Virus record (IMG/VR): IMGVR_UViG_3300045391_000819
Location: 67,722-131,721 of that record
DNA length: 64,000 nucleotides
DNA from: a virus
Reading direction: 5' to 3' (one strand)
Part shown: piece after piece, positions 1-64,000 of the stretch
How positions within the stretch are numbered: the stretch's first letter is position 1
Layout: each line of letters begins with the position of its first letter
The notes under the pieces: model-generated
Told to the model about the DNA's origin: nothing
The model's database searches: none
Seen by the model: the letters and a program-made list of their open reading frames with translations, nothing else
Translations under genes and position numbers: made by a program

Positions 1-374
1 AGTGGCCCATCAATTGCTATACCATATATCTTAATCCAAGAGCAAGCTGCAAGAGTAAACACATCTAATCCTGCACCAGTATTCGGTGGTACAGGACTAT
101 TTAGATTAAGAACCACTCTACCGCCACTTGAAAAATCTGGTGGATAAGATGAAATGAGAATAGGGTTTGCAGATGTACCATTTTTACCACTAATAACAAC
201 ATATTGACCAGCAGTTGGTGTAGAATTTGTTGCATTATAAGTACCAGCACGGAAATACACAATATCTCCAGCAACTAAAGCTATTGAATTTAGTTTGAGA
301 AAAGTTCCCCAAGGATTAGCTAATGTTCCAGTACCTGATGAATCACTTCCAGATGTTGATATAAAATATGTCAT
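1..374 (-). CDS. Right-handed beta-helix (pectin-lyase-like) tail spike/depolymerase, 5' part only; runs off the window start
   Basis: Not in the ORF track. Manual translation from ATG at 374 (TAATG overlap with the LamG gene) gives MTYFISTSGSDSSGTGTLANPWGTF...GDIVYFRAGTY...G.SANPI, the typical N-terminus of DUF1565/beta-helix proteins. Open to the window edge. Confidence 0.75.
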   Translation of the reverse strand, partial: MTYFISTSGSDSSGTGTLANPWGTFLKLNSIALVAGDIVYFRAGTYNATNSTPTAGQYVVISGKNGTSANPILISSYPPDFSSGGRVVLNLNSPVPPNTGAGLDVFTLAACSWIKIYGIAIDGP

Positions 375-1135
375 TAGAACGGATATTGTTTTCCTGCTCC
401 TGAATTATATAATGTTGTTACTTCTGCTGCTGTTAATGCTCTATTCCATACTCCTACTGCATCCATCCAACCTTCATAACCGAAGTTTGTGTAGTCTACA
501 CCATTAAACCCTCTACCTAAAATAAAATTAAATCCTGTAGAAGTAGCATTATGAGTTTGTGAGACTACTGCTGCTGCATCAGCAGTTCCATTGACATAAC
601 CTCTTATTGTACTTCCGTCCCAAGTAAATACTATATGATAGACATTTCCATCAACCATTGTTGTACCAGTACAAGTGCTACTATTAAAACCTGAAGCATC
701 ACATATTTCAAAAGATGGATGGGCACTTGCTTCAAAAACTCCATAACCATTCCTATCAGAACCAAAATTCATCTTAACAACAAAACCCGGAATAGAAGAT
801 GAAGGTGCTTCCTCTTTTACCCAAACAGAAACTGAGCCTTGTGATGTTAAACGTAAAGCAACAGGATCACCCATATCTATTCTACCTTCAGTAGCAGAAG
901 TAGCTCCGGCTAAATGCACTGATGTACCTGTGCTTGCACCTAAACCCGGTTCTGAATAAGCTGATACTTCTGTACCAGATGTTTGTGTGGGTACACCAGT
1001 ATTTCCATTACCTGATGAATCTGTAAAGTTTCCAGAAGCTTCATCTAAGCTCCACCATCCTACAAGTCCAGTTAATAAAGAAGAACCACCTAATCTTATA
1101 CTACTTGTCATTATCGTCGGAATCGTCCAAAGCAT
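374..1135 (-). CDS. LamG/concanavalin A-like lectin domain protein (receptor-binding)
   Basis: GLVGWWSLDE...D.SGNGNTG, YHIVFTWDGSTIRGYVNG, GWMDAVGVWNRALTAAEVTTLYN are LamG-like signatures. Confidence 0.85.
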   Translation of the reverse strand: MLWTIPTIMTSSIRLGGSSLLTGLVGWWSLDEASGNFTDSSGNGNTGVPTQTSGTEVSAYSEPGLGASTGTSVHLAGATSATEGRIDMGDPVALRLTSQGSVSVWVKEEAPSSSIPGFVVKMNFGSDRNGYGVFEASAHPSFEICDASGFNSSTCTGTTMVDGNVYHIVFTWDGSTIRGYVNGTADAAAVVSQTHNATSTGFNFILGRGFNGVDYTNFGYEGWMDAVGVWNRALTAAEVTTLYNSGAGKQYPF

Positions 1136-1136
1136 A

Positions 1137-4124
1137 TTATGATGTCTTAGTTACAGTCAAAGAAATTGTTAATCTTGTTATTGTTACTGGTGCAGGAGAA
1201 CTCCTAATTTGGAATCTTAATGTATCACCAGCAGCTATTATTTTATTCCATCCTGAAAGCACAAGGTCTTGATATTTCGTAGTTGCTGAGATTGTAGGAA
1301 TAGTACCAGCACCAATTATACTATTGGCTACTGTTGATGGATAAGAAGCATAAGCAATCTTCCATATATCTACAGACACAGTACCATTTACATCTCCTAA
1401 TAACGTAATACCTGTTATGTTAGCAGAGAATGGAATATGTAAATCTCCTTTCACTCCAGATGTAAGTACAGTACCAGCACCATCTACTACATAGATAATA
1501 GCTGCTGTAGATGAACCTGAATAACCAGATACACCGGATAGTCCGCTAAATCCTGAGAAACCTGATAGACCAGCTCCTGAGAATCCGCTATAACCAGAAC
1601 GCCCACTGAATCCTGAGAAACCACTCAATCCTGAGAAACCACTAAGTCCTGAGAATCCACTAAATCCTGATGAAGCAGAAGCACCATTCAAACCGGAGAA
1701 TCCAGAAAATCCTGAAGTTGAATTTCCACTAAATCCAGAAAATCCTGAACGTCCAGAAAATCCAGAGTAGCCACTCACGCCTGAGAAACCACTAAATCCA
1801 GACGAACCACCTCCTGAGAATCCACTAAATCCAGATAAACCGTTTGTTCCATTGGTTCCATTTAATCCTGAGAATCCACTAAAACCAGAACGGCCACTAA
1901 ATCCTGAGAACCCTGAAGATGCAGATGCACCATTCAAACCAGAGAAACCACTAAATCCAGATAAACCTGTATTACCAGCACTACCACTAAATCCAGATGT
2001 TCCGCTAAATCCTGAGTAACCAGAACGTCCGCTAAATCCTGAGTAACCAGAAACACCAGAAAGACCTGAGAATCCACTGAATCCTGAAGATGCAGCCGAT
2101 CCATTTAATCCACTGAATCCAGAGAATCCTGAACTTCCATTTGTTCCGTTCGTACCATTAGCTCCACTGAAACCACTGAAGCCTGACAAACCATTTGTAC
2201 CGTTCGTTCCATTGGCTCCGCTAAATCCTGAGTAACCTGAACGACCTGAGAATCCACTGAAACCAGAAGATGCTGCACCACCGTTAAGACCTGAGAATCC
2301 TGAGAACCCTGAGAAGCCAAATCCACTAAATCCAGAGAATCCAGATTTTCCATCAATACCATTTACACCGTTAAGTCCTGAGAAACCAGAATAACCAGAG
2401 CGTCCAGAAAATCCTGATTGACCATTAACTCCTGAGAAACCTGAATAACCAGAAGCAGAAGCTAATCCATCTTGTCCTGAGAATCCAGAGAAACCTGAGA
2501 ACCCTGTACCACTAAATCCTGAGAATCCTGAACGACCAGAATATCCTGAAATTCCACTGTAACCTGAATAACCAGAACGACCAGAATCACCAGATAGACC
2601 TGATGCACCAGATAGTCCACTGAATCCTGAGAAACCTGAGAACCCAGAAGTAGAATCTCCTGAGAAACCTGAGTAACCAGAGAAGCCTGAACGTCCTGAG
2701 AATCCGCTAAATCCTGATGTACCAAATCCACTAAATCCTGAGAATCCAGAACCACCAGCATCACCGCTAAATCCTGAACGACCAGAGAAACCTGAATTAC
2801 CTGAGAATCCAGAGAAACCTGATGAGGCTGAAGCTCCGTTAAGTCCACTGAATCCAGAGAAACCTGAGAATCCAGCGCCGCTAAAACCAGAGAATCCAGA
2901 GTAACCAGAACGTCCGCTAAAACCAGAGAATCCAGATTGACCTGAATAACCACTGAATCCTGAATCTCCTTTGCTACCTGTTGTAAGTAACCAAGTATCT
3001 GTTGCATATTTAACCAATGCTACAACAGAATATTGTCCGTTCATAACAAAGCTAGGAGCATCTATTGTAACACCAACTGAACCATTTATAGTTACTGCAC
3101 CTATTCCACCTTGTTCAATAACAAATTGACTACCAACAGGAATTGGAACAGCTGCATTAGAAGGTACAACTAAAGTATGAGGTGAAGCAGAAACCATTTT
3201 AACACCTCTACCTATATCACTAAGAGCAAGTGTATAGTTAGTATCTGTTTGAGTGGTAAAGAATAAAGTACTCTGTCCACTAAATCCAGAGTAACCAGAC
3301 CAACCTGAGAAACCAGATGAAGCAGAACCACCATTAAGTCCACTGAATCCTGAGAATCCTGAAAATCCAGCTCCTGAGAATCCGCTATATCCTGATACAC
3401 CAGAACCAGAATATCCGGAGAAACCAGATGTTCCAATACCACTAAATCCACTATAACCTGAACGACCTGAGAAACCTGAGAATCCACTATAACCTGATTG
3501 TCCTGAGAACCCACTGAATCCTGAAGTACTATCTCCAGAGAATCCACTTCTTCCTGAATAACCTGAGAAACCAGAACCACCAGAGCCACCACTGAATCCA
3601 GAACGTCCACTAAAACCAGAATCTCCTGAAAATCCAGAATAACCAGAACGACCTGAGAAACCAGAGAATCCAGATACACCAGCACCACTAAATCCAGAAT
3701 AACCAGACAAACCACTACCAGAGTAACCAGAATAACCAGAACCACCAACTCCGCTATATCCAGAATAACCTGAAGTTCCTATACCTGAGAAACCAGAATA
3801 TCCTGAGAATCCTCTACCAGCAAATATCAATTGAAACTCAGAACCATCATAAACCATTTCAATAATCTGACCTGCAAGAATATCCCCTGCATCCAGTTCT
3901 TGATTAATGTCTTTCCTTATGGCTCTTGTACCCAATCCATTTACGTTTATAATAGAAGGGCCACTATTTGTATTAGAAGCCATCCACATAAACTTCAAAC
4001 CAGTAGTATATGCCTGAATAGGTGGTCTAAAATCTACGACATAGTTATTCCCTGTCCCTGTGTCAACGACATAAGAACCAGTTTCAACTACTTGATTAAA
4101 TTGGGTATTTGCTTTCCCGATCAT
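1137..4124 (-). CDS. Tail fibre-like protein with long (Gly-Phe-Ser)n repeat, 995 aa
   Basis: N-terminal phage fibre-type domain (YTTGLKFMWMASNTNSGPSIINVNGLG), long SGFSG repeats, one TQTDTNYTLALSD domain, globular C-terminus. Confidence 0.75.
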   Translation of the reverse strand: MIGKANTQFNQVVETGSYVVDTGTGNNYVVDFRPPIQAYTTGLKFMWMASNTNSGPSIINVNGLGTRAIRKDINQELDAGDILAGQIIEMVYDGSEFQLIFAGRGFSGYSGFSGIGTSGYSGYSGVGGSGYSGYSGSGLSGYSGFSGAGVSGFSGFSGRSGYSGFSGDSGFSGRSGFSGGSGGSGFSGYSGRSGFSGDSTSGFSGFSGQSGYSGFSGFSGRSGYSGFSGIGTSGFSGYSGSGVSGYSGFSGAGFSGFSGFSGLNGGSASSGFSGWSGYSGFSGQSTLFFTTQTDTNYTLALSDIGRGVKMVSASPHTLVVPSNAAVPIPVGSQFVIEQGGIGAVTINGSVGVTIDAPSFVMNGQYSVVALVKYATDTWLLTTGSKGDSGFSGYSGQSGFSGFSGRSGYSGFSGFSGAGFSGFSGFSGLNGASASSGFSGFSGNSGFSGRSGFSGDAGGSGFSGFSGFGTSGFSGFSGRSGFSGYSGFSGDSTSGFSGFSGFSGLSGASGLSGDSGRSGYSGYSGISGYSGRSGFSGFSGTGFSGFSGFSGQDGLASASGYSGFSGVNGQSGFSGRSGYSGFSGLNGVNGIDGKSGFSGFSGFGFSGFSGFSGLNGGAASSGFSGFSGRSGYSGFSGANGTNGTNGLSGFSGFSGANGTNGTNGSSGFSGFSGLNGSAASSGFSGFSGLSGVSGYSGFSGRSGYSGFSGTSGFSGSAGNTGLSGFSGFSGLNGASASSGFSGFSGRSGFSGFSGLNGTNGTNGLSGFSGFSGGGSSGFSGFSGVSGYSGFSGRSGFSGFSGNSTSGFSGFSGLNGASASSGFSGFSGLSGFSGLSGFSGFSGRSGYSGFSGAGLSGFSGFSGLSGVSGYSGSSTAAIIYVVDGAGTVLTSGVKGDLHIPFSANITGITLLGDVNGTVSVDIWKIAYASYPSTVANSIIGAGTIPTISATTKYQDLVLSGWNKIIAAGDTLRFQIRSSPAPVTITRLTISLTVTKTS

Positions 4125-4133
4125 GTTTTAATA

Positions 4134-5705
4134 TTAAGCGTGTTCATAGCATCCCATATCTGGATTACCAACTATTGGATTACCTAAAATATCTCTTGTT
4201 AAACCTACATTTGTACCTGCATTTATACATGGAGAACCTGCTTGTAAACTCCAATCACTTGCCTGATTTACAAACAATGGATCACCTGTTGCTGAATGAG
4301 CTTCCTGTCCAGTTGATGTTCTCCAGTTTGCTAATGTAGTTGAGTTAGTTGCATTAAAAAACCATCTATAACCAGAAAGTGGCCCTTGGAAATATTGATT
4401 ATAATCCATTGTTGGTGCAACGGAATTTCCAATTGTAATAAGTGTTTTACCATCACTACCCATTCTGCAAATAATATTATTCTTTAATGTGAAGCCATCT
4501 CCAGCAGAGGTATACCAAGTTCCCTGATCTACACCATAACCATCTGCTAGGAATATGGTATTATTATAAAAATGTATTTGCCCTGTATTAGTACTAAAAC
4601 ATTCAAAGGCAGCAGATGCACAATTAACAAATAGATTATAATAAAATTCTACAAGACCTCCTGTTGTTACACTTCCTACTCCTCCACCCGGAGTATTTGG
4701 ACTTCCTGTTTTTGAATTAAATACTTGATTGTATCTTATGATTGCATTAGCAGCAGTACCACCAGCATCCAAATGTATAGAATCATTATCTCTATTAGAA
4801 GTACAACTTTCTACAAGCCAATTACTTGCCTGATAACCACCAAAAGCATGACCGTCAGTTGTTAAAGGCACAGTATATGCAATGTTATCTGAAGATGTAC
4901 ATCTAAGGAATGTTCCATCGTTTGCAACCCAAGAATAAAATCCATTACCGTTAAAGGTAGAGGTACAATCTGTTACTGTGAAACCATCAAATCTATCAAT
5001 ATGACATATTCCAAATGCCATGTTTCCATATGCAGTACAGTTTCTAACTGCTGATGCGCCTGTATAAGCACTACCAGTAGCTTCAAAATATATTCCAGAC
5101 CTTCCTGCAAGTCTAACTTCAATATCATGTATCTCAATATAATTCCTAAGAGCAGAACTTTGAGAACCTATAATACAATAATCCCTATTAGAAACTTCAG
5201 GGTTTAGAGTTCCGGGATCAACTGTTGAATAAACATATAGTCTATCAGGATTTGGAGTTGTATCAATGAAATATTTGTTTGCAGAAGTAAGAGCTGCAAG
5301 AGAAGCTACTGGAGTATATAGAGTACCACTAATATATACAGCTGCTCTAGTAGTAGTAACATTAGGACATACAATCCACCACTGATTTGAACCTGCGTTT
5401 GTCCATCCACCCATTACATTAGCAGCATTAATAATAGGCTGTGCTCCTGCCCCATATGCACCAAATGTAATTGGTCTTCCTGCTTGTCCTGAAGATGGAA
5501 CAGTTAATTGTTCCCTCCATGTATCTCCTCGCTTAAAGAGAATAGTATCTCCGGGCTTAAACGTAGAGGAATTGACCTTAGATATTGTCTGCCAAGAAGT
5601 TCCTGTACTTAGACCATTTGCTGCATCACTTCCAGCATTACTTACGAAATAAGTTTTACCACCAGCAAAGCCAGCAGTCATCATCATTGTAAAAGCGAAT
5701 TTCAT
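4134..5705 (-). CDS. Right-handed parallel beta-helix protein (putative polysaccharide depolymerase/tail spike)
   Basis: TYFVSNAGSDAANGLSTGTSWQTISKV...PGDTILFKRGDTW N-terminus, beta-helix repeats, C-terminal DPLFVN...LQAGSPCINAG...D.LGNP...PDMGCYE motif. Confidence 0.85.
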   Translation of the reverse strand: MKFAFTMMMTAGFAGGKTYFVSNAGSDAANGLSTGTSWQTISKVNSSTFKPGDTILFKRGDTWREQLTVPSSGQAGRPITFGAYGAGAQPIINAANVMGGWTNAGSNQWWIVCPNVTTTRAAVYISGTLYTPVASLAALTSANKYFIDTTPNPDRLYVYSTVDPGTLNPEVSNRDYCIIGSQSSALRNYIEIHDIEVRLAGRSGIYFEATGSAYTGASAVRNCTAYGNMAFGICHIDRFDGFTVTDCTSTFNGNGFYSWVANDGTFLRCTSSDNIAYTVPLTTDGHAFGGYQASNWLVESCTSNRDNDSIHLDAGGTAANAIIRYNQVFNSKTGSPNTPGGGVGSVTTGGLVEFYYNLFVNCASAAFECFSTNTGQIHFYNNTIFLADGYGVDQGTWYTSAGDGFTLKNNIICRMGSDGKTLITIGNSVAPTMDYNQYFQGPLSGYRWFFNATNSTTLANWRTSTGQEAHSATGDPLFVNQASDWSLQAGSPCINAGTNVGLTRDILGNPIVGNPDMGCYEHA

Positions 5706-5791
5706 TGTTTAGTAAGTGTTATATGTAGAGCCTGTAAGACATTAGAATAATGTCTAATAATAAAACTCCTAGTATTTGCTTTACCGATCAT
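5702..5791 (-). CDS. 29-aa ORF MIGKANTRSFIIRHYSNVLQALHITLTKQ, probable remnant of a duplicated fibre-gene start
   Basis: Manual translation. Stop overlaps the next ATG (ATGA). First 7 aa identical to the 1137..4124 protein. Confidence 0.45.
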   Translation of the reverse strand: MIGKANTRSFIIRHYSNVLQALHITLTKQ

Positions 5792-5801
5792 TTATAATAA
5801 T

Positions 5802-6248
5802 TTATGTACCTTTAAGATGATGAACCTCACCATGATAACAAAATTTAAAATCTGTTAATGCCCCAATTCTACCCTCACATTCAATCCATTCACAAGGAGT
5901 ATCAAACAAGTCAAGAGATTTTAATATTAGAGATGCTGAAATTTTAGCACATCCTATATGAGAAGTTCCGCTAGCTCCCTCTACAGAAGAACAATACCCT
6001 GCTACACAAAGAGGCTCTGAACAATTCCACATCTCTTTTAACAATTCAATTCTTGGAACTACATCATGTTCAATATTAATAAAGGTTTGTTTTTCATTCC
6101 ACCTTTCTTTAAAATATTGACCATATCCATAAAACTTATCTACTATAGGACAGAAGGTTGCATCAGGAACAGCCAGCATTACTGGTGCTCTTAAATTAGT
6201 AAAAGGTACAAATATTCTTATGCTACTTTGATTGCTTTTAACCAACAT
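5802..6248 (-). CDS. Hypothetical protein, possible minimal GT-A-fold glycosyltransferase
   Basis: FINIEHDVVP (DxD-like) followed by SHIGCAKIS resembles small phage GT-A proteins. Motif-level evidence only. Confidence 0.4.
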   Translation of the reverse strand: MLVKSNQSSIRIFVPFTNLRAPVMLAVPDATFCPIVDKFYGYGQYFKERWNEKQTFINIEHDVVPRIELLKEMWNCSEPLCVAGYCSSVEGASGTSHIGCAKISASLILKSLDLFDTPCEWIECEGRIGALTDFKFCYHGEVHHLKGT

Positions 6249-9200
6249 GCTGCTCTATATGTTAAAGTTCCACTTGTTACTTTATTTCCTCTGACTACTA
6301 AGTTTCCTGAATCAGATACTACTATTTGTCCAGTTAAATAAGCATAGGATTCTGTATTAGCTGTAGTCCAACAAGTTGTGCTACCTGTATTTACTGCTGT
6401 TATTCTCACAGTTGCTATAAGCCCTGTTCCGCTTGATTGGGCTGACTGGAAAGCATCAATTGATGTTGTAGTTCCAGTATAGTTAATTGCAAATTTTACA
6501 CCAGCTGTACTACTAGATTGACCCAACAGCATAGCTTCAAATTGCCATGTTCCAGCAGTTAAAGCAATAGATAAACCACTTAAATCTGTTAAACTGGTTG
6601 ATGTTGTTGTGTTAGCAGTTGCCAATGCAACAAATGGTGAAATTCCACTATAACCCGAATAACCACTAATTCCAGAATAACCAGAATAACCAGACCATCC
6701 AGAAGAACCTGTTGTTAATAACCATGTATCGGTTGCTGTTTTAACTAAAGCTACAACAGAATACTGACCATTCATTACTAAACTAGGAGCTTCAATAGTT
6801 ACACCACCAGCAGCTACAATTGTAACAGTACCTGCACCAGCTTGTTCTACAACTATCTGTGAACCAACAGGAAATGCTACTGAAGCATTTGTAGGAACTG
6901 TCAAGTTGTGAGCAGAGGCACTACTCATCTTTATTCCAGTTCCAGCATCACCAAGTACTAAAGTATAGTCCGTATCGGTTTGAGTAGTAAACGTAAGAGT
7001 ATTTTGTCCACTAAAACCTGAGTATCCAGATTTACCGCTAAATCCTGAATAACCAGAAATACCGCTAAATCCTGAATAACCTGAGATTCCACTATATCCT
7101 GAATAACCACTAATTCCTGAATATCCACTATACCCACTTCTTCCACTAAATCCTGAGTATCCTGAAATACCTGAAAAACCTGAGAAACCTGAAGCTCCGG
7201 GATTAGCCCCCGAAAATCCAGAATAACCTGAAAGGCCACTGAATCCTGAATAACCTGATTTACCTGAGAACCCAGAATAACCTGAAATTCCAGAATATCC
7301 ACTATAACCACTATAACCCGAATACCCACTATAACCTGAAATTCCACTACTTAGGAGCCAAGTATCTGTAGCTTGCTTGACCAAACATACAGTAGAATAC
7401 TGAGCACCCATTGTTAGCCCTTGGGCATTAATAGTAACTCCTACACCTGCTGCAATTGTAACACCGCCTGTTCCTGCTTGCTCTATTACTATTTCTGTAC
7501 CTACGATAAATGCTACAGAAGAATTAGGAGGAACAGTTAATGTATGCGCAGATGCAGAATCCATCTTGATTCCTGTAAATGCATCTCCTAGAACTAAAGT
7601 ATAATCTGTGTCAGTTTGAGTAGTAAATGTTAAAGTACTAAGTCCACTAAATCCTGAATATCCTGATTTACCTGAGAAACCAGAGTAACCTGAAATACCT
7701 GAGAAACCAGAGTAACCAGAAATACCACTAAAACCAGAGTAACCAGAAATACCAGAACCTGAGTATCCAGAATAACCAGATAATCCTGAGAAACCTGAGT
7801 AACCTGAAAGACCACTATAACCTGAATATCCACTTAACCCACTATAACCTGAGTATCCAGAATAACCAGAATAACCTGTATGAGTAAATGTAATAACTAT
7901 AGGAGTGTTATTAGCAAATACGCCATTATTATTAACTATAGGTGTAACTGATAACTTTCTATATCCTGTACCATCTACAACCGATCCTGTTAATGTGAAT
8001 GATGCAAAGTTCGAAGAATTACTTTGTTGATATACTTTAAGATAACCTCTATTTGAACTAAAAGATGTATCATCAAAAGTATCAAGCCAAGTAGAAACAT
8101 CAGTTCCTGCTACGTTATTGTTATCTACATATATCGTAGTGATAGAAGCAAATGTAGCGTTATTGTATCTCAACAATCCACTTCCCGGATCAGCATCAGC
8201 AGTTGTAGTGCTGAATGTATACGCCTGAGAATCACCACCAAAGCCTCCTGAGAATCCGCTAAATCCAGAGTACCCAGATATACCAGAGTATCCCGAATAT
8301 CCACTAATTCCAGAATAACCAGAATAACCAGATATACCGCTATAACCACTATAACCAGAAAGTCCTGAGAATCCAGAATAACCAGATATACCAGAATAAC
8401 CACTGTAACCTGACCCACCACTAAAACCAGAGTAACCGCTAATTCCAGAGTATCCACTATAACCTGAAAGTCCACTATATCCTGAGTATCCTGACTTACC
8501 TGAGAATCCAGAAAATCCAGAAGCACCATCGCTTCCAATTACACCATCTTGTCCACTATAACCAGAATACCCACTTTTACCAGAGAAACCACTATATCCT
8601 GAAAGACCACTGTAACCAGAGTATCCAGATAAACCTGAGTAACCACTATAACCTGAAATACCACTACTCAATAACCAACTGTCGGTTGCTTGTTTTACCA
8701 AACAAACTACAGAATATTGAGCGCCCATTGTATAACCTTGAGCATCAATTGTTACTCCTAAACCGGGAGTTATTGTAACTGCTCCAGTACCTCCCTGCTC
8801 TATAACTATTTCTGTACCTACAACAAAAGGTACTGATGAATTTGGTGGAACAGTTAAGGTATGTGGAGAAGATGAGGACATCTTAACACCTGTAAAGGCA
8901 TCTCCTAAAACTAAGGTGTAGTCTGTATCAGTTTGAGTATTGAAGAGAAGAGTACTTAATCCACTAAATCCAGAATATCCTGAATAACCTGACTTTCCAC
9001 TAAAACCAGAATAACCAGATATTCCTGAATATCCTGAGTAACCTGAAAGACCACTGAATCCAGAGTAACCAGAGATTCCTGAATAACCAGAGTATCCACT
9101 CAATCCACTGAATCCAGAATATCCAGATATACCAGAATAACCAGATATACCAGAGTAACCTGAATATCCTGAATGACCTGAAGTTCCTGAGAACCCACTA

Positions 9201-10897
9201 TATCCACTTATTCCACTAAAACCTGAATATCCACTAACTCCTGAGTAACCACTATATCCACTTAATCCTGAATAACCACTATAACCACTTCGTCCTGAAT
9301 AACCACTATATCCAGATTCACCTGAATATCCTGAATATCCTGAATAACCACTAATTCCAGAATAACCGCTGTATCCTGATGCTCCCGGATTTGCACCAGA
9401 ATAACCAGAATAACCAGAAGCACCATCGCTTCCAATTACACCATTTGTTCCACTAAATCCTGAATAACCACTAAGACCTGAGAAACCTGACGCTCCCGGA
9501 TTTGCACCAGAGTAACCTGAGTAACCAGAGAAACCTGAATAACCAGAAGCAGCAGAACCGTTAATAACTACGAACCCATCAAATCTTTCATCTTCATCAT
9601 CATCCTGTGGGATTTTGATAGTAAGAATATTGGATGTGGTTTGTTCTATTTCTTCTACCCAAACCTGCGTAGGAAGAATAGGATTAGTTGCATCCCAAAC
9701 TTCTACAACAAGAGCATCAGAACCTAAATTATGTGGGAAAGAAATTTCATATTGTCCAAGACCATTATCAATCCAGTCAGCAATTATAAATGAATCAACA
9801 AAAGCAATGGCAGCATGTCCTGAGAATCCTGAATAACCTGAGAAACCAGACACACCGGGGTTTGTACCAGAGTATCCACTGTAACCTGAATAACCAGAAG
9901 CACCACTTGCACCAGAGCCATTAATAACTATACGACCAGCGAACCTTCCATCAGGTATTTCTGTTGCATATATCTTAACATCGTTGATTGATATTTCTTC
10001 AATGCTGTGTACGAATCTTTGGAAAGGTGTACCAGTCAAATCCCATAATTCTACAATAAGATTGAAACTACTTAAGTTATGGTTGAATGTTATAGAGTAT
10101 AATCCATCAACAGCTGTACCCCAGTCAGTATTGTTATTAAAGATTGCGAAGTATGCAGGAGTTGCAAATCCTGAATATCCAGAGATACCAGAACCACTGA
10201 ATCCTGAATATCCAGAATATCCAGAGTGACCTGAGAAACCACTATAACCTGATGTAGCAGTTCCACTGAATCCTGAATAACCTGATTCACCAGCTCCTGA
10301 ATAACCAGAGAATCCACTATCACCAGAACCTGAATAACCTGAGAAACCACTAAGTCCTGAGAATCCTGAGAGTCCTGAGAATCCTGAATAACCTGAAGTT
10401 GAGTCTCCGCTAAATCCACTGTAACCAGAACGACCAGAGAAACCAGAACGACCAGCTCCACTATATCCTGAGAATCCAGAAACACCTGATCCTGAATAAC
10501 CAGAGAAACCAGATTGTCCAGAGAAACCAGATGTTGAATTACCTGAGAAACCTGAATAACCAGAAATTCCACTGAAACCAGAACGACCTGACCATCCAGA
10601 AAATCCACTTAACCCTAATCCACTAAAACCAGAATAACCTGAGCGTCCAGAGAAACCTGACATTCCTCCATCAGCTACAGAGATTGTATAAACAGGATTA
10701 GACCCAATTGTTTGGGTTGCGGCTTCTCCAATTATAATACCAGCACCAGCATTAATAGTGATGGTCTTGTTTAAAGCAATAGGGTCATTTTCAACAAAAC
10801 AGCCTGAGCGAATTTTATTCAATTCAACCCAAAGCTTTTTTATTTCATTTTCACAACCTTTAAAGCTGTAACGTATATTTAAATCACCAGAACCCAT
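6218..10897 (-). CDS. Tail fibre-like protein with (Gly-Tyr/Phe-Ser)n repeats and repeated globular domains, 1559 aa
   Basis: SGYSG/SGFSG tracts separate three copies of a TQTDTDYTLVLGDA...TVP.N.SV.F..G..IV.EQ.G.G.VTI domain, two FxHNL.S..L.VE.WD domains and a C-terminal tip domain. Confidence 0.75.
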   Translation of the reverse strand: MGSGDLNIRYSFKGCENEIKKLWVELNKIRSGCFVENDPIALNKTITINAGAGIIIGEAATQTIGSNPVYTISVADGGMSGFSGRSGYSGFSGLGLSGFSGWSGRSGFSGISGYSGFSGNSTSGFSGQSGFSGYSGSGVSGFSGYSGAGRSGFSGRSGYSGFSGDSTSGYSGFSGLSGFSGLSGFSGYSGSGDSGFSGYSGAGESGYSGFSGTATSGYSGFSGHSGYSGYSGFSGSGISGYSGFATPAYFAIFNNNTDWGTAVDGLYSITFNHNLSSFNLIVELWDLTGTPFQRFVHSIEEISINDVKIYATEIPDGRFAGRIVINGSGASGASGYSGYSGYSGTNPGVSGFSGYSGFSGHAAIAFVDSFIIADWIDNGLGQYEISFPHNLGSDALVVEVWDATNPILPTQVWVEEIEQTTSNILTIKIPQDDDEDERFDGFVVINGSAASGYSGFSGYSGYSGANPGASGFSGLSGYSGFSGTNGVIGSDGASGYSGYSGANPGASGYSGYSGISGYSGYSGYSGESGYSGYSGRSGYSGYSGLSGYSGYSGVSGYSGFSGISGYSGFSGTSGHSGYSGYSGISGYSGISGYSGFSGLSGYSGYSGISGYSGFSGLSGYSGYSGISGYSGFSGKSGYSGYSGFSGLSTLLFNTQTDTDYTLVLGDAFTGVKMSSSSPHTLTVPPNSSVPFVVGTEIVIEQGGTGAVTITPGLGVTIDAQGYTMGAQYSVVCLVKQATDSWLLSSGISGYSGYSGLSGYSGYSGLSGYSGFSGKSGYSGYSGQDGVIGSDGASGFSGFSGKSGYSGYSGLSGYSGYSGISGYSGFSGGSGYSGYSGISGYSGFSGLSGYSGYSGISGYSGYSGISGYSGYSGISGYSGFSGFSGGFGGDSQAYTFSTTTADADPGSGLLRYNNATFASITTIYVDNNNVAGTDVSTWLDTFDDTSFSSNRGYLKVYQQSNSSNFASFTLTGSVVDGTGYRKLSVTPIVNNNGVFANNTPIVITFTHTGYSGYSGYSGYSGLSGYSGYSGLSGYSGFSGLSGYSGYSGSGISGYSGFSGISGYSGFSGISGYSGFSGKSGYSGFSGLSTLTFTTQTDTDYTLVLGDAFTGIKMDSASAHTLTVPPNSSVAFIVGTEIVIEQAGTGGVTIAAGVGVTINAQGLTMGAQYSTVCLVKQATDTWLLSSGISGYSGYSGYSGYSGYSGISGYSGFSGKSGYSGFSGLSGYSGFSGANPGASGFSGFSGISGYSGFSGRSGYSGYSGISGYSGYSGISGYSGFSGISGYSGFSGKSGYSGFSGQNTLTFTTQTDTDYTLVLGDAGTGIKMSSASAHNLTVPTNASVAFPVGSQIVVEQAGAGTVTIVAAGGVTIEAPSLVMNGQYSVVALVKTATDTWLLTTGSSGWSGYSGYSGISGYSGYSGISPFVALATANTTTSTSLTDLSGLSIALTAGTWQFEAMLLGQSSSTAGVKFAINYTGTTTSIDAFQSAQSSGTGLIATVRITAVNTGSTTCWTTANTESYAYLTGQIVVSDSGNLVVRGNKVTSGTLTYRAACWLKAIKVA

Positions 10898-10900
10898 TTA

Positions 10901-13900
10901 TTAGAAATTCTTGTTTATAAGGGTATAAAATTTCTTCTGTTCAGCAGGCGACATCAAATTAACTACCTGACGTAGAATAGGAATAGCCTTTAGCATCTTT
11001 GCCTGCAATATAGAAGTACCTGATGCAAATGGCCCAGTCTTACGATTATAAGTCGCAAATGGTTGAGTAGTAAGTTGTAAAAAGAAATCACTATATCTAC
11101 TCAGCGCCTGAATCACAGCCGAAGGATTCTTCATTATTCTAAGCATATCAGTTGCTCCAAACAAAGTGTATTGTCCAACATCACCTCTTGCACGAAGCAT
11201 AAGAAGTGTTAAATAATCTCTTCCCCAAGACTTATCATCTTCATTAGATTGATTTGCACCTATAGCTATTCCAAGCATTGTGATACCTGTGAATAAACCT
11301 AATTCGTACATTGTCTTGTTGTAAGCATATTTTTCATCAGCAGTCCAACCGTCACGAGTCAACATTCTCTTAGCTGCTTCAAATTTATACGCTTTAATAT
11401 CTTTACCCAGTTTGTTAAAGAAGGTTCTATAATATCCTTCATAAACATCCTGAAGTTCATAATCAACTCTCTTCTTACCGTAACGAGCACGGAAAGCATT
11501 GTATAAGTATTTACGATATACTAAGGCAAGTTTACCATACCATTTACGTTGTAAGTAAGCCTTATCAAACTTTGAATAGTTACCGTTAAGTATCTTATTC
11601 AAACTATGTAAACGCTTTGTGAAATCATTATTCTGAGCATCTGTCCATTGTGCTCCATCTTTCAATTTCAAATAACCATTTGGAGTTATTTCGTGTGCAT
11701 CATATAATGAAACCTCTGTACCATCAGCCATCTTTACTTTAGTAGAATCCATCAATGCAAGCATACCAGTAAGCTGAATATGATGTTCACCAGCATGATT
11801 GAATATAAATAAAGTGTCAGCACTTGCATACTTCTGCATTACATTACCTACGAAACGTTTACCATACTTATCACGGAATTCACCCTGAATAGCATCGTAC
11901 TTAACCCCAAGTTGGGTAATTTTAGACTTCTTTAGAGAGCTTACATCGTTTGCAAAGTCTGGTACAGCAGACCAATATTGTCCCTGAGCTTTTCTATAAT
12001 TCTCTGGTTTGTAATACTTTCCACCAAGAGCTTCACCAAAAGCCTGAATATCACCAATAATTACGTTTGATACACCAGCAGTAATATTGAATGCCATATT
12101 ATTCAAAGCAGTAAGGAAAGCCATATTGTTTCCCCACTTATTCAAATCAAGTTGACGACCAAGTACTTTAACTGTATCAGTAACCTCAGTATCACCATAA
12201 ACTACATCATCAATGAAAGCTGAGAGCTGTTTGTTAACCAAACTAAGCCTTGCTGCTTTCTTAGAAGACAATACGTTATTTGTAATGGTTTCTGCTTTAT
12301 TACCTTTTGATTTCTTTATTACATCTACAACACCACGAGCCTTCTTAATAAATTGAGAATCACCATCTAACAACGATTTTAAAGTACGTATGTTAGGTTC
12401 GAGTTCACGCATCTTGTTTGAAAGATTAGTCACACCAGCAAACTTAAATACTGTTTCTGGTAATGCTAGGTCGAGATCAGCTTCATCCAATGGACGAATA
12501 TAAGCAGTACGAATCTTCTTATATACAGAACCGTCCATGTTTGTCAAATTCACATCAAACTCATTACCTTCTTCTGCTTTTGGAGCAAAGAAATTTCCTA
12601 ATTGCTTTGCTGCATTGACAGCTCCCATCTTAGACCAGCTAAGATCAGAGAACATATTCTTACCTTTAGATACTTGAGGTACTATTCCGAACTGTAATTG
12701 TTCTTCAGCCTGCAAGTTTTCATTTCCTTCCTTATAAGCATCGTAAAGGATAGTAAACATCTTGTCCTTTTCGTATAAATCAAGGAACTTAGGGTTCAAG
12801 AAACGTTTAGCAGGCTTGTTTATAGTACCATTTTCAGTCTGCCAATCATTAAGCTTAGCAATCCAAGCCTGTTTAGCTATTTTATCTTCAGGTTCAGCAC
12901 CCAAAGACTTAACATATGCCTCATATTCCTCTACCCATTTGTCGTAAAGGTAATCTTGATGGAAAGCCCAACGCTCAACGTACTCATACTTTGGTTCACC
13001 CGCTTCATTTTCGCCAGTCTTTTCTAAAATTCTAGCTTTTCTTAAATAATTATCCTTATAATGTTGAGAAGTTTTGTTCCTGTCATTAGGTAATCCTTTT
13101 TCTTTCAAGAAAGTATCATACCCAGTCTTAATAATGTGAGATAATACAGCATCATATCTGTGTGCATCTTCAACTACATCTTTAATGACGTTACTTACTA
13201 TAGCTGAGACAGGGTCTTTAGAGCTACCAACAGAACCAAGAGCAAAGAATAGTCTATCTACATCACCAGTAGCGTTGTAAAGTTCTTTTCTGAAAGCATC
13301 CTTAGTTAAAACGAAGTCTGGATACTTCTCTCTGATTAATTCATTAGTATGTTCAATAGCAGGATACAACCATTCAACCATTAAATCGACTGAACGAGTT
13401 TGAATCTTGTCTGCCACTACGTTTGCTTCACGAAGAGTCTCTGCATATGTACGATATGTTTCATCGTCCATTTCTTTTCTGTTACCAATTCTCTTAAACA
13501 AATCATTAACATCTTCTCTATAGAAGGCAATCATCTGTTTTACTACATCAAGACTCTTATTAAGTTCCTGAATATCTTTTGCATCAAGTTTGTTTTCAGG
13601 ATTCTTAATCTTACCTGTAATACGGCTGAACTCATCAGTTGCCCAACTAAGTCCTTTGATTCCCTGATATACAAAACTATTTAAACTTTCAGCTTCAGTC
13701 TTTTCTTTAAAGAACTTACGAATAGTTGCTGCTTCTGAACCAAGTTCTTCTGAGTTTAAACGCTTTGCAGTTGTAGAGAACTTATCAAGATTTCTTTTAA
13801 GACGTTCAATTATTTCAGTATTAAATTGGTCAGCATTCTTTTGAAATACATCCATATTATCAACCACATCCATTCTCGAACGTAAATCAAATGCGTAGTC

Positions 13901-16900
13901 AGTTAGAGATATAACGTCAGCCATATCCTGAAGTGTAGCTTCAGTAGGAATGTTCTTTAACTTGCTACCAAATACTTTATCCCACATCTTACCAAGCCAG
14001 TCTGTGAACTTCTTAATAAGGGTGAGCATAGCTCTATTATATTGACTACCAACTTTCTGTCCTTCTGGATTTACATTCTGAGCTGCTATCTTAGATATAT
14101 ATCTAACTAAAGCTTCCTGCTGTTGTTCGGCAGGAGTTGAATCTTTATATAATCTTCTTGTTTCTGATATAGCTTCTGTAGCTGAATCGTCCAATGATTC
14201 TTCAACTAATTTATCAAACTCATCAGACAAATTCTTATAGAGTTCTGGATTATCAACTTCCAATACTTTTAAGAATGGGTGAAGATATTCATGGAAAGGA
14301 GTTGTTCTATCAACATTTGATTTATTGATATAAACAATACCATCCTTGAAACGTCCCTGCCATTTACCACCAGCATCATCTACAACCTGATATTTAATAC
14401 CAAATCTCTTTTGTAGAGTATCAAGTATACCTTTGAGACCTGTATATTCTATAGCGTATGTATGATCTACTTCTTCATCGTGAGGAATAATAGCTTCTTT
14501 AAGAACAGTCTTGGAACTACCTTCATTATCCTGAATAGTCGCCTTTTCCCTGTCAACAGCTAGTACTCTGTACTGTTTATTATTATACCATACTCTGTCG
14601 TTAATTTCTAAGTCTCTTGTTACAGCAGGAGGTAAATCTACAGGATCACCAATAGTTTCATCTATCTTATAAATCTTATCTCCATAAACAGTAGATTCTC
14701 CTTTACCACCATCACTTACAGTAAAGACAGGTTCACCATTTCCAGATTCAGATTTGTCAGTTACAACAACTTCTTTACCATCATAAGATACCTTATCACC
14801 TACTTCTACTTCTTTAGATTTAGCAAGGGCAAGTTCTTTATCCCATTCCTTTTTATAATCAGCAATATCTTCTCTTAAATGTCTAGCTTCGATTTCAGCA
14901 TCTGTATCACCTTCTCTTTCAAGCAGTTGTTCCAGACGAGAGTTCATCTTTCTATACTGTTCACTATACTTAGCATTTACTTCTTCTACAGTTTCAGGTG
15001 CTTTATGAAGACTAGGAACTTCAACTTTAGGAAGAGATGTAACTTGTTGCTGTACAGCTTCTTGCAAAGAAGCCTGTAATCTTTCACGATGTCCTTCTGT
15101 ATCAGCAGCAGATACTTCAGCTTCTTCATTGGCTTGTGTCAACAAATCATGTTCAGGAGCTTTTATTTCAGGAAACATTTCCAAAGCAATATTTGAAAGT
15201 CTTTCTTTGAAAGTACTTCTAGCTACTTTTTCACTACTTGGGTCTTTAAGTTGTTCAGCAAGACTTCTAAGATTACCTTCAACATCTTCTAAGAACGCAT
15301 CACGATACATTAAAGGAAGATCGGTAACAGCAGCCTTAGCTTGTTTAACTAACGATTCTTTGGATTGTACCTCTGGTGCTTGCTTCCCTTCGACTTGTAC
15401 TTGGGGTGTGCTAGGTTCTTCTTTGGCAACTTCCGTAGCCACTTCTTGAGTTTGCTCAATATTTACTTTTTTAGCTTTAACTGGTTTTCTAGCTCTCTTA
15501 GGTTTAACTTCACCAGCTTTAATTTCTATTACAGGGGCAGAACGTTCTAATGTTTTTCCTGTACTATCTTTTAAAGTATCTTCTGCATGATACCCATCAA
15601 TCTTACCGTCAAGTGTTTCTATTTGCAAATTCCACTGACCACCTCTCCAAATTGCTTTACCTGTAAATTTAAATTGATTCTTCCCAACTTCTCTTGGTAA
15701 TAAAAGAATATCTCCTTTCTTAACTTTTCCGGGATATTCATATTGAGAAGCTTTTCTCATGTCTTCAGCGTGTCCTGCTGCAAATGCTTCTACGTCAGAC
15801 ATTGCATTATTAAATGCTTCAGCCTTTTCTATAACAGGGGCAGGTAGAATTTCTTTAGCTCCTTCAGGATCATTTGCTACTACATCAGCGATTGTTTCAG
15901 CAAGTTCCTTTTGGCTATCTACACCAGCATTTAAAACAGTTTCTACATTATCCTTTAGTTCAGGAGTAAGCTGATCTATACTTGCTTGTAAAGTTTCTAC
16001 AAGGCTAGCTTCTTCTGGTTCTAATGTCTTTTCTACATGTGGTACAAACTCACCAGCAGGTTTTGATTTTAAAGGCAGTACATGAAGACTGTAACTATCA
16101 AATATGTCTGGTGGCGCAGCTATAGTTAATTGATTTCTAAGTTCTTTTAAAGGAACTCTTTCGTCATTAGGAATAGAAGTTTTGAAATCTTTTACATCAA
16201 GTTTAAGATTTAGTCCAGCTAATTCTCTATCTTCTACAGACTTACGTTGAATAACTTTATTTATCTGACCAACCAATTCATCTAGGTTCTTTGCAGATTT
16301 TGCATCAGGTAAAAACAATCCTCTCTTATAATCACCATTGACTATATTAAAGTAAACCTTACCGTCCTCATTTACAAACAAGTGCATTCTTGAACCTGCA
16401 CCCTTTCTAGCATTATTATCAGAAATGAATATATTATTTCTTAAATCTTTGTTAATACTAGAGATGTCTTTCTTTTCAGTTGTGCCTGTTACTTGTGCAA
16501 TTCTACTAAGAAGTCCATTAACAGTATCAGCATTTGTTTCAGAAGGACGAGCTGCAATTGCAGAAATCTTCTGATAGCTTTTATCAGGCATCTGAGTCAC
16601 ATATATATAGCGACTATTTATCTTCTGAAGCTGTTCATTATTATCAGCTATAAATTGCCAAGCCTTTTCTGCATCACGAGCTTCAAGTTCGTTCTCATTA
16701 AGAATAGTTGGCTCACCTCTCTTACCTTCATTTAAAGGCATAGAGATTACAAAATCACCATTAGTCTTATGAGTTACATCAGAAAGCTTTGTAGCTGTAG
16801 CTGAACCTTTAGCATATTCTACTCTACCATATTTTACATGGATATTAAACAATTGCTGTACTTCAGCATTGTTGAAAGTCTTCTTACCTGTTTCTTGATA

Positions 16901-19900
16901 ATGCTTAAGTATTGTATCAGTAATTTGCTGATATGCTTTTAAATCATTAATGAATTCATTGTATGTAGCTGGATCATTGCCAGTTACTTTTTGATATTCA
17001 TCTTTACTTACTTCTGTAAGAGGAACATATTCTTCACCTCTCTTAAAGAACAAACTATCTCCGGGTTGCATCTTACCTAGAACATCTCCATCAGATACAA
17101 GATCAATATCATATCCATAACCACTACGATAAATACCAGTCTTAGGAATATGAGAGTATTCACCCTTCTGCTTACCTTTGGTACTCTTAGATACATTTAC
17201 CTGAAGTTTACCGTATAGCTTTTGTGGTGTGTTTGTAAATACAGCCTTGCGAAGGTTGGTATTTTCCTTTGAATCTTCAAAGTCTCTACTATAAACTCTA
17301 TTTACTAATACAAAAGGATCAGAGTTTTTGTAGATAGAATTCTTTACAGTTCCTTGTGCAGGAGCTTTGCTATCTTCGGCAATCTTTTTAACTTCCTGAT
17401 TTTCAGGATTCTCTATTTCAGATATATCAACTTCTTCTTCAGCCTTTGTTGTGCTTAATATAACAGGTACAGTTTTTTCAAGTTCTGATTGCTGAGTATC
17501 ATAGTTCTGATTTATTTCGTTCTTAACTTCTTCAGTTAAAGGTTTACCTGTAGTTTCTTCTGTCTGCTTTAATTCAGCAGTTCTAGCCTTTTCTATTTCA
17601 GCTTTCTTAGCTTCGTAATCTTTTCTTGCAGAGTCTGCCTGTTTCTTTTCTTCGGGAGTTTCCTGAATCTTTTTAACAGTTACTTTAGTTTCAGTCTTAG
17701 GAGCTGCTTTCTTAGTTTCAGTCTTAGGAACTTCCTTTACAGGATTACCGTTATCATCAATAGTTATAGTATCTCCAGCAGCAACAGTTCCTTCTTCCTT
17801 TTGAGGATTTGTTAAAGTATTCACAAGATTATCCATGAACCTTGCATAGTTAGCATTGTTTGATGCTAGTACATCTTGGATGTAATTATCAAATCCCTTC
17901 TTGCCTGTTAATTGCTGATAATGATATAATGCTCTATTGTTTGCATTTTCAAGTTTGAAAGCATCCTGAGCATTTGTTAACATAGGGAGAAGGTCTATAG
18001 GGTGTACATTATTATCAGCTTTTAAACTATCCCCGTTAGAGTAGTAGTTCACTATTTCACCTACAGTATTGTACAAGTCAGGGTGATAATCTGTTGTATT
18101 ACCAGTCTTTAATTCCTGTACCTTTTCCTGTAGGAATGCTTTTTCCTTTTGATCTTCTTTATAAAATTCTGAAGACTTTTCACTAAGCTTGTTTGATTCA
18201 TCAATCTGCTTGATCCTGTCTTCAAATCTCTTGACTGTCTGATCTATACCTATTTCGTGAGTAAGATCAATAAGTTTATTCTTATCAAGAAGTGGAGCTA
18301 CCTTTGATATTTCACCAGTAATAGAACGAATCCTTTCTCTGTTATTATTCATTTCAGAAAGGTCAAGAGCAAGCTGGTTCTTGTATTCTTCAAAAGCTAC
18401 ACGATTCTTTCTGTCAGTTTCTGGGAATGGATTCTTAAATACAGTATCTACTTTATCAATATTTTCCTTAATGTCTTTAGACTTCTTAATTACAGCATCT
18501 ACATAATCAGATACAGTTCTTCTATTAGCATCGCTGTAGTCAAGACCAAACATCTTTTGGAATTCAGGCCCGCTAAGGTCTTTAAGTGTTTCAAGTTGTG
18601 AAAGTCTTAATTCATACTTTCCAGCTTTTGTACCACTACTTATAAAATTGAATAGTTGTTGAAACTTAAGATTCTGATATTCAAATATGTCTCCTGATTC
18701 AGCAGCCTTCTTCATTGACTTAGCAAGGCTATCGGCTGTAACTGCTTCGTTATAAGTGTTTTTAAATACATCACTTACCTTTGCACTATTAAGAAGAGCA
18801 AGCACATTCTTACTAATAACATCACTGTTATTTTCAACACCTCTCTTAGATTCGATTAAGCTCTTTCCACCATGAATCAATGCACCACCAAGAACACCAA
18901 TAAGGATATTTTCTATACCCTGTTCAGTAGTGAATGTATCATAAAGTCCAGTAGCAAGCGATCTGGTAAAGTTATCTGTATCAGATACACTTTCATCATC
19001 AAACTTTCTTCTAGCATAATCTTCAGCCGATCTTCCAACACCATATATACCAGCCATTTCAGCACCAGTAGTTGCAGTTGTTTTAAGTGGGCCACCTATC
19101 TTTCTGAGAATACCAAACTTAGTCTGTGGATTAACTGCTTCAAATACATCTACACTTCCTTTCTGTAGAGCAACTGGAACTTTACTTTCAGCTTCTCTCA
19201 GTACGGCAGAAGTAGGTTTGAATATAGTTCCAAACACACTATCAAATACTTTCATCTGCAAAGCTGTGTTTGCAAACAAATCTACATTACCAGCAGTTCT
19301 AGCGTATTCCTGTATCTTAGCTGCATCTGCTTCTTGAGGATCACGACCATACTTACCGTAATACTCGTCTGTTAAATTTTTCTTAACATCGTTGTATACA
19401 CCATTTGCAAATATAATTGAACCACCTGTAGCTGTAGTGAATAAAGAAAGACCATAACGGAATCTATCTGTGTTTTTAACAGTATTGTATATTCCATTGA
19501 CTGCATCTTCTACAGCCATACCATTCTTCACAGATTCAGCAAGCTTTACAGCTCCACCCGGAGAAGCAAATATCTTACCTATCTTTCCTGTAAAAGCCAT
19601 TAACTGAGGCTCGATCAAAGGAAGTTCACCAACTCCTCCAGTAGCAGCTCCTACTAAAGCGTCCTGTACTACAGCTCCACCTACAGAACCTACTACGAAT
19701 CCTAAAGTCTTTAATACTCCACCCCACTTATCTCCAAGTGTTTTCAAAGATGAGAATCCGGGAATATAAGAAAGGACTGGATGCTGTTCTTCAAAAGCTG
19801 ATTGGTAATTAGGGAGAGTTTGTTCTAATCCTTCAGTCCATTGACTAATAGAATTAGAAAGAGGATTATTGTAAATCTTACTAATATCACCACTACCTAA

Positions 19901-20332
19901 ACCGTTTAATACCTGTGGTATAGCTGTAACGGTTTCAAGAAATGTTCCTCCAGCTTGTGCTCCAAACTTTAATATGTTATTCTTCCAAGCATCAAACCAA
20001 CCCTGACGAGCAGCGTATTGATGTTCAAGTTCAGGATTAAATGGATTGTAACCATATCTTGAACTGTCATATCTTATTGTTTGTTCAAGTGGAGTTTTAA
20101 CAGGAGTGTTAAACTTTGTAGAAGAAATGAAAGGATTTTGCTGAACAGCTGTTTGTCTAAGATTCTGACCGATACTATCAAAAATATCCTTCGCACTAGG
20201 CGTAGGATTCTCACCACCTTCTGCGGGTGTCTGAGGGAATTGTGTCGGTGCTTGACTTGGATTTAGGTTTGCAAACCCTTTATCCAAAAAGTCATTAGCC
20301 CGATTGTAACCGTTATTTATTGTATCTGGCAT
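10901..20332 (-). CDS. Giant virion cargo/ejection (polyvalent) protein, 3143 aa, with HExxH zincin-like motif and SH3/KOW-like repeats
   Basis: Size and position match crAss-like large cargo genes. Hydrophobic Gly/Ala N-terminal segment; TPFHEYLHPF near 14273-14302; VGDKVSYDGKEVVV and INDRVWYNNKQYRV repeats; helical C-terminal domain. Confidence 0.7.
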   Translation of the reverse strand: MPDTINNGYNRANDFLDKGFANLNPSQAPTQFPQTPAEGGENPTPSAKDIFDSIGQNLRQTAVQQNPFISSTKFNTPVKTPLEQTIRYDSSRYGYNPFNPELEHQYAARQGWFDAWKNNILKFGAQAGGTFLETVTAIPQVLNGLGSGDISKIYNNPLSNSISQWTEGLEQTLPNYQSAFEEQHPVLSYIPGFSSLKTLGDKWGGVLKTLGFVVGSVGGAVVQDALVGAATGGVGELPLIEPQLMAFTGKIGKIFASPGGAVKLAESVKNGMAVEDAVNGIYNTVKNTDRFRYGLSLFTTATGGSIIFANGVYNDVKKNLTDEYYGKYGRDPQEADAAKIQEYARTAGNVDLFANTALQMKVFDSVFGTIFKPTSAVLREAESKVPVALQKGSVDVFEAVNPQTKFGILRKIGGPLKTTATTGAEMAGIYGVGRSAEDYARRKFDDESVSDTDNFTRSLATGLYDTFTTEQGIENILIGVLGGALIHGGKSLIESKRGVENNSDVISKNVLALLNSAKVSDVFKNTYNEAVTADSLAKSMKKAAESGDIFEYQNLKFQQLFNFISSGTKAGKYELRLSQLETLKDLSGPEFQKMFGLDYSDANRRTVSDYVDAVIKKSKDIKENIDKVDTVFKNPFPETDRKNRVAFEEYKNQLALDLSEMNNNRERIRSITGEISKVAPLLDKNKLIDLTHEIGIDQTVKRFEDRIKQIDESNKLSEKSSEFYKEDQKEKAFLQEKVQELKTGNTTDYHPDLYNTVGEIVNYYSNGDSLKADNNVHPIDLLPMLTNAQDAFKLENANNRALYHYQQLTGKKGFDNYIQDVLASNNANYARFMDNLVNTLTNPQKEEGTVAAGDTITIDDNGNPVKEVPKTETKKAAPKTETKVTVKKIQETPEEKKQADSARKDYEAKKAEIEKARTAELKQTEETTGKPLTEEVKNEINQNYDTQQSELEKTVPVILSTTKAEEEVDISEIENPENQEVKKIAEDSKAPAQGTVKNSIYKNSDPFVLVNRVYSRDFEDSKENTNLRKAVFTNTPQKLYGKLQVNVSKSTKGKQKGEYSHIPKTGIYRSGYGYDIDLVSDGDVLGKMQPGDSLFFKRGEEYVPLTEVSKDEYQKVTGNDPATYNEFINDLKAYQQITDTILKHYQETGKKTFNNAEVQQLFNIHVKYGRVEYAKGSATATKLSDVTHKTNGDFVISMPLNEGKRGEPTILNENELEARDAEKAWQFIADNNEQLQKINSRYIYVTQMPDKSYQKISAIAARPSETNADTVNGLLSRIAQVTGTTEKKDISSINKDLRNNIFISDNNARKGAGSRMHLFVNEDGKVYFNIVNGDYKRGLFLPDAKSAKNLDELVGQINKVIQRKSVEDRELAGLNLKLDVKDFKTSIPNDERVPLKELRNQLTIAAPPDIFDSYSLHVLPLKSKPAGEFVPHVEKTLEPEEASLVETLQASIDQLTPELKDNVETVLNAGVDSQKELAETIADVVANDPEGAKEILPAPVIEKAEAFNNAMSDVEAFAAGHAEDMRKASQYEYPGKVKKGDILLLPREVGKNQFKFTGKAIWRGGQWNLQIETLDGKIDGYHAEDTLKDSTGKTLERSAPVIEIKAGEVKPKRARKPVKAKKVNIEQTQEVATEVAKEEPSTPQVQVEGKQAPEVQSKESLVKQAKAAVTDLPLMYRDAFLEDVEGNLRSLAEQLKDPSSEKVARSTFKERLSNIALEMFPEIKAPEHDLLTQANEEAEVSAADTEGHRERLQASLQEAVQQQVTSLPKVEVPSLHKAPETVEEVNAKYSEQYRKMNSRLEQLLEREGDTDAEIEARHLREDIADYKKEWDKELALAKSKEVEVGDKVSYDGKEVVVTDKSESGNGEPVFTVSDGGKGESTVYGDKIYKIDETIGDPVDLPPAVTRDLEINDRVWYNNKQYRVLAVDREKATIQDNEGSSKTVLKEAIIPHDEEVDHTYAIEYTGLKGILDTLQKRFGIKYQVVDDAGGKWQGRFKDGIVYINKSNVDRTTPFHEYLHPFLKVLEVDNPELYKNLSDEFDKLVEESLDDSATEAISETRRLYKDSTPAEQQQEALVRYISKIAAQNVNPEGQKVGSQYNRAMLTLIKKFTDWLGKMWDKVFGSKLKNIPTEATLQDMADVISLTDYAFDLRSRMDVVDNMDVFQKNADQFNTEIIERLKRNLDKFSTTAKRLNSEELGSEAATIRKFFKEKTEAESLNSFVYQGIKGLSWATDEFSRITGKIKNPENKLDAKDIQELNKSLDVVKQMIAFYREDVNDLFKRIGNRKEMDDETYRTYAETLREANVVADKIQTRSVDLMVEWLYPAIEHTNELIREKYPDFVLTKDAFRKELYNATGDVDRLFFALGSVGSSKDPVSAIVSNVIKDVVEDAHRYDAVLSHIIKTGYDTFLKEKGLPNDRNKTSQHYKDNYLRKARILEKTGENEAGEPKYEYVERWAFHQDYLYDKWVEEYEAYVKSLGAEPEDKIAKQAWIAKLNDWQTENGTINKPAKRFLNPKFLDLYEKDKMFTILYDAYKEGNENLQAEEQLQFGIVPQVSKGKNMFSDLSWSKMGAVNAAKQLGNFFAPKAEEGNEFDVNLTNMDGSVYKKIRTAYIRPLDEADLDLALPETVFKFAGVTNLSNKMRELEPNIRTLKSLLDGDSQFIKKARGVVDVIKKSKGNKAETITNNVLSSKKAARLSLVNKQLSAFIDDVVYGDTEVTDTVKVLGRQLDLNKWGNNMAFLTALNNMAFNITAGVSNVIIGDIQAFGEALGGKYYKPENYRKAQGQYWSAVPDFANDVSSLKKSKITQLGVKYDAIQGEFRDKYGKRFVGNVMQKYASADTLFIFNHAGEHHIQLTGMLALMDSTKVKMADGTEVSLYDAHEITPNGYLKLKDGAQWTDAQNNDFTKRLHSLNKILNGNYSKFDKAYLQRKWYGKLALVYRKYLYNAFRARYGKKRVDYELQDVYEGYYRTFFNKLGKDIKAYKFEAAKRMLTRDGWTADEKYAYNKTMYELGLFTGITMLGIAIGANQSNEDDKSWGRDYLTLLMLRARGDVGQYTLFGATDMLRIMKNPSAVIQALSRYSDFFLQLTTQPFATYNRKTGPFASGTSILQAKMLKAIPILRQVVNLMSPAEQKKFYTLINKNF

Positions 20333-20335
20333 TCT

Positions 20336-22969
20336 TTATTTTCTTGTTCCGTACAACAGTTCCTGAAATTCCTTGTAAGTTAATTTTCTCAAAGGATTTG
20401 TTGCAGCTTGTTGTATGTAGGTTTTAGCGAGAGTATAAGCTTCTGAAGCACTCATACCTTCTGTATTTGGTATATCTAATAAATCATATTGTCCTGTCTT
20501 CTGACCATTTTTATCAAAGTAATAATATTTAGCTTGTGCTTTATAAGTAGCTCCGTTTAAGGCTTTAGAATTACTCTTGTATATACGTATAGGTAAAGAT
20601 AAATCCTTACTTCCATATACAGGTAAATCATCTGCTTCACCTTTAAGATTTACAGCGTAATTCAAATTTTCATATGGATCACGATTAAGTCCTAATAGCT
20701 TAGCATTTTCATCGCTTACAGGAATTTTGTAGTAAGCTATATCTTCTTTATTTCCACTTCCTGTAACTACTTGGGCACTAATATAATATGGGTTGCCCGG
20801 CTCAGCACTTACTCCAGCAGTTATAGGTTTTATATTTTCAACCTTTACTTCTCCTTTACCAACTTTACTCGAACCTTCAATAGGAGTTCCTACCCCATTC
20901 TGAATCTGATCGAATATGTATTTCTTCATTCCTACATCTTCAGAATCTTTGTCTGTAAAGACATGTGTTTGGAATACATCTCTGGTTGATAATTGATTTA
21001 GATATTTATTGTACTCATCCTTGAAATCAAAACCAGCAGCTTTTATTTTATCCAAAGCACTTCTAATTGCAGGATTATTTACACGATCTCTTTGACCAGT
21101 GAACTTATTTATTTGATAAGAAATAAGATCAAAAGGATCACCCGCCTTTGCGGATTTGTAAGTTTCATCATACTTCTCTGGATGATCTAAATAATCACTA
21201 TAGATACGTTTTTCTGTATCAGTAAGTCCAGCTCTATTAAATAAAGCATTCTTACTTTCTGCAAGCTTATCGTTATTAGCATCAATCCTAAGATCAATCA
21301 TCTTCTTCTTTTCTACCAAATCAGCAAAACCATCTGGTATATCATAGCTGGCTCCAGTTGGGCCTTTCTCTAATATAGTCTGATAGTTCTTATAAACATT
21401 AGCCATGAAAGCTATCTGTTCAGGAGTCATTACATCTCTAACCTTATCAACATAATCTGCTCTACTAAATGCTCCTAAGTCTTCCATCTGAAATCCGGGT
21501 ATGCCGTTGAAATCTTCAATTTGAGCTTGACCTACAAAACCTCTGGTTATTCCAGTAGGACTTGTTTGAGACTGGCTAGTTAATCCTAAATCTTTTCTTT
21601 TGCCTGCAAGTTCATCTATAAATTGCTGATCGAGGTCTGCCTTCTGAGATGTTAACTGAGTGTTAATATCTTGTATAGATTTTTCAGTTACCTTTAAATC
21701 TTTAGGATTTGCATTTACATTTGTATTGTTACTTGTAAATGTTTGATCTAAAGGAAGATATGTAGTCTTGCCTGTACGTGGGTCTGTATATTTTCTAGCA
21801 GCTCCAAAAGCTTTGATTGCATTTGCTTCTTCTTGTATATCTAATTCTCTTTGTTTTAATCTTGTATTTACATCAAACTGATAGTTCTGCTGGTCATAAC
21901 GACGCTGGAACATTTCAGCTTGATTAGGTTGTATAGACCTGTCAGTTCTATTAACTGAGAATCTATTACCTAATCCTCTAAAGTAATCCTGAGAATATAC
22001 TTGATACATAAATTCTTCAGGGTCAGCCGCATATGATTTAGCAGCATTTGCTGTAGCCGTAGGTTGTGCGCTTTTAAGCTGGTCAACGTATTCCTTTTGT
22101 TTCTGAGCAAGTATATTATAATTCAAACGAGCTTTCGGATCGCCTACAGCAGCCTTAGCTTGTTGTTCATACTGAGCCTGCAAAGATTGAGCATCTGCTA
22201 AATTTGAGTTAAATTGATTTACTGCTCTTCCTACCATTTGTTCAGGAGTCTGTGGTGACTGTACATTATACAAATACCACGAGTCACGTTTCATTTGAGA
22301 ACGTTCCTCTGGTGTAAGTAAATCAGCAGCCATTGACATGATTCTCTCTGGACGGATAAATTCATTAGTTGTCTTAGAATAATAGAGTCCATTGTCTTGT
22401 AATTCTACGTTTAAATCGGCCTTGATCTTTTCAAAATTCTTTATATGATTGTCTCTATATGGAACATAAGGAGTGGCTGTGCTTGGGCCATGATAGGTAG
22501 AACCTGTCTGTCCATCATTCAACCAGTCTCCAACTTTTCTCATATCGTATGCTTCGTTGACTTCACTATATTGCTTTGTTAGCTTAGGATTAGTCTTAAA
22601 TGCTTGATATGAGGACATTAGATTTCTAACTCCTTTAGTGGAAGAGACAGCATTCATTATATTATTGTCAGAATAGATATTGCTACCTAATCCTTGGATT
22701 TGTTTAACAACACCTATATCTGACAAATCGACCCCTCCGAGATTATTTATATTGTCTACAATGTTTCCAATTTTAGTGTTCAAATATTCCTTATCCTGAT
22801 CCTTCATCACATCCAGAAGTCCAAACTGGTCAATCTCGTTCTGAATCCTTTCAGCTCCGGCTTCAAACTGTTTTTGTTTAATAGTTCCTACCTTCTCCAG
22901 TAGATTCAAATCTACAGGAAGAACGTAAGGACTATTCCTAAAAACCTGACTTTTATATGAGACTGCCAT
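20336..22969 (-). CDS. Virion cargo/ejection protein, 877 aa
   Basis: N-terminus (PYVLPVDLNLLEKVGTIKQKQFE) and position between cargo genes resemble crAss-like ejection proteins. Confidence 0.6.
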   Translation of the reverse strand: MAVSYKSQVFRNSPYVLPVDLNLLEKVGTIKQKQFEAGAERIQNEIDQFGLLDVMKDQDKEYLNTKIGNIVDNINNLGGVDLSDIGVVKQIQGLGSNIYSDNNIMNAVSSTKGVRNLMSSYQAFKTNPKLTKQYSEVNEAYDMRKVGDWLNDGQTGSTYHGPSTATPYVPYRDNHIKNFEKIKADLNVELQDNGLYYSKTTNEFIRPERIMSMAADLLTPEERSQMKRDSWYLYNVQSPQTPEQMVGRAVNQFNSNLADAQSLQAQYEQQAKAAVGDPKARLNYNILAQKQKEYVDQLKSAQPTATANAAKSYAADPEEFMYQVYSQDYFRGLGNRFSVNRTDRSIQPNQAEMFQRRYDQQNYQFDVNTRLKQRELDIQEEANAIKAFGAARKYTDPRTGKTTYLPLDQTFTSNNTNVNANPKDLKVTEKSIQDINTQLTSQKADLDQQFIDELAGKRKDLGLTSQSQTSPTGITRGFVGQAQIEDFNGIPGFQMEDLGAFSRADYVDKVRDVMTPEQIAFMANVYKNYQTILEKGPTGASYDIPDGFADLVEKKKMIDLRIDANNDKLAESKNALFNRAGLTDTEKRIYSDYLDHPEKYDETYKSAKAGDPFDLISYQINKFTGQRDRVNNPAIRSALDKIKAAGFDFKDEYNKYLNQLSTRDVFQTHVFTDKDSEDVGMKKYIFDQIQNGVGTPIEGSSKVGKGEVKVENIKPITAGVSAEPGNPYYISAQVVTGSGNKEDIAYYKIPVSDENAKLLGLNRDPYENLNYAVNLKGEADDLPVYGSKDLSLPIRIYKSNSKALNGATYKAQAKYYYFDKNGQKTGQYDLLDIPNTEGMSASEAYTLAKTYIQQAATNPLRKLTYKEFQELLYGTRK

Positions 22970-23030
22970 TGAATAACAAATTTAGATTAAAACCATGAAA
23001 TAATAAAATTACTCATTGGTTATGATGATT

Positions 23031-25814
23031 TTATTTGAACTTTATTTCCTTTAAACTTCCATCAGCATTTTTTATAAAGTACTGAGGTTTACCACTTTGA
23101 CTTGTGTTAGTTACGATGCTTGTGTTTGCAGGCAGTCCTTCATCTCCTATTTGATTAGCGAAATTCAAAGGACGACGGAATGGTACTTGATAGCCGTTAT
23201 ATTGAGCGTTCTGATCGAATGCAGGGAACAACTGCATAACAAGATTACCGTTACGATTAAGTGCTCTATTCTGAGCAAGTGTCTGCATTAAACTATCCCA
23301 ATCAGTACGACGCTGTAAACGCTGAGCTTCAAGAGAACCTAATCTCTGATCTTCAAATACGGCTCTAGCTTGCTGGTCAGATTGAGCTTGTCTATCCTTA
23401 ATACCAGCATTATACATTGTTTCCTGATTCTTTATATTAGCATTTATATTCTCGTATTGTCCAAGTACTTGATTATCAATATTATATTTTCTTGAGAACA
23501 AATCAGAAGCGTTTGTATAACCCTGACTGTTCTGAGGAAGTTGTCCTAACACATCATTAAAATCTCTCTGCCCTTGCTGTAAGCTAGGAAGAGGATTCTG
23601 AAGTTTAAGTCTTATCTGATTGAAGTCAGCATTGTTATATCTAACAGGAATTCTACCTTCAGTAAGTCCTGAAAGCGGGCCTGCCACATCATACCAATGC
23701 AAAGGTTCATTGAATTGACTCTTTGGATTATTAGCTATTTTCAACCTATTAGCTTCATTAGTAGTAGTGATTGTAGTATTCTCTGGTATATCAAAACGAG
23801 GAGGAGCGAAATTAGGAGATAGGTCAGCAGGGTTAAGCGTAGGATGATTTACAAATCCTTCTACTGGAGCATCTGTATATCCATAATGAGTAGCTCCTTG
23901 TTGTCTTGCCAACCTTTCGGCTTTATGAGCTGGACTTTCTGATTGTAAAAATCTTGTCCAGTCTGCATTTGACATCTTTGGGCCAGCTACAGAAGTTACA
24001 GTTCCATCCTGTTTTTGGAAATAGTTCTTACCATTTCTACTATAAAGGAATGACCAGCCTTCTGAGCTTGGTTGTCCCGGATGAAGTCTGGAAGCATTAT
24101 CTACACCGTACTGAGCTTTAGGATTTTGAATACCATGAGCAGCCTTAACCATCTCCTGATGCTGGAATAGAGTATCGAAAATCTGACCAGAATCTGGAAC
24201 GTTTCTCATATTCATTAGATTGAAATCCAATGAGTTATTAGCATAAAAATCTTTTGGATTAGATTCCAATGCTTTTACATTCTTATCTATTTTATTATTC
24301 AAAGACTTTTGTTTATTGTGTATTCCTTCCTGAGCCTTATCCATTGCTCCTGAATGACTTACAGAAGATTTAATTTCTGTTCCAGTCAATAAGGAAGCGA
24401 GTTGAGGACTAAGAAGTAATTTTTTAGATTTCTTATCCTTACGAAGGTCTGAAGTATTTTCAAGAACACGTTCAGCATTATTAAGAACCACTCCACCTTG
24501 TTCGTGTGTAGGAGCTGAATCTGGAACTTTGTTAATCTGACCTTGAGGGGTTTGATATACTTCGCCTTCTTCCGCTTCTATTTGCGGTGTATCATTTACA
24601 TCATTTTCATCCATACCATATTGTGATTTAGGCTTACCACCACCTGCTATATAACCGAAATAGCGACGCTGTGCTGGCGTTAATTTTTTACCATGTACTG
24701 TGCCATCCCTAAGTATTTCCTTCGCTCCTTCGGCAGTTAATGGCCCTCCACCGTAAGGATATTTGGCTATCATATCTATTGGGTTAGCAATATTTTTACC
24801 ACTCACAGAATTAAGTATATCAGGATCAACATCAACTGTATCGCCTGTAGTAGGGTCTATATACCAAGCTTTGTTTCCATAACGTTGAATATCAGACTTC
24901 TGTACACCTCTGGGAAGAGTAAGAGGTAAAGCTTTTGTAGGAGGAGCAGTATAAGGATTACCTTGTGGATCAACAAACTTTGGTTTTCCTAAACTGTATG
25001 CACTTCCAGTAATTCCTGTTAGATTATGTCTTTGTGCAAAATCTTGAGCAAAGTAGGGAGAATCAGAACCATATTGAGATTTATGCAAATCACCATGTTT
25101 AAATCTCATGGCTAGATTATACTGAGGAGAACCTTTTGGACATCTTGAATCTCCGGGATGTGAACATCTGCCCGGATGTTTAATAGCTCCTTTAATCCAA
25201 CCACCAGCTTTCATCATTTCATGAATCATATCATGATCTACTTCTCCACAACCATCTTTACATTCTCCACCATATTTAGATTCATGGAAGCCATGATGCT
25301 TTTTAAATGTTTGAGCAAGTCTCCATTGAGGTGAACCTTTAGGACAATCATAGTTTGGAGAACCCGGAGTGCATCTACCTTTCTCAAGGTGTGCTCCCTG
25401 AATCCATTTACTTCCTCCGAATTTCGTATATACAGGAAGATTGTTTAATCCTTGTTCGTTATAATTTTCATAACCAACTGGTTGCAAAGCTTCTAAATAC
25501 TGTTTGTATTCGTTCTGCCCTGATTTAATATCATTCACTCGATTAGCAATTCCTGTAGTCAAATAGGCTGCTGCGTTGAACGCCTGCACAGGCGCAGGTA
25601 TCTTATAATCCCCTGTAGGTCTTGAAGCTGTAACATCATTGTCATTTGCTTTGATGCTATATCCAGCCTTCTCGTATTTATTTACGAGGTCTTGTCCTTG
25701 CTTAGATAGCAAGAATTTTAATATATCCTTATTAGGGACATCACCACTAAAGTCAGCCATCTTAGCTTGTGGATAATTCGGATCACCGAACTGATACTTT
25801 TTACGCTTTGCCAT
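23031..25814 (-). CDS. Virion cargo protein (crAss cargo-1-like), 927 aa
   Basis: EAEEGEV...PTHEQGGV motif and repeated 'KxQYG/KYGG' linkers typical of crAss-like cargo proteins. Confidence 0.65.
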   Translation of the reverse strand: MAKRKKYQFGDPNYPQAKMADFSGDVPNKDILKFLLSKQGQDLVNKYEKAGYSIKANDNDVTASRPTGDYKIPAPVQAFNAAAYLTTGIANRVNDIKSGQNEYKQYLEALQPVGYENYNEQGLNNLPVYTKFGGSKWIQGAHLEKGRCTPGSPNYDCPKGSPQWRLAQTFKKHHGFHESKYGGECKDGCGEVDHDMIHEMMKAGGWIKGAIKHPGRCSHPGDSRCPKGSPQYNLAMRFKHGDLHKSQYGSDSPYFAQDFAQRHNLTGITGSAYSLGKPKFVDPQGNPYTAPPTKALPLTLPRGVQKSDIQRYGNKAWYIDPTTGDTVDVDPDILNSVSGKNIANPIDMIAKYPYGGGPLTAEGAKEILRDGTVHGKKLTPAQRRYFGYIAGGGKPKSQYGMDENDVNDTPQIEAEEGEVYQTPQGQINKVPDSAPTHEQGGVVLNNAERVLENTSDLRKDKKSKKLLLSPQLASLLTGTEIKSSVSHSGAMDKAQEGIHNKQKSLNNKIDKNVKALESNPKDFYANNSLDFNLMNMRNVPDSGQIFDTLFQHQEMVKAAHGIQNPKAQYGVDNASRLHPGQPSSEGWSFLYSRNGKNYFQKQDGTVTSVAGPKMSNADWTRFLQSESPAHKAERLARQQGATHYGYTDAPVEGFVNHPTLNPADLSPNFAPPRFDIPENTTITTTNEANRLKIANNPKSQFNEPLHWYDVAGPLSGLTEGRIPVRYNNADFNQIRLKLQNPLPSLQQGQRDFNDVLGQLPQNSQGYTNASDLFSRKYNIDNQVLGQYENINANIKNQETMYNAGIKDRQAQSDQQARAVFEDQRLGSLEAQRLQRRTDWDSLMQTLAQNRALNRNGNLVMQLFPAFDQNAQYNGYQVPFRRPLNFANQIGDEGLPANTSIVTNTSQSGKPQYFIKNADGSLKEIKFK

Positions 25815-25815
25815 A

Positions 25816-26715
25816 TTAAAGCATTGTTTCTTTTACTTTACCAAAAAAATATTTTTTGTGGTTTTTGCCGTGTAGTACGGCTGATTGTCCTAACTCATCT
25901 TCTACCCTTACTGGAGTTCCATTATCTAGTCCTCTGATTACGTTGTACTGTTGGGGAAGGTTCATTTGTAATTGTCCAAACTGTGCATAGCACGGATCAT
26001 TTAAACCTTCATGTGTAGCTTCTCCACTTATTGTTGGCCCACCATACTGTCTATTAAAGGAAGCATGAACATGATCGGTGTGCGGGTTACTACCTGTATA
26101 TGGTCTCCATTCATCTGATATTGAAGGATTCCATATCTTCTTATTATATATTATATATTTAGTCTTTGGATTCCTCTGTAATTCAGCAACAACATTCTGA
26201 GCTGTCTCTGGATCATTAACACCATAGTCCTGAGCGTCTCCTGTATTATGATCTGAAACTCTAGCCTGATGAGCTTTGTCTCCCCACGCTCCAAGATTAG
26301 TCACATTATACTTTCCAAATATATCCGTGTTTGTATGGAGAAGATTTGGATTTAAACCAGAAGTCTTAGAAGCAGAATATCCTTCAGGAACATCATTTGA
26401 CTCATGTGAGAAATCAAGTGGTCTCTTGTCGTCTGACTCTGAGAACAGGAAATTCAAGAATGAATCATCTTGAAAAGTCTGATTAGTGAAACCATTTATC
26501 TTGCTTGACAGTTCTTCGAACTGATTTTGCAGATTATCGTATCTCTCCTGTAAGTCTTGATAATCGGTATTATCCTCGTCGGTCTGGGGAACGTCCTCGT
26601 ATTGAGGCGTTTGAGGATCAGACTCTTGAGATTGATATTGTTGGGCATATTGATCCACTAATTGATTAAAGAAATCTGTATCTCCACCTACCTGATATTT
26701 CTTACTTCTCTTCAT
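25816..26715 (-). CDS. Virion protein with peptidase M15-like (peptidoglycan hydrolase) domain
   Basis: SDHNTGDAQD ... YIIYNKKIW ... NPHTDHVHASF matches the H-x6-D...HxH Zn ligand pattern of M15-like peptidases. Confidence 0.7.
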   Translation of the reverse strand: MKRSKKYQVGGDTDFFNQLVDQYAQQYQSQESDPQTPQYEDVPQTDEDNTDYQDLQERYDNLQNQFEELSSKINGFTNQTFQDDSFLNFLFSESDDKRPLDFSHESNDVPEGYSASKTSGLNPNLLHTNTDIFGKYNVTNLGAWGDKAHQARVSDHNTGDAQDYGVNDPETAQNVVAELQRNPKTKYIIYNKKIWNPSISDEWRPYTGSNPHTDHVHASFNRQYGGPTISGEATHEGLNDPCYAQFGQLQMNLPQQYNVIRGLDNGTPVRVEDELGQSAVLHGKNHKKYFFGKVKETML

Positions 26716-29700
26716 TTAAAAAGTTCCTTTCTCTTGATTAGACAAATAATAAACAAATTTAAAATTAGAATACTTATCATTTGTTAATTGTAACTTAGTT
26801 TGTCTTCCTCTTATCTTCTGCTTTTGGACATCTGGCTTGAAATAATTGAAGGCATCTGTGTTTAGTACTTTCTCACAGTTATTACAATTATTTAATATGA
26901 ATGGTATATTTCCTGTTTGTAAATTAACTACATCATGAAATTGATTGAAATTCCATATGTTATCCCTATTTGTTACAAGAATATTAATCTTGTTATTTTC
27001 TACTTTAGGATATTGAATAGAACCAGCAAAATCATTTTCATTCTTCACATGCAATTCAAGTGGGCCTGAAGATTGCAATTCATTAAATATCAAAGCTTTA
27101 TTAAACGTTATCTTACGATTATAAGCTGTGTCGTAATTGTTATGATAACGAATCGCATCCTGCATATAGCTTACAGAGTTCAATACACCATTTAACATCA
27201 TAGGAACACTTGTAGTTTCTACTGTAAATGGAGATAGAGTTCCGTAATAAACCTGATATGATTTGTTAGTTACATTGTGTGACCACAAGGTAGATAAATC
27301 ATCATTCAATCCACTTTGAATATAATCCACATTATCAATGTAGAAGTTAGGCTTAAACGAATGATATGATACCCACGTCTTAGTGTTGAAATTGTAAGAA
27401 ATAGTCCAAGACTTATTACAGAAGTAATCTGTATTTGTCAAAAGTATTTCATCAGTTCCATCAAAGAATTTCTTTGATTCGGCATTATAAGTCACCGCTT
27501 TTATCTTTCTATAATCAAGTTTTGTTATGAAAAACCTATTGAAACGTTTATCGAAAGACAAGTGTAAACCTATTCCTTTGAAATTATTGTCTATATCTTC
27601 TAGGGCAAAATTGTTAAAGTCTTTAAGAATCTGGAAAGGTAAGTTTTCCTTAAACCAGTTTCTCATTCCTTCTTTAGCTAGCTCATCTAATCCAGCACCA
27701 CCCGGTTGCAGATTGAATACCTGACCTCTTTTAGCATCTACCCAAATGTGACCGAACTCTGTTTGAAGAATATCAGTATGTTGAGTACCAGCAAATCCAA
27801 GCTTAGCAGTAGAGAACTCTCTTGGTCTTGAACCAAATATAGTTCCTTTACCTATCTGGATATTGCCAGCATCACTCTTTAAAGTATCATATGCAGCAAG
27901 AATCTGAGAACCATTCTCAAATCTCACAAGTATTTTATCGTTCTCAATTCCATCAATACCTATGATTCTACCATTAGAAGCAGGGAAATCAATAATATCA
28001 TTGCCCGGAAATATCAACCAGTTATCAGAAGAACTGCTATTATTTGTAACCTGTTCAATAGAAGCTATTAATAATGAAGGATGATTAACCTTACAATCTT
28101 CTATAACCTGCTTTACCTGTGGTAAAATGAAGGCTTCCTTATTCTGCTTAGAGTATGTCTTATTGTAGAAATAGAAGTTATCTTCGGTAATAGGAACATT
28201 CTTTTCCTGAAGCCAGAAGTCTAAGTCTTGTTGGTGAGGATAAAAATCCTTTTCAAGATTGTTTTCCCCATGTCTATAATCTACATTCACATCCGATTCT
28301 GCAAAGAAATAAGGAATACCGTAGTTATATAAATGGATAAATCCAGACTGATAGAAAGCCTTTTGAGTCTTTGCATCAAGTCTGGTCTGTGCGATTCCTA
28401 GTAAATCTACAATTAAATCAAATATATTATCGCTGACAGTACCACCACTTAATCTTTCCATCAGTGGTTCTTCAGTGTTAAAATAGTAATTAGGGAATCC
28501 TACATTACCCAATTCTGAGTATTTAGAATCCGCCATATCATTAAACTTGAAGCGAGTTTGTAAGAAGAAGGGCATCTTACGTTTTAAAGCAAACCTTGTA
28601 ATAAAGGTATCTCCACCAAAAACCATTGTTTGAGCAATAGTGTAATCTTCGCTAAGTTTAAAAGAACATCCTCCTGTTGGCAGATATTGGATACTGTTTA
28701 TATCTCCATACTGGTCAGGAATAAAGTTTTTAATAGAAGCATAATAAGAAGATACAGGAGCATTAACTCTTTTATTTAAATCGTCTTGATCTAAACCAAA
28801 GGCATCCATAGTAAATCTACTTGTATCTTCTACAGCAGGGCTAGGGAATTGAGTTGCTTCGTCAATCTTTAAATATACACTTCTTTCTCTGTTCCAGTTA
28901 TTTATGTAAATGTTTGTAAACTGAGTAGCAGAAGCATCAATAGCTTCATCTACAAGCTGAACAGAAGGTTCAAGATAAGCTGATCTTTCCAGCTCTCTAA
29001 TCTTACTTCCAGCATTGGCAACGTCCTGATAGTTTACATACTTACCAATAGAGTTATACTGGATAGACAAATTCTTCATAGGAATAAGTGACCTAATCAA
29101 ATCAATGATTATGTTCATTTCCTTAAGTCCCATTAGCAACAAATAGAAGGACTGTTGCAAGAATAAACCTACAGGATTACCAGAAAGAGGACTCAATAAC
29201 TGGAAAGGTTTTCCTCTAACTGTACGTCTTTGAACTTCAGTAACAACCAAAGGATCAATAGGATCAGTTCCTCCAAGTCCTATTGGTTGACCTGTAAAGT
29301 CATCATATAGAAGAGATTGTGGAGGAAGTACAGGAGTATAGTTGATAGGAGGTACACCCGGAAGTGTGATTATAGCACCCGGAACAGTACCACTTACGTT
29401 TTGTTTACTTTGAGTAACTACTACTTTTTCTTCTCTTTCTTTCTCTACAGAAAATGCGATTGCCACACCTGCTGCAAAAGCAAGCGTCATTGAGGCTGTA
29501 GACAAAAACTTCTGTTTTGCCTGTAGCTCACATAAATTAAAATAGCCTTCACTTTCACCATATTCTAATGTCTCAATCTTAATTTCTGACCCGATTGTAG
29601 GATTTACAAAATGAACATCTGGAGAATGAAAAGTATATCGTCCAGTAGGGTCGAAGACATTAGGTATGGGATTTGAATTATTGCCGCCTTGATATGTCGT

Positions 29701-31656
29701 TGGATCATTGCTTATGAAATCGTCGTCTCTTAAATCATTATATGGATAATTAGGATAAAAGTATCTTTTGTCGTTTTTGTCATAGTGCCACATGTCATAG
29801 ATAAGACCTTTAGCTACTATGCTCTTATTACCAACTCTGTTACCTCTTACTATTCTGTATTCTTTAATTCTATCCCTGTCAGCCTGAGTTATGATACCAT
29901 CTGTTACAGCTTGATCCAAAGCTATTATAACACTTTGATGGTCAACTCTTACACCAAGAGGGAATACTATATTCTTGTCTGAAAATCCCTTGCTACCATT
30001 TTTAGAATCGTGTATGTGTGTTACCAGAGAATCTGGAGTTTTGTGGAATCTTATAGGTTCTCCACACAAGTCTCCCCATATCTCACGAATATTAGGATAT
30101 GTTCTTATTGATTCCCAGTACGAAAATTCTCCATACTCCCACACTTTTTCATCATCGCAACTAAGTGTAGTTTCATGTGGAGAGCCAAGAACAGTAGCTA
30201 TGTTATATACCTGCCAACGTTTGTTTCTAGTTAAACCATTACATGAGCTATCTGTAAGCACATCGTTGTTAGAAATTATATCATCTGCTGTTGGGAATAA
30301 ATCTTTAGATGGGCCGGGTATATGATATGTTCCAAGTACTTCACCTTCATCAGCAATAAATTCTACCCCAAAAGGATAGACCTCATCTCTTTGTAATGCT
30401 CTGAATTGGAAAGTATTATGAGGATCATAGTATACAGCTTCTGGAATAGCTACTGTTTGCCAGTATAGTTTTATACCATTTGCTACTCTTTGCAAGTTAG
30501 GTTTTGAGAATTCTGTTAGATTTGAAAAGAATAAAAACCTATTTGCATCAGTTATATTACCAGCCTTTTCGTAGTAAGACTTTCTAAAGAATATATCGTC
30601 AGCTGTTAATTTCTTAAAATTAAGCTCAGCTCCAGTATAAGTAACTGTAGACTGAGTGATTGGGAATGTACCTATTAACTTAAACTCAGTGAAATTATCT
30701 ATAGTTTCAGCTATTACTATGTTATAGTATCCGTATAGAAATGTCTGATCTAGGTTATCTATAGTTATCTTTACAGCCTTATCTGTTTCATAATTAGTCT
30801 CAAAGGTTATGTATTTTGAGAATATAGGAACAGGATTTGTAGCTGGAAAGTACTCAGTCATAGGATGACCATCAGCATCAGAGTAAGCTATAAGTGCCTG
30901 AATAACACCAGCTTTCAACAATCCACCAGTAACTACATCCAAAGATTTAATACAAGGGATTTCAAAAGAAGGGTGATAGTTGATCTTATTACAATCTAAC
31001 TCATCAGAATAAATAGGTTCTTCGCACGCATCCGGGCTTACGCCTGTAACAACTTTAAAGTTCTTATTGATAGCTAATTGACTTCTTGAATTAGCAGGAT
31101 CAGAATAGTCAAAATAAAGGAATCTTCTTTGGTTATTATTATCTGTAAAGTAGATATTTAAACCACAATCAGTTATCTTATACCTTATTCTTACAGGAAA
31201 ATCAATACTGAAGTTCAAACATTCGCTTGTTACGATTGTATGAAAAGTACAGTAAGGAGTCTGATCTATCTCTTCTAAAGGCTTTCTTTCTGTCTCTGTA
31301 GGGAATAAACAATCCTTACATCCGATAGAAAAAGCTGCTATATCATCCTTATTATCATCATAAACACAATCAATTATTTCCCCTATCTGCGAATTACCTT
31401 GTCCATCTAAAAGGGCAAAAATAGTTCTATTCTGTTCATGAATGAACACCTTACCTATAACCTTATAGCCTTGTGGAAAGTTCACAGCCAGTACATTAGA
31501 ACCATCGTTCTGAAGTACACCAGTAAATCCTTCCTGTGAGTTCGCTTCGATTGCGGCATTTAAAGCGTATGTATATTGATTTTCCTTTAACGAAGTACTA
31601 GGAATATCCATCACCATACCTGAAACCGGAGCAGATATATTGTCTTTATTAGCCAT
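26716..31656 (-). CDS. Tail muzzle/stabilisation protein (P22 gp10-like, crAss-type), 1646 aa
   Basis: N-terminal GMVMD...ENQYTYALNA, LNFSIDFP, YFTDNNN..R, QRDEVYPFG, C-terminal SWTISY...WVSYHSF.P. Size and synteny fit. Confidence 0.8.
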   Translation of the reverse strand: MANKDNISAPVSGMVMDIPSTSLKENQYTYALNAAIEANSQEGFTGVLQNDGSNVLAVNFPQGYKVIGKVFIHEQNRTIFALLDGQGNSQIGEIIDCVYDDNKDDIAAFSIGCKDCLFPTETERKPLEEIDQTPYCTFHTIVTSECLNFSIDFPVRIRYKITDCGLNIYFTDNNNQRRFLYFDYSDPANSRSQLAINKNFKVVTGVSPDACEEPIYSDELDCNKINYHPSFEIPCIKSLDVVTGGLLKAGVIQALIAYSDADGHPMTEYFPATNPVPIFSKYITFETNYETDKAVKITIDNLDQTFLYGYYNIVIAETIDNFTEFKLIGTFPITQSTVTYTGAELNFKKLTADDIFFRKSYYEKAGNITDANRFLFFSNLTEFSKPNLQRVANGIKLYWQTVAIPEAVYYDPHNTFQFRALQRDEVYPFGVEFIADEGEVLGTYHIPGPSKDLFPTADDIISNNDVLTDSSCNGLTRNKRWQVYNIATVLGSPHETTLSCDDEKVWEYGEFSYWESIRTYPNIREIWGDLCGEPIRFHKTPDSLVTHIHDSKNGSKGFSDKNIVFPLGVRVDHQSVIIALDQAVTDGIITQADRDRIKEYRIVRGNRVGNKSIVAKGLIYDMWHYDKNDKRYFYPNYPYNDLRDDDFISNDPTTYQGGNNSNPIPNVFDPTGRYTFHSPDVHFVNPTIGSEIKIETLEYGESEGYFNLCELQAKQKFLSTASMTLAFAAGVAIAFSVEKEREEKVVVTQSKQNVSGTVPGAIITLPGVPPINYTPVLPPQSLLYDDFTGQPIGLGGTDPIDPLVVTEVQRRTVRGKPFQLLSPLSGNPVGLFLQQSFYLLLMGLKEMNIIIDLIRSLIPMKNLSIQYNSIGKYVNYQDVANAGSKIRELERSAYLEPSVQLVDEAIDASATQFTNIYINNWNRERSVYLKIDEATQFPSPAVEDTSRFTMDAFGLDQDDLNKRVNAPVSSYYASIKNFIPDQYGDINSIQYLPTGGCSFKLSEDYTIAQTMVFGGDTFITRFALKRKMPFFLQTRFKFNDMADSKYSELGNVGFPNYYFNTEEPLMERLSGGTVSDNIFDLIVDLLGIAQTRLDAKTQKAFYQSGFIHLYNYGIPYFFAESDVNVDYRHGENNLEKDFYPHQQDLDFWLQEKNVPITEDNFYFYNKTYSKQNKEAFILPQVKQVIEDCKVNHPSLLIASIEQVTNNSSSSDNWLIFPGNDIIDFPASNGRIIGIDGIENDKILVRFENGSQILAAYDTLKSDAGNIQIGKGTIFGSRPREFSTAKLGFAGTQHTDILQTEFGHIWVDAKRGQVFNLQPGGAGLDELAKEGMRNWFKENLPFQILKDFNNFALEDIDNNFKGIGLHLSFDKRFNRFFITKLDYRKIKAVTYNAESKKFFDGTDEILLTNTDYFCNKSWTISYNFNTKTWVSYHSFKPNFYIDNVDYIQSGLNDDLSTLWSHNVTNKSYQVYYGTLSPFTVETTSVPMMLNGVLNSVSYMQDAIRYHNNYDTAYNRKITFNKALIFNELQSSGPLELHVKNENDFAGSIQYPKVENNKINILVTNRDNIWNFNQFHDVVNLQTGNIPFILNNCNNCEKVLNTDAFNYFKPDVQKQKIRGRQTKLQLTNDKYSNFKFVYYLSNQEKGTF

Positions 31657-32546
31657 TACATGTAGCGTGGAGTCAAGATATTGATCTTGTTGATCGCACG
31701 ATTTTTACGAATGTTATTTACCATTTGACTAAAATACGGCATCTGAAGTTCTCTTTTAGATTCAGCTAGCCATTTTTCGTATTCAAGTTGAGCCGCCTGC
31801 CATCTGTTCTGTAGATCAGGTACAGAATTATTAAACCACCAATTATATAAAAGGTTGTATTTGATACACCATTCTATTGCTCTTTCTACTCTTTCCACAT
31901 CTGGAATTAAAGGAAGTCCATCTTCATCTAAAGGAAAAGCATAATACTTCATGTATATGCAGTCTTTAGTGAAATTCGTATATAGGAATCCATCAGTAAT
32001 CGTTATTTCATTTATGTTGGTGCAGAGTAAGTTCTTACAATCTTCAGTACATCTTTCACGATTTACATTAGGACTAAGAGCCAAAAGTACTGGATTTTTA
32101 AAGTTAATAACAATAGGAGTTTCCTTTACGAACTGTCTTACTGTTATTTTCTCAATAACCTTTAAATCATCGTTGGCTGTTTCAATAGTACAATTAGAAT
32201 TTCCTTGTAAAAGTTCCCATGTAACATCATTGAAAACAGAAACAGGCTGACCTTGAAGGTGAGCTATATCTCCAGAACCAACGAAAGGAGTACATTTATA
32301 GGCAGCATATAGTTGAGAAAAATCAGTTGGGAGTTTAGCTTTGTAGTTCTTTACCTCCATAACAGCATCACTTTCTCTGTAAATACCAAGACCTAATGTT
32401 TTTAGAACATGTTTAGTGTACTCGGCAAATTCTCCTTCGTCTATAAGACCAGCCGCATCAAAGGAAGAAAAATCCCTTCTTACCTTTGAATATACAAAGG
32501 AAGTGGATTTAAAGTAATTATTTTTCTCAGGAGTTATGACTGCCAT
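31656..32546 (-). CDS. Tail ring/tubular protein
   Basis: EVKNYKAKLPTDF, YMKYYAFPLDEDGLPLIPD are crAss ring-protein-like; immediately upstream of the muzzle gene. Confidence 0.6.
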   Translation of the reverse strand: MAVITPEKNNYFKSTSFVYSKVRRDFSSFDAAGLIDEGEFAEYTKHVLKTLGLGIYRESDAVMEVKNYKAKLPTDFSQLYAAYKCTPFVGSGDIAHLQGQPVSVFNDVTWELLQGNSNCTIETANDDLKVIEKITVRQFVKETPIVINFKNPVLLALSPNVNRERCTEDCKNLLCTNINEITITDGFLYTNFTKDCIYMKYYAFPLDEDGLPLIPDVERVERAIEWCIKYNLLYNWWFNNSVPDLQNRWQAAQLEYEKWLAESKRELQMPYFSQMVNNIRKNRAINKINILTPRYM

Positions 32547-33055
32547 TATTCTTGTTTATAAAATTTTGAGAATCTTCTCTGTAGCTTAGTAGTGCTCCAG
32601 AAGTCTGAATCATCCCATTGGTGAAATCTTTTGCCAGCTTTTACTTTAGCGGCTACAGCTCTTTTGAGTAATCTATAAGGTTCAAATTTGTATATGTTCC
32701 TATTTTTAAAGATACATATCATTTTGAACCACTTGATATGATGGATGAATCCGAACGAGTGTAGGTTTAAAAGAGGGATTTGTTTTCCAAGTCTTCTTGA
32801 ATTAACCCAATCTATAGGGATTTTCTTCTTGCTTCCTTTGTACTTAGTGACTACTACATTACCAAGTCTTTCAGGCATTTCTATTCCAGCTTCTTCTTCA
32901 GCTATACAATCTGCCATAATCTGATTGGAAGTCCAGATAATATTTTTAAAATCCTCAAACGTAATATCTATTTGACGGTCTTTTTTAAAGTGACGCCAAA
33001 GTTTCTTGGTTAAAGGATTATATCTTTTTCCCGAAAGAAGGGTTCTTGAAGGCAT
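32546..33055 (-). CDS. IHF/HU-like DNA-binding protein (crAss-type)
   Basis: Basic protein with IEMPERLGNVVVTK (HU-like beta arm) and IDWVNSRRLGK. Usual crAss position next to the ring genes. Confidence 0.55.
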   Translation of the reverse strand: MPSRTLLSGKRYNPLTKKLWRHFKKDRQIDITFEDFKNIIWTSNQIMADCIAEEEAGIEMPERLGNVVVTKYKGSKKKIPIDWVNSRRLGKQIPLLNLHSFGFIHHIKWFKMICIFKNRNIYKFEPYRLLKRAVAAKVKAGKRFHQWDDSDFWSTTKLQRRFSKFYKQE

Positions 33056-33726
33056 TAATTTTTTTCGTTGGTATTTAAATTGGCTTTTTCGTCTTTAACT
33101 AAAGCTTCATATATTTTGGCAAGTTCTATTTTAGCATCTGATTTTACGGGGTCTAGCAAATAATCTGGGCACGGAAATGGTTCGTCCAAAGGTTTTAAAC
33201 ATTTATTATCGGGATCAACTATCTTGCTGACTTCGAAAGGATGTTTGAACAAACCAAGAACCATGATCTCTTCGACTTGAGAATCTGGTACATATATATG
33301 ATCTTCCAGTATGAAGAAGTACTTTATCTTTTTATCAAAATATTCTCTTCTTCTAATATCTTTGTAGGAAAATAGAGTTGTCTGCTTAAATTCTTTAACT
33401 GTATCTATCGTAAAAACCTTTATAATATTTCCGTAAGTGCTTTGGAAAGCTTCAGGAACAGCTTCCACAGACCTCATCATGAATGTACATTGAGGAATAT
33501 CAAATCCACATTCCTGCATATTCACTTCCTTCATTTGAAGACAAGGAATCCTTTTCCATCCTTCGGACACCTGAAATAGTCTTCTGACGTCGGCATCTTG
33601 TTTTATAAACTTCTTGACTTTATCGGTAAGTATAGACAAAACCAGACGATAGCTTATACGGCTATCTTCACTGGTTGCCTTTAACGTACCAATAACGTCA
33701 GAAATTACTTTTCTAGTAGTATCCAT
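33055..33726 (-). CDS. Tail ring/tubular protein
   Basis: Synteny and motifs (YFFILEDHIYVP, DEPFPCPDYL) resemble crAss ring proteins. Confidence 0.55.
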   Translation of the reverse strand: MDTTRKVISDVIGTLKATSEDSRISYRLVLSILTDKVKKFIKQDADVRRLFQVSEGWKRIPCLQMKEVNMQECGFDIPQCTFMMRSVEAVPEAFQSTYGNIIKVFTIDTVKEFKQTTLFSYKDIRRREYFDKKIKYFFILEDHIYVPDSQVEEIMVLGLFKHPFEVSKIVDPDNKCLKPLDEPFPCPDYLLDPVKSDAKIELAKIYEALVKDEKANLNTNEKN

Positions 33727-33807
33727 TAATGTAATTGAAAATGATTATAAAGATGTGCAATATACGAAAAATCAGGCAGATGTTAAAATGTGTCATTGGA
33801 AATAATG

Positions 33808-33832
33808 AAAAAACCCCTCCGAATGAAGGGGT
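33808..33832 (-). terminator. Intrinsic terminator after the phosphoesterase gene
   Basis: Minus strand ACCCCTTCATTCGGAGGGGT followed by TTTTT. Confidence 0.75.
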
Positions 33833-33865
33833 CTCAGTTAGTCTGGTTAGATATGTAAATAAGGC

Positions 33866-35170
33866 TTATAAACTATATGTGAATTCTGCGAGTTTACCTT
33901 TCGATTTATGGTAGAGAAAAGCCTTAGCTGCCTTGACTGACATGTAGCCTTTCTTCTTGTGCCATAGGTCTGTTCCTGACAAGGATGGAAGTACTTCTAC
34001 TTGGAATCCCTGATGTTCATCCACAGATACGTATGAGAGCTTCTTAGTCTTGTGATAGTGACCTAACTTACAAACTCTGTGGTTAGATGCCCCCCAAATT
34101 TTAGGCTCTTCTGTGGCAAATATAAGCCCTAGATCAGTATGCTTTTCTTCATTACCGTGAGTGTACTGGAAAGCACATTTACCATACTGGTAGTACTTTC
34201 TAGGGGTTGGGGCATTTAAAACAGTGATTTCCTTAGTGTTATGGAAGTAAGCTTCTAGGATTTCCCCGATCATAAACATCGTATGATTGTCATGATTTCC
34301 GGGAACTACAAGCACATCCACAGGAGCTATGGTAGCAAGTCTAGTTATGTTCTTGATTAACAACTCTTTAACAATACGTATGATCTTTGGGAATCTAACG
34401 TCCACATGTTGGGGAGTTCCCGCAGTGGTTGTATTGTTATTATTGTCAATGTTTATCATATCATTCCCTATTGGGAACAATATTTTCTCAATCTTATCAA
34501 GATTAACTCTTGTTAAAAGATCATCAATAGCTTCATTATATCTAGCGCAAGCTATCTTTAGATCAAAATCTTCCCCTGTTTCCTCACGCCAAGCGAGCTT
34601 GCCGAAGTGTATATCAGGTAAAGAAAGTTCATAAAGAGTATCTCTTTCTGTAGATTTGTCTGAAGAATTCCTTATTGGAGTAATTTCCATTTCTGGAGCA
34701 GAATCGAATAACTCTTTGAGAATCAATTCTTTCTGCTTTAAAGGATCAGTATCTGAATCTCTACGCTTCATTTTAGCGTATACAGAATACTTAGGCTGAG
34801 ACTCTATTTCGCCTTCCTTGTTCTTAATCCAAGCATTATAACGTTTACATTCCCAACCAGTTATGCTCCAATCTGAAAGATCAATATTGCATTCTTTAGC
34901 AAGGTCTGTTTCATTTTTAACCTCTGTAGTTGTCTCAAGTTTAATCGTAGAAGTATCTGCTGTGCCTGTAATAACACGTTCACCAGCAGAACCAACATGA
35001 CCAATAAAACCAGAAACATAGTCTTCAGCTAATCCTTTTCTACGTAACTCCCTCCATGCACTTCTGATCTGTTCTTTATCAACTTTAAGAGTTTTTGCTG
35101 CTTCATCATAGGGATTAGGTAAATTCCTATCTATTGGATGCTTCAGCAAATAATTTTGTATTTTACTCAT
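33866..35170 (-). CDS. Calcineurin-like metallophosphoesterase
   Basis: DIHFG, GND, GNHD, HG and GHYH metal-binding motifs in canonical order. Confidence 0.85.
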   Translation of the reverse strand: MSKIQNYLLKHPIDRNLPNPYDEAAKTLKVDKEQIRSAWRELRRKGLAEDYVSGFIGHVGSAGERVITGTADTSTIKLETTTEVKNETDLAKECNIDLSDWSITGWECKRYNAWIKNKEGEIESQPKYSVYAKMKRRDSDTDPLKQKELILKELFDSAPEMEITPIRNSSDKSTERDTLYELSLPDIHFGKLAWREETGEDFDLKIACARYNEAIDDLLTRVNLDKIEKILFPIGNDMINIDNNNNTTTAGTPQHVDVRFPKIIRIVKELLIKNITRLATIAPVDVLVVPGNHDNHTMFMIGEILEAYFHNTKEITVLNAPTPRKYYQYGKCAFQYTHGNEEKHTDLGLIFATEEPKIWGASNHRVCKLGHYHKTKKLSYVSVDEHQGFQVEVLPSLSGTDLWHKKKGYMSVKAAKAFLYHKSKGKLAEFTYSL

Positions 35171-35258
35171 TTAAATAATTTGGTGAGAAAAATTCGACAC
35201 AAAGGTAAAGAAATATTCCGCATATTTCCTAATAAGTATGATTAAATAAATGTTAAAC

Positions 35259-35287
35259 AAAAAAAAGGGGGAGGTCGAAACTCCCCC
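35259..35287 (-). terminator. Intrinsic terminator
   Basis: Minus strand GGGGGAG-TTTCGAC-CTCCCCC followed by an 8-T tract. Confidence 0.85.
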
Positions 35288-35324
35288 GGCTGGATTTAAA
35301 AACCAACAAAACTGTCCAGTAAGT

Positions 35325-37124
35325 TTAAGAGGCGTGAACAACAGTCCACTCTGTAGAACAATCTGCAAAATTAGCCCTAACTCTAAAATCCATGTCATTA
35401 GATGGTAGATTGGAAACTGTTAATGTAACAGGCCCACTTGTAGGATTATCTACAGGACTACCAACCGTTAACGAATATGAAGTTTCAGGATCAGAATCAA
35501 GCTTCTGCTCTACTGTATAATTAAGAGCGGCTGGAATTCTATCCCATTGTAAATTAATAGTATAGCCAGTAAATGCTGTAGTAAATACCTTTCTACATGT
35601 CCAGTTTGATACAGGGTTATTAATTCCCTGACAAGGAGATGTAGGTGTAGTACCTGTTGTAACATCAAGCGTCCATGTATTATCAGGACAGCTTGCTGAA
35701 TTGGCAGTTATAGAACCACCTTGTCTAGCACAACGAGAACTGAATATAAGAGTAAGATTTGAATATGTATTATCTGTAAGAGGGAATGAACCCGGATCAG
35801 AAAGATAAGTTGGGTCTAAAGCAGCAGCCTGAAGCTGAGCTATTGTAGCATCATAAATTTCAATACCGAAACCGAAAGCGATACCTGTATCGTGACCGTT
35901 TACAGCAATGAAGTTTAGACCAGCACTAAGCGTTACAGGATAGATATTCCAGAAATCGAAATTCCAAGTTCCAGAACCTAAATAGTAAGCAGTACCAGCA
36001 GTAGTATCTTGGTCAAGTACAGTTGTTACATTTCCATTAGGAGCTGTAACTGTGATACTACCAACGTTATCAACACCCAAACCAATGTAATAAGTCTTAC
36101 TTGAAGGTACTAATACAGGAATAATGAATGTAGTATCTGCATTATAAGGATCGCTCCATACAGCAGTTCTGTTCATTGGCCCTAAACCAGTAGTATTATT
36201 TCCATCAAAAGGAGATACAGTACCGTTTAACCACACATTTGGAGTAGTTAATTGTACATCATTACCTGCGACAACGTCAGCAGGATATGTAGCACCCGGC
36301 CCAGTACCATCAAGATTGTAACCATTCTTGAAAACCAAAGAACCACCTTTGCTCCATACGACATTAGTAACTTCTTGTAGGTTATATTCCTGTCCACCCG
36401 GAGTAGCTGCTTGAGTTTGAACTTGTTGACAAATACCATTAACCAAGTCATATCCATCTGGACATGCCTGCTCAATTGAAAAACCAAGATTTTGGATAGT
36501 AAGGAAGCAATTACATCCCTGAATAAGATCACAGAATGTATCGTAATGGTCTGTCTGTAGTTTCTGTAAGAAACAATCGAAGTTAATTGTAGGTTTGATA
36601 TATAAGATACCATCTCTTTTCTGCACACTTATAGAAACGCAATCATTGGAATCACCCAATATTTGAGTTTCAAGATAGGCAGGAGCGTCATCTGCATCAA
36701 CCTTTACTTTACCATTATTAGTATTTGGAGTAAATATACCATTAGCGTGAGCAACTGTAATGTTGCCAGCATCAGGGGAAATTATTACATCGGCCTTAAT
36801 ATTATGATTAGCAGGGCCATTTGCTGTAATATCTATAGTAGCTGTATCAGTTGCAGTGATTGAAATATTAGCACTGTTACCGATTAAATCATCAATTTTT
36901 TCGAGAATCTCTTCTAAATTATCGCAGCTATCAGCCCCGATATTTTGAAGATTACTTGGTGCGTTACAATCATCTGAATGATATTTAACACACTTCGCAT
37001 CTATTTCTTCATTGCAAACACTATCATCACCACACTGATCGCAGTATGGTTGCTGAGGATCAGTAATAGTTACTACACTACCCCCATTTAAAGGTTCGCA
37101 ATCAGTACAAGGTTTATTCGACAT
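35325..37124 (-). CDS. Cys-rich virion structural protein with C-terminal FN3-like domain
   Basis: Cys-rich N-terminus, SATIDIT repeat, C-terminal INLQWD...YTVEQK...TLTVSNL...DFRVRA. Confidence 0.55.
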   Translation of the reverse strand: MSNKPCTDCEPLNGGSVVTITDPQQPYCDQCGDDSVCNEEIDAKCVKYHSDDCNAPSNLQNIGADSCDNLEEILEKIDDLIGNSANISITATDTATIDITANGPANHNIKADVIISPDAGNITVAHANGIFTPNTNNGKVKVDADDAPAYLETQILGDSNDCVSISVQKRDGILYIKPTINFDCFLQKLQTDHYDTFCDLIQGCNCFLTIQNLGFSIEQACPDGYDLVNGICQQVQTQAATPGGQEYNLQEVTNVVWSKGGSLVFKNGYNLDGTGPGATYPADVVAGNDVQLTTPNVWLNGTVSPFDGNNTTGLGPMNRTAVWSDPYNADTTFIIPVLVPSSKTYYIGLGVDNVGSITVTAPNGNVTTVLDQDTTAGTAYYLGSGTWNFDFWNIYPVTLSAGLNFIAVNGHDTGIAFGFGIEIYDATIAQLQAAALDPTYLSDPGSFPLTDNTYSNLTLIFSSRCARQGGSITANSASCPDNTWTLDVTTGTTPTSPCQGINNPVSNWTCRKVFTTAFTGYTINLQWDRIPAALNYTVEQKLDSDPETSYSLTVGSPVDNPTSGPVTLTVSNLPSNDMDFRVRANFADCSTEWTVVHAS

Positions 37125-37813
37125 TATGAAGTTGTTATGGTTTTAACCAATCCGTTTACCTTTATTTTCAACACGTTACCTGAAGTATTATACCAGTATT
37201 GACCATCAATTGCAGAAGGATCACTAGCAAGATTACCCAAGAATCCAAGAGTTCCTGACATCAAAGATGCAAAACTCAATGTGTTTCCATCGCTTATACT
37301 AATAGTTTTAGCGTCGTAATCTATACTAATTATCTGACCATCAACGTATATACCGTCAAGTTCTTCAGTTAATCTATTTCCTGATGTTGCAGAAAGTTTA
37401 ACAGAACCAGTTAAAGTATGATCTAAAGTTCCAGATGTAGAAAAATCAATAGTTGCGCTATCAACAGCAGTCAATTCAACACCAACTTCTTCTGACAAAT
37501 CAGTGATACTATCTTTGATAAGACAAAGTTCAGTATCTACAGCTTCGGCAAATTGTTCCATTGTATTGATAACATAACCAACCCTTAAACATGGAAGATT
37601 AAAATCAACCACATTTAAATCCTTGATTTTTTCATCAATTGATTCAATAATTATTTCAAGAGTAGCTCCGTTTGAGAAGTTAAGCCCATCAAGTTCGGTA
37701 AGCTTGTTATTATCTTTGTGATAAAATACACAAGACATATCGAGGTTAACTGGGCATCCGCCACAGCAAGAAGAGCAACCGCAATCGTCACTATGAATAG
37801 GAGTGCAAGACAT
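37124..37813 (-). CDS. Cys-rich hypothetical virion protein
   Basis: Long ORF coupled to its neighbours; shares the DSATID repeat with the 35325..37124 product. Confidence 0.5.
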   Translation of the reverse strand: MSCTPIHSDDCGCSSCCGGCPVNLDMSCVFYHKDNNKLTELDGLNFSNGATLEIIIESIDEKIKDLNVVDFNLPCLRVGYVINTMEQFAEAVDTELCLIKDSITDLSEEVGVELTAVDSATIDFSTSGTLDHTLTGSVKLSATSGNRLTEELDGIYVDGQIISIDYDAKTISISDGNTLSFASLMSGTLGFLGNLASDPSAIDGQYWYNTSGNVLKIKVNGLVKTITTS

Positions 37814-37817
37814 TTTA

Positions 37818-38273
37818 TTATATTTGTTCTTTTAATGAAATTATTTCTGCTACCAACAAGTTCAAGATAGAGATTAGGGTATAAGTCTGGTCAGCAACAG
37901 CACAGGGATCACCTACTGGAGTTAAACTACCAAGGTCTATGTTTATAAGTTTAGAGCTTATATCAAGAGCGTTAAAGTCGTTTCTGAGAGAAATAAAGTC
38001 TGTATTTAATTGACAGAATTTATTAATACTTTCTTGAACAAAATCTTTAACAACATCAGTTGCAGGATCAAAATCAAAACATCCCTTATTTATAGACGTT
38101 AAATCAATAGCGTCATCTATATCATCTATTTTAGCCCCATACTTTTCGAGTAACTCATCTAGGTTCGCATCGCACGTAAAAGAATTGGCATCAATAAAAG
38201 CAGGCAATTCACCAGTGAAGATTGTACATCCACTAGGCCACATTGCTCCACATGTAAACTTTTTATTACTCAT
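37818..38273 (-). CDS. Hypothetical protein (Cys-containing)
   Basis: ORF track; packed in the operon. Confidence 0.55.
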   Translation of the reverse strand: MSNKKFTCGAMWPSGCTIFTGELPAFIDANSFTCDANLDELLEKYGAKIDDIDDAIDLTSINKGCFDFDPATDVVKDFVQESINKFCQLNTDFISLRNDFNALDISSKLINIDLGSLTPVGDPCAVADQTYTLISILNLLVAEIISLKEQI

Positions 38274-38440
38274 TGATTATTTAAAAATTTTCTAAGTTTT
38301 TTCTCTATTGCATCAGCCTTATCGGTACGCAATTTAAAGAATTCAAAAACTGAATATTTGGAATCTATCTCGTATTTGATTGAAGCCATCAATCGTGTAC
38401 CTAGATTTATTATTCTACTATTTATTTGTTTTATTGACAT
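38270..38440 (-). CDS. 56-aa hypothetical protein MSIKQINSRIINLGTRLM...
   Basis: Manual translation; fills the gap and its stop overlaps the next ATG (ATGA). Confidence 0.55.
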   Translation of the reverse strand: MSIKQINSRIINLGTRLMASIKYEIDSKYSVFEFFKLRTDKADAIEKKLRKFLNNQ

Positions 38441-38709
38441 TGACCTGTTGCTATTATTTTATTTATTAAAGGCTCAATCAACCTCAAATAGTTCTGAAAG
38501 TAACACACATTGCCCGGCCTACCTATTGCTGAAACTACAGTTCCTAGTCCAGCATTTATCTCTTTCTCAGGGAAAAGTCTATTTTCCTTTGCACAATCCA
38601 ATAAAACCTTCCAAGAATTCATTTGTTCCAGAGTGTACGTACACGCCTGCGGGACTACATTGGCTACTGGTACATTAATTATCTTCTGATTACAAACAGG
38701 GCACGACAT
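38431..38709 (-). CDS. Hypothetical protein with CxxC
   Basis: ORF track; overlaps its neighbours in operon fashion. Confidence 0.55.
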   Translation of the reverse strand: MSCPVCNQKIINVPVANVVPQACTYTLEQMNSWKVLLDCAKENRLFPEKEINAGLGTVVSAIGRPGNVCYFQNYLRLIEPLINKIIATGQCQ

Positions 38710-39265
38710 TGTTACACCTTCCTTCTAATTTATCAATAAGCTTGTTTACCTTAGTTTGTGCTTTTTGATAAGAATCAGATGCTCTGCTTGGTTTTCCTTC
38801 CTCAGCCTCAGCTTTACCTTTTGCTATCAAAAGCATAATGTCAACAATTTCTTGTCTTAGCTTAGTATCACCTTTAACGTCGCATTCAGCATCGTCTAGG
38901 AAATCATATATTTTTCTCATATTACATTCAAGAATGGTTGTTCTTAAATGATACTTCTGAATATATGCTTTGTCGTAAGGACATACCTTATATTTCAAGG
39001 TATAAACACCGTCTATTAAATCCGTTAATTTAGAGGTCTTCAATGTTACATTTAACCCTATATTTGACGCATTTAAAATATTAACCTTTCTTGCGACGAT
39101 ATTAACAAGAAAGTATTTTGAATATCCCGGAGGAGTAATTTCAAGTAATGGTCTTTCTGGGTGTTCTTCTAAATAGTCAGAAGCGTCCACAAAGAGCATC
39201 GTTTTAGGATTACTGTTTGGAAATATTTCGAAATCTAAAGTATTTTTTCTAAGACCTAAAGACAT
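38690..39265 (-). CDS. Hypothetical structural protein (crAss-type)
   Basis: ORF track; DGVYTLKYKVCP motif is typical of crAss-like structural-module genes. Confidence 0.5.
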   Translation of the reverse strand: MSLGLRKNTLDFEIFPNSNPKTMLFVDASDYLEEHPERPLLEITPPGYSKYFLVNIVARKVNILNASNIGLNVTLKTSKLTDLIDGVYTLKYKVCPYDKAYIQKYHLRTTILECNMRKIYDFLDDAECDVKGDTKLRQEIVDIMLLIAKGKAEAEEGKPSRASDSYQKAQTKVNKLIDKLEGRCNNVVPCL

Positions 39266-39266
39266 A

Positions 39267-39707
39267 TTAATTACAGTATAAAGCGGATTCTCTCTTTCGT
39301 CTTGCTAATAAAATCGGTTGTCCACCAGCATTTTTCCATCTAAGAAATTGTGCTGTTATCTCAGAACAAGGCGCACCAGAGTTAATTTTTTTAAGTAATG
39401 TTGAACTATCGAACGACTGTCCTCCTATATTATAAATGAAGGAACAAAGAGCATCAATCTGATTTTGTTTTAAAGGAATAGTCACTTTTTGAACATGAGG
39501 ATATACTCTTTTCTGTAAATGAAATTCACAAATCTCTTTAGCGTATTCCAGAGTAATCGGAGGATCAGACATTGTCACATGATTCCCATTTGGATAAACA
39601 GTACTACCTATTCCTATGGTTGGTACTCCTGCGCTATCCTTATAAGGATGAAGAACAACACCTTCTTCCTGTATTAAGAAATCCATTCCATCATCTGAGA
39701 TTCTCAT
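39267..39707 (-). CDS. Endolysin, GH24 phage lysozyme
   Basis: EEGVVLHPYKDSAGVPTIGIGST (E-x8-D-x5-T triad), QNQIDALCSFIYNIG, LARRKRESALY. Confidence 0.93.
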   Translation of the reverse strand: MRISDDGMDFLIQEEGVVLHPYKDSAGVPTIGIGSTVYPNGNHVTMSDPPITLEYAKEICEFHLQKRVYPHVQKVTIPLKQNQIDALCSFIYNIGGQSFDSSTLLKKINSGAPCSEITAQFLRWKNAGGQPILLARRKRESALYCN

Positions 39708-40093
39708 GCGTCAGGATTATCTGGTTTTGGCGTTTCTTTAACAACATTCACATTTTCTATCTTCTCAGCCTTCACAGGGGTTGGTGATAGGATGTCTGCA
39801 TTTGCTTTGGCTTTAGCCTTTTCAAGCATTAAAGTGAACAAGTTATCAGACGTAATAAATCCTAAACCAGCAAGTATTATATATGAATCTTTTTCAATTA
39901 TACCATTCAGCAGATTAAGTAACATAGGATCGGTTCTACCTTTTGGTACATAAAATATCATGTAGGATATTAGGTACAGGATTACAAAAGATGTTACAAT
40001 AAAGTGAGCTGAAACTATCAAAGTTACAAGCCTCTTTGCTGAAAGTGCATCTTTAGAATCTACAACCCTTGCCCAAAATTTCTTAGTGCTCAT
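39704..40093 (-). CDS. Putative holin
   Basis: Two hydrophobic segments; overlaps the lysozyme start codon. Confidence 0.55.
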   Translation of the reverse strand: MSTKKFWARVVDSKDALSAKRLVTLIVSAHFIVTSFVILYLISYMIFYVPKGRTDPMLLNLLNGIIEKDSYIILAGLGFITSDNLFTLMLEKAKAKANADILSPTPVKAEKIENVNVVKETPKPDNPDA

Positions 40094-40623
40094 CCTATAT
40101 TATTTCTTAATTTATTTACCGCTATCGTTATTGCCGTTTGCTGAACTGGTGTGTCAAAATCTTGCTCAGGGTTTGTTGTTACAAAAGAAGCAATATATAG
40201 ATTTTTCCTATCTTCCTTTATAAATCTTAATTCGATAAATGTTATATTATCGCCTTCTAAAAATTCCCTTAAAAAATCTGATTTTATCTCCTTTGTGTAG
40301 CTTCTATATACTTTGAATTTGCAGAGTTCTAGCATCATTCTTATAAACTCTTCATCCAATAGTACATTCTGAATATCAGATTTAACGCTGTCCAAAGGAG
40401 TAGTATAATCTTCATACAAAGCACTTATATAAAGGGGTGTGCTCGGTTTTATAAGTCCTCCTCCATTGTGAGTTTTTAAAATGAGCATCCTTTCTACACT
40501 GGTCTCTTCCATCAGTTTGTGCATAGAGTCATATATCCCTACTACTTTCTCGATTTGTTTTCGAGGTAATACGGAAAAGATATTATTTACAAGTTTCAAT
40601 AATTGGGTAACAGCTTGGATCAT
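40090..40623 (-). CDS. Hypothetical protein
   Basis: ORF track; coupled to neighbours. Confidence 0.6.
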   Translation of the reverse strand: MIQAVTQLLKLVNNIFSVLPRKQIEKVVGIYDSMHKLMEETSVERMLILKTHNGGGLIKPSTPLYISALYEDYTTPLDSVKSDIQNVLLDEEFIRMMLELCKFKVYRSYTKEIKSDFLREFLEGDNITFIELRFIKEDRKNLYIASFVTTNPEQDFDTPVQQTAITIAVNKLRNNIG

Positions 40624-40898
40624 CCTCTATAAGCTACTAGGAGTGCTTTCGCTCTCGTTATCGAAGTACGAAATCTATGTTTACTAATATCATTAAGATA
40701 CCCAAGAACAGCATTTGTTAAAATTGCTTTAGACCTAATAGGCAGAATTAACTGAGTAGATTCTGGCTTAGAAAGCTTCAAATCAATCAAGTCGATTGAG
40801 TCTTGTATCTCATGTGTTTCAACAGTACCTCTTCTATGAGTTCTGATAAACGATTTAACAAAAAATTCTAATGGTGATATTTGAGCCATATGATTCAA
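40620..40898 (-). CDS. Hypothetical protein
   Basis: ORF track. Confidence 0.5.
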   Translation of the reverse strand: MNHMAQISPLEFFVKSFIRTHRRGTVETHEIQDSIDLIDLKLSKPESTQLILPIRSKAILTNAVLGYLNDISKHRFRTSITRAKALLVAYRG

Positions 40899-40900
40899 TT

Positions 40901-40941
40901 AAAAAGGCGCAGGCAAGCCTTTGAATGCCCGCTTACGCCTT
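40901..40941 (-). terminator. Intrinsic terminator after the auxiliary structural gene
   Basis: Long GC hairpin AAGGCGTAAGCGGGC/GCTTGCCTGCGCCTT followed by TTT. Confidence 0.65.
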
Positions 40942-40961
40942 ATTTTAAATATTCGAGTTTA

Positions 40962-42836
40962 TTATAATACTACAGGGTCAATGTTTACGCTAACAGAAGA
41001 AAGATAACCATTGATTGCAGCTTCGAAGTTTTTACCTTGTCCTTCTGGGAAGAACACATGCAACTTGTAAGCGTCTGTATATCTATCTGCGAAACCACCT
41101 ACTTTGTAGTCGAAGTCAAATCCTAGGATGTATTCGTCGTAGTATTTGTCAACCTGAGCTTGGAACTGATAGTTCTCGATTTGTCTTACGACAGGGTCGA
41201 ATGAACGTTCTCTCAATTCGTAGCTTAGAGATTCTTTTTCAAATACTCTAACTCCTATACCACTTCCGATTGCTTGTTCAAATCCTTGGATTTTTCTAAT
41301 AACCCAATGAGATACTTCGCTTTCAGGAGCGTTGTTGTAGTTAGGATCGAATTCAGAAGCCTGAATATGAACCGCTTGTTGTTCGTAAGCAGGGAAGTAA
41401 CCGAAGGTTTCGTTATTATCAGTAACGTAAGGAACGAAAGTAGCCTCGATTCTAACACCGACTTTGTACTGAGTACCATCGAACGAACCGGGAACTTCAT
41501 CCCATTCTACACCTTCAAATGCCTGTGGTTTGTTCCACTTAATTTGATCTATCGAACAACCGAGTTGTACACGATTAGACTTAACACTTGTTGAATAAGT
41601 GTGAACACACTCACCGCTTGATTCAGCAACCAATGATACTGACAAGCTTGGGAAAGCTGCCTGAATATCAGTTAATCTGTCATCACCACAATGATCGTCA
41701 GCTATAGTAAGCGTGTAATCCTTAGTGTAAGTAGTGAATGTATCACCTGACTGCCAACCTACAGTTGAAGTGCTTGAAAGTACGCAAGCTGCACGAGCAT
41801 CACCTAAGAAGGTAAGCACGTCTGTTCCTACGGCTGCACTAATTGTAGCATCAGCTACGATAATGTAAGTAGAAACACCGCTTTCGTAAAGTACTCTACT
41901 ACCAAGTTCAGTTGAAGTAGAGATACCATAATCTGACTTTAATGTAGTCAAATTACCAGCAGAACCAGCGTCTGCACGTACAACTTTGTAAGCAAATCCA
42001 TAATCAGTGAAAGTATATCCAGTAGGACATTCATCACAATCAGGGATCAACGTAGTATCTACAGTTGAGAAAGCAGTTGGCAAACTGTTCGTATCACGAA
42101 CGATCTGATAAACTGACTTAGCACCTTCAGTAGAAATACGTTTTACAGTATCATTAGGATACTGTGACTGAACATTACCCAAAGCAGCGTTGTCACGAGT
42201 ATCACAAACTCTTAACAAGAATTCGTAATCTGTGTCAGCTCCACCCGGAGTTGATGAAGGGAAATACAATGCACCAGCCTTAACGAACGTATTAATGTAG
42301 TTGTCTGAATTGATTTGTTTTACCAAATCATCAGCAAGAATACGTGTGTCAATTGGATCGGTGTCATCAATAGTACCAGCAGATACTGAGTACTGACGAG
42401 TTACACCTTGCAAAGAAAATTTCTTGTCAATTGGGCCACCAGTTAATTTAAGGAATAACCACTTAACTTCACCGGGTTCCGCAAAAAGTGTATTCTCATC
42501 AGAAGTGTCACCACTCCATCCAATTGTTACAACTTCTTGTTGACCTCTTTTAGCTTTTACGCCTTTGAAACTTGTAATTGCTTTACCTCTGACAAGTTTA
42601 GAATAATCATTTTGATTAGGTACTCCAGAATTTGTCAAAAGGTAAGAGAGATCAGGAGTCCCCCAAACAAATTTAAGAGCTTTATTTTTCGCATATGTGG
42701 GAGCAGTTGTAGCAACATTAGTGATACCATCTAAGATACCAACTTGAGCTACAGCTATGTTCTCCACGGTTGCTCCAGATGCGAGTAAAGTAGAACTGTT
42801 CGAAACGAACGTCTTCTTATACGATTGAATAGCCAT
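40962..42836 (-). CDS. Virion structural protein (auxiliary capsid/hub-like, crAss-type), 624 aa
   Basis: Beta-rich, Thr/Ser-rich; conserved position downstream of the capsid and ring genes. Confidence 0.55.
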   Translation of the reverse strand: MAIQSYKKTFVSNSSTLLASGATVENIAVAQVGILDGITNVATTAPTYAKNKALKFVWGTPDLSYLLTNSGVPNQNDYSKLVRGKAITSFKGVKAKRGQQEVVTIGWSGDTSDENTLFAEPGEVKWLFLKLTGGPIDKKFSLQGVTRQYSVSAGTIDDTDPIDTRILADDLVKQINSDNYINTFVKAGALYFPSSTPGGADTDYEFLLRVCDTRDNAALGNVQSQYPNDTVKRISTEGAKSVYQIVRDTNSLPTAFSTVDTTLIPDCDECPTGYTFTDYGFAYKVVRADAGSAGNLTTLKSDYGISTSTELGSRVLYESGVSTYIIVADATISAAVGTDVLTFLGDARAACVLSSTSTVGWQSGDTFTTYTKDYTLTIADDHCGDDRLTDIQAAFPSLSVSLVAESSGECVHTYSTSVKSNRVQLGCSIDQIKWNKPQAFEGVEWDEVPGSFDGTQYKVGVRIEATFVPYVTDNNETFGYFPAYEQQAVHIQASEFDPNYNNAPESEVSHWVIRKIQGFEQAIGSGIGVRVFEKESLSYELRERSFDPVVRQIENYQFQAQVDKYYDEYILGFDFDYKVGGFADRYTDAYKLHVFFPEGQGKNFEAAINGYLSSVSVNIDPVVL

Positions 42837-42865
42837 GTTAAAAAATGGGGTTTATTTGTAAAATT

Positions 42866-43534
42866 TTAATTTTCGAAAGGAATTCTGTCTTTTTGTAATT
42901 GTACTCCTTCCGCGTTGAAATTATTTCTCATTATATCTGCGGCACATCTTGTGACAATTTCGTTCACATTAGCCTCAGAAATATCGGGATCAATATTTTT
43001 TGATGGAGTCCCATCGGGTTTTATATATCCCTCTAAGTCAATAGCTGAGGGAACTCGATAGTAAGAAAGGAAGACTTTTTCAATTTTGAAATCAGAAAAA
43101 TATACCTTAGCTCTACCTTGTGTAATAAACATTGGAGTTTCTTCAAAATCAAATGATGGATTACTATTCTCATCATTTAATATCACTCTAATGTCAGGAC
43201 TCTTTAGATTCCAATTTGTTAAAATTCTTTCACAACCATCTCTAGTTGCTATTGAATACGAACTGGAAACTTTATAAAAATTATCTGGAATTGTAAAATA
43301 GTCGTAGTTCCGATTAGAACTTATCTTTTCAAGCTCTATCTCGTCTTCTAAAATATCGTTTAACTCATCTAATTCTTCGCTGCTTAACTTCTTCTGTACT
43401 TTTTCACACGTCCATTTGGCAACTTGTTCATTAAATATTAATACAAACTGGCCTTTTGGAATATTTACGTTAGAATTAGAATCGTTTTTATTGATTTTTA
43501 GCAATAAATTTTGATAGGCTTCTAGCGATGTCAT
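42866..43534 (-). CDS. Tail ring (portal-proximal tubular) protein
   Basis: MT..EAY..LL.KINK.DSNSNVN...FV..FNE N-terminus and YYRVPSAID are crAss ring-protein-like. Confidence 0.65.
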   Translation of the reverse strand: MTSLEAYQNLLLKINKNDSNSNVNIPKGQFVLIFNEQVAKWTCEKVQKKLSSEELDELNDILEDEIELEKISSNRNYDYFTIPDNFYKVSSSYSIATRDGCERILTNWNLKSPDIRVILNDENSNPSFDFEETPMFITQGRAKVYFSDFKIEKVFLSYYRVPSAIDLEGYIKPDGTPSKNIDPDISEANVNEIVTRCAADIMRNNFNAEGVQLQKDRIPFEN

Positions 43535-44418
43535 TAAACTATTTCTTCAATCTGGTCTTGAATCGCTACAAATTCTGAGAAGAATTCAGGCTTTTTCAAG
43601 TTTTCATATACATCAGTTGGAGTTTTACCTAAAGTTACTTCTCCAAGTTGATAGTAGCCAGATTTGTATTTAACTATTTTTTTCTTAATTGCTCTGTCAA
43701 TTGTAATTTTGTACTGCAAATCTTCTACACTCAGTTCCAATGACTTAGCAAATAATCTTATATTATTTGGTTCCTTAGAATTTTCGATAAACGTTGAAAG
43801 CATATTGTACAACGTCTTAGCGCTCATTCCTTTTTTGTACTTATCACCTTCCAAGTAGTTACCTATCAATAACAGCCTTTCGGGTTCATCATACAAAGCA
43901 ACCAATTTTGCTTTAATTCTATCTTTCGCAAGTCTAGCCGTTGCTTCTTCTTCCTGAACTTTATCTGTCACATGACAGTAATATTTAGCAAATCTATATT
44001 CAGGTCTTGAAGCTGCATCTTTATCAGGGGCAGCGTAGCCATTTGCGATCAACATATGATACATTACGACATGTATAGGATTGGTCTTAATCAAAGTCAA
44101 GTCCGAATCACTGCTGATACTCACGGTAAAGGTTTCCCAGAAATCACTCGTAGCACTTAAATCTTTTTGTAAAAGTCTTTCGAGGTCTGTTCTGATTGCG
44201 ATAAGCTCTTTTTTAGTAGCTTCCCTTACTTCAGGGTCTTTAATTGAGTTTACAGAAACAGCTTCATCGTCTAGTCCTGTAATTGCTCTTCCCCCATATT
44301 CAGCAGCTTGTAATCCTTCTACTGTCTGAGGCATCTTGCTTCTCCCGTACTTGTGCAATCCTGTGTAGACTGCGTACTCGTCGGGAATTTGCTTAATGAG
44401 TACTTTGTCGTATTTCAT
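43534..44418 (-). CDS. Conserved crAss-like capsid-region protein of unknown function
   Basis: Synteny directly after the major capsid gene. Confidence 0.55.
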   Translation of the reverse strand: MKYDKVLIKQIPDEYAVYTGLHKYGRSKMPQTVEGLQAAEYGGRAITGLDDEAVSVNSIKDPEVREATKKELIAIRTDLERLLQKDLSATSDFWETFTVSISSDSDLTLIKTNPIHVVMYHMLIANGYAAPDKDAASRPEYRFAKYYCHVTDKVQEEEATARLAKDRIKAKLVALYDEPERLLLIGNYLEGDKYKKGMSAKTLYNMLSTFIENSKEPNNIRLFAKSLELSVEDLQYKITIDRAIKKKIVKYKSGYYQLGEVTLGKTPTDVYENLKKPEFFSEFVAIQDQIEEIV

Positions 44419-44493
44419 TTTGTTTGTTGGTTTAAAATTTGTGCTTATTTACCCTAATGAGGGGAGCTTATTAGTCACCCAAGCTCCTATATA

Positions 44494-46158
44494 TTAGAAC
44501 ACTACACCAGTAAACTGAGGACGTGCCTTTTCTATAATCAACGTACGAGTTACGTCTTTAACCCAGAGATTCGCAAAGCTCTTCATCCAGATTTGATAAC
44601 CATTGAAATGGTTTGCAGAGAACATACCCTTCATTCCTGAAGCACCTGTTGGTGAGTGTGTACCCTGAATGTAACCCCAGTAAAGATCACCATAGTTTTC
44701 TGGTTTAACCATTACTATGTTAGCGTTACTGTTGAATCCGTTTTCTACACGGTACTTAACATTGTCTACACGAGCTGCGGCGTTAGTTGACTTAGCATCT
44801 GTAACGTCCATAATCATGTAAGTGTAAGATTCGATTGGGTATTCACCGATCAAACCATCCTGTACACGGTTGTTGTAAACATTGTCAAGAGCAGGATTGA
44901 TTTCAAATTCAATCATACCTGCAATAGGCGATCTAAGCTGAGTAAATCTGTATCCGAATCCAAGATTCATTTCATCTGAACCGAACAACACCTTACCCGG
45001 AACATCACCTGTATTTGTAAGGAATGGAATAACTTGTTTGTATCTTTCTTCAAGTTCCTTAGAGATTTGGATCATTCCACCTGTACCAGTCATAATCTTA
45101 GTATGACGCTGTTCCAATGGAACTCCTGACTTAGAGTAAAGATTAGCAACGGCTGTTTCGATTAACTTAAGACTGATCTTATTGTAAACGTATCTGTTAC
45201 CGTTACGAAGTTGTTCATAAAGACCAACTCCAACTCTTACTTTTCTACGTCCTGTACCTTCTACGAAACCACCCTTAGCCCACATCAAATCCTTTTCAGT
45301 CATCGTTTCCATTTCTGCACGAAGCAAAAGTTCGATTGTTGGCTGCCAAGAGATTGTCTGAGGAAGAGGATTTCCTTTGCTGTCTTTGTTCATATAGACA
45401 GTAGTAGAACCCATACCTTCAAGACGCTGATTGATAAACGCTAATTGAGGATTCTTAGATTCGTCAATTCTCGCCATATCAGCATATCCTGTAATCCAGT
45501 GAGTTACTGAACGTTCACCAGTACCAAGTTCCCATTCAAGCTGCAAGAAGCCGCTTGTAGTAGTAACACCTGATTTCTGAACGTCGTATTCACCAACTGA
45601 GTTAGCAAGCTTAATGTACTGAGTACCGGGAGCAAGCCAAGCTTTTGGATAGTAAGTACCTTTACGATTGTGCGAAACGATCTGAACAGTGAAAACATCA
45701 CCATCTGATTGTTCGTCAATTTCTTCACCAGAAATGTAAAGTTCGATACCATCACGAAGGTCGGCAACGATACGATCTGTATTTGTGAACCCGCTGTCCT
45801 TAGACATTTTGATCTGGAAGGTTTGACCATCAAGACCGGGTTTTTCAGTTGTACCACTTAAATCTTCTACTATAAACGGAAGACCAACTTCGTAAGGAAC
45901 ACTACAACGGAAGCGTTGTTCAACATTCGGAAGATACATAACGTTGTTTTTAAGCAATGTCATGTTAATCAATGGAGTATTGATTATGCTACGTTGATTC
46001 CATAAAGCTAGTAATCCCTTATAAACTGTAAATGAGTCTTTGCTATACGCATTATACAGAAAGTTCAAGTCGGTAAATCTCTTAGGATCAAACTTAGTTT
46101 GACCAACTATAACCGAGTTATTTAGGGAAAATAAACTTGGAACTTTAAAATCTGTCAT
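44494..46158 (-). CDS. Major capsid protein (crAss-type HK97 fold)
   Basis: 554 aa; GVGLYEQLRNGN, IMTGTGG, INPALDN, YWGYIQG motifs; position after portal and scaffold. Confidence 0.85.
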   Translation of the reverse strand: MTDFKVPSLFSLNNSVIVGQTKFDPKRFTDLNFLYNAYSKDSFTVYKGLLALWNQRSIINTPLINMTLLKNNVMYLPNVEQRFRCSVPYEVGLPFIVEDLSGTTEKPGLDGQTFQIKMSKDSGFTNTDRIVADLRDGIELYISGEEIDEQSDGDVFTVQIVSHNRKGTYYPKAWLAPGTQYIKLANSVGEYDVQKSGVTTTSGFLQLEWELGTGERSVTHWITGYADMARIDESKNPQLAFINQRLEGMGSTTVYMNKDSKGNPLPQTISWQPTIELLLRAEMETMTEKDLMWAKGGFVEGTGRRKVRVGVGLYEQLRNGNRYVYNKISLKLIETAVANLYSKSGVPLEQRHTKIMTGTGGMIQISKELEERYKQVIPFLTNTGDVPGKVLFGSDEMNLGFGYRFTQLRSPIAGMIEFEINPALDNVYNNRVQDGLIGEYPIESYTYMIMDVTDAKSTNAAARVDNVKYRVENGFNSNANIVMVKPENYGDLYWGYIQGTHSPTGASGMKGMFSANHFNGYQIWMKSFANLWVKDVTRTLIIEKARPQFTGVVF

Positions 46159-46172
46159 TTTCTATTGTAAAT

Positions 46173-47387
46173 TTATTGTTTGAATATTACGCTAAAGTTT
46201 GTGCCTTTATACTCTTCGTCATCTTTACGTTCAGTATGTTCACTTCCTTTAGTTTTACTTAAAGTTTGATTACCTTTGAGAAATTTAAAACTTTTTTCAA
46301 CTGCTTTATTTTGAGCTGCGGTTTCTTTACGTTTCAAATAATTTTCATGATCTGTAATGAATTCTGCTAACTCAATGTATTTCTTAGGATCGTTTTGCCA
46401 TTCTGCAAATTTCAAATAAAAGTCATTGACTTTTGTACCATCTGCAAGAGTTCTAACTTTGAATAGAGCAGCATCAAGATTTTGTCTTAACCTGTCGTCT
46501 GCTGTGTAATCCTTAATCGCAGTTCTGATAGAACTTTCGAAAGCTTTTTGTTTTTGAGCTTCTTGCTGCACGTACAATTCTTGTTGTCTTTGCAAGTTAG
46601 CTTTTTGCTGTTCGAAGTATTGGTCATACTTTTCTTTAATGTCTGTAGATTCGTTTTTAACTGCATCTTCCTGAGTAACTAAAAAGTCTAATTGTCTTTT
46701 AATCCTGTCAGGTTTCCAGCCTAAAACTTCTCTATAATATTTTGTAATTAGCTCTTTTTGAGCATCTTCTGTAGATGTATCGAATTGAGCTATTTCTTTC
46801 TTTTCTTTGAAGAGATCAACTATAACGTCGGGGTCTCCACCATTTTCTAGGAAATCAAGTATTGCTTTTCCTTCTTCACCAGCCGAAGACTTTTTCAATT
46901 CATAACGTTCTTCGATTGCTCTATTTACTTGAGCTTCAAGAAGTTCGGCATAAATTTCTTCAGTCATTTCTAATTCTTCACGACCTTCGAAATCCTTGAA
47001 AATACCTTTCTTAACTAAATAGTCAACATTACTTTTCAATAAGGCAGGATCGGCTTTAACTTCATCAGTTTTAGTCTCATCCTTCTTTTCTTCCTCAGCT
47101 TTTGTTGCATCAGGAATGACTACCTTATCTTCTTTTTTCTCTTCTGTTTTTGCTTCTACTTTCTTCTCTTCCTCTTTCTTAACTTCTTCATTCTTAGACT
47201 CTTCGGCAGCTTTATCCATTGCTTCCAAATCTATTTTGTCAAAGTTAGTCTGAGTTTCTACTTTCTTTTCCTCTTTTCCTATTTTCAGATCATCAGCTGA
47301 AGGTGTCCCTTCAGGAGTTCCTTCGAAAAGAGCATCAAGTTGTTCGGGAGAGATAGTAGTAACAGAAGTTGTTAAATCTGTTAACAT
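46173..47387 (-). CDS. Putative scaffold/capsid assembly protein
   Basis: Acidic, Glu/Lys-rich coiled-coil protein between portal and major capsid. Confidence 0.55.
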   Translation of the reverse strand: MLTDLTTSVTTISPEQLDALFEGTPEGTPSADDLKIGKEEKKVETQTNFDKIDLEAMDKAAEESKNEEVKKEEEKKVEAKTEEKKEDKVVIPDATKAEEEKKDETKTDEVKADPALLKSNVDYLVKKGIFKDFEGREELEMTEEIYAELLEAQVNRAIEERYELKKSSAGEEGKAILDFLENGGDPDVIVDLFKEKKEIAQFDTSTEDAQKELITKYYREVLGWKPDRIKRQLDFLVTQEDAVKNESTDIKEKYDQYFEQQKANLQRQQELYVQQEAQKQKAFESSIRTAIKDYTADDRLRQNLDAALFKVRTLADGTKVNDFYLKFAEWQNDPKKYIELAEFITDHENYLKRKETAAQNKAVEKSFKFLKGNQTLSKTKGSEHTERKDDEEYKGTNFSVIFKQ

Positions 47388-47426
47388 ATTATTACGATTG
47401 GTTTTTAGTTACTTGATTTTCAAATG

Positions 47427-47456
47427 CAAACTTATATAATTATTTCCGATTACAAA
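47427..47456 (-). promoter_or_regulatory. Bacteroidota sigma-A promoter for the scaffold/capsid genes
   Basis: TTTG-N18-TAAGTTTG (consensus TTTG...TAnnTTTG). Confidence 0.55.
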
Positions 47457-47490
47457 AATAGTCTAAAAGTTTGCTGCATATATAGCATAA

Positions 47491-50202
47491 TTACTTCGAT
47501 TTCTTTTTCGGTGGCTTGGCCGGAGCCTTATTCTGCTGACCTTTTAGAACTTTCACGCTTTCAAGCTGTTGAGATTCTATTTTAAGATTAGCATCAATTT
47601 TACGTTTGTCAATATCCAGCTTCTTCATATTATACTCATGGTCAGCCACTGCTTTCTGTCTTTCGATGTCATTCTTTTCACGCTGAGCATCTGCTTTATC
47701 AGAATCTGCATTAGCCTGTTGATTGAGTTTTTCATATTCAAGAACATCTGGAACTTGGTCAGCATTATTATCTGCAAGATTATTTTGCTGACGATTGAAC
47801 GTAGTCATGTAAGCAATTCTTTCACGAGTTCCACCTTCACCCCATTCTTCTTCGAATTCCTGATGTTTAAGCTGAAGTTCACCAAGTCTGAATTGTCTTT
47901 CTTCCTCTGCTTTCTTTTCTTCAAGCTGGAATTGTTGAGCAATTTGCTGTTGACGAGTTTCATCAGCTTCCTTCAGATAACGCATAATTTCAGAAGGAGA
48001 GTTGGAAGTTATAGCCTGTGCCAAATCAGCGAACGAAGAGTTCATTGTATTATTTGACATAGCTAACTGGCGAATCATTTCAAGTTGACGTATTTCTTCC
48101 TGAGAATCAGATACGTAAACATGTAAGTCACTTAACAATAAATCAGTTCCAAGCAACTTTATGAAGGCTCTACTCATATCTGACTTAACGTAAGATACAG
48201 TAATATCCCTCTGAGCTGATTGTACGAACTGAGCTATATCCAAATCCATCTTATGACAACGTCTCAGATAATTAGAGAAATTCGTAAAGTAGGACTCTGT
48301 TTGGGCGAATGATCTTTGTTCTCCTTGTTTAATACCTGTTGCTGTTGCGGTTGAAGCTTGCTGTCCAAGACGGTATTCGTTAAATCCGACTTGTTTAAGA
48401 GCGAACGCTTCAAATGTTTCAGCGATTTTAAGACGAGAGATAATACGAGCTGAGGCATCTAAATCTATTTCTTTTGGATATTGACCACCATGCCCCATTT
48501 TGCTAGTAGGGCCATCATCAATTACTGTAACACCTAATTCCTTGGCGATCAACATAAATTTTTCGTAAGCATTTGAACCTCCCCAATCTTTAAGATCAGA
48601 GAACATGCTTTGTCCCATAACTATAAACTTACCAACATCTTTCTGCATTTCTTGATAAGCCTGATTTACAGCAACATTGTAGCCAATCTGGAATGGTTTA
48701 ATCATATCCACAAGGCTCATGCTTTGAGAGTTACGAATCGAGAATACCTGCCCGCATACGGGAAGTTTAGCTTCATATATATTAATGTCACCCTTGAATT
48801 GAAATTCGTTAGGCTTAACGTTTATATAAAGGTCTTTTGATAGGCCGCTGGCACTCTTGGTACATATTTTAATACCTTTCCAAACTTCGTTTACCCAAGT
48901 CCAAACTACGGTATTGGGTTCATCACTATCATCTTCAAAACTGGAATCTAATTGTTTGAAACCTTTTGGTATCACTACATCTTCATCTATATAAGTTTTT
49001 ACTTTCAAGCCAGTTGTAGGATCAATATAAGTTACTTTGCCTATCTTTCTTTGGCTCTTCCAGTAAGCTTCCATAACAAGGAAGATACCTTTTTGTTCAT
49101 TAAAGAATCTACCACTATATAATGATGAGAAGAAATTGCTGTCCAGATAAGGTATATTGCTCGAACCGGGCATTGTGCTGGTCTGTCTAAGCATATCGTA
49201 AGCTGGATAATCCTTGAAAGGCATCAAGTAATTATCAAATACGTAGCTTGTACCAGCAGCATATTTCCATCTCTTATCATCTTTTGGAATATCCTGTTGT
49301 ATAGATTCTATCTGTTCTCTTGTCATTAAGAATCCATATCTATCTATAATAGCTGGAATAGTCAAATAGAACAAACGGCCTACATAATCCCCATCTTCAA
49401 CATATTCAATGTCTGGAGATTTGTGGAAGAATGTATTAACCGGGTTCCAAGTTTCTTGATTATAACCACTGCCTGTAAGATAGAAGTGTCTAAAACATCT
49501 GTCCACAATCAACATGTCTTCAAACTCACGCTTTTCTTTTTCTTTAAATTTAAAGCGATGTCTGTCAAGTTCAAGTTGATGTTGACCCCAGAGTTCTGCG
49601 GCTGTGTACCAATCTGTTTTTAGATATTCCTTAATGGCTGGAGGAGAGAGTTGTTGTTTAGCCTGAGCGATTGTTTGTTGATATTGCTGTTGCTCTTCAG
49701 GAGAATTGAAGTCCTGCTTGTCTGGGTCTAACCCAAGTTCAAGCATCTTCTGAGCTATTTCTGCTTCTATCTGGCTAAATACGTATTTTTGTAGGAGTTC
49801 AGTTTGCTTTCTAACATATTCATTATCAGTCTTTTCATCCATAGCTCTGACATGGAATGTATCTGGACGAGCCTGATATTCTCCACTCATAGTGTTAATG
49901 ATCTGTGAAGCAATGTCGTAATGACGTAGATAAGAAGGTATTTCGAACTCTTTCTGAAGTTGTGTGAGTAAGTCTTGATAACCTTCGCTTTCATAATAAT
50001 GATTAGGAATAAACTTACCCTTAATCATTTCATAATTTTCTATAAAACGAAGATTCTGCTGGAACTGACTTCTGGCCACAGACTCTAATGAGTCCAAATT
50101 AGCTTTCCCCCATTCCTCAGTCTTATCTCTTTTGGAGATCATCTGAGGAGGAAGATTAGCTATTGTCGAAGATGTATAAAAGGCGTTATGAAAAGGATAC
50201 AT
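47491..50202 (-). CDS. Portal protein (crAss-type), 903 aa
   Basis: LPPQMISKRDKTEEW, LRHYDIASQIINTMSGE, ETWNPVNTF, WVNEVWKGIKI motifs; directly after terL. Confidence 0.88.
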   Translation of the reverse strand: MYPFHNAFYTSSTIANLPPQMISKRDKTEEWGKANLDSLESVARSQFQQNLRFIENYEMIKGKFIPNHYYESEGYQDLLTQLQKEFEIPSYLRHYDIASQIINTMSGEYQARPDTFHVRAMDEKTDNEYVRKQTELLQKYVFSQIEAEIAQKMLELGLDPDKQDFNSPEEQQQYQQTIAQAKQQLSPPAIKEYLKTDWYTAAELWGQHQLELDRHRFKFKEKEKREFEDMLIVDRCFRHFYLTGSGYNQETWNPVNTFFHKSPDIEYVEDGDYVGRLFYLTIPAIIDRYGFLMTREQIESIQQDIPKDDKRWKYAAGTSYVFDNYLMPFKDYPAYDMLRQTSTMPGSSNIPYLDSNFFSSLYSGRFFNEQKGIFLVMEAYWKSQRKIGKVTYIDPTTGLKVKTYIDEDVVIPKGFKQLDSSFEDDSDEPNTVVWTWVNEVWKGIKICTKSASGLSKDLYINVKPNEFQFKGDINIYEAKLPVCGQVFSIRNSQSMSLVDMIKPFQIGYNVAVNQAYQEMQKDVGKFIVMGQSMFSDLKDWGGSNAYEKFMLIAKELGVTVIDDGPTSKMGHGGQYPKEIDLDASARIISRLKIAETFEAFALKQVGFNEYRLGQQASTATATGIKQGEQRSFAQTESYFTNFSNYLRRCHKMDLDIAQFVQSAQRDITVSYVKSDMSRAFIKLLGTDLLLSDLHVYVSDSQEEIRQLEMIRQLAMSNNTMNSSFADLAQAITSNSPSEIMRYLKEADETRQQQIAQQFQLEEKKAEEERQFRLGELQLKHQEFEEEWGEGGTRERIAYMTTFNRQQNNLADNNADQVPDVLEYEKLNQQANADSDKADAQREKNDIERQKAVADHEYNMKKLDIDKRKIDANLKIESQQLESVKVLKGQQNKAPAKPPKKKSK

Positions 50203-50272
50203 TAGCGTCTAAATGTAGAAGCACAAATATAATGAAACTTAATGACTTGTGGAAATGAGTAATCGGTTTTAA

Positions 50273-52321
50273 TTAAAAAACTCTCCTGTTTCCTGAGAAT
50301 GGACTTCCGTGCGGGCGGGTAAAAGGTGATCTAACTGATTGTTTCTTAGGTGGTTCGAAGCCTTCTGACTCTTTAACTTTAACTATTGGTGCAGTCTTTA
50401 AAAGGTGTGAATCATACGCTAACACATGTCTAAAAGCTACAATACGGTCAACGTTCTGGTCTTCACTATAGTTTAACATTTCGGTAAGAAGCATCCTATC
50501 TCTAATTCTAGTAACACCAAGCTTCTTAATCTCAACTCCTCTTTCATCAAATCCTATTATCTCTTCCAAACAGTAATCATAAAACAGTCGCATACAGTGA
50601 TTTATGACTCTTGGAACGGCTGGCAAACCTTTTGGACGGACATTGATTCCTGTATTAGGAGCTATTTCTACAAGCAGATTATAACCATCAGCAAGAAGAT
50701 GAGCTTTGTTTTTACCATCTAAATAGTCGATAAAGTTCGTACCCATATTTTCAATCATACAGGTAGCGTTGTAAAGCTCGATTAGCATCTCAGCCTGTCT
50801 ATTCCATTCCTTCATCAGTTGTGGACGGGAAGCGAAAGATGCTACAATCATGTTTTGGAATGTACCTTTAACAGGATCGTACATTCTTTTATAGATATAA
50901 AGAGTTCCTAATGAAGGAGATGTGGCAGAAACGTTCTGGTTATAAGGGTCACATCCAGCTATATAAAGAAAGTGAGGAGGATTTTCTACTGGAGGCTCAT
51001 ATATCATTATAGGAGCATCCTTCATAGTTTCAGGTTTTACTGGAAAATCCAGTATTTCCCTACGCTTAATATCTGTTTTCCAACCAATTGTATTATCTAC
51101 GTTCCTATAAAGTTCAACTGGAATGCCTACAAATCCCTGCTTTTTCTCAAGTTCATCCAGATATAAAAGATGATTTCTGATAGCTTCAATAGGGAAATCA
51201 TTTACTTCATCGCTCAAAAAGCAATCATCTGGATCAAATGGATAATACATTCGACCTTTAAGAGCAGCTCTGGGGTCATTCGCTTTCTCAAGTTTCTTTA
51301 CTTCATCGTCAGTTATCTTCTTGGCTAGTTCTTCATCGCTCTCATAGAATGTCAAACTGTTTAGTTCACTGTCCTCTGGAATCAAAATTCCTGATTCTCT
51401 TTGAATGAAATCACTAAACTTTACTTCCTTTTTAGCTTCCATTCTGTATTTACCAGACAAGAAAACTCCATACTTCTTGGCCTTTCCGGGTATCTCGACA
51501 GCTACAAAGTTATGTGCATCAGGGTTTTTAAATACCTTTTCAGCATCAGAATTAGGTTCAAATAGACCACCTGTACCTGTAAGTATAGGCACGCAACGCC
51601 ATCCTCTGGATGTAGTAAAACCCGGTTTAGCAGCTTCGTAAGCTTCTAGGAACGGTGCTTTACCCACCTCATCTATTACTAATATCTTAGGAGTAGTACC
51701 CGCAATGGCTTCTGTATTCTTACCTTCATCTAAGTTTCTTATCCAAATCTTAGACCATTCTATTCTTCGTCCACCTGTTTTTCTTTCTTTAACACCAAGC
51801 GAAACTTCCTTACGCCAGTCATCCTGAAGACGTCCGAATCTAAAATAGGGATGTAATGAGGCTAATCCTTTATCAAGTTTAGAGGCCAACACTTTAATAT
51901 CGGCTTCATTTGTAGAGCTAATTACGCTTTCTGAACCCTGATATATTGTAGCTCCTCTACCAACCCATGAGGCTTCAAAGTCTGATTTGGCAAACCTACG
52001 AGTACCAAATAGTAGAAGTCCTTTCTTTTCTTCCTCGGCTAATTTGATATATTGAGCTATAAGCCATTCATTATCTCTAAAGTGTGGCTTTCTCCATACA
52101 CGAATTTCATCGTTTGGGTTTCTAGGATCAGGTTCATCAAGATAGATGTTCCAATGGTTTAAATGCCAATACAACCAACCATGAATGTAAACTCCATCAA
52201 TGGTTAAGCCGTATCTAATCTTCTCCAATTCATTTTCAAAAAAGGGAACATACTCCTCAGAATCAGCAGTAGGAACGTCCTTAACATTTAAGAACATCTG
52301 AGGGTTGGTAATTATACTCAT
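50273..52321 (-). CDS. terL: Terminase large subunit
   Basis: Walker A-like GTRRFAKS, Walker B LVIDEVG, nuclease IAGCDPY and DRIVA motifs. Confidence 0.92.
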   Translation of the reverse strand: MSIITNPQMFLNVKDVPTADSEEYVPFFENELEKIRYGLTIDGVYIHGWLYWHLNHWNIYLDEPDPRNPNDEIRVWRKPHFRDNEWLIAQYIKLAEEEKKGLLLFGTRRFAKSDFEASWVGRGATIYQGSESVISSTNEADIKVLASKLDKGLASLHPYFRFGRLQDDWRKEVSLGVKERKTGGRRIEWSKIWIRNLDEGKNTEAIAGTTPKILVIDEVGKAPFLEAYEAAKPGFTTSRGWRCVPILTGTGGLFEPNSDAEKVFKNPDAHNFVAVEIPGKAKKYGVFLSGKYRMEAKKEVKFSDFIQRESGILIPEDSELNSLTFYESDEELAKKITDDEVKKLEKANDPRAALKGRMYYPFDPDDCFLSDEVNDFPIEAIRNHLLYLDELEKKQGFVGIPVELYRNVDNTIGWKTDIKRREILDFPVKPETMKDAPIMIYEPPVENPPHFLYIAGCDPYNQNVSATSPSLGTLYIYKRMYDPVKGTFQNMIVASFASRPQLMKEWNRQAEMLIELYNATCMIENMGTNFIDYLDGKNKAHLLADGYNLLVEIAPNTGINVRPKGLPAVPRVINHCMRLFYDYCLEEIIGFDERGVEIKKLGVTRIRDRMLLTEMLNYSEDQNVDRIVAFRHVLAYDSHLLKTAPIVKVKESEGFEPPKKQSVRSPFTRPHGSPFSGNRRVF

Positions 52322-52323
52322 GC

Positions 52324-52638
52324 TTATCGGTTTTTCATCATGCCCGGAACATCTCCTCCACCACGTATCTCCATCTGGGCATCAGCACGTTCTGCTCTGA
52401 GGCGATTTATCTCAGGCAACCAAGACAGATAATCTTTTAACATTGCTCTTAATTCACGATTTTGAGCTTCAATGTTTGCAGTGATTTTAATAACAGGTGT
52501 ACCTTTTGCGGACATTACAATTTCCGTTCTGTCCACTAAAGTTTCAAAAGGATGGTTATCAACATAAGCTCTCATGTCGTTGAGTTTTGCTTCTAACCAA
52601 TCAAGGTCTTCAAGTATAAAGTTGGTTTGTTTCGCCAT
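52324..52638 (-). CDS. Hypothetical protein, candidate terminase small subunit
   Basis: Helical 104-aa protein directly upstream of terL; assignment by position only. Confidence 0.4.
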   Translation of the reverse strand: MAKQTNFILEDLDWLEAKLNDMRAYVDNHPFETLVDRTEIVMSAKGTPVIKITANIEAQNRELRAMLKDYLSWLPEINRLRAERADAQMEIRGGGDVPGMMKNR

Positions 52639-52853
52639 TAATCTTCGTAATTTTTCATTGTTCTTAATACATCTCTTTCCTTGCTACAGTGAATCTCATA
52701 AATCTCAAAAGCTTCACCATCAGCACCCAATATTTCAAGAGAAAGTAATCCTTTCTGCTCAATAATTATTCTATTGAGCCTATACTCAACCTGTTCAGGA
52801 TCATGCCTGATATAGACTGGTTGCCCTATTTTATAATCAATTTCTATCCGCAT
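52638..52853 (-). CDS. Small SH3-like hypothetical protein
   Basis: YKIGQPVYIR... beta-rich; coupled ORF. Confidence 0.5.
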   Translation of the reverse strand: MRIEIDYKIGQPVYIRHDPEQVEYRLNRIIIEQKGLLSLEILGADGEAFEIYEIHCSKERDVLRTMKNYED

Positions 52854-53232
52854 TCATTAATTCTTGAAGTTTATCAACAATTTCTTGATTCATGTAAGCC
52901 CAATTTTCTTCTGAACCATAATTATATCCATAACCTCTTACAAACATTATATTACCTGTGGTATGCGTTATCTCATGGAACAGGTGTTTATTTTTATCTT
53001 CCACCCACATATAATAGACTTCATCGTGTTTGGGGGGATTATAATTAACATATACAGAGTAACCATCTGTACTGTGCATATCCTTTACATATACTCTTTT
53101 GTCCCAACTCCATAAGGATGGTATACGACCATTGTATCTTTCTCTCAAGAACTTCTTAAAGTCATCAATATGTCCTCCAATGGCAACACACACGCAAGCG
53201 TGATAGTTAACCTCGAACTCATATATCTCCAT
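52837..53232 (-). CDS. Hypothetical protein with HExxH motif
   Basis: LFHEITH, then E.WAYM. Confidence 0.5.
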   Translation of the reverse strand: MEIYEFEVNYHACVCVAIGGHIDDFKKFLRERYNGRIPSLWSWDKRVYVKDMHSTDGYSVYVNYNPPKHDEVYYMWVEDKNKHLFHEITHTTGNIMFVRGYGYNYGSEENWAYMNQEIVDKLQELMNADRN

Positions 53233-53504
53233 TAATTTGTAGTTTCTTCTAATTCCGTTGATGTTAATTCACGGTCAAGCTCATCTTTATAATCTTCAAA
53301 TTTCTTTAGTAGTTTCTCATCAGACCAGAAATACGGGTCTTGTACGTCACCTTTTCTTCTAAAGACATGGAGAATATGTTGAGCAATAGAGTATTGAGGA
53401 TATTCCTGAACAATCTTCATAATGTTATAAAACACTTGTTCCTCAATCTGCTTCTTTCTCTTGTCAATTGGTTTTGTTGTCATTTTGTTCTTTTTTGTAA
53501 ACAT
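53232..53504 (-). CDS. Hypothetical protein
   Basis: ORF track; the true start may be the second Met. Confidence 0.55.
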   Translation of the reverse strand: MFTKKNKMTTKPIDKRKKQIEEQVFYNIMKIVQEYPQYSIAQHILHVFRRKGDVQDPYFWSDEKLLKKFEDYKDELDRELTSTELEETTN

Positions 53505-53847
53505 CCCATTTCAAAGGAATTTGTTCATTGGGGTGTTTTTTATTGTAAATTTCTAGTCCACATTTTTCAGATAATGCTGCTGTTTTTCTATCTAATGTAC
53601 AGCCACAGTGTATGCAATGTTCATCAAATCTATCTGTTTTATAATTTATAGCCGGATTAGCTGCTGCATTACTGCTTGAAAAAGGACAAACGGAACATAT
53701 AACTCTACGTCTAATAATTTCATTCTGTTCATCTTCTGGCAAAGTTCCAAACTTCATCTTCACCAAATTAATCTGACCTTCAACTATTTTATCTCCATCC
53801 TTTACGGCTTTCGGTATAAGTTTCAAGTATTCCAAAAAGGCGCTCAT
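53464..53847 (-). CDS. Cys-rich (Zn-binding) hypothetical protein
   Basis: CxxCP...CxxCGC...C pattern. Confidence 0.6.
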   Translation of the reverse strand: MSAFLEYLKLIPKAVKDGDKIVEGQINLVKMKFGTLPEDEQNEIIRRRVICSVCPFSSSNAAANPAINYKTDRFDEHCIHCGCTLDRKTAALSEKCGLEIYNKKHPNEQIPLKWDVYKKEQNDNKTN

Positions 53848-54209
53848 ATTTTGGCTTTACTCCATTTTCTTTTATGTGTAAAATACGAATTAGCTATCTC
53901 GTTTCTACGTTCTAATAATCTTTTTAATTTTGTATATAATCTTATCCTAGTCTCTTCTCTCACATCTGGTTTGTAAATATTATCTAAAGTCCTTATATTC
54001 TTTATAATTACTTTTATTTCCTTTCTAAGTTTATGTCTACTTACAGCAATCGTTCCAAAGTTTTTTATAAAGATAGCGTTATAATTGGCTTCAGATAGAT
54101 TTCTCTTCACACCATTTTTCCAGAAATAGGCATTAACCTCTTTAACAATCTTCAAGTCCTTGCCTAATTTTTCTGCCGTTGCTTTATTAAAGTAATCAGG
54201 CGTTTTCAT
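53844..54209 (-). CDS. HU/IHF-like DNA-binding protein
   Basis: Basic; IFIKNFGTIAVS resembles the HU/IHF 'I.GFG.F.V' motif. Confidence 0.55.
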   Translation of the reverse strand: MKTPDYFNKATAEKLGKDLKIVKEVNAYFWKNGVKRNLSEANYNAIFIKNFGTIAVSRHKLRKEIKVIIKNIRTLDNIYKPDVREETRIRLYTKLKRLLERRNEIANSYFTHKRKWSKAKI

Positions 54210-54550
54210 TAACTATTATCTATCTGTATCAACATCCCAACTTTTACATCGAGAGTTAGATTTATATTCTCGTTAATCAAATATTCCTTTCTTCTACCTG
54301 CTGACTTCTTTATTAAACCTACTCTACTTAGCTTAGATATTGCATTCTTTAGAGAGTCTTCATTAAATATTTCGCTTTTAATAATGAGGTCTTTGGTCTC
54401 TTGCGTAATCTTATATACTAAAAAATAGGCAAGAACAGTCAACTCCGATTCAGAAAGTTTAATTTCTGATAAAAGGCAAAAAATCTTAAGCAAAGTCTTA
54501 GCCTGCTCGATCTTCGATTTAGTTTTCTTTACAACTTTAACGAGCTGCAT
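54209..54550 (-). CDS. Winged-helix-like hypothetical protein (start corrected to MQLVKVVK)
   Basis: The ORF-track start (54793) runs through tRNA genes. ATG at 54550 follows the 54580-54611 promoter. LKNAISKLSRVGLI is wHTH-like. Confidence 0.6.
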   Translation of the reverse strand: MQLVKVVKKTKSKIEQAKTLLKIFCLLSEIKLSESELTVLAYFLVYKITQETKDLIIKSEIFNEDSLKNAISKLSRVGLIKKSAGRRKEYLINENINLTLDVKVGMLIQIDNS

Positions 54551-54579
54551 TAGTTGGTTTTTATTAATTGATTCTGAAG

Positions 54580-54611
54580 CAAATATAATAAAAAAAGCTG
54601 AACTTACCAAA
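54580..54611 (-). promoter_or_regulatory. Bacteroidota sigma-A promoter (start of the morphogenesis operon)
   Basis: TTTG-N20-TATATTTG. Confidence 0.8.
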
Positions 54612-54656
54612 TCCATAAGGACTTGATAATCAGCTTTAACAATATTATAACGATTG

Positions 54657-54729
54657 CGTGCATGGAAGGAATCGAACCCACAACCTTCGGTTTTGGAGAC
54701 CGCTGCTCTACCAGTTGAGCTACACACAC
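54657..54729 (-). tRNA. trnW: tRNA-Trp(CCA)
   Basis: Cloverleaf; anticodon loop CT-CCA-AA; G73. Confidence 0.92.
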
Positions 54730-54735
54730 GTTTAG

Positions 54736-54811
54736 AACTCCCTGTCTGATTCGAACAGACACACAACTCTGGTTCGTAGCCAGAAGCACTCATCCATTAT
54801 GCTAAGGGAGC
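54736..54811 (-). tRNA. trnR: tRNA-Arg(ACG)
   Basis: Stem TCTGG/CCAGA, loop CT-ACG-AA. Confidence 0.9.
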
Positions 54812-54853
54812 AAGATCACCAGCATTTTCTCCAATTAAATTACCCGTTGGGTT

Positions 54854-54878
54854 AGAACGAGTTAGGATTCGAACCTAA
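54854..54878 (-). pseudogene. Orphan tRNA T-arm plus acceptor 3' strand
   Basis: TTAGG-TTCGAAT-CCTAA-CTCGTTC with no D or anticodon arm upstream. Confidence 0.5.
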
Positions 54879-54890
54879 AAGACTGGCGTG

Positions 54891-54965
54891 GGTGACTAAT
54901 CGGGATCGAACCGATACTCCTCTGCGTCACAGGCAGATACTTTAACCGTTTAAGCTATAGCCACC
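54891..54965 (-). tRNA. trnH: tRNA-His(GTG)
   Basis: Loop CT-GTG-AC; encoded G-1:C73 pair. Confidence 0.93.
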
Positions 54966-54970
54966 ATATG

Positions 54971-55043
54971 TTGCCTTGTTACGATTCGAACGTAAGTCGT
55001 CTGTTTCAGAGACAGAAATGTTTGACCGCTACACTACAAGGCA
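54971..55043 (-). tRNA. trnQ: tRNA-Gln(CTG)
   Basis: Loop CT-CTG-AA; T1:A72. Confidence 0.92.
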
Positions 55044-55046
55044 GTG

Positions 55047-55117
55047 TTCCCCTCGACAGACTCGAACTGCCACTTAGAAGCTTCAAAGGCTTCTGTGCTG
55101 CATTACACTAAAGGGGA
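55047..55117 (-). tRNA. trnQ: tRNA-Gln(TTG)
   Basis: Stem GAAGC/GCTTC, loop CT-TTG-AA; T1:A72. Confidence 0.88.
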
Positions 55118-55120
55118 GTG

Positions 55121-55196
55121 TGTGGATGATAAGAATCGAACTTACTTCAAGTCACGGAGCTTCAATCCGCCGCTATACCATATCAGCTACATCCAC
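55121..55196 (-). tRNA. trnF: tRNA-Phe(GAA)
   Basis: Stem GCGGA/TCCGT, loop TT-GAA-GC. Confidence 0.88.
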
Positions 55197-55532
55197 ATAT
55201 TTTAAAAAGTCTTGCTCATATCTAGTAGTATGTTCTAATCTATGACAATTAGCACATAATAATTCACATTTGTTTATTTCTTCCAACAAGATTTTCCAAG
55301 ACTTATGAGATACATTCCCTATGTTAAAACTTTTTGTAGATTCATCTTTATGATGAAATTCCAAAGCACCGGGATGATTATATCCACATTTTACACATTT
55401 TCCGCCAAGAAGATTTATAGCTTTAATCTTATTTCTATATCTTCTTATTTTGGTATTACATGAATGACAGCGTGTTCTATGACGTAATTGAAGCTGTCTA
55501 AATTCTCTTTTACAAATTTTACATATATCCAT
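55173..55532 (-). CDS. HNH homing endonuclease 1 (stop codon inside tRNA-Phe)
   Basis: CxxC N-terminus, LGGKCVKCGY...LEFHH...KCELLCANCHRLEH. Confidence 0.88.
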   Translation of the reverse strand: MDICKICKREFRQLQLRHRTRCHSCNTKIRRYRNKIKAINLLGGKCVKCGYNHPGALEFHHKDESTKSFNIGNVSHKSWKILLEEINKCELLCANCHRLEHTTRYEQDFLKYVDVADMV

Positions 55533-55536
55533 AATA

Positions 55537-55568
55537 CAAATATACGAAAAATTTTTGGTAATACCAAA
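55537..55568 (-). promoter_or_regulatory. Sigma-A promoter of HNH-1 (probably leaderless mRNA)
   Basis: TTTG-N20-TATATTTG; ATG only 4 nt downstream. Confidence 0.8.
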
Positions 55569-55582
55569 TTTGTTCTACCAAG

Positions 55583-55657
55583 AGCCTCTGGTCAGCCACG
55601 ATCTGACACTCCTCTGTTTACAAGACAGGAGCTTTACCTTCTTAAGCTACATGAGGC
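55583..55657 (-). tRNA. trnT: tRNA-Thr(TGT), atypical (possibly degenerate)
   Basis: Loop CT-TGT-AA; T-loop ATCGTGG instead of TTCRA; bulged A in the acceptor stem. Confidence 0.6.
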
Positions 55658-55695
55658 ATTTGACGGTGTTTATTGAGCTTTTCCGTCAGCTCTCG

Positions 55696-55771
55696 TCGGG
55701 ATGGCTGGATTCGAACCAGCGCATTCATGGCTCCAGACCACGTCGGAACAACCTGACTTCCGTACATCCCG
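55696..55771 (-). tRNA. trnP: tRNA-Pro(TGG)
   Basis: C1:G72, A73; loop TC-TGG-AG; canonical T arm. Confidence 0.9.
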
Positions 55772-55776
55772 ATAAC

Positions 55777-55801
55777 AAAAAACCCTCGAAGAATCGAGGG
55801 C
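55777..55801 (-). terminator. Attenuator C terminator
   Basis: GCCCTCGA-TTCT-TCGAGGGT followed by TTTTT, about 5 nt before tRNA-Pro. Confidence 0.88.
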
Positions 55802-55829
55802 TAACAATTTATGCAGATTTAAAGTTCAC

Positions 55830-55916
55830 TTATCTAAGTGTATCACCATCACGCATAGTTAGCCCTATCCCTGTGGGTTGGGTAAACCAAAAACGTGTAT
55901 GTTGAAACTTTATCAT
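55830..55916 (-). CDS. Leader peptide C, MIKFQHTRFWFTQPTGIGLTMRDGDTLR (28 aa)
   Basis: Manual translation. Codons 4-15 are all F/Q/H/T/R/W/P, the amino acids of the downstream tRNA block. Confidence 0.9.
   Translation of the reverse strand: MIKFQHTRFWFTQPTGIGLTMRDGDTLR
55858..55866 (-). promoter_or_regulatory. Antiterminator strand C
   Basis: AGGGCTAAC is a perfect 9-bp complement of GTTAGCCCT (55797-55805), which overlaps the terminator 5' arm. Confidence 0.82.
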
Positions 55917-55986
55917 TTTAAAAGAGGAATCCTACTTATTTCACCTATCGGCATAACCTGCGATATACGCATTTCAGATTCGAGAA

Positions 55987-56018
55987 CAAACTTACGACAA
56001 TTTTTTGAAATCACCAAA
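55987..56018 (-). promoter_or_regulatory. Sigma-A promoter of tRNA block C
   Basis: TTTG-N20-TAAGTTTG. Confidence 0.85.
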
Positions 56019-56052
56019 TTTATTTTGGGATTTTAACAAAAATTGATTATTG

Positions 56053-56121
56053 TGGGGCAGGAAGTACTCGAAACTTCGGGTTTGCGTTTTACAGACGTTA
56101 CCATTGCCCTGATTCTACCCC
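56053..56121 (-). tRNA. trnY: tRNA-Tyr(GTA), highly atypical
   Basis: Acceptor GGGGTAG/CTGCCCC and a normal T arm. CTGTAA loop has an irregular stem; short D arm; no long variable arm. Confidence 0.55.
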
Positions 56122-56127
56122 ATATAG

Positions 56128-56213
56128 CGGAGAGCATTGGATTCGAACCAATGGGCCGATTTCTCGACCACAGTTTAGCAAACTGCTCTAATTGACCACT
56201 CTAGCAGCTCTCC
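56128..56213 (-). tRNA. trnS: tRNA-Ser(GCT)
   Basis: Loop TT-GCT-AA; long variable arm; G73. Confidence 0.92.
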
Positions 56214-56216
56214 GGT

Positions 56217-56303
56217 TGGCGGTGGGAACAGGATTCGAACCTGCACAGCTGTTACACCTTCATGGTTTTCAAGACCAATAAGCCCTCTCTAATGCGTCCC
56301 ACC
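56217..56303 (-). tRNA. trnS: tRNA-Ser(TGA), CCA encoded
   Basis: Loop CT-TGA-AA; long variable arm; G73-CCA; unusual D arm. Confidence 0.85.
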
Positions 56304-56308
56304 GAATG

Positions 56309-56382
56309 TCCCTCTGACTGGTCTCGAACCAGCACTATACAGATTTTAAGTCTGCTGCGTCTCCCAATTGCGCCACAGAGGG
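56309..56382 (-). tRNA. trnL: tRNA-Leu(TAA), short variable loop
   Basis: Loop CT-TAA-AA; Leu-type D arm GGCGCAATTGGGAGACGC; A73. Confidence 0.9.
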
Positions 56383-56386
56383 TTAG

Positions 56387-56460
56387 TGCCGATGACAGGG
56401 GTCGAACCTGCGCAGTACTGCTTCTAAGGCAGTTGTGTCTCCCAATTGCACCACATCGGC
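56387..56460 (-). tRNA. trnL: tRNA-Leu(TAG), short variable loop
   Basis: Loop CT-TAG-AA; A73. Confidence 0.9.
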
Positions 56461-56463
56461 TTG

Positions 56464-56537
56464 TACCTGTAGAGGGTCTCGAACCCACACCTTATAGTTT
56501 TTGAAACTATTGCGTCTCCCAATTGCGCCATACAGGT
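56464..56537 (-). tRNA. trnL: tRNA-Leu(CAA), short variable loop
   Basis: Loop TT-CAA-AA; A73. Confidence 0.9.
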
Positions 56538-56539
56538 AT

Positions 56540-56573
56540 AAAAAAGAAAACCCCCCAGTTTTTAGCTGGAGGG
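56540..56573 (-). terminator. Attenuator B terminator
   Basis: CCCTCCAG-CTAAAAA-CTGGGGGG followed by TTTTCTTTTTT, abutting tRNA-Leu(CAA). Confidence 0.9.
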
Positions 56574-56603
56574 TCAAGTTAAATCCCGTAGGATAAAACA
56601 TCT

Positions 56604-56672
56604 TTACATACCACTTCCAGCTCTCAGTTCACTGAGATAATACAGACTGGAATATGATAAGCAATTTTTCAT
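56604..56672 (-). CDS. Leader peptide B, MKNCLSYSSLYYLSELRAGSGM (22 aa)
   Basis: Manual translation. Codons 5-14 are all L/S/Y, the amino acids of the downstream tRNA block. Confidence 0.9.
   Translation of the reverse strand: MKNCLSYSSLYYLSELRAGSGM
56616..56622 (-). promoter_or_regulatory. Antiterminator strand B
   Basis: AGCTGGA is the 7-bp complement of TCCAGCT (56564-56570) in the terminator 5' arm and loop. Confidence 0.78.
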
Positions 56673-56782
56673 TTTGATTTCTGGAATAGTTCTTTTACTT
56701 TTGTAAATACCCAAGTCAATGCGTCGATGATGGGTTCTTTAAAGAAAGCACCAATAACAGCACCAATTAATAGGTTAATCAT
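56669..56782 (-). CDS. 37-aa putative membrane peptide MINLLIGAVIGAFFKEPIIDALTWVFTKVKELFQKSK
   Basis: Manual translation; hydrophobic N-terminus; its TGA overlaps the ATG of leader B (ATGA). Confidence 0.7.
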   Translation of the reverse strand: MINLLIGAVIGAFFKEPIIDALTWVFTKVKELFQKSK

Positions 56783-56812
56783 AATTTATAAGGTTTAATT
56801 AAAAAACGAATG

Positions 56813-56844
56813 CAAATATACGGAAAATTTCTGAAATTACCAAA
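56813..56844 (-). promoter_or_regulatory. Sigma-A promoter of tRNA block B
   Basis: TTTG-N20-TATATTTG. Confidence 0.85.
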
Positions 56845-57688
56845 TTCTTCCTCTATTTTTTATTTTTCTATATCTAACTGCTTCATCTGCAAGGTTTCGC
56901 ATCATAGTTGGATTCCTTGTAGCCTTGTGATATTCATTGGCAAGTCTCTCATTTATTCTTGCGTGAGTCTGGCCTTCCCATATTCTAGTCGTATAATCAC
57001 GGCCTACAAATGGATGCCATAGATGGAAGATACAACCTCTTTTAGTCTTGTGTTTACCGTACAAGGTATCAAGTGCTCTAAGCAAAGCTACATCCTCACC
57101 ACCCCATCCTACAAATCTTTCGTCAAAACAGCCAATCGCTTCATAGGCTTCTCTTGGAAATATCATAGCCATAGCTCCATATCTGTGTCCATATCTGCTC
57201 TTATCCCTATGATCGCTTAACATATGATCTTGTGGATGACATATAATGCGTACAGGACATTCAGGTACTGAAGCTAAAATATCCTCAGTTATACATCTAT
57301 TCAAACGATACAAATGACGATAAGGAACGAACCATAAATGCTTGTCAAGATTTTCTAATATCTTATCTGCACATGATTCTACTATGTGACCGGGCAGGTA
57401 AGCATCAGCATCAAGGATAGCTATAACCCTTCCTCTTGATTTTCTAACAGCATCATTAAGGGCTTCACCCTTACAAAATACTCTACCTCTGGAGCGTCCC
57501 ACAACAATTTCTGCTTGTGGAAGTTCAGCTCTCCAGTATCTCATTAGCCACTGAAAGGCTGCTAGTCTCCAAGGATCAGTAGAAGAAAAAGGGATTATAA
57601 TGCTTATTTTCGGTCTTTTTCTAAATATTCTTCTCCTATCTCCTAGTAAAAATTTTCTTAATCTCTTCAAAAACGTCAAAGATTTCAT
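56837..57688 (-). CDS. Glycosyltransferase, GT2/GT7-like
   Basis: ISIIIPF, ILDADAY (DxD), GCFDERFVGWGGEDV. Confidence 0.88.
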   Translation of the reverse strand: MKSLTFLKRLRKFLLGDRRRIFRKRPKISIIIPFSSTDPWRLAAFQWLMRYWRAELPQAEIVVGRSRGRVFCKGEALNDAVRKSRGRVIAILDADAYLPGHIVESCADKILENLDKHLWFVPYRHLYRLNRCITEDILASVPECPVRIICHPQDHMLSDHRDKSRYGHRYGAMAMIFPREAYEAIGCFDERFVGWGGEDVALLRALDTLYGKHKTKRGCIFHLWHPFVGRDYTTRIWEGQTHARINERLANEYHKATRNPTMMRNLADEAVRYRKIKNRGRIW

Positions 57689-58364
57689 GTTGTTTGTCTA
57701 TTATAATGTTTCTATCAATAAGTTGGGTCACGCCAATTTCAAGCTTAACACCTAAGCTTGCGCTATAATCCAACCATTTAAACAATCCACCCTCTTGGTG
57801 GGAGTGACTTAACATTCTTGGTGAGATTTCAATTCGTCTTGGGATATTAAAAGCATCAGCTAAAACAATCCCATGTAAAGACGAACTGACAATTTTCTTA
57901 CATTTTCCTATCTCGCTTATTACCTTCAGCGGATCGTCTGATACCCTAATTATCTTAGGGTTGTATTTTAGAAAGGTAGGATTTTTTTCAAGGGTTTTAT
58001 CTGTCCAATGCGGAACAAGTCCTAGGTCATATTGTTTATCTTCAATTTTGACAAGCTCATCAGCAAGCAGACCGGGATCACCTAATACAAAATTGCCCTT
58101 TAATCCTTTTGCAGTTAATGGCCCACGTAAGGCCAAAATCTTTGCATAAGGTAAGTCCAATTTTGTATTTTCATGCAGTTTACCAGCACCAGCAATTACT
58201 CCATCCCAATATTTTGGCAAATGTTCAAGGATAGAACCGATAACTACTAACTCTGCATAATCTGGATCAGTCCACTGAGAATCCAATCCTGTAAATCGCT
58301 TTATCAGCAAGGAAGAAAGCAAATCGCCAAAATTTCTTTTCGCTTGCCAATAGTATAATCTCAT
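57636..58364 (-). CDS. Polysaccharide pyruvyltransferase family protein
   Basis: NFGDLLS, GSIL, ALRGPLT, GDPGLL, GLVPHW, IVSSSLHGIVLADAFNIP. Confidence 0.88.
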   Translation of the reverse strand: MRLYYWQAKRNFGDLLSSLLIKRFTGLDSQWTDPDYAELVVIGSILEHLPKYWDGVIAGAGKLHENTKLDLPYAKILALRGPLTAKGLKGNFVLGDPGLLADELVKIEDKQYDLGLVPHWTDKTLEKNPTFLKYNPKIIRVSDDPLKVISEIGKCKKIVSSSLHGIVLADAFNIPRRIEISPRMLSHSHQEGGLFKWLDYSASLGVKLEIGVTQLIDRNIIIDKQHEIFDVFEEIKKIFTRR

Positions 58365-58439
58365 CGTCGTTCGTTAAACTTTTAGTAAAGTTACTAATAA
58401 ATGAGATAGGTTCAAAATAGATAATTATTTTTGATGACA

Positions 58440-58895
58440 TTATAAGCGACATAAGTGGTCAGCAGCTTTCGCTGCTATCATGTCGTCTGGCTTTATTCTA
58501 GTCTGGTATCCTAGTGAGTTTGCCCATCCTGTCAAAGCAGGAATCAAGTTAGTAGATTTTGTAATCTTTTTATTGTTATAGTCAAACTCTAATGCTTCGA
58601 TCTTCAATGGAATTTCAGCCACTATCATTTCAGCACACTCAATTGTAAGTTCTCCTTCTTTCCAAAGTCTAGTAAAGATGTCACGGATTCTTGGAATACG
58701 CTGTTTCAAATAGATGTAGTGAGCACCACGCTGTCCGTAACGGAATACAATAGCTGTTACAAATACTGACTTTCCCCCATAATTTTGTGAATCGGTTGCT
58801 ATGTAAATCTTTAGATTGTCCTGTTTGACTTGTTCCTGACAATGTTCTATTACATTTACAAGACCTCCCTCTTCTGTCTTGAAGTACTTTTCCAT
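58440..58895 (-). CDS. RNase H-like protein, YkuK/DUF458 family
   Basis: IYIATDSQ, RLWKE, EFDYN, IKPD..IAAKAADH. Confidence 0.8.
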   Translation of the reverse strand: MEKYFKTEEGGLVNVIEHCQEQVKQDNLKIYIATDSQNYGGKSVFVTAIVFRYGQRGAHYIYLKQRIPRIRDIFTRLWKEGELTIECAEMIVAEIPLKIEALEFDYNNKKITKSTNLIPALTGWANSLGYQTRIKPDDMIAAKAADHLCRL

Positions 58896-58907
58896 TGGTT
58901 TTTATTG

Positions 58908-58981
58908 TGGAGGTGATGGGATTCGAACCCACCCCAAGTTGCTTGCAAAGCATCTTCGCCAACCATAGGCCATGCACCCCC
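58908..58981 (-). tRNA. trnA: tRNA-Ala(TGC)
   Basis: G3:U70; loop TT-TGC-AA; A73; unusual D arm. Confidence 0.88.
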
Positions 58982-58985
58982 GTAG

Positions 58986-59058
58986 TGCTCATACTAAGAC
59001 TCGAACTTAGACTCACCTGAGTATCAGTCAGGTACTTTAACCATTAAGCTATATGAGC
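58986..59058 (-). tRNA. trnI: tRNA-Ile(GAT)
   Basis: Stem CCTGA/TCAGG, loop CT-GAT-AC. Confidence 0.93.
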
Positions 59059-59061
59059 ATG

Positions 59062-59134
59062 TGCTCCTACTCGGACTCGAACCAAGACTCTTGTGGATAT
59101 AAGCCACCTGCTTTCACCGTTAAGCTATAGGAGC
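59062..59134 (-). tRNA. trnI: tRNA-Ile(TAT)
   Basis: Stem GTGG/CCAC, loop CT-TAT-AT; body paralogous to the adjacent Ile(GAT). Confidence 0.88.
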
Positions 59135-59296
59135 GAGATTATGATCTTTAATGGCTTTCTCAAGTCTTTTGTTCGCTTTAATCAATTCCGAGATAGATTT
59201 GAAAGTTCCAAGCTGTCTCAAAACCTCTATGTCATCTACTTCCAAAATCGCCATATAACCTTTAAATTTTCTTTCTTCCGCAGTGATTTGTAGCAT
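59120..59296 (-). CDS. 58-aa hypothetical protein (start corrected; stop inside tRNA-Ile(TAT))
   Basis: The ORF-track start overlaps tRNA-Asp. ATG at 59296 follows the 59320-59350 promoter. Confidence 0.55.
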   Translation of the reverse strand: MLQITAEERKFKGYMAILEVDDIEVLRQLGTFKSISELIKANKRLEKAIKDHNLAPIA

Positions 59297-59319
59297 CTTT
59301 CCCACTTTTACATGATTCT

Positions 59320-59350
59320 CAAATATACATAAGTATACCGTATACCCAAA
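59320..59350 (-). promoter_or_regulatory. Internal sigma-A promoter
   Basis: TTTG-N19-TATATTTG. Confidence 0.7.
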
Positions 59351-59393
59351 TAGGGATACGCCAGCGAATAGTATAAGAAATATCCAAAACAAG

Positions 59394-59470
59394 CCGTGAG
59401 CAAGGGGTTCGAACCCTCCTGATTGTACTCCGTGACAGGGAGACGGCCACTCCAAGCAGCCCCGCCCACG
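59394..59470 (-). tRNA. trnD: tRNA-Asp(GTC)
   Basis: Loop CT-GTC-AC; G73; starts immediately after the stop of the 59471..60838 gene. Confidence 0.9.
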
Positions 59471-60838
59471 TTATTTTATTTTTCTCCAAACTCTATTGTG
59501 AACGATATTAAATAGGTGTTCATATTGATCGTGATTAATTCCGGGTGGTAAAAGTTCATCCACTCCATCACAAACAGATTGAATACCTCTAAAATATCCC
59601 CAAGGCATCGGAAATTTACATGCCGAATCATCTATAACCAGATAGCCTCCAACTTTGAGCAAAGGCCCATAGTTTATAATGTCACTCTGAACGCAGGATT
59701 TCGCATGACAACCATCTATATATAGAATATCCAACAGTAATCCGCTTGCGCTTTCTATAACTTTGGGATCAGTTGAATCTCCTTTCAGTATAATATAATC
59801 AGCCCAGATATTAAACTGGTCATGAATCTTTCTTATATCTGCTTCATAATCACTTTCCCAATTTATTTCAGCAGGCGATAAAGGCGTCACCCCGTATCGC
59901 ATCACTGATTTTCCAGCTAAATTTGCTAGCATACCAATCAGTGAAAGAATTTGACCTCTGAATACTCCGATTTCTAAGAAAACAAAATGTTCAGGCATCT
60001 TATCTACCAATAACTTCCACATCCATTGAAAACTACGTTCTCCAAATCCCCAAGCATTCTGTTCAACCCAATCTCTGTGTGCCTTTAATTCTGGTGAATT
60101 ATTGACCTTCTTTTTAAAAACATCATTGGTTTTAACATTGTATTGCTCAGTAGGCTGCCACAGTTTTATTACTTCATCTATAGAATTATATTCATCATCA
60201 AGTAAATCAATGATCTTAGTCATATCCGTCCTTCCGTTACCATGAATTATAGAAGGTTCGGTTCCAGTATTCTTGTTTATCAATCTACCACTCTTATATT
60301 CAAATTCACCTTCCGCTATAAATGAATAACATTGAAATATCTCGCAGTTATAATCTAAAGTTATATTACCCTTTAGAAATACGTTTGTAAAGAAGAGTTG
60401 GTCATCATCTGCATATCCTACTGAGTATTCTTTAAGTAAATTCAAGAACTTTTCAATAGGAGCCATATAACTACCTGAGTTTAAATACTTATATAAGGAT
60501 TCATTTTCAGGATAACTATTTGCCAAGGTTGGATCAGGCCAGCAATTCTTCTCAGTCGAAAATACTATTTGGTCTTGGAAACGAGCATCATAGATTTTCT
60601 CTATATTCTCCAATCCGTCTAAGAATATTACATCATAAGCATCTACGAAAATAAAGTGAGTGTAGCCTGCAAGTAATTTCAAATATTGTTGTAATAATAT
60701 TATCTTAGTTCCAAATCCCTTCCATCTGCTTTTTTTACCTAAAATTACTAGGTCTATACCTTTGCGTTCTAAACTATATTTTAATCTATCAAGTCCTTCA
60801 TCTTCCTTAGTTGCTACAGTAATTACTACAGTTCTCAT
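59471..60838 (-). CDS. PLOD/LH3-type glycosyltransferase domain fused to a class I SAM methyltransferase
   Basis: N-terminus VITVAT...W.GFG.KI..L...FVDAYDV...FSTEKNCWPD...YLNSG...DDDQLFFT...LD...IFQ...HGNG. C-terminus FLEIGVFRG...ILYIDG.H...D...Y..LLK.GG..V.DD. Confidence 0.88.
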   Translation of the reverse strand: MRTVVITVATKEDEGLDRLKYSLERKGIDLVILGKKSRWKGFGTKIILLQQYLKLLAGYTHFIFVDAYDVIFLDGLENIEKIYDARFQDQIVFSTEKNCWPDPTLANSYPENESLYKYLNSGSYMAPIEKFLNLLKEYSVGYADDDQLFFTNVFLKGNITLDYNCEIFQCYSFIAEGEFEYKSGRLINKNTGTEPSIIHGNGRTDMTKIIDLLDDEYNSIDEVIKLWQPTEQYNVKTNDVFKKKVNNSPELKAHRDWVEQNAWGFGERSFQWMWKLLVDKMPEHFVFLEIGVFRGQILSLIGMLANLAGKSVMRYGVTPLSPAEINWESDYEADIRKIHDQFNIWADYIILKGDSTDPKVIESASGLLLDILYIDGCHAKSCVQSDIINYGPLLKVGGYLVIDDSACKFPMPWGYFRGIQSVCDGVDELLPPGINHDQYEHLFNIVHNRVWRKIK

Positions 60839-61449
60839 GGTTTATATTGATACAGAGCCTTCTTGTCCCTTTTCTCAACTATCTTAAATCCTATATTAAG
60901 TAGGTAATCTTCTATCTTTTGATGGTCATAATATACATCCTGTGTACTTACATCATCAAAACAAAAACAAGCTCCTTCGTTTATTCTAGTCTCGAAAAAT
61001 TGTACTTCCTTAAGAATTGCTTCTACTGAATGTGGCCCATCAAAGTTTACAAACGAATACTTATCAACTAACTTTCTACTAATACTATATACAGGAATCC
61101 CATCTTTATAATAATCAAAAAAATCCAAATCACTCATATTAATGAAAACGAAATGAACGTTCTTATGATTAGCGTATGGATAAAGTAACTGCAAACAATC
61201 AGCCTTCATCGCTTCTGTATAATCCAATCTAACAAAATGATTCTGCTTATGTTCATAAAGCACTGAACCATATGGGTCTATAGCAACTGCTATTTTATTC
61301 GGACAATGACGATGGATAGAATCTATTATCTCTTTGGTTCCACCTCCCATCCTAAGACCTATCTCTAAACAAGCTCCTTCAGTATCTTTGCTTAACTGTA
61401 CTCCTTTATATACTAAGTCGTAATCCCAACTGTCGCCGTGTAGTTTCAT
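60835..61449 (-). CDS. Class I SAM-dependent methyltransferase
   Basis: CLEIGLRMGGGT, AIDPY, FVNFDGPH, FCFDD. Confidence 0.82.
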   Translation of the reverse strand: MKLHGDSWDYDLVYKGVQLSKDTEGACLEIGLRMGGGTKEIIDSIHRHCPNKIAVAIDPYGSVLYEHKQNHFVRLDYTEAMKADCLQLLYPYANHKNVHFVFINMSDLDFFDYYKDGIPVYSISRKLVDKYSFVNFDGPHSVEAILKEVQFFETRINEGACFCFDDVSTQDVYYDHQKIEDYLLNIGFKIVEKRDKKALYQYKP

Positions 61450-62210
61450 TTAAAAGGATTATAGTAAATAGATTGTTTTCCTTCTCTGTAACCTCTTAAA
61501 ACTTTGTGATACTCTTGCCATTGTTCGCCAGCATGATTCTCCTTCCAAGTTTGATATGGTGTACCACCTGCATCTATATGGTCAATATCTATATAAGGTA
61601 GAAACACGTTTATAAAACCAGCGAGCTGACTTCTGACTGATGCAAGTGAATCATCAAATCCGTAAAGTCTAGGTTGATAAAGGTATCCAATTTTGTCAAG
61701 CAATGCTGATGAATACATTTGACATGTTCCCATAACATGATTGACTTTCTCTGCTACCATCCATTTTTCACCCGGTTTATGTGGAAGCATTATGAGTTCT
61801 GATTTGTAAAAATCTGTACGCTCTGGTGATTCCCATAAGTCTTTCCTTTTAAGTCCAACCTGTCCAATTGTAGGCTCTCTTCTAATAGCTTCTTCCATTT
61901 CATCCACCCAATCATAACTATTAACTATTACATCATTATCCATTTTAATACAATTCTCACCTTCTTTACGAAACTTCCAAGCTCTATTTATTGCTTCTGC
62001 TGTTCCAATGTTATGTCCATTTATTAGAATAGTTGCATTAGGAAAATCATGATATAATTGTTTGGTTTCATCACAAGAATTATTATCTATTATAAATATT
62101 CTATGTTTGTGATAATCAATTCTGTCAAAGAGCGATTCTAATGTGCGTCGTGTATATTCCGTCCGTTTATTCTCTTCGGTATCATACACAGCCATTGCAA
62201 TTAATGCCAT
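61446..62210 (-). CDS. Glycosyltransferase family 2
   Basis: IIDNNSCD, NIGTAEAIN, KMDNDV (DxD), YGFDD. Confidence 0.85.
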   Translation of the reverse strand: MALIAMAVYDTEENKRTEYTRRTLESLFDRIDYHKHRIFIIDNNSCDETKQLYHDFPNATILINGHNIGTAEAINRAWKFRKEGENCIKMDNDVIVNSYDWVDEMEEAIRREPTIGQVGLKRKDLWESPERTDFYKSELIMLPHKPGEKWMVAEKVNHVMGTCQMYSSALLDKIGYLYQPRLYGFDDSLASVRSQLAGFINVFLPYIDIDHIDAGGTPYQTWKENHAGEQWQEYHKVLRGYREGKQSIYYNPFK

Positions 62211-62223
62211 TGGTTTTATTTAG

Positions 62224-62296
62224 TACTCCCAACCAGATTCGAACTGGTGTTCTAAGCTTGAAGGGCTTCTGTCCTCGACCACTAGACGATAGGAGC
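62224..62296 (-). tRNA. trnE: tRNA-Glu(TTC), C at position 33
   Basis: Glu-type D arm (GTCTAGTGGTCGAGGAC); stem AAGC/GCTT; loop CC-TTC-AA. Confidence 0.85.
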
Positions 62297-62302
62297 AATT
62301 AG

Positions 62303-62375
62303 AGCGGAAAGAGAGAATCGAACTCTCATGTCCAGTTTGGAAGACTGGTGTAATCAGCCATTATACGACTTCCGC
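62303..62375 (-). tRNA. trnG: tRNA-Gly(TCC)
   Basis: Stem CCAGT/ACTGG, loop CT-TCC-AA; U73. Confidence 0.93.
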
Positions 62376-62452
62376 TGCTTACGGTTTTACACCCACTAGC
62401 AGATGGGTGCTGTGCTGCCACACTCTAGTTGCTAAACCGAAAAAAGCACTCG
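62376..62452 (-). ncRNA. Structured spacer RNA 3' of tRNA-Met with HDV/theta-like helix order
   Basis: GTGCT/AGCAC, CGGTTT/AAACCG and CACCCA/TGGGTG helices; no obvious catalytic C. Confidence 0.35.
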
Positions 62453-62523
62453 TTGCGAGGGATGGAGTTGAACCACCCCAAAACAAAGTTATGAGCCTTG
62501 TCGGGCCACCGGGCCTCCTCACA
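62453..62523 (-). tRNA. trnM: tRNA-Met(CAT), truncated D arm
   Basis: Loop CT-CAT-AA; T1:A72; T-loop TTCAACT. Initiator vs elongator identity is uncertain. Confidence 0.75.
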
Positions 62524-62704
62524 ATATTCTTACACCTGTATCAATAGTCCAAAGGATTATCTTACCTTCTCTTACATTCTCTAAGAGTTTTTTAAGCTCA
62601 TAGACTGAGTCTTTAAGAGGTAGGGATGAAAGCCAGTGTATTAGCTTATCCCTATTTCCTTTGTACTTTACTATACTTGCAACCTTTACTTTAGGTTCTT
62701 TCAT
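62519..62704 (-). CDS. 61-aa hypothetical protein (stop inside tRNA-Met)
   Basis: ORF track; fills the gap between the tRNA-like RNA and tRNA-Met. Confidence 0.55.
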   Translation of the reverse strand: MKEPKVKVASIVKYKGNRDKLIHWLSSLPLKDSVYELKKLLENVREGKIILWTIDTGVRIL

Positions 62705-62705
62705 G

Positions 62706-62857
62706 CTGTAAGGGTAGGATTCGAACCTACATGTGGGGATTCAAATAGATACACAAGATTTTTTACCATTAGTGGTCAACCCGATTATATCTATTCTATT
62801 TCACCATTCCACGCCCCTGAGACAAAGGGGTGCGTCTGCCAGTTTCGCCACCTTACA
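62706..62857 (-). ncRNA. 152-nt tRNA-like RNA with an 83-nt variable-arm insertion
   Basis: Acceptor TGTAAGG/CCTTACA, Leu-like D arm, CCCCT-TTGTCTC-AGGGG arm, perfect T arm GTAGG-TTCGAAT-CCTAC. Confidence 0.75.
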
Positions 62858-62864
62858 ATTTTCG

Positions 62865-62936
62865 CTGGAGTGGAGAATTTCGAAATCTCAACCTAATGCT
62901 TAACAGGCAATTGCTCTCCCTTTGAGCTACACTCCA
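62865..62936 (-). tRNA. trnN: tRNA-Asn(GTT)
   Basis: T1:A72, G73; loop CT-GTT-AA. Confidence 0.9.
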
Positions 62937-63319
62937 TTATGATGTTCTTTTCTATGACAATTTGCACACAAAACTACGCACTTGTCAATTTCTTTTAATA
63001 ATCTTTTTCTTCCCCATGTTGCCATACCGCCCACCTGAAAATCTTTTTTACTTGGATCAACATGATGAAACTCTAAACAAGCAATATGCTTTTCTCCACA
63101 TCTCTCACAGGCTAAATTTCTTTTAAGTTCTCTAAACCATTCTTTTAATCTGTGGTTACTTTCTCTGGCTTTATCTATATACTTTTGTTTATTCTTTTGA
63201 TAATGTTCTCGTATATAAATTTTTCTACACTCTTTGCACATTGATTGGAAACCATTTCCTTTCCTATGGAAATTTGTTTCATTTTTTGGTAGATGACATC
63301 TTATACATATTCTTTCCAT
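62927..63319 (-). CDS. HNH homing endonuclease 2 (start corrected to MERICIRC; stop inside tRNA-Asn)
   Basis: CxxC...CxxC N-terminus, CERCGE..ACLEFHHVDP..K.F...KCVVLCANCHRKEH. The ORF-track start overlaps tRNA-Arg. Confidence 0.88.
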   Translation of the reverse strand: MERICIRCHLPKNETNFHRKGNGFQSMCKECRKIYIREHYQKNKQKYIDKARESNHRLKEWFRELKRNLACERCGEKHIACLEFHHVDPSKKDFQVGGMATWGRKRLLKEIDKCVVLCANCHRKEHHNGV

Positions 63320-63323
63320 AAAA

Positions 63324-63355
63324 CAAATATACATAAAATATTCGAAACTACCAAA
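63324..63355 (-). promoter_or_regulatory. Sigma-A promoter of HNH-2 (probably leaderless mRNA)
   Basis: TTTG-N20-TATATTTG; ATG 4 nt downstream. Confidence 0.8.
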
Positions 63356-63372
63356 TATTTTAGAAACTTTCG

Positions 63373-63445
63373 AAGAGCTGATGTGAGTCGAACACATATT
63401 CTTTGCTTAGAAGGCAAGAGTCCTCATCCATTAAACGACAGCTCC
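63373..63445 (-). tRNA. trnR: tRNA-Arg(TCT)
   Basis: Loop CT-TCT-AA; canonical T arm. Confidence 0.88.
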
Positions 63446-63448
63446 ATG

Positions 63449-63523
63449 TACATCTGAGTAGATTCGAACTACTGGTCTCCCACTTGTAAGGAGGGCGCTT
63501 TCAACCAACTAAGCTACAGATGC
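63449..63523 (-). tRNA. trnV: tRNA-Val(TAC)
   Basis: Loop CT-TAC-AA; T-T mismatch in the anticodon stem. Confidence 0.9.
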
Positions 63524-63585
63524 GTTTGCTGACTTTGACGTACGTACGCAAGTGTTATTCGTCAGCAATATTCCACTCGTCAATG

Positions 63586-63660
63586 AGGACAGGGAGGGAT
63601 TCAAACCCCCGACTTTACTGCTTTGCAGGCAGTTGCATTCAATCACTCTGCCACCTGTCC
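63586..63660 (-). tRNA. trnC: tRNA-Cys(GCA)
   Basis: Loop CT-GCA-AA; U73. Confidence 0.92.
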
Positions 63661-63663
63661 ATG

Positions 63664-63737
63664 TGCTCCGACTCGGACTCGAACCGAGAACCTTCTCCTT
63701 AAGAGGGAGTAGCTCCACGCAATTGAGCTATCGAAGC
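63664..63737 (-). tRNA. trnK: tRNA-Lys(CTT)
   Basis: Loop CT-CTT-AA. Confidence 0.9.
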
Positions 63738-63740
63738 GTG

Positions 63741-63815
63741 TGCACTCGGAGGGCATCGAACCCCCGACCCCAAGATTAAAAGTCAAGTACTCTACCAAAA
63801 CTGAGCTACGAGTGC
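63741..63815 (-). tRNA. trnK: tRNA-Lys(TTT)
   Basis: Loop CT-TTT-AA; stem CTTGA/TCTTG has two T-T mismatches. Confidence 0.88.
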
Positions 63816-63845
63816 AAATAAAAAACCCTGCTTGTTCAGCAGGGC
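63816..63845 (-). terminator. Attenuator A terminator
   Basis: GCCCTGCT-GAACA-AGCAGGGT followed by TTTTTATTT, directly abutting tRNA-Lys(TTT). Confidence 0.9.
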
Positions 63846-63875
63846 TTCAGTATTTTCAGTAAAATGACTATGTTG

Positions 63876-63968
63876 TTATTTGTCACCACTAGACAATACG
63901 ATCCCTGCACCAGCAAGCTCTTTCGCTCTGCCGTTGCCACAAATCATATTATCCACTATTAAATACAT
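63876..63968 (-). CDS. Leader peptide A, MYLIVDNMICGNGRAKELAGAGIVLSSGDK (30 aa)
   Basis: Manual translation. Codons 4-17 use only, and all of, I,V,D,N,M,C,G,R,A,K,E, the 11 amino acids of the downstream tRNA block. Confidence 0.88.
   Translation of the reverse strand: MYLIVDNMICGNGRAKELAGAGIVLSSGDK
63903..63908 (-). promoter_or_regulatory. Antiterminator strand A
   Basis: GCAGGG duplicates the terminator 3' arm and can pair with CCCTGC (63839-63844) in the 5' arm. Confidence 0.7.
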
Positions 63969-64000
63969 TTTCTGCTGTTTTGTAAATTTGGACTGCAAAC

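Follow-up and report, generated by a model that had tools for sequence, protein, structure and literature searches.

Leader ORFs that list the downstream tRNAs: candidate transcription attenuators ahead of three tRNA gene blocks in a crAss-related soil phage

Leader-peptide attenuators of enterobacteria include the multivalent thrL (Thr/Ile) and ilvGMEDA (Ile/Leu/Val) leaders as well as trpL, hisL, pheL and leuL. In the pheST attenuator of Escherichia coli, a leader with cognate codons (pheM) regulates translation machinery dedicated to the same amino acid. Phage tRNA arrays have been viewed as codon-usage or counter-defence cargo, and why phages carry tRNA genes, and when these are used, has long been debated in terms of codon usage, host tRNA decay and counter-defence. 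The locus described here has the layout of the enterobacterial attenuators, that is, a promoter, a short leader ORF with regulatory codons and a terminator before the first regulated gene, and the order promoter, ORF of 22-30 codons, intrinsic terminator and first tRNA is common to all three of its tRNA blocks. The earlier note on this DNA was unaware of a prior description of such an arrangement for phage tRNA arrays, and a literature search turned up no paper in which such arrays are controlled by leader peptides.

The window, which is the whole stretch of 64,000 nucleotides that was analysed, comes from a circular 131.7 kb crAss-related soil phage, the contig being circular by a 69-nt overlap of its ends. 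ARAGORN detected 25 tRNAs at default settings, and Ser-TGA (~56220-56304) and Tyr-GTA (~56040-56125) were recovered at a relaxed threshold only; Rfam likewise gives a score to 56220-56304. Together the 27 tRNAs serve every one of the 20 amino acids, Arg being served by both block A and block C, as had been claimed from the letters alone. The three blocks of the earlier note are present (Table 1), but A and C are not contiguous. Inside block A lie an HNH gene, small ORFs and three sugar-modification genes, and in block C an HNH-like gene with its own promoter separates tRNA-Thr from tRNA-Phe; the genes inserted in A and C amount to 2.4-2.8 kb.

A Bacteroidota-type promoter lies ahead of all three blocks. 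The window has 12 copies of the motif TTTG-N18-21-TAnnTTTG where 1.9 would be expected, and the sites of B and C, previously noted as complete, are among them. Only the end of promoter A had been visible, and joining the sequence over the contig junction completes it as TTTG-N20-TAtgTTTG. The three strongest terminator-like sites in 54000-64000 are those at 63848-63822, 56575-56549 and 55802-55781, each before the first tRNA of a block. The distance from hairpin end to first tRNA in the window is 6-11 nt with the U-tract included, and the spacing from leader stop to hairpin is near-constant, as claimed, at 27-28 nt by the hairpin limits used here instead of 28-30 nt. All 16 leaders examined in the family have a terminator of -9 to -21 kcal/mol that ends 6-13 nt before the first tRNA. 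The presence of three leader/terminator units before the tRNA blocks is confirmed.

Table 1. Positions in the window of the features of the three leader/tRNA units.
Feature	Position	Strand	Remarks
Promoter A, 3' end (last TTTG of -7 box)	63996..64000	-	remainder across circular-contig junction, outside window
Leader ORF A	63876..63968	-	30 codons + stop
Sensor run A, codons 4-17	63918..63959	-	11 amino acids, the exact block A set
Antiterminator strand A, core GCAGGG	63896..63909	-	begins 8 nt past run
Intrinsic terminator A	63816..63848	-	11-bp stem + U-tract, directly before tRNA-Lys
Block A	58907..63815	-	13 tRNAs: Lys x2, Cys, Val, Arg-tct, Asn, Met, Gly, Glu, Asp, Ile x2, Ala
Internal promoters, block A	63324-63355; 59320-59350		motif match
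Promoter B, TTTG-N20-TAtaTTTG	56813..56844	-	motif match
37-codon hydrophobic ORF	56669..56782	-	stop overlaps leader B start (ATGA)
Leader ORF B	56604..56672	-	22 codons + stop
Sensor run B, codons 5-14	56631-56660	-	Leu/Ser/Tyr only, the 3 block B amino acids
Antiterminator strand B, core AGCTGGA	56609..56621	-	begins 9 nt past run
Intrinsic terminator B	56539..56575	-	hairpin, top-three strength
Block B	56040..56537	-	Leu x3, Ser-tga, Ser-gct, Tyr-gta
Promoter C, TTTG-N20-TAagTTTG	55987..56018	-	motif match
Leader ORF C	55830..55916	-	28 codons + stop
Sensor run C, codons 4-15	55872-55907	-	7 amino acids of block C
Antiterminator strand C, core AGGGCTAAC	55857..55867	-	perfect 9-nt complement reaching into terminator 5' arm
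Intrinsic terminator C	55773..55802	-	hairpin, top-three strength
Block C	54656..55771	-	Pro, Thr, HNH-like gene, Phe, Gln x2, His, Arg-acg, Trp
Internal promoter, block C (HNH-like gene)	55537-55568		motif match

Each leader contains a run of 10-14 codons drawn exclusively from the amino acids of its own block, with none of them missing; the leaders (22-30 aa) and the runs quoted previously, with starts at codons 4-5, proved exact. Codon choice in the runs follows the downstream isoacceptors. In run A, Arg is encoded by AGA and Ile by ATA and ATT, matching tRNA-Arg(tct), tRNA-Ile(tat) and tRNA-Ile(gat), the Arg codon of run C is CGT, matching tRNA-Arg(acg), and run B has codons from the two boxes of Leu and the two of Ser. 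Among 1,395 ATG ORFs of 15-45 aa from this genome, the true leader alone had a run covering the whole set of block A or of block C and the true leader alone attained a run length of 10 for the block B set. Assigning each leader to its own block gives 37 in-set codons and every other assignment gives 7-21.

The comparison was extended to nine related phages, for a total of 10 phages and 22 leader/block pairs. Terminase identity to these relatives was 30-57%, and isolates are among them (Leptolyngbya phage Lbo-JY46, Cellulophaga phage phi17:2). The relatives partition their tRNAs differently, and the codon content of the leaders shifts accordingly. Of 148 block amino acids, 131 occurred within codons 2-18 of the leader of that block, compared with 84 of 292 non-block amino acids (Fisher 1e-34), and 263 of 374 codons were in-set compared with 128 +/- 17 when block sets were permuted, although the shared ancestry of the phages means that these p-values overstate independence. 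In L059, tRNA-Asp and tRNA-Asn are in block 3, where leader 3 has gained six Asn and three Asp codons and leader 1 has none, and tRNA-Arg(acg) is in block 1, where leader 1 has AGA and CGC and leader 3 lacks Arg. L091, L100 and phi17:2 have quite different partitions with matching leaders, and in one leader 23 consecutive codons after the start span all 13 amino acids of the block. The match extends to codon families: the Arg codon box (AGR/CGN) followed the Arg isoacceptor of the block (6:0 and 2:6, p 0.01), and in block 1 of L091, where Leu(tag) is the sole Leu tRNA, both Leu codons of the run are CTN. The decisive test was co-variation of leaders with tRNA blocks, whose absence in homologous loci the earlier note had named as grounds for rejecting its proposal; the co-variation is present in these phages down to the Arg codon families.

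The match is specific to the reading frame, with 70% of codons in-set in the ORF frame and 29-34% in the other two. All 22 leaders are open for 19-39 codons, whereas the other frames have 25-32 stops over the same stretch, and the leader peptide sequences themselves are not conserved across the 10 phages. Exceptions are a Ser codon in the run of leader 1 of L091, for which no Ser tRNA was found, a Cys codon after the run of leader 1 of L059, whose tRNA-Cys is located elsewhere, and the 17 of 148 block amino acids that are absent from codons 2-18 of their own leader.

A segment complementary to the 5' arm of the terminator follows each run (GCAGGG in A, AGCTGGA in B and AGGGCTAAC in C), in agreement with the 6-9 nt segments described before, and the antiterminator strands of the three units begin 4-9 nt after the run. 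The antiterminator duplex of C (-15.7 kcal/mol) had a z of -3.2 (p 0.01), and the probability of terminator C was 0.01-0.29 with the ribosome inside the run and 0.97 once it was past the run. The duplexes of A (-12.9 kcal/mol, z -0.5) and B (z -0.3) are weak and no stronger than shuffled sequence. When computed on RNA cut ahead of the terminator 3' arm, pairing of the 5' arm was 0.8 in A and 0.86 in B with the ribosome inside the run, compared with 0.43 and 0.10-0.16, respectively, past it. On such cut RNAs from 16 leaders, the 5' arm was paired at 0.7-1.0 when the A site was inside the run. The folding with a ribosome footprint that the earlier note proposed had a divided outcome: in 15 of the 16 leaders pairing collapsed at -3 to +1 codons relative to the last codon of the run, but in full-length equilibrium folds terminators A and B were not displaced and dominated at every ribosome position, with switching in C alone. 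The partner strand begins 0-9 nt past the run in 14 of the 16 leaders, and duplex energies compared with dinucleotide shuffles gave a combined p of 3e-14, a value that likewise overstates independence given the kinship among the phages. In silico, sequestration of the terminator 5' arm is predicted to depend on where the ribosome stands. No clear 1:2 protector or pause hairpin was detected, and even with no ribosome present the 5' arm is predicted to pair with the antiterminator strand (0.43-0.70 and up to 1.0). An untranslated leader is therefore predicted to read through, and the classical state in which no translation gives termination is missing.

These sequence patterns suggest that the three units are quite probably ribosome-mediated attenuators of the trp/his/ilv type that regulate transcription of tRNA genes. 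In the proposed mechanism, a scarce charged tRNA would slow decoding of a run codon and the ribosome would wait in the run; the antiterminator strand, left free, would capture the emerging 5' arm of the terminator, and RNA polymerase would continue into the tRNA block. If all run codons were decoded fast, the ribosome would move onto the antiterminator strand, the terminator would form and the block would be left untranscribed. The tRNA set would thus probably be made only when ribosomes read the matching codons slowly. A search for RNA runs containing this DNA found none. Since each block yields the same tRNAs whose supply its leader probes, the proposed circuit would amount to negative feedback in a closed loop, acting on tRNA supply at the resolution of single isoacceptors. 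The claim that each leader gates its matching block appears partly true: the internal promoters could also serve distal tRNAs of A and C, which hold the inserted genes as well, so gating is probably strict for promoter-proximal tRNAs only. A broader reading, to which we assign a probability of roughly 0.6, is that such multiplexed sensors, able to tell isoacceptors apart, occur in phages of several lineages. They would top up exactly those tRNAs that the current host lacks or has lost, including losses to cleavage by defence nucleases, and would close the block again when enough tRNA is present.

Phage-encoded tRNAs are able to offset defences directed at tRNAs, and the same attenuator might, as the earlier note proposed, have been selected mainly as an inducible counter-defence (against PrrC, PARIS and similar systems), in which cleavage of host tRNAs by anticodon nucleases, or their depletion, stalls the ribosome and switches on the block with the replacement tRNA. 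The circuit would indeed respond if any tRNA decoding a codon of the run were lost, and matching at the level of isoacceptors fits sensing of tRNA species and not of amino acids. We nonetheless regard this role as rather unlikely to be the main one, given that the arrays had no link to any defence in the window or in the relatives, that coverage of all 20 amino acids goes beyond the few usual nuclease targets and that plain supply feedback accounts for the same data. Sensors for 20 amino acids are a better fit to general feedback on tRNA supply than to a response to a few nuclease targets.

Extra tRNA would do nothing to relieve a shortage of amino acids, which counts against the supply reading. 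An attenuator reacts to the supply of charged tRNA however a shortage arises, and the leaders could sense general translation status or starvation instead of tRNA abundance, with the tRNA blocks turned up whenever translation in the host slows, or read-through of untranslated leaders could serve as an early-infection timer, the antiterminator pairing predicted without a ribosome being such that few ribosomes alone would open the gate. A sensor of this kind has no need for runs whose amino acids are precisely those of their own block, nor for leaders that follow tRNA moves and the local Arg and Leu isoacceptor codon boxes, which makes it highly unlikely. That there is no switch at all, the hairpins being fixed, leaky terminators and the small ORFs chance or other-role peptides, would agree with the undisplaced terminators A and B and with their antiterminator pairing inside the shuffle range. 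It is barely credible beside a composition match that is frame-specific and co-varies over 10 phages despite unconserved peptides, an antiterminator strand at a fixed distance after the run and the combined pairing statistic.

If tRNA-supply sensing is correct, phage tRNA supply would be regulated on demand and not constitutive, and each sensor would be a readable inventory, down to the isoacceptor, of the codons whose decoding speed the phage measures. Attenuation would also reach beyond amino-acid enzymes and take in the decoding machinery. A leader that lists the tRNAs of its own transcription unit provides a sequence-readable rule that would aid annotation of tRNA arrays; such leaders are currently unannotated or labelled "hypothetical protein" (e.g., phi17:2 gp077 and gp078). 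They could also serve in engineering as compact, programmable elements that signal how available chosen tRNAs are. Members of the group are in culture (Cellulophaga phages phi17:2 and phi4:1 with C. baltica, and Lbo-JY46), which makes the idea directly testable.

Among known systems, T-box riboswitches resemble the phage units in that the state of a specific tRNA sets read-through by a choice between terminator and antiterminator, but T-boxes need no ORF and bind uncharged tRNA directly via a specifier loop, whereas here the ribosome would be the reader; the T-box Rfam model had no match in 54000-64000 at E <= 1. Leaders A (25.6 bits vs 41) and B (31 vs 59) scored below the gathering thresholds of the Rfam Trp_leader (RF00513) and trpB motif (RF04312) models, a likeness of shape only. 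With pheST/pheM the units share a cognate-codon leader ahead of a translation-apparatus gene, but that system belongs to a cellular genome, controls the synthetase of one amino acid and lacks a feedback loop on the tRNA itself. Like the tRNA arrays of T4, T5, mycobacteriophages and crAss-like phages, this array is large and lies in a lytic-type genome with interspersed homing endonuclease genes. The enterobacterial attenuators are alike in the terminator/antiterminator alternatives set by ribosome position, here predicted, and in that one leader may read several amino acids. They differ in that the regulated genes here are tRNA genes and not biosynthesis, transport or synthetase genes, and in that codon choice in the phage leaders follows the downstream isoacceptors. 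A phage leader reads 3 to 13 amino acids, mostly with 1-3 codons each, where an enterobacterial run reads 1-3 amino acids. The phage units also differ from the enterobacterial ones in having no clear protector hairpin, in being phage-encoded and in that the three units jointly span the whole code.

ARAGORN called 25 tRNA genes on the minus strand of the window at its default setting and added Ser-TGA and Tyr-GTA at a relaxed threshold, with one stretch also matched by Rfam, which bears out the 27 genes for 20 amino acids counted in the earlier note. The genes fall into three groups (blocks A, B, and C), each preceded by a promoter, a short leader ORF and an intrinsic terminator, and the leaders, their codon runs, the terminators and the complementary segments were all located where they had been described. 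In the 10 kb around the array, the terminators of leaders A, B, and C rank above every other terminator-like site. Matches to the Bacteroidota-type promoter pattern number 12 in the window (1.9 expected), with sites ahead of leaders B and C. The source contig, of which the window is bases 67722-131721, is a single sequence of 131,721 bases and is circular, because its ends overlap by 69 nt. The junction falls inside leader A; therefore promoter A, described as partial, lies outside the window, and it was completed across the junction. The genome has a GC content of 36.5%, and 2.3 kb separate the tRNA array from the terminase and portal genes downstream of it. Rfam gave no T-box match, and leaders A and B showed sub-threshold resemblances to its Trp_leader and trpB motif models, respectively. 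Coordinates are compiled in the table.

Coordinates of features in the window and in loci of related phages
Feature	Sequence	Position	Strand	Details
Leader A	window	63968..63876	-	
Leader B	window	56672..56604	-	
Leader C	window	55916..55830	-	
Overlap of contig ends	window	63932-64000		69 nt
Rfam Trp_leader resemblance	window	63818-63894	-	leader A; 25.6 bits (gathering 41)
Rfam trpB motif resemblance	window	56539-56665	-	leader B; 31 bits (gathering 59)
Stretch of the tRNA array also matched by Rfam	window	56220-56304		
tRNA-like element	window	62700-62865	-	between tRNA-Asn and tRNA-Met
Counterpart of tRNA-like element	L059	6185-6280		
Promoter-like sites inside blocks A and C	window	63324-63355, 59320-59350, 55537-55568		
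Small HNH-type gene in block A	window	62927-63319	-	own Bacteroidota-type promoter; weak Pfam HNH score, reached by this gene alone of the two
Small HNH-type gene in block C	window	55173-55532	-	own Bacteroidota-type promoter; runs into tRNA-Phe
Sugar-modification cargo between tRNA sub-blocks	window	56837-58364, 59471-62210	-	GT2, PLOD-type GT fused to methyltransferase, pyruvyl transferase, second GT2
RNase H-like protein	window	58440-58895	-	PF04308, E 4e-22; directly past last tRNA of block A
Hydrophobic ORF	window	56669-56782	-	37 codons; ATGA-coupled to leader B
Hydrophobic ORF	L065	185-313		42 codons; ATGA-coupled to the L065 leader
tRNA-Glu locus	L091	5527-5655		own promoter, no terminator
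tRNA-Glu locus	L100	2584-2708		own promoter, no terminator

The composition of the leaders is specific to the blocks that follow them. Codons were scored as in-set when they specify an amino acid carried by a tRNA of the leader's own block, and 1,395 ATG ORFs of 15-45 codons in this genome served as background. An unbroken in-set run covering the whole set was found only in the true leader for blocks A and C, and a run of 10 for the block B set was likewise reached only by the true leader, in keeping with the claim that the runs exceed chance. The own-block assignment gave 37 in-set codons over codons 2-18, and the five other assignments gave 7-21. The match extends to isoacceptors: leader A contains the Arg codon AGA and block A encodes tRNA-Arg(tct), leader C contains CGT and block C encodes tRNA-Arg(acg), the Ile codons ATA and ATT of leader A correspond to Ile(tat) and Ile(gat), and leader B includes codons from both boxes of Leu and both of Ser. 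Across eight phages, 155 of 191 run codons are readable by an own-block tRNA under strict wobble rules. Nearly all the others are NNY codons of four-fold boxes whose sole phage tRNA has U34; they also include four ATA codons in blocks with Ile(gat) only and one AGG in a block with Arg(acg) only. The leaders' preference for NNT was considered as a deliberate choice of slow wobble codons and rejected, because NNT already makes up 60-80% of the codons in these boxes genome-wide.

DNA similarity to GenBank phages returned single tRNA matches only, and relatives were collected by a terminase alignment search, which yielded 80 IMG/VR loci. By terminase, the closest GenBank relative is Leptolyngbya phage Lbo-JY46 (52% identity), whose three leaders lack annotation; Cellulophaga phages phi17:2 and phi4:1 (30%) and crAss-like phages are also among the nearest. 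Loci with tRNA arrays upstream of the terminase and two GenBank isolates gave 22 leader/block pairs from 10 phages. The evidence comes from this window together with ten phages that belong to its lineage. Lbo-JY46 (PP438436.1) has a recorded cyanobacterial host, yet Bacteroidota-type promoters (TTTG ... TAnnTTTG) precede its leaders, and the host assignment may deserve a check.

The leaders co-vary with the content of their blocks, as the earlier note had proposed to examine. The promoter-leader-terminator-tRNA layout is common to all 22 pairs, the partitions of the tRNAs differ, and the leaders track them. L059 (terminase 40%) carries tRNA-Asp and tRNA-Asn in its third block and both Arg tRNAs in its first; in its leader 3, six codons specify Asn, three Asp and none Arg, and its leader 1 contains AGA and CGC and lacks codons for Asp and Asn. 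L091 and L100 (37-38%) have two blocks, one with Pro, Gln, His, Arg-acg, Leu, (Ser), and Tyr and a second with Ala, Asp, Asn, Trp, Thr, Arg-tct and others, and in L100 leader 2 the 13 amino acids of the block are all represented in the 23 consecutive codons that follow the start. The three blocks of phi17:2 (Pro, Glu, Gln, His, Leu, Arg; Ala, Lys, Ile, Gly, Met, Asp, Thr, Val, Arg; Tyr, Ser, Asn, Trp, Phe) are matched by their leaders, two of which are annotated merely as hypothetical proteins gp077 and gp078. Over the 22 pairs, codons 2-18 of the own leader contain 131 of 148 block amino acids vs. 84 of 292 others (Fisher 1e-34) and the Arg codon box tracks the Arg isoacceptor of the block (6:0 vs. 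2:6, p 0.01), p-values that overstate independence because the phages are related; the informative cases are those in which a tRNA moves between blocks. In-set codons numbered 263 of 374, compared with 128 ± 17 (maximum 200) under permuted block sets, and the signal was frame-specific, with an in-set fraction of 70% in the ORF frame vs. 29-34% in the other two.

Sixteen leaders were examined for a predicted RNA switch. All have terminators of -9 to -21 kcal/mol that end 6-13 nt ahead of the first tRNA, and the stop-to-hairpin distance is 21-32 nt. Full-length equilibrium folds with a ribosome mask gave the expected switch for attenuator C and several relatives, and terminators A and B were never displaced and remained dominant. 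For this reason each leader was modeled only as far as the terminator loop, with the 3′ arm still to be transcribed and a ribosome footprint at each codon; this is the state that matters kinetically, although it depends on a model. With the A site in the run, the G/C core in the 5′ arm of the terminator was paired at 0.7-1.0, and in 15 of 16 leaders pairing was lost at -3 to +1 codons relative to the last codon of the run, because the partner (antiterminator) strand begins 0-9 nt past the run (14 of 16 leaders). The run therefore marks the positions where a waiting ribosome leaves the antiterminator uncovered. Antiterminator duplex energies beat dinucleotide shuffles (combined p 3e-14). Attenuator C had a z of -3.2, and the probability of its terminator was 0.01-0.29 for a ribosome within the run vs. 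0.97 past it; the pairing of A and B is weak alone (z -0.5 and -0.3). The folds with and without a ribosome thus support the earlier proposal in part: C switches and 5′-arm pairing depends on ribosome position, but A and B are undisplaced at equilibrium. Even in folds without a ribosome, the 5′ arm shows pairing of 0.43-0.70 in the window leaders and as much as 1.0 in relatives; a classical protector hairpin is therefore lacking, and a leader that is not translated is expected to allow read-through.

The gate over blocks A and C may be leaky. Three sugar-modification genes (a GT2, a methyltransferase-like protein, and a PLOD-type GT plus methyltransferase) break up block A together with an HNH gene and small ORFs, and genes for an RNase H-like protein, a pyruvyl transferase and a GT2 lie between block A and promoter B. 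In Lbo-JY46 the gene at the place of the RNase H-like gene is annotated like KVP40 Orf299. The corresponding blocks of L063 and L059 have no such cassette, block 3 being unbroken and block 1 holding at most one small ORF; the window leaders seem to list the ancestral block. The proposal that each leader gates its matching block is only partly borne out in this genome, given the inserted genes and internal promoter-like sites in A and C, through which distal tRNAs may in part escape the gate. The 455-aa glycosyltransferase/methyltransferase gene of block A was tried as a guide to related arrays; it retrieved 57 IMG/VR loci, and since the 39 closer ones had no tRNA, it is cargo and no guide to the array.

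Several further elements accompany the arrays. The tRNA-like element in block A has a type-II-like D arm, an anticodon loop with GTC and a pyrimidine at position 37, an insertion of ~85 nt replacing the variable arm, and a normal T arm; ARAGORN made no call for it and called the shorter L059 counterpart a 96-nt tRNA-Asp(gtc). In L091 and L100, a short ORF rich in Glu (6 Glu in 18-26 codons) begins 17-18 codons upstream of tRNA-Glu and ends within its 5′ part, which may reflect a different, translation-dependent control of one tRNA. The hydrophobic ORFs coupled to leader B and to the L065 leader are similar, and in L100 an ORF ends just ahead of leader 1.

Comparison and modeling of the sequences give good support to attenuation as the most likely mode of control by the leaders. 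Slow decoding of any run codon would hold the ribosome in the run, the antiterminator would form and the tRNA block would be transcribed; fast decoding would carry the ribosome onto the antiterminator strand and let the terminator form. Since the output is the tRNA being tested, the circuit would be a negative-feedback loop on tRNA supply, and the match at the level of isoacceptors favors tRNA species, not amino acids, as what is sensed. Such a circuit would respond to tRNA cleavage, the trigger in the counter-defense role conjectured in the earlier note, but it would respond equally to any tRNA shortage, and coverage of all 20 amino acids is more in line with general supply control.

The same DNA is present in several soil and rhizosphere metagenomes; contigs with the same or near-identical DNA from four such runs added nothing on the leaders, and no RNA run is listed among the sequencing runs carrying it. 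The cultured Cellulophaga phages make the attenuator idea testable. No description of leader-peptide or attenuator control of phage tRNA genes was found in full-text literature searches, which covered few subscription journals. The arrangement noted earlier was confirmed in the window sequence, and ribosome-mediated attenuation is itself a textbook mechanism. The present case differs from it in that the targets are tRNA genes, each leader spans 3-13 amino acids, the codons are matched to isoacceptors of the downstream block, the protector hairpin is missing from the predicted folds, and the setting is a phage.

Follow-up and report, generated by a model that had tools for sequence, protein, structure and literature searches.

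The DNA analysed here, a window of 64,000 nt from the soil phage IMGVR_UViG_3300045391_000819, whose contig is circular, carries three blocks of tRNA genes. ARAGORN confirmed the tRNA genes and anticodons listed in a preliminary description of this DNA, and at a lowered threshold it added a Ser(tga) gene (56217-56303) and an irregular Tyr(gta)-like gene (56052-56121). As had been proposed there, no amino acid except Arg has tRNAs in two blocks; the Arg(tct) gene belongs to block A and the Arg(acg) gene to block C. The blocks, and the genes within them that matter most below, are the following.

58907-63815, minus strand: block A, 13 tRNAs (Lys ttt, Lys ctt, Cys, Val, Arg tct, Asn, Met, Gly, Glu, Asp, Ile tat, Ile gat, Ala) with protein genes in between
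63372-63445, minus strand: tRNA-Arg(tct) of block A, reader of AGR
59061-59134, minus strand: tRNA-Ile(tat) of block A
58985-59058, minus strand: tRNA-Ile(gat) of block A
56052-56537, minus strand: block B, Leu caa, Leu tag, Leu taa, Ser tga, Ser gct and the irregular 70-nt Tyr(gta)-like gene
54656-55771, minus strand: block C, Pro, Thr, an HNH gene, Phe, Gln ttg, Gln ctg, His, Arg acg, Trp
54735-54811, minus strand: tRNA-Arg(acg) of block C

The Tyr gene of block B is apparently defective, and the anticodon arms of several tRNAs of the phage are irregular. When near-identical DNA was sought in a collection of isolated phages, the matches were single tRNA genes only.

Each block is preceded by a short leader, and in all three units the order is promoter, short ORF with start and stop, terminator and tRNA block, as in an attenuator. 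Promoter-like boxes of the form TTTG-N17-21-TAnnTTTG occur 12 times in the window vs. 2.2 expected, and leaders B and C are each preceded by one. Such boxes also lie within blocks A and C (63324-63355, 59320-59350 and 55537-55568), and judging from their positions the distal tRNAs, Arg(acg) among them, could escape attenuator control. The terminators have GC-rich stems of 9-12 bp followed by a T run and end 5-10 nt before the first tRNA. Contigs across 54600-64000 from four soil runs carried the leaders without any variant, and a search among RNA runs returned none that contains this phage. In the list, as throughout, a codon box comprises the codons that share their first two positions, ATA being counted apart from ATY, and the sensor is the regulatory stretch of the leader ORF.

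63876-63968, minus strand: leader ORF A, 30 codons; its promoter, TTTG-N-TAnnTTTG, spans the junction of the circular contig
63918-63959, minus strand: sensor A, codons 4-17, 14 codons that take in all 12 codon boxes of block A
63816-63848, minus strand: intrinsic terminator A, stem of 11-12 bp and T run, adjoining tRNA-Lys(ttt) at 63815
56604-56672, minus strand: leader ORF B, 22 codons
56631-56660, minus strand: sensor B, codons 5-14 (TTA, CTG, CTC; TCA, TCC, two AGT; three TAT)
56540-56575, minus strand: intrinsic terminator B
55830-55916, minus strand: leader ORF C, 28 codons
55872-55907, minus strand: sensor C, codons 4-15, CGT among them
55772-55802, minus strand: intrinsic terminator C, adjoining tRNA-Pro(tgg) at 55771

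To these elements can be added a segment in each leader that is able to pair with the 5' arm of the terminator or a sequence overlapping it.

63902-63911, minus strand: candidate antiterminator segment A, GCAGGG pairing with CCCTGC of the terminator 5' arm
56616-56622, minus strand: antiterminator segment B, AGCTGGA pairing with TCCAGCT (56564-56570) of the terminator 5' arm
55858-55866, minus strand: antiterminator segment C, AGGGCTAAC pairing with GTTAGCCCT (55797-55805), overlapping the terminator 5' arm

The candidate in leader A is weak in the window (p=0.22) and occupies the position of the strong ones in related phages. Our comparison set, drawn from 19 related phage genomes with at least four different array layouts, comprised 38 leaders, and in 31 of these a segment a few nt past the last sensor codon complements the terminator 5' arm better than shuffled controls do (mean z -3.3, combined p 3e-29). 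Equilibrium folds of leader C showed that the antiterminator displaces the terminator, fully or partly, when the ribosome is placed at codons 3-13, and that the terminator forms with the ribosome at codon 14 onward or absent. In the corresponding folds of leaders A and B there was no switching and the terminator was kept throughout; here switching appeared only when the RNA was cut before the terminator 3' arm. Since the terminator hairpin has the greater stability, as in trpL, only the truncated-RNA folds are informative for leaders A and B.

Among the genome's 1262 small ORFs, leaders A, B and C are each the top match to the amino-acid set of their own block. This correspondence extends to the comparison set, where 489 of 501 sensor residues fall within the amino-acid set of the block and the sensors cover 253 of the 268 block specificities. 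It also follows rearrangements of the arrays. In L001 it is the third block that contains the Asn and Asp tRNAs, and the Asn and Asp codons are in its leader; in L174-L178 Cys has shifted to block C together with its codons. Similarly, Arg(tct) is missing from L124, and the internal Arg codon found at that leader site in L042 and L112 is missing as well. A cultured relative, Leptolyngbya phage Lbo-JY46 (PP438436.1), has the same three leaders. In five other large relatives (L006, L011, L037, L046 and L049) tRNA scanning returned few, scattered tRNAs and no arrays.

The preliminary description had further claimed that Arg is split between the leaders by codon family, and this holds: leader A uses AGA (63927-63929) and block A has Arg(tct), and leader C uses CGT (55893-55895) and block C has Arg(acg). 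Likewise, leader A holds both ATA (63957-63959) and ATT (63942-63944) and block A both Ile(tat) and Ile(gat). When the codons were redrawn synonymously according to codon usage in the phage (AGR 70%, CGN 30%), the window by itself gave no significant excess, with P of about 0.2 for the Arg match and about 0.08 for the Arg/Leu/Ser/Ile boxes. The relatives gave a much clearer picture, as tabulation of leader codons against anticodons at homologous loci in the 19 genomes showed a match for Arg (CGN/AGR), Leu (TTR/CTN) and Ser (TCN/AGY). Sensors of blocks with Arg(tct) only had 10 AGR and no CGN codons, and those of blocks with Arg(acg) only had 10 CGN codons (5 CGT, 4 CGC, 1 CGA and no CGG) and one AGG. 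CGG is outside the reach of inosine-34. In L001, where both Arg tRNAs are in a single block, the leader has AGA and CGC. The association between Arg family and block anticodon was significant (Fisher p = 3e-5), in counts that are non-independent because many of the 38 leaders are homologous. Synonymous randomisation gave 1 Arg mismatch vs. 20.6 expected (P<1/4000), and with one genome per layout there were 0 mismatches vs. 6.6 expected (P=0.003). Blocks with Leu(tag) only had CTN in 5 of 5 cases and blocks with both kinds of Leu tRNA had both codon families every time (P=0.002 for Leu). The third base varies between relatives while the box stays, and beyond the sensors the Arg codons come from both families, as they do in ordinary genes.

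For Arg, Leu and Ser boxes together there were 3 mismatches or gaps vs. 30 expected (P<1/4000). Exceptions among the relatives are leader C of L005, with an AGG at the sensor edge that overlaps the antiterminator; leader B of Lbo-JY46, which retains AGT and TAT with Ser(gct) and Tyr outside that block; leader C of L176, without an Arg codon despite Arg(acg) in the block; and L124, which retains AGA at codon 2 with Arg(tct) not detected. Ile was excluded from the box statistics because of one group of tRNAs. Beside Ile(gat) in L001, L042, L124 and Lbo-JY46, tRNAs with a CAT anticodon form a separate cluster in the place of Ile(tat); these are candidate lysidine-type Ile2 tRNAs, which would read the ATA codons of their leaders, and in BLAST against E. 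coli they had only one weak match, to a tRNA-Ile (E=2).

Of the isoacceptor-specific sensing put forward in the preliminary description, the part that concerns codon boxes is supported and the part that concerns single tRNA species is not. In 7 of the 8 blocks with a C34 isoacceptor, the Watson-Crick codon of that tRNA is missing from the sensor; AAG, CAG and TTG are absent from the sensors of the window, though Lys ctt, Gln ctg and Leu caa are present. Where a C34 tRNA is present the sensor codons are 10 A-ending vs. 1 G-ending, and over all third positions the Watson-Crick complement of the anticodon is not enriched. A-ending codons make up 35% of U34 boxes in sensors vs. 36% in genes, and C-ending codons 12% vs. 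27% (p=1e-6) of the two-codon Y boxes read by G34. The four-codon boxes of sensors and genes differ in T-ending (15% vs. 49%), C-ending (27% vs. 8%) and G-ending codons (23% vs. 7%). The pairs that had been set aside as imperfect matches (GGC with Gly(TCC), CCC with Pro(TGG), ACC with Thr(TGT), and CTC and TCC in leader B) belong to this strong, systematic skew, in which rare codons ending in C or G are favoured, and are not exceptions. Possibly, C-ending codons of four-codon boxes are poorly read by the block's U34 tRNA and read by host G34 tRNAs instead. The third-position skew suggests that the sensitivity of the sensor is tuned via synonymous codon choice.

These data bear on what the leaders respond to. 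A strict isoacceptor sensor, with one codon per tRNA species and evolved to replace tRNAs cleaved by host anticodon nucleases, would require a match at the box level, which is what we observed. In a study of T5 and PARIS phage tRNAs reportedly rescue infection from tRNA-cleaving defence, and the irregular anticodon arms in several tRNAs of this phage also fit such a role. However, C34 isoacceptors are left unsampled and anticodons are not complemented at third positions, the coverage of all 24 decoding classes goes beyond known nuclease targets, and the sequence points to no nuclease and no cleavage event. The same anatomy would serve any tRNA shortage. As any ribosome-mediated attenuator reads codons via particular tRNAs, the box match is equally compatible with cleavage, host tRNA decay, codon-usage mismatch and feedback by phage tRNAs, and we consider the strict, nuclease-driven form unlikely.

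A less probable explanation still, to which we give only a small chance, is that synonymous choice in the sensors is dictated by RNA structure (pairing of region 1 with region 2) and not by decoding. The predicted pairing of third bases in four-codon boxes is higher for G/C than for A/T (0.75 vs. 0.59, p=0.0008), and in the fold without a ribosome the CGT of leader C is paired to a segment downstream of it; structure may be one contributor to the skew. Yet this leaves unexplained why the box tracks the downstream anticodon across layouts; the depletion of C-ending codons in two-codon Y boxes is the opposite of a general G+C demand, and non-sensor parts of the leaders, which also form helices, show no C-ending enrichment. 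A match at the amino-acid level only, with the Arg families agreeing with the anticodons as a result of codon usage and common descent, is already disfavoured and in our view very improbable, for although it accords with the P of about 0.2 from the window alone, with AGA being the commonest Arg codon (56%) and with the non-independence of homologous leaders, it does not account for CGN in 10 of 11 cases in acg-only blocks when CGN is 30% of Arg codons, for five of those being CGC or CGA (3% each in usage), for the preserved box under a varying third base, for four layouts, one of them combining both tRNAs and both families, obeying one rule (P=0.003 with representatives), or for the mixed Arg codons beyond the sensors.

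With leader anatomy, covariation of codon boxes with blocks and antiterminator complementarity demonstrated by computation, our preferred reading, which we hold to be probable on the basis of the sequence, is that the three leaders are ribosome-mediated transcription attenuators that sense the codon boxes of the downstream tRNAs, i.e. decoding capacity. Each unit would have a promoter of its own and a short ORF that is translated, then an antiterminator/terminator pair and the tRNA block behind, and the regulatory stretch would sample the codon boxes of those tRNA genes, mostly once per box. Since Arg has two boxes and two reading tRNAs, it would have two specificities, AGR/Arg(tct) in unit A and CGN/Arg(acg) in unit C. 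Slowing of the ribosome at any sensor codon would leave the downstream segment free to pair with the terminator 5' arm, and the whole block would be transcribed; uninterrupted translation would cover the antiterminator segment and the terminator would form. The sensor would then act as an OR gate across 5-12 codon boxes, and its readout would be tRNA supply and not amino-acid pools. We infer that the ORFs are translated, that stalling lets transcription read through, and that the loop is closed by feedback from the tRNAs of the phage itself.

More tentatively, the units might be closed-loop 'tRNA-stats' with codon-box resolution, in which the sensor codons are those that the block's U34 and G34 tRNAs decode worst. 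If so, the worst-read codons would be the rare C- and G-ending ones in four-codon boxes and the T-ending ones in two-codon boxes. Transcription of the block would halt only once the phage's tRNAs reach a high set point, and it would restart when any species drops, through host tRNA decay or an anticodon-nuclease defence.

Phage tRNA genes are usually viewed as constitutive passengers. The present sequence argues for control according to need, the logic of the trp operon applied to the translation machinery, and the box-level rule is the sharpest evidence for it. Coupling of a leader's codon family to the tRNA gene of its own transcription unit makes sense only if the leader measures the supply of that tRNA, which argues that the switch follows decoding capacity and not amino acids.

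Literature searches turned up no account of tRNA genes being controlled by leader peptides. The tRNA region of phage T5 was considered as a parallel and rejected, as its annotated small ORFs have no stretch that matches the neighbouring tRNAs. Among Rfam models, Trp_leader (RF00513) scored 25.6 bits against a gathering threshold of 41 and the trpB motif (RF04312) 31 bits against 59, and the T-box model (RF00230) had no covariance-model match at E<=1 in 54000-64000. T-box riboswitches similarly sense a specific tRNA by codon-anticodon recognition and act by transcription antitermination, but they use no ribosome or ORF, respond to whether a single tRNA is charged, and have synthetase or amino-acid genes as their targets. 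Close likeness is also seen with the attenuators of enterobacterial amino-acid operons, of which the ilvGMEDA leader and thrL are multivalent. With these the phage leaders have in common a promoter and short ORF, an intrinsic terminator, antiterminator and terminator hairpins that exclude each other, and the use of one leader for several amino acids that are sensed via the tRNAs reading chosen codons. Rare synonymous codons in the regulatory stretch are a further likeness, to the leu leader, which reportedly has rare CUA codons in the work of Carter, Bartkus and Calvo in PNAS in 1986. Unlike the enterobacterial attenuators, the phage leaders have promoters of the Bacteroidota type, sample each box about once, with up to 12 boxes in 14 codons and no runs of a single codon, and would govern tRNA genes instead of biosynthetic enzymes, with a set of boxes that tracks the tRNA genes downstream.

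The window makes up the final 64 kb of a circular phage contig of 131,721 bp (36.5% G+C, 69-bp end overlap), and several soil metagenomes contain identical DNA. The terminase is crAss-like, with Leptolyngbya phage Lbo-JY46 as the nearest isolate (52% identity) and Cellulophaga and gut crAss-like phages next. All tRNA genes of the window are on the minus strand. ARAGORN reported 25 and, with a lowered threshold, also a Ser(tga) gene (56217-56303), weakly matched by Rfam, and an irregular 70-nt Tyr(gta)-like gene (56052-56121), for which Rfam gave no match. Together the 27 genes provide every one of the 24 decoding classes in a minimal anticodon set and add three extras with C34 (C as first anticodon base). 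The three tRNA-Leu genes (56308-56537) are just 75 nt each and so lack the long variable arm, and the Tyr(gta)-like gene has a 3-bp D stem and a weak anticodon stem; in relatives, e.g. L082, Leu and Tyr tRNA genes are 85-87 nt. The Tyr gene of block B may be defective, though leader B retains three TAT codons. Between blocks A and B the minus strand encodes a 151-aa RNaseH_like (PF04308) protein (58440-58895), kept at the same place in L082, L005, Lbo-JY46 and L174-L178; it may act in tRNA processing.

Arg is the sole amino acid with tRNAs in two blocks of the window, as the preliminary description had stated, and its three leaders and the codons it names are at the positions it gave:

63876-63968, minus strand: leader A, short ORF 5' of a terminator and tRNA block A; AGA 63927-63929, ATT 63942-63944, ATA 63957-63959
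63372-63445, minus strand: tRNA-Arg(tct), block A
55830-55916, minus strand: leader C, the corresponding ORF of block C; CGT 55893-55895
54735-54811, minus strand: tRNA-Arg(acg), block C

The sensor, the internal codon stretch sampling the codon boxes (first two codon positions) read by the downstream block, has complete coverage in 3 of 3 window leaders. In leader A, the 12 boxes of block A are all represented within codons 4-17. Codons 5-14 of leader B include Leu TTR, Leu CTN, Ser TCN, Ser AGY and Tyr, and in leader C codons 4-15 sample each of the 7 boxes of block C. For each leader, its own coverage score was attained by no other of the genome's 1262 small ORFs. Leaders A and B also gave sub-threshold Rfam matches to Trp_leader (25.6 bits, 63818-63894) and the trpB motif (31 bits, 56539-56665), which probably reflect a common hairpin-plus-terminator shape. 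Leader B begins with an ATG that shares bases with the stop codon (ATGA) of a 37-aa hydrophobic ORF (56673-56782, minus strand), an arrangement also present in L007 (185-313), so translation of some leaders may be coupled to that of a small membrane protein encoded upstream.

The proposal that Arg is divided between leaders A and C by codon family is weak when drawn from the window alone. The phage uses AGA for 56% of its Arg codons, AGG for 14%, CGT for 23% and CGC, CGA and CGG together for 7%. When synonymous codons were redrawn from this usage, about 20% of redraws placed both Arg codons in the correct box, and about 8% fitted all Arg, Leu, Ser and Ile boxes. Relatives were gathered through terminase relatives in IMG/VR and metagenome contigs, the cultured phage Lbo-JY46, and loci anchored on the RNaseH_like protein, giving, with the window, 38 promoter-leader-terminator-tRNA units from 19 genomes. 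With terminase identities of ~30% to 63%, saturation is to be expected at synonymous sites. There are at least four array layouts:

Array layouts among the relatives
A-B-C, as in the window: L082, L003, L005, Lbo-JY46
C-A-B, Cys shifted into block C: L174-L178
Pro, Gln, His, Arg(acg), Leu, Ser, Tyr in one block; Ala ... Arg(tct) ... Cys in another: L033, L042, L112, L124
Both Arg tRNAs in the first block, Asn and Asp in the third: L001
Small arrays: L007, L051, L107, L140, L159

In every layout the leader tracks its block: the amino acids of the block account for 489 of 501 sensor residues, and the sensors include 253 of 268 block specificities. Tabulated against anticodons over these loci, as the preliminary description had proposed, the Arg families follow the block's tRNA. 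Sensors of blocks with Arg(tct) only have nine AGA, one AGG and no CGN, and those of blocks with Arg(acg) only have five CGT, four CGC, one CGA, no CGG and one AGG (Fisher's exact test, p = 3e-5); this lone AGG is at the sensor edge in L005, within its antiterminator. The L001 leader, with both Arg tRNAs in one block, has AGA and CGC. Synonymous randomisation gave 20.6 expected mismatches against one observed (P<1/4000), or 6.6 against none with one genome per layout (P=0.003), and leader Arg codons outside the sensors are mixed. CGC and CGA are each 3% of Arg codons in these phages, yet account for half the CGN codons in sensors. The box stays constant and its third base drifts. For Leu, two blocks with Leu(tag) only have exclusively CTN (5/5), and every block with both Leu tRNA kinds shows both codon families (P=0.002). 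Ser likewise shows both families in every block with both tRNAs, which is not significant alone. Exceptions are Lbo-JY46 leader B, retaining AGT and TAT with Ser(gct) and Tyr outside that block; L176 leader C, without an Arg codon; and L124, where AGA is kept at codon 2, the internal one is lost and Arg(tct) is not detectable.

In L033 (~5520-5655), L042 (~2580-2708), L112 and L124, tRNA-Glu is preceded by its own promoter box and a Glu-rich short ORF that continues into the gene with no intervening terminator, possibly a single-tRNA leader of a different kind. The tRNA at the Val(tac) position of Lbo-JY46 (PP438436.1, 2168-2241) carries C at position 33 (anticodon loop CCTACAA), and ARAGORN therefore calls it Cys(aca). 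A distinct cluster of CAT-anticodon tRNAs adjoins Ile(gat) at the place of the window's Ile(tat) (L001 4559-4634, L042 3406-3478, L124 4627-4699, Lbo-JY46 4563-4639); they probably represent Ile2 tRNAs of the lysidine type and as such would decode the leaders' ATA codons.

The preliminary description held that leaders sense individual tRNA isoacceptors. The match of codon box to block anticodons stood across genomes, but single tRNA species were not resolved: AAG, CAG and TTG, for the C34 tRNAs Lys(ctt), Gln(ctg) and Leu(caa), are absent from the window's sensors, and across genomes blocks with a C34 tRNA have 10 A-ending and 1 G-ending codons, compared with 42 and 26 elsewhere. In these sequences the sensors resolve codon boxes rather than single tRNA species. 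Nor are GGC, CCC, ACC, CTC and TCC imperfect matches standing as exceptions; they belong to a strong and unexpected third-position pattern. Where a single U34 tRNA serves a four-codon box, the third base of sensor codons is T in 15%, C in 27%, A in 35% and G in 23%, against 49%, 8%, 36% and 7% in the phages' genes (chi-square p = 1e-41; p = 1e-12 on 11 representatives of an earlier 25-leader set). In two-codon boxes with G34 tRNAs, C-ending codons are rarer in sensors (12% vs 27%, p = 1e-6), and no C excess is seen in the codons of these leaders outside the sensor. By analogy with the leu leader, whose rare CUA codons are slowly decoded, the skew may pick slowly decoded codons. It may also partly serve the sensor/antiterminator helix, given that third bases pair more often when they are G or C; this leaves the C depletion in two-codon boxes unexplained.

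In predicted folds leader C is a textbook attenuator switch. In the ribosome-free fold AGGGCTAAC (55858-55866) is paired with the sensor and the terminator is present; when a ribosome occupies codons 3-13, AGGGCTAAC pairs instead with GTTAGCCCT (55797-55805) and the terminator is fully or partly lost, to return from codon 14 on. In leader B, AGCTGGA (56616-56622) is complementary to TCCAGCT (56564-56570), and the predicted fold switches in RNA cut before the terminator 3' arm. The antiterminator partner of leader A is just 6 bp and not significant; strong partners occur at this position in relatives. Over the whole set, a segment starting a few nt past the last sensor codon complements the terminator 5' arm far better than shuffled controls (31 of 38 leaders at p<=0.05, combined p = 3e-29). 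Upstream of the leaders are promoter-like boxes of the Bacteroidota type, for which TTTG / TAnnTTTG is typical. Lbo-JY46 (1750-6260) has these boxes at its leaders, yet its record names a cyanobacterial host, Leptolyngbya boryana. Minus-strand TTTG-N-TAnnTTTG boxes also occur inside block C (55537-55568) and block A (59320-59350, 63324-63355), two of the three preceding HNH endonuclease genes; distal tRNAs may thus escape the attenuator and be transcribed independently.

A literature search for leader-peptide control of tRNA genes found no description, and none of the annotated small ORFs of phage T5 is such a leader. Ribosome-mediated attenuation, the mechanism class to which the present leaders would belong, is classical. 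What is not classical is that the target is tRNA genes, that the sensor is a checklist sampling each box once, and that sensor and block covary at the level of the box.

Follow-up and report, generated by a model that had tools for sequence, protein, structure and literature searches.

A tRNA array in three blocks in a soil crAss-like phage

We analyzed a stretch of 64,000 nucleotides (the window), which is the right-hand 64 kb of a complete viral contig of 131,721 bp with 69-bp terminal repeats. The contig is the genome of a soil crAss-like phage. It encodes a major capsid protein of the crAss type (PF23898 Crass_capsid, 106.6 bits where the cut-off is 27). It has promoters of the Bacteroidota type (TTTG-N20-TAnnTTTG) and is contained in several soil and rhizosphere metagenomes. 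Within the window, 27 tRNA genes are located on the minus strand (54656-63815). ARAGORN called 25 of these, and the other two, Ser(tga) (56220-56304, minus strand) and Tyr(gta) (about 56043-56117, minus strand), were missed at default settings; once they are added, the array covers all 20 amino acids. The genes fall into three blocks, A, B and C, each with its own leader. Block C and the two HNH-like open reading frames (ORFs) found in the array are as follows.

55695-55771, minus strand: tRNA-Pro(tgg), first tRNA of block C
55582-55657, minus strand: tRNA-Thr(tgt), block C
55173-55532, minus strand: HNH-like ORF of 119 amino acids between tRNA-Thr and tRNA-Phe, with its own promoter at 55537-55568
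54656-55196, minus strand: tRNA-Phe(gaa), Gln(ttg), Gln(ctg), His(gtg), Arg(acg) and Trp(cca), block C
62927-63397, minus strand: second HNH-like ORF, inside block A, with its own Bacteroidota promoter

The HNH-like ORF of block C overlaps the 5' end of tRNA-Phe and is 54% identical to that of block A over a CxxC...HH...CANCH core, including the CxxCH motif. These two paralogous ORFs are probably homing endonucleases. The related loci L101 and L022, described below, have no ORF at the position of the block C copy, and this insertion is presumably recent. Since this ORF has its own promoter, the tRNAs from Phe to Trp (six of the eight) may be transcribed in this phage in a way that bypasses the switch proposed here.

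Block B, with Ser(tga) and Tyr(gta) included, consists of three Leu, two Ser and one Tyr tRNA, which are the class II tRNA types. Its tRNAs with the Leu anticodons taa, tag and caa (window positions 56308-56537, minus strand) are each only 75 nt in length and lack a long variable arm, which is typical of bacterial tRNA-Leu. Similarly short Leu-anticodon tRNAs are present in L101 and L022, while the Leu tRNAs of the relatives L102, L105, L025 and L103 are 81-87 nt. The Leu codons of leader B suggest that the 75-nt tRNAs are read as Leu. Upstream of leader B, a hydrophobic ORF of 37 amino acids (56669-56782, minus strand) ends in ATGA, overlapping the leader B start codon. Its counterpart in L101 is 45 amino acids long (3552-3689), and the L101 leader B start at 3682 lies inside it, so translational coupling of the hydrophobic ORF to leader B is possible. 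Block A contains glycosyltransferase and methyltransferase genes (a PLOD-type glycosyltransferase fused to a methyltransferase, and a GT2; 59471-62210, minus strand) between tRNA-Glu and tRNA-Asp. Because of this position they could be co-transcribed behind attenuator A.

Leader C contains the parts of a transcription attenuator

The region between block B and tRNA-Pro contains a promoter, a short leader ORF and an intrinsic terminator, together with segments that can pair in alternative ways.

55987-56018, minus strand: Bacteroidota sigma-A type promoter, TTTG (56018-56015), 20 nt, then TAAGTTTG (55994-55987)
55917-55981, minus strand: 5' UTR of ~65 nt, transcription start inferred
55830-55916, minus strand: leader ORF of 28 codons plus TAA (ATG at 55916), encoding MIKFQHTRFWFTQPTGIGLTMRDGDTLR
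55872-55907, minus strand: sensor run of 12 codons (ORF codons 4-15), F Q H T R F W F T Q P T (FQHTRFWFTQPT)
55875-55901, minus strand: region 1, 5' arm of the 1:2 hairpin in the predicted fold, within the sensor codons
55852-55866, minus strand: region 2, AGGGCTAAC plus TATGCG, forming either the 3' side of 1:2 or the 5' strand of the 2:3 antiterminator
55797-55815, minus strand: region 3, TGCATA (55815-55810) plus GTTAGCCCT (55805-55797), pairs with region 2
55775-55802, minus strand: intrinsic terminator, AGCCCTCGA-TTCT-TCGAGGGTT plus U-tract, from terminator scan and fold

Promoter motifs of the same kind head leaders A and B and both HNH-like ORFs. The terminator scan placed a GC-rich hairpin of 9 pairs at 55802-55781, followed by TTTTTTG, and only 4 nt separate the end of the terminator from tRNA-Pro. 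The promoter is located ~205 nt upstream of this strong terminator with no gene between them, an arrangement that is sensible only if termination is conditional. No terminator-like site was found from tRNA-Tyr (about 56043) to the promoter, in line with the earlier note on this DNA, which had reported no terminator between block B and the promoter. The same note had described a 5' UTR with a small TGCG-TATAT-CGCA hairpin. This hairpin is present (55971-55959), in a UTR of ~65 nt, but the UTR hairpins are not conserved in relatives.

The sensor codons read TTT CAA CAT ACA CGT TTT TGG TTT ACC CAA CCC ACA. All 12 are cognate to block C, all seven specificities are represented, and no other amino acid occurs among them, which bears out, at the positions originally given, the claim that the sensor covers the seven specificities of the eight downstream tRNAs. 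A six-frame scan of the 131,721-bp genome found no other run of {P,T,F,Q,H,R,W} as long as this one and no other run of that set with all seven amino acids, which excludes chance as the source of the sensor. In the same scan, leader A was the only run covering its 11-amino-acid set, and leader B tied for the second-longest Leu/Ser/Tyr run. Contig pieces recovered over leader C from four soil or rhizosphere runs were identical, with zero variants there.

Leader C RNA is predicted to adopt two mutually exclusive folds

The RNA from the ATG to the U-tract has a minimum free energy (MFE) of -41.3 kcal/mol (z -3.40), and none of 200 shuffled sequences was as stable. The MFE and centroid structures agree on a long imperfect 1:2 hairpin followed by the terminator (regions 3 and 4). 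In this hairpin, which was absent from the account in the earlier note, the sensor codons (about 55901-55875) are paired with the ORF segment that follows them, region 2. We also folded the RNA without region 1, to mimic a stalled ribosome, and without region 4, as not yet transcribed. This RNA forms the 2:3 antiterminator at -26.7 kcal/mol (z -3.62), in which region 2 (55866-55852) pairs with 55815-55810 and 55805-55797 in a helix of 9 + 6 bp. A perfect 9-bp pairing had been noticed before and is real, AGGGCTAAC (55866-55858) being the exact reverse complement of GTTAGCCCT (55805-55797) and the pairing overlapping 6 nt of AGCCCTCGA, but the antiterminator is longer than had been stated. Because the 2:3 helix and the terminator 5' arm have 6 nt in common, the two structures are predicted to exclude each other, as the note had proposed.

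The 2:3 core duplex of leader C has an energy of -15.7 kcal/mol against a shuffle mean of -9.1 (p about 0.014-0.016). The corresponding duplexes of leaders A and B have energies of -16.5 kcal/mol (p 0.036 against shuffles) and -10.5 kcal/mol (p 0.27), respectively. Leader C thus has the cleanest 2:3 helix among the three leaders of the window and deserves its earlier description as the clearest of the switches. As modeled, leader C shows the classical four-region logic of 1:2, 2:3 and 3:4 pairing, with the 1:2 hairpin making termination the default state. A hairpin similar to 1:2 is also predicted in L101, L025 and L102. When ribosome footprints were simulated, the truncated RNA of L022, L025 and L102 preferred the 2:3 pairing even without a ribosome, so that equilibrium folding alone cannot settle the default state.

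The leader layout is conserved in related loci

In order to find relatives, we used the neighboring glycosyltransferase, which has many homologues with 55-65% identity in public assemblies, and fetched the contigs. Six glycosyltransferase-linked loci (L022, L101, L025, L102, L105 and L103) share the tRNA blocks and all three kinds of leader with this phage. L132 and L134 were added by a metagenome scan for the terminator/tRNA-Pro junction, which brings the C-type leaders, including that of this phage, to nine. At L024, L100 and L104 there is no tRNA array close to the glycosyltransferase. The leader-bearing L022 and L103 carry P22_portal, and L024 and L104, which have the glycosyltransferase and no nearby tRNA array, carry Crass_capsid.

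Megablast against GenBank phages gave single-tRNA matches only, tblastn with the neighboring glycosyltransferase did not find a close cultured relative, and a close relative is absent from GenBank phages and IMG/VR. An exact back-translated sensor pattern had 0 matches in IMG/VR, and a promoter-type pattern retrieved other Bacteroidota phages with tRNAs there, none with a convincing leader. The array of 23 tRNAs in Bacteroides phage crAss001 has no leaders of the attenuator type. In IMG/VR, the relatives identified by glycosyltransferase (all <60% identity) have tRNAs mixed among protein genes with neither leader nor terminator, which indicates that the element is clade-specific.

The promoter motif is located directly upstream in all five C-type leader regions examined. 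The 5' UTRs of the relatives' leaders range from about 0 to 75 nt. In L101, L025 and L103 the ATG is 4 nt past the -7 box, so these transcripts are near-leaderless (three of the seven C-type leaders from this phage and its glycosyltransferase-linked relatives). Each of the relatives' leaders precedes a GC hairpin with a U-tract that ends a few nucleotides before the first tRNA.

The pairing potential is conserved as well. In 9/9 C-type leaders, including L132 and L134, for which the terminators were located by hand, complementarity exists between a segment 0-12 nt past the sensor and either the 5' flank or the 5' arm of the terminator. The helix pairs differ by lineage, with GGGCTAA/TTAGCCC, TCTGTAGG/CCTACAGA, TGGAGGT/ACCTCCA, GAGGGG/CCCCTC and TTGAACGGGG/CCCCGTTCAA all found. 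The nine duplexes have energies between -6.8 and -23.9 kcal/mol, while the means for shuffled sequences lie between -2.5 and -11.3 kcal/mol. Combined by Fisher's method, p against shuffles is 2e-10, but some loci are related and not fully independent. Between the leader ORFs of this phage and L101, the sensors differ by two synonymous changes (CGT/CGC and CAA/CAG) and one in-frame insertion of a Gln codon, a pattern that fits a translated frame.

Some further features were observed in the relatives. Many leaders of L025, L103, L102 and L105, of any type, share a C-terminal motif of DIDLG, DDNWG or DDNYG followed by the stop codon, an ending not found in the leaders of this phage. The shared motif could be a common RNA element or a nascent-peptide feature. 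A tmRNA gene (Rfam RF00023) is located among the tRNA blocks of L102 (12688-13071, 68.5 bits) and L105 (13316-13738, 59.6 bits). In addition, L105 contains a Pro-like tRNA after leader C (8428-8508) with an apparent enlarged anticodon loop of about 9 nt, for which neither ARAGORN nor Rfam made a call.

Leader codons follow the tRNA content of the downstream block

The C-type sensors and the tRNA blocks behind them are given below.

This phage: sensor FQHTRFWFTQPT; block Pro Thr Phe Gln Gln His Arg Trp
L101: sensor QHTRFWFTQQPT; block Pro Thr Phe Gln Gln His Arg Trp
L022: sensor F(I)HTRFWFTPQPQ; block Pro Thr Phe Gln Gln His Arg Trp
L025: sensor TFTTRFWHQPTQP; block Pro Thr Phe Gln His Arg Trp
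L102: sensor RFTCQQHTQPTP; block with Cys, Trp apart, beyond two protein genes
L105: sensor RFTCPQHTQPTP; block with Cys, Trp apart, beyond two protein genes
L103: sensor FTWHNTPDTFNPQ; block with Asp and Asn, without Arg(acg)
L132: sensor HQPQPQHQ; block Pro Pro His Gln His Gln Gln
L134: sensor QLPQQHL; block Pro Gln His Arg Leu(tag)

Changes in block content are accompanied by changes in the leader. In L102 and L105, where tRNA-Trp is detached and tRNA-Cys is part of the block, W is absent from the leader and C is present. The C-type leader of L103 has lost R and contains D and N, and Arg(acg) is now located behind an Arg-rich A-type leader. The block of L132 has only Pro, His and Gln tRNAs, and its sensor encodes only these residues. 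In 7/7 arrays (this phage and its glycosyltransferase-linked relatives), each of W, R, C and D occurs in the leader exactly when its tRNA occurs in the contiguous block. Across codons 2-17 of 21 leaders from nine loci, 234 of 336 codons (70%) match the leader's own block, compared with 74 of 544 (14%) for matches to another block of the same phage, and the own-block value was never reached in 20,000 shuffles of blocks among leaders. The only block specificities missing from their leader are the detached Trp (and Met beyond the start codon) of L102 and L105. The A-type leaders are less exact, with extra residues, and those of L102 and L105 keep a Cys codon although tRNA-Cys is in another block.

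The correspondence extends to isoacceptors. All six C-type leaders ahead of Arg(acg) encode Arg by CGT, CGC or CGA, the sensor of A-type leaders before Arg(tct) uses AGA, and the L103 leader ahead of both Arg tRNAs contains both types of Arg codon. In L134, CTC and CTA occur ahead of Leu(tag).

A leader-peptide attenuator is proposed to control tRNA synthesis

We are fairly confident that leader C is a ribosome-mediated (leader-peptide) transcription attenuator that controls a phage tRNA block, although all evidence for this is in silico. The parts, the predicted alternative pairings, the conservation of layout and the co-variation of leader and tRNAs were each established by sequence analysis, and the attenuator reading put forward in the earlier note gains support from the full set of sequence hallmarks, from eight other loci and from this co-variation.

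In the proposed mechanism, host RNA polymerase would start at the Bacteroidota-type promoter and a ribosome would translate the 28-codon leader. With plentiful aminoacyl-tRNAs for Phe, Gln, His, Thr, Arg(CGN), Trp and Pro, the ribosome would clear the sensor, region 1 would pair with region 2, and the 3:4 terminator would form and stop transcription 4 nt before tRNA-Pro. Should any one of the seven tRNAs be scarce, the ribosome would stall on the sensor and cover region 1, leaving region 2 to pair with region 3 (9 + 6 bp); no terminator would form and polymerase would enter the tRNA genes. The block C tRNAs are therefore probably made only when ribosomes decode the sensor codons slowly, and the switch amounts to OR logic over seven specificities, with stalling inferred. 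Since the products are the tRNAs whose shortage caused the stall, the circuit would be a negative feedback on tRNA supply. That the leader is translated, that ribosomes stall on it, which way the switch works and what physiological signal it answers to are all inferred, without expression or ribosome data.

Several points count against this account or make it less simple, among them the extra promoter inside block C, the folds of some relatives that prefer 2:3 without a ribosome, the looser A-type leaders and the leader-free tRNA arrays of crAss001 and of more distant IMG/VR relatives. Two details of the layout do so as well. The stop codon (55832-55830) is between regions 2 and 3, so a terminating ribosome leaves region 2 uncovered, unlike in E. 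coli trpL, where the terminating ribosome covers region 2, and termination must rely on the 1:2 hairpin re-forming. The last sensor codons (Pro and Thr) are 6-11 nt from region 2, and a ribosome stalled there would be expected to partly mask the antiterminator strand.

The attenuator could work as described and yet respond to amino-acid starvation (uncharged tRNA under nutrient limitation) rather than to tRNA supply, in which case phage tRNA output would be tuned to host physiology with no feedback on tRNA abundance. The classical attenuators trpL, hisL and ilvL are starvation sensors, and leader-peptide attenuators respond to the level of aminoacyl-tRNA, which cannot separate lack of an amino acid from lack of its tRNA. 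However, extra tRNA brings no relief from amino-acid starvation and the loop would be without benefit. The codons moreover follow the isoacceptor, with Arg CGH or AGA chosen according to the downstream Arg tRNA and Leu CTN placed before Leu(tag) in L134. This isoacceptor-specific choice favors feedback on tRNA supply over plain amino-acid sensing, and we regard starvation as an unlikely signal.

It is very unlikely, in our judgment, that the small ORF is non-regulatory, that the hairpin is a leaky constitutive terminator or an element for pre-tRNA processing or stability, and that the codon match is incidental. Short ORFs are frequent in AT-rich DNA, many are listed here, and there are no experimental data to set against this possibility. 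Nevertheless, the sensor run is unique in the genome, the layout recurs in eight other loci where the leader follows tRNA content through at least three rearrangements, and synonymous changes and the insertion of one whole codon preserve the reading frame, while a promoter placed directly before a constitutive terminator would be purposeless.

A translation-independent switch, with tRNAs or a protein bound by the leader RNA itself as in a T-box, is scarcely credible even though codon triplets could in principle serve as specifiers and the alternative helices exist irrespective of translation, since positions 53000-64000 have no T-box or other Rfam match beyond tRNAs and chance matches, the matching triplets lie in one frame from ATG to stop in every homologue with indels of whole codons, and we know of no precedent for twelve different specifiers in a single RNA.

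Leader C compared with known regulatory systems

A cmscan search of positions 53000-64000 with E up to 0.1 returned only tRNA-clan matches and weak chance matches to plastid UTRs. The covariance models for the T-box and for curated Rfam leader families (Trp_leader, His_leader and others) had no match in the same interval. The closest likeness of design is to the enterobacterial attenuators. As in ilvGMEDA (Ile/Leu/Val), thr (Thr/Ile), trpL, hisL, pheL and leuL, a promoter-proximal short ORF is rich in regulatory codons. Both systems have four RNA segments in which 1:2 and 3:4 exclude 2:3, both end in an intrinsic terminator, and both would read a ribosome stall as aminoacyl-tRNA shortage, with sensing of several amino acids possible. 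Of the features expected of such attenuators, leader C meets all the structural ones (ORF, cognate codons, terminator, 2:3 and 1:2 pairing). The feature not met is control of amino-acid biosynthesis, transport or synthetase genes; leader C instead precedes eight tRNA genes, so that the output is the sensed molecule itself. Leader C also has seven specificities (leader A has 11), mostly with 1-3 codons each, whereas the enterobacterial leaders have long runs for 1-3 amino acids, and it is phage-encoded with a Bacteroidota promoter.

Leader-peptide control of a component of the translation apparatus is known from the pheST attenuator of E. coli (pheM leader). Leader C likewise targets the translation apparatus rather than a biosynthetic enzyme, but pheST is a cellular gene for an aminoacyl-tRNA synthetase and responds to one amino acid, while leader C is a phage element that would control tRNAs and respond to seven. 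T-box riboswitches, like leader C as proposed, sense tRNA status and choose between terminator and antiterminator. They differ in that tRNA is bound by the RNA itself with no ribosome involved, through a single specifier, and in that the controlled genes are synthetase and amino-acid genes. The polycysteine short-ORF attenuators of mycobacteria are also reported to be codon-specific sensors for downstream genes (bioRxiv 10.1101/834739), and their leaderless ORFs resemble the near-leaderless L101, L025 and L103 leaders; unlike leader C, they respond to one amino acid and control protein-coding operons.

A comparable layout is found in Caulobacter phage phiCbK, which contains small ORFs and annotated terminators ahead of tRNA blocks. 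In one case, MSKTYRQFVRQIQVVRNIR... is followed by an annotated terminator and then by Phe Val Ile Ile Val Gln Gln. This layout equals that of leader C, whereas lineage, host and promoter type differ. In the phiCbK genome paper (PMC3556154), the terms 'attenuat' and 'leader' never occur. Full-text literature searches gave no description of leader-peptide control of tRNA genes. Attenuation by leader peptides is textbook knowledge for enzymes, transporters and synthetases but is not known to us for tRNA genes, and the computational results support leader C as a known attenuation mechanism acting on a new kind of target.

Implications for phage tRNA genes

We lean, if only slightly, toward a broader interpretation in which phages carry a codon-resolved homeostat of tRNA supply. 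Three attenuators would split the 20 amino acids over three tRNA blocks, sense shortage at the level of isoacceptors and provide replacement tRNAs on demand, an arrangement that would recur in unrelated lineages (crAss-like and phiCbK-like). If this is true, the shortage could stem from host tRNA decay after shut-off, from codon-usage mismatch or from anticodon-nuclease defenses, and recurrence in unrelated lineages would point to a general and so far undescribed layer of phage translation control. Since what is sensed is also what is produced, the control of the phage over tRNA abundance would be direct.

The reasons for tRNA genes in phage genomes, and the timing of their use, are a matter of long debate. 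The element described here suggests that expression of phage tRNAs is conditional on decoding trouble, tying it to host tRNA depletion and possibly to anticodon-nuclease defenses. The leader may also serve as a key to tRNA identity, as it shows which codons are expected for odd tRNAs such as the 75-nt Leu-anticodon tRNAs, and the attenuator could act as a compact synthetic multi-input reporter of translational capacity.

The apparent presence of a comparable element in phiCbK makes bench work feasible in a cultured phage. According to its genome paper, a Tyr tRNA is encoded by no phiCbK-like phage (PMC3556154). Directly before the tRNA-Phe of phiCbK, at 51540-51625 (L182), there is a tRNA-like sequence, not listed by an Rfam search, which has a long arm and whose anticodon loop carries GTA (Tyr).

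Follow-up and report, generated by a model that had tools for sequence, protein, structure and literature searches.

In the E. coli trp attenuator (trpL), which senses two Trp codons, the position of a ribosome on the leader decides between exclusive RNA helices: without a ribosome the 1:2 hairpin forms and transcription terminates, a ribosome on the sensor codons favors the 2:3 helix, and a ribosome at the leader end again leads to termination. Of the two competing helices, the terminator is the more stable one, and the switch is kinetic. Multivalent leaders are known from enterobacteria, where the ilvGMEDA leader senses Ile, Leu and Val and the thr leader senses Thr and Ile; in both, a short ORF whose codon run covers several amino acids is combined with exclusive 1:2, 2:3 and 3:4 helices and an intrinsic terminator. 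T-box riboswitches bind uncharged tRNA directly, need no translation and control synthetase and amino acid genes. Translation can also be passed between cistrons by termination-reinitiation at ATGA or TGATG junctions, for example between the cistrons of the trp operon. Phage tRNA genes, for their part, are usually discussed as helpers for codon usage or as a counter to host tRNA loss. The attenuator transcript of Sinorhizobium meliloti is reported to be dual-function, with the rnTrpL sRNA and the peTrpL leader peptide both acting in trans (PMC7968998).

A full-text search of the literature returned no description of leader-peptide control of tRNA genes. Here we analyze a candidate for such control, unit B (labeled G000_B in comparisons, G000 being this genome), in a virus record of 131,721 bp with 69-bp terminal repeats. 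The window, that is, the whole stretch of DNA analyzed, comprises the final 64 kb of this record, and all of its genes lie on the minus strand. The phage is present in soil metagenomes from several studies, with no RNA run among the data sets found to contain it, and its terminase is closest to that of Leptolyngbya phage Lbo-JY46 (52% identity), on which the literature search found nothing, and next to those of crAss-like phages of Cellulophaga, Flavobacterium and Bacteroides. The promoter type and these relatives point to a Bacteroidota-type host, with the nearest isolate recorded on a cyanobacterium. The window contains 13 copies of the promoter motif (TTTG, spacer, TAnnTTTG), compared with 2.35 expected; none of 100 shuffles reached this count, and in its extended form the motif also heads units A and C and three further genes of the tRNA island. 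This island spans 63815 to 54656 and holds 25 tRNA genes called by ARAGORN, to which Rfam adds the tRNA-Ser(tga) at 56304-56220.

Architecture of unit B and its relation to described attenuators

The elements of unit B are as follows, in the order of transcription.

56844-56813, minus strand: promoter (TTTG, 20-nt spacer, TAnnTTTG box), overlapping the stop of a 283-aa glycosyltransferase gene
Between the promoter box and the 37-codon ORF, minus strand: AUG-free untranslated stretch of 30 nt
56782-56669, minus strand: upstream ORF of 37 codons, beginning at the first AUG, 30 nt past the promoter box
56688-56681, minus strand: 8-nt word TATTCCAG in a second copy, in the 3'-terminal part of the 37-codon ORF
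56672-56669, minus strand: ATGA junction, where the stop of the 37-codon ORF and the leader start overlap
56672-56604, minus strand: leader ORF B, 22 codons plus stop
56660-56631, minus strand: sensor, leader codons 5-14, doubling as region 1, the 5' arm of hairpin P1
56636-56623, minus strand: apical hairpin CTCAG/TGAA/CTGAG, the tip of P1
56627-56609, minus strand: region 2, the 3' arm of P1, including AGCTGGA at 56622-56616 and ending 3 nt before the leader stop
56575-56549, minus strand: intrinsic terminator with a 10-pair stem (regions 3 and 4) and a 7-nt loop, followed by a T-run at 56548-56540
56537-56127, minus strand: tRNA block B, the putatively gated genes, three Leu and two Ser
56537-56463, minus strand: tRNA-Leu(caa) (ARAGORN), starting 3 nt past the T-run
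56460-56386, minus strand: tRNA-Leu(tag) (ARAGORN)
56382-56308, minus strand: tRNA-Leu(taa) (ARAGORN)
56304-56220, minus strand: tRNA-Ser(tga) (Rfam match; the anticodon loop reads UGA)
56213-56127, minus strand: tRNA-Ser(gct) (ARAGORN)
56121-56053, minus strand: degenerate tRNA-Tyr(GTA)-like relic of 69 nt at the end of block B

The sensor reads Leu-Ser-Tyr-Ser-Ser-Leu-Tyr-Tyr-Leu-Ser, ten consecutive Leu/Ser/Tyr codons, in precisely the codon sequence quoted by an earlier note on this DNA. Region 2 has two alternative partners, the sensor and the 5' arm of the terminator. The second pairing includes the 7-bp complementarity that the same note had picked out, which we recover between AGCTGGA (56622-56616) and TCCAGCT (56571-56565), the latter lying in the 5' arm and loop edge of the terminator; the hairpin CTCAG-TGAA-CTGAG that it had listed as a candidate pause site is present as well and forms the tip of P1 in the predicted fold. 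Its account of the tRNA set that the sensor samples held in part. Genes for Leu(taa), Leu(tag), Ser(tga) and Ser(gct) are found in the block, but Tyr(GTA) is represented only by the degenerate relic, and neither ARAGORN nor Rfam called a tRNA-Tyr gene in the whole genome. The anticodon loop of the relic is invariant with those of the tRNA-Tyr genes of two related loci (L012 and L008) and of the Tyr-like element of a third (L010), and its D and anticodon stems are weak. Three of the ten sensor codons specify Tyr, yet the phage has a Tyr-like relic only; the sensor also lacks TTG, the codon of the Leu(caa) tRNA with which the block begins.

Unit B contains the parts by which a leader-peptide attenuator is recognized, namely an ORF of regulatory codons, an intrinsic terminator, an antiterminator that has one strand in common with the terminator, and an anti-antiterminator that has one in common with the sensor. 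It departs from that definition in its targets, which are three tRNA-Leu and two tRNA-Ser genes rather than genes for biosynthesis or aminoacyl-tRNA synthetases. With the ilvGMEDA and thr leaders it shares the short multi-amino-acid codon run, the exclusive helices, the intrinsic terminator and the decisive role predicted for ribosome position. Unlike them, it would gate tRNA genes, whose product could relieve the stall directly, and its sensor set corresponds to the tRNA set of its block; moreover, it is phage-borne, has a Bacteroidota-type promoter and carries a leader that is probably fed by an upstream cistron. The predicted states follow those of the trp attenuator, including a terminator more stable than the antiterminator and a kinetic switch, with the difference that unit B involves three amino acids, ten codons and tRNA targets. 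In its logic the unit also resembles a T-box, in that read-through of a terminator would depend on the condition of a particular tRNA pool, although here the sensor would be a translating ribosome and the targets are tRNA genes. None of the leader families in Rfam release 15 reached its gathering threshold: the best match at unit B was the trpB motif RF04312 (31 bits vs 59, E = 0.39), and Trp_leader (RF00513) scored 25.6 against a threshold of 41 at unit A.

A stop within a few nucleotides of a downstream start is the usual sign of translational coupling, and the ATGA at 56672-56669 places the two in direct overlap, as the earlier note had seen for the leader ATG and the TGA of the hydrophobic 37-aa ORF. 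Known termination-reinitiation pairs share such a 4-nt stop/start overlap, and the corresponding distances in related units run from -1 to +11 nt. In contrast to coupling among the trp cistrons, the downstream cistron in unit B is a regulatory leader and not a protein gene, and its dependence on the upstream cistron is putative. As reported for rnTrpL and peTrpL (PMC7968998), the terminated transcript may itself be functional, in unit B as the mRNA of a small membrane peptide; unlike peTrpL, this peptide would come from a separate upstream cistron.

From this arrangement we infer that both ORFs are translated, that reinitiation links them and that the unit responds to tRNA supply. Transcription would start at the promoter at 56844-56813, and the 37-codon ORF would take the first-AUG slot, from which the ribosome would be handed to the leader by termination-reinitiation at ATGA; in a host whose ribosomes start at AUGs close to the promoter, such coupling may help to bring them onto the sensor. 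If the ten Leu/Ser/Tyr codons were decoded rapidly, the lead ribosome would reach the leader end and cover region 2, allowing the terminator to form and ending transcription 3 nt before tRNA-Leu. Slow decoding, as expected when charged cognate tRNA is scarce, would leave the ribosome on the sensor and free region 2 to pair with the 5' arm of the terminator, so that RNA polymerase could enter the Leu and Ser tRNA genes. The tRNA product would then relieve the stall, which amounts to negative feedback on tRNA supply.

Should this mechanism hold, crAss-related phages would measure the decoding speed of defined codon sets and make the matching tRNAs on demand; the tRNA pool would be under direct feedback, and a textbook mechanism would gain a new class of targets. 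Such units might also be used as compact, transferable sensors that report decoding capacity for several amino acids in parallel.

Predicted switching and conservation of the leader

The 135-nt leader-terminator RNA has a predicted folding energy of -47.2 kcal/mol (z = -5.96), and in this fold the long hairpin P1 joins the sensor codons to the 3' part of the leader. Taken alone, the antiterminator of unit B consists of 7 contiguous pairs and an imperfect extension; the duplex of region 2 with the 5' arm of the terminator reaches -15.1 kcal/mol, compared with -9.5 kcal/mol for shuffles (P = 0.029). Using terminator arms set by hand, we found that the equivalent pairing was better than in shuffled leaders (P < 0.05) in 18 of 19 units, with a Fisher P of 3e-19 for the first 15 of them. 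The terminator sequences are unrelated among units, and the pairing is kept nonetheless.

The order of events was modeled by folding transcripts cut just before region 4 with the footprint of a ribosome masked. In the cut transcript without a ribosome, P1 forms and region 3 is free. Region 3 is paired to region 2 when the A site lies at codons 3-13 and is free again from codon 14 to the stop, and the same boundary at the sensor end was obtained in all units tested in this way (15/15). In equilibrium folds of the full-length RNA with a masked ribosome, the terminator persisted in every masked state. The switch would, therefore, have to work kinetically, like that of the trp operon. In the predicted fold, the leader AUG takes part in no pairing; it sits in an A-rich stretch and could start translation independently.

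A run of this kind is rare, although not unique, in the genome. Leu/Ser/Tyr runs of at least 10 codons occur four times in the 131.7-kb genome, whose six frames comprise 263,438 codon positions, and approximately 0.0015 such runs would be expected in the roughly 100 frame positions preceding the terminator of unit B; for leaders A and C, the equivalent run has no second occurrence in the genome. A terminase profile search yielded 80 related loci, and those with a tRNA island near the terminase show a promoter, a short ORF and a terminator that ends 0-12 nt ahead of a tRNA. In L010/L011, L012, L008 and Lbo-JY46, whose TerL proteins are 40-57% identical to that of the present phage, a Leu/Ser(/Tyr) block is preceded by 9-11 consecutive Leu/Ser/Tyr codons. 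Altogether, six relatives keep either a Leu/Ser/Tyr leader before a Leu/Ser(/Tyr) block or a leader that matches their own block, among them the isolates Lbo-JY46 and phi17:2. In Cellulophaga phage phi17:2, a leader with a Gln/Arg/Leu/His/Glu/Pro run stands before tRNAs for Pro, Glu, Gln, His, Leu, Leu and Arg. The presence of the design in these two isolates makes it testable at the bench.

Leader composition follows tRNA content. Matrices of leaders by blocks are diagonal in G000, L012 and L008, with each of the three leaders fitting its own block best. Furthermore, L008 and G000 place tRNA-Arg(acg), tRNA-Asn and tRNA-Asp in different blocks, and the codons for these tRNAs shift to the leaders of the blocks concerned. 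Together, the orthologous leaders, the correspondence between leader composition and tRNA content, the preserved complementarity and the masked-ribosome folds lend good support to the attenuator interpretation advanced by the earlier note.

The 37-codon ORF and upstream ORFs of other units

The peptide encoded by the 37-codon ORF has a hydrophobic stretch in its first 14 residues and a Lys/Glu-rich tail. Residues 2-15 average 1.88 in hydropathy and so exceed 1.72, the 95th percentile for ORFs of 30-60 aa in the six frames of the genome. The identical ORF was called as a gene on four contigs from other soil samples; all copies are 100% identical at the DNA level, and dN/dS is consequently not computable. 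Contigs from four soil runs were either identical to the window or spanned conserved tRNAs only. The peptide gave no match in Pfam, only phrog_13918 in PHROGs (E = 0.14) and scores of at most 0.82 in the ESM Atlas, and a phmmer search of 1.84 billion representative proteins returned the peptide itself and two long matches of low-complexity type.

We found that an upstream ORF adjoins the leader in seven units, with its stop located -4 to +11 nt from the leader AUG. The length of each ORF or peptide and its spacing to the leader are given below.

G000_B: 37 codons, 4-nt overlap
G000_C: 19 codons, 4-nt overlap
L014: 42 aa, 1-nt overlap
L049/L050: 66 aa with two hydrophobic segments, 4-nt gap
L102: 44 aa, 8-nt gap
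L111: 44 aa, 11-nt gap
Logan contig: 53 aa, 8-nt gap (from gene calls only)

In 12 of 19 units the leader AUG is itself the first AUG, 4-27 nt past the promoter box, and wherever it is not, some ORF begins at that first AUG, a pattern that favors the role of ribosome feeder, one of those considered in the earlier note. In L049 unit 2 and in L058, this first ORF is short and ends approximately 60 nt before the leader. Within the present genome, leader A has no upstream ORF, and its promoter spans the terminal-repeat junction, while leader C is preceded by a 19-codon ORF (55972-55913, minus strand) that runs from the first AUG past promoter C and overlaps the leader through ATGA at 55916-55913. 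The contrast that the earlier note drew between leader B and leaders A and C is accordingly right for A and wrong for C; with leader C coupled in the same way, unit B is not unique. Conservation of the peptide beside Leu/Ser/Tyr leaders, which that note had suggested examining, is not seen in the orthologous leaders of L010/L011, L012, L008 and Lbo-JY46. In these four, the leader AUG lies 4-15 nt past the promoter box with nothing between, indicating that the peptide is not required for the switch.

Except for the 19-codon ORF, all seven upstream ORFs encode an N-terminal hydrophobic segment and a charged tail. The five from other lineages (L014, L102, L111, L049 and the Logan contig) are predicted small membrane peptides, and the N-terminal hydropathy of the upstream peptides falls between the 96th and 99th percentile of comparable ORFs. 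The promoter-proximal peptides were profiled as a set (P0005, P0006, P0008, P0004 and P0007). Between L102 and L111, the peptide ORFs differ at 7, 7 and 15 sites by codon position, with a dN/dS of 0.18; this third-position excess and low ratio identify the peptide as a real gene in that lineage. L014 and L102 come from one metagenome and may represent one phage, for which reason we count the lineages with an upstream peptide as three or four.

The 37-aa peptide did not align with these counterparts in BLASTP, and hhalign against the family profile gave a probability of 0.7%. In terms of sequence, it can be described as a positional counterpart of the other upstream peptides, with common position, synteny and build and undetected homology. 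In L102, L111 and the Logan contig (P0008), gene order is as in the window, running from a pyruvyl-transferase through a glycosyltransferase and promoter to the peptide and leader, and the peptide is followed by an A-type leader. Synteny that is shared despite a different type of leader suggests that the peptide is tied to the glycosyltransferase module and not to one leader. The peptides of L014 and L049, by contrast, have no glycosyltransferase gene as a neighbor. With the neighboring glycosyltransferase as query, a search of viral contigs led to distant phages, whose tRNA islands (L004 and L005) are devoid of terminator-leader units; the neighboring 151-aa protein as query gave zero relatives, and blastn of the region against the phage collection returned a tRNA match only.

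What is new here is the recurrence of a small-peptide cistron upstream of the leader, the first-AUG rule, the coding selection on one of the peptides and the occurrence of the design in two isolates. The upstream-ORF arrangement suggests how translation of a leader may be secured in hosts that do not use Shine-Dalgarno sites, and it brings to light a set of predicted small membrane peptides.

Weighing the explanations for unit B

On balance, we lean toward reading unit B as a ribosome-mediated, trp-type attenuator that gates a tRNA block, with the 37-codon ORF as a lineage-specific peptide add-on that probably feeds the leader. Most likely, the 37-codon ORF is a genuine gene for a small membrane peptide, and the layout of the junction suggests that ribosomes are probably handed over from it to the leader at ATGA. 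A bolder version, which we offer tentatively and regard as doubtful, makes the upstream cistron a working part of the switch: in hosts that initiate at the first AUG, a leader placed farther from the promoter would need an upstream ORF whose ribosomes are delivered to the sensor through termination-reinitiation. Expression of the tRNA block would in that case depend on translation of the peptide, the terminated transcript, in its abundance, would double as membrane-peptide mRNA, and the whole would constitute a two-cistron attenuator with cargo. The 37-codon ORF contains four Leu codons and one Ser codon, so that in a shortage ribosomes should stall before reaching the sensor, a poor fit with obligatory coupling unless the polymerase pauses and waits. 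It is also possible, though we judge it unlikely, that the attenuator is real and its coupling incidental, the 37-codon ORF being an independent 'moron' gene that uses a strong promoter and the terminator of the attenuator, with a self-starting leader and an ATGA that is simply the usual compact junction. The four orthologous Leu/Ser/Tyr leaders without an upstream ORF would be expected under such an arrangement, as would the unpaired, A-rich setting of the leader AUG, the normality of 1-nt and 4-nt overlaps as gene junctions in this phage, and the synteny with L102, L111 and the P0008 contig despite the other leader type there. It accounts less well for a stop that lies -4 to +11 nt from the leader AUG in seven units of three or four lineages, for the peptides of L014 and L049 with no glycosyltransferase gene beside them, or for the non-membrane 19-codon ORF that precedes leader C with the same ATGA junction and is hard to explain as cargo. 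Taken together, the ATGA junction and the recurrent upstream ORFs keep coupling to the peptide plausible as a reading of the sequence, but the orthologous leaders lacking such an ORF, and the sharing of the feature with unit C, make it weaker than the earlier note had stated.

Two further explanations dispense with parts of the preferred scheme. The 110 nt from promoter to leader could be a non-coding insert, open by chance in the frame closed by ATGA and left untranslated, which we consider quite improbable. Consistent with it, the peptide found only itself as a homologue among the 1.84 billion representatives, with no Pfam match and the PHROGs value given above, and its hydrophobic segment extends over merely about 14 residues; by position alone, 3.6% of the ATGA sites of the genome carry an upstream ATG-initiated ORF of at least 30 codons. 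Against this, the ORF opens with the first AUG that follows the promoter and occupies the insert exactly, the hydropathy of its N-terminus exceeds the 95th percentile of comparable ORFs, and peptides of the same build occupy the same slot in other lineages, one pair of them under purifying selection. More radically, there might be no attenuator at all: the hairpin would just end the peptide transcript, the tRNAs would be expressed by leaky read-through or from another promoter, and the Leu/Ser/Tyr run would be a matter of chance. Leu and Ser are indeed six-codon amino acids, three further runs of this length exist in the genome, and the attenuator-like Rfam match falls far below its threshold. 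This scenario seems exceedingly improbable to us, in that relatives without the peptide retain the codon run, a terminator directly against the first tRNA and the pairing of region 2 with region 3, the 3 nt between terminator and tRNA leave no room for a promoter, and leader content changes along with the tRNA content of the block.

A minor feature of the preferred, attenuator-based scheme concerns the 8-nt word noted at the 3' end of the 37-codon ORF. Its first copy forms part of the sensor arm (56654-56647), and with the second copy included, in folds of the whole transcript, the predicted switch was unchanged.

Possible constraint on the leader in related loci

We compared leaders that resemble leader A between two related loci, L102 (677-775) and L111 (2693-2785), taking the sensor plus region 2, the 3' part of the leader, as the leader core. 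This core differs at 1 position in about 63 nt, whereas the peptide ORF lying directly 5' of the same leader differs at 29 of 135 nt, a sequence contrast that suggests strong nucleotide-level constraint on the A-type leader. For leader B, a low-depth contig of soil run X3 that spans the leader carries four single-base indels across window positions 56622-56645, arranged as two frame-restoring pairs; this one contig hints at a diverged relative in which the leader frame has been kept.

The 8-nt word TATTCCAG occurs twice on the minus strand of unit B, once at the 3' end of the 37-codon ORF (56681-56688) and once (56647-56654) within the sensor arm, to which region 2 pairs. The repeat may be a remnant of the origin of the insert, or may provide a second partner for region 2. 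At leader C, the first AUG 3' of the promoter opens a further short ORF, which overlaps the leader through ATGA:

55913-55972, minus strand: 19-codon ORF, non-hydrophobic

In relatives, leader C lies 4-7 nt 3' of the promoter, and the 19-codon ORF has no counterpart.

Promoters and unusual elements in the tRNA blocks

Two ORFs within tRNA blocks A and C each possess their own copy of the island promoter, a Bacteroidota-type motif:

62927-63397, minus strand: Zn-finger/HNH-like ORF
55173-55532, minus strand: Zn-finger/HNH-like ORF

The promoter copies, at 63355 and 55568, each lie only 4 nt 5' of the respective AUG, and transcription of parts of blocks A and C can therefore bypass attenuators A and C. 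No internal promoter is present in block B.

Two tRNA-like elements of unusual form were also found:

62720-62860, minus strand: conserved odd tRNA-like element adjoining tRNA-Asn, with further copies in related loci L099 (about 1243-1362) and L008 (6185-6280)
56053-56121, minus strand: 69-nt tRNA-Tyr(GTA)-like relic, the last element of block B

The former has good acceptor and T arms, GTC in the anticodon loop and a pyrimidine at position 37, and up to about 85 nt are inserted at the site of its variable arm. For the L008 copy, the ARAGORN call is a 96-nt tRNA-Asp. The Tyr-like relic, which was not called by tRNA finders, retains intact acceptor and T arms, has weak D and anticodon stems, and lacks a long variable arm. 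A similar degenerate copy is present at 4900-4972 of related locus L010.

Leader-terminator units in isolated phages

All three leader-terminator units are present, and none of the three is annotated, in an isolate, Leptolyngbya phage Lbo-JY46 (PP438436.1), which also contains at least two unannotated tRNAs. Its host on record is a cyanobacterium, yet its promoters and relatives are Bacteroidota-type in look. Cellulophaga phage phi17:2 (NC_021798.1) has two units 5' of tRNA blocks:

Lbo-JY46, 1839-1949, 5391-5471 and 6120-6185: leader-terminator units
phi17:2, 16406-16265 and 15464-15290, minus strand: leader-terminator units

The second phi17:2 unit overlaps the annotated 39-aa gp077, and its leader seems to use a GTG start. 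In this phage there is also an overlap between the annotated 33-aa gp078 and a Ser(tga)-like tRNA that is not annotated.
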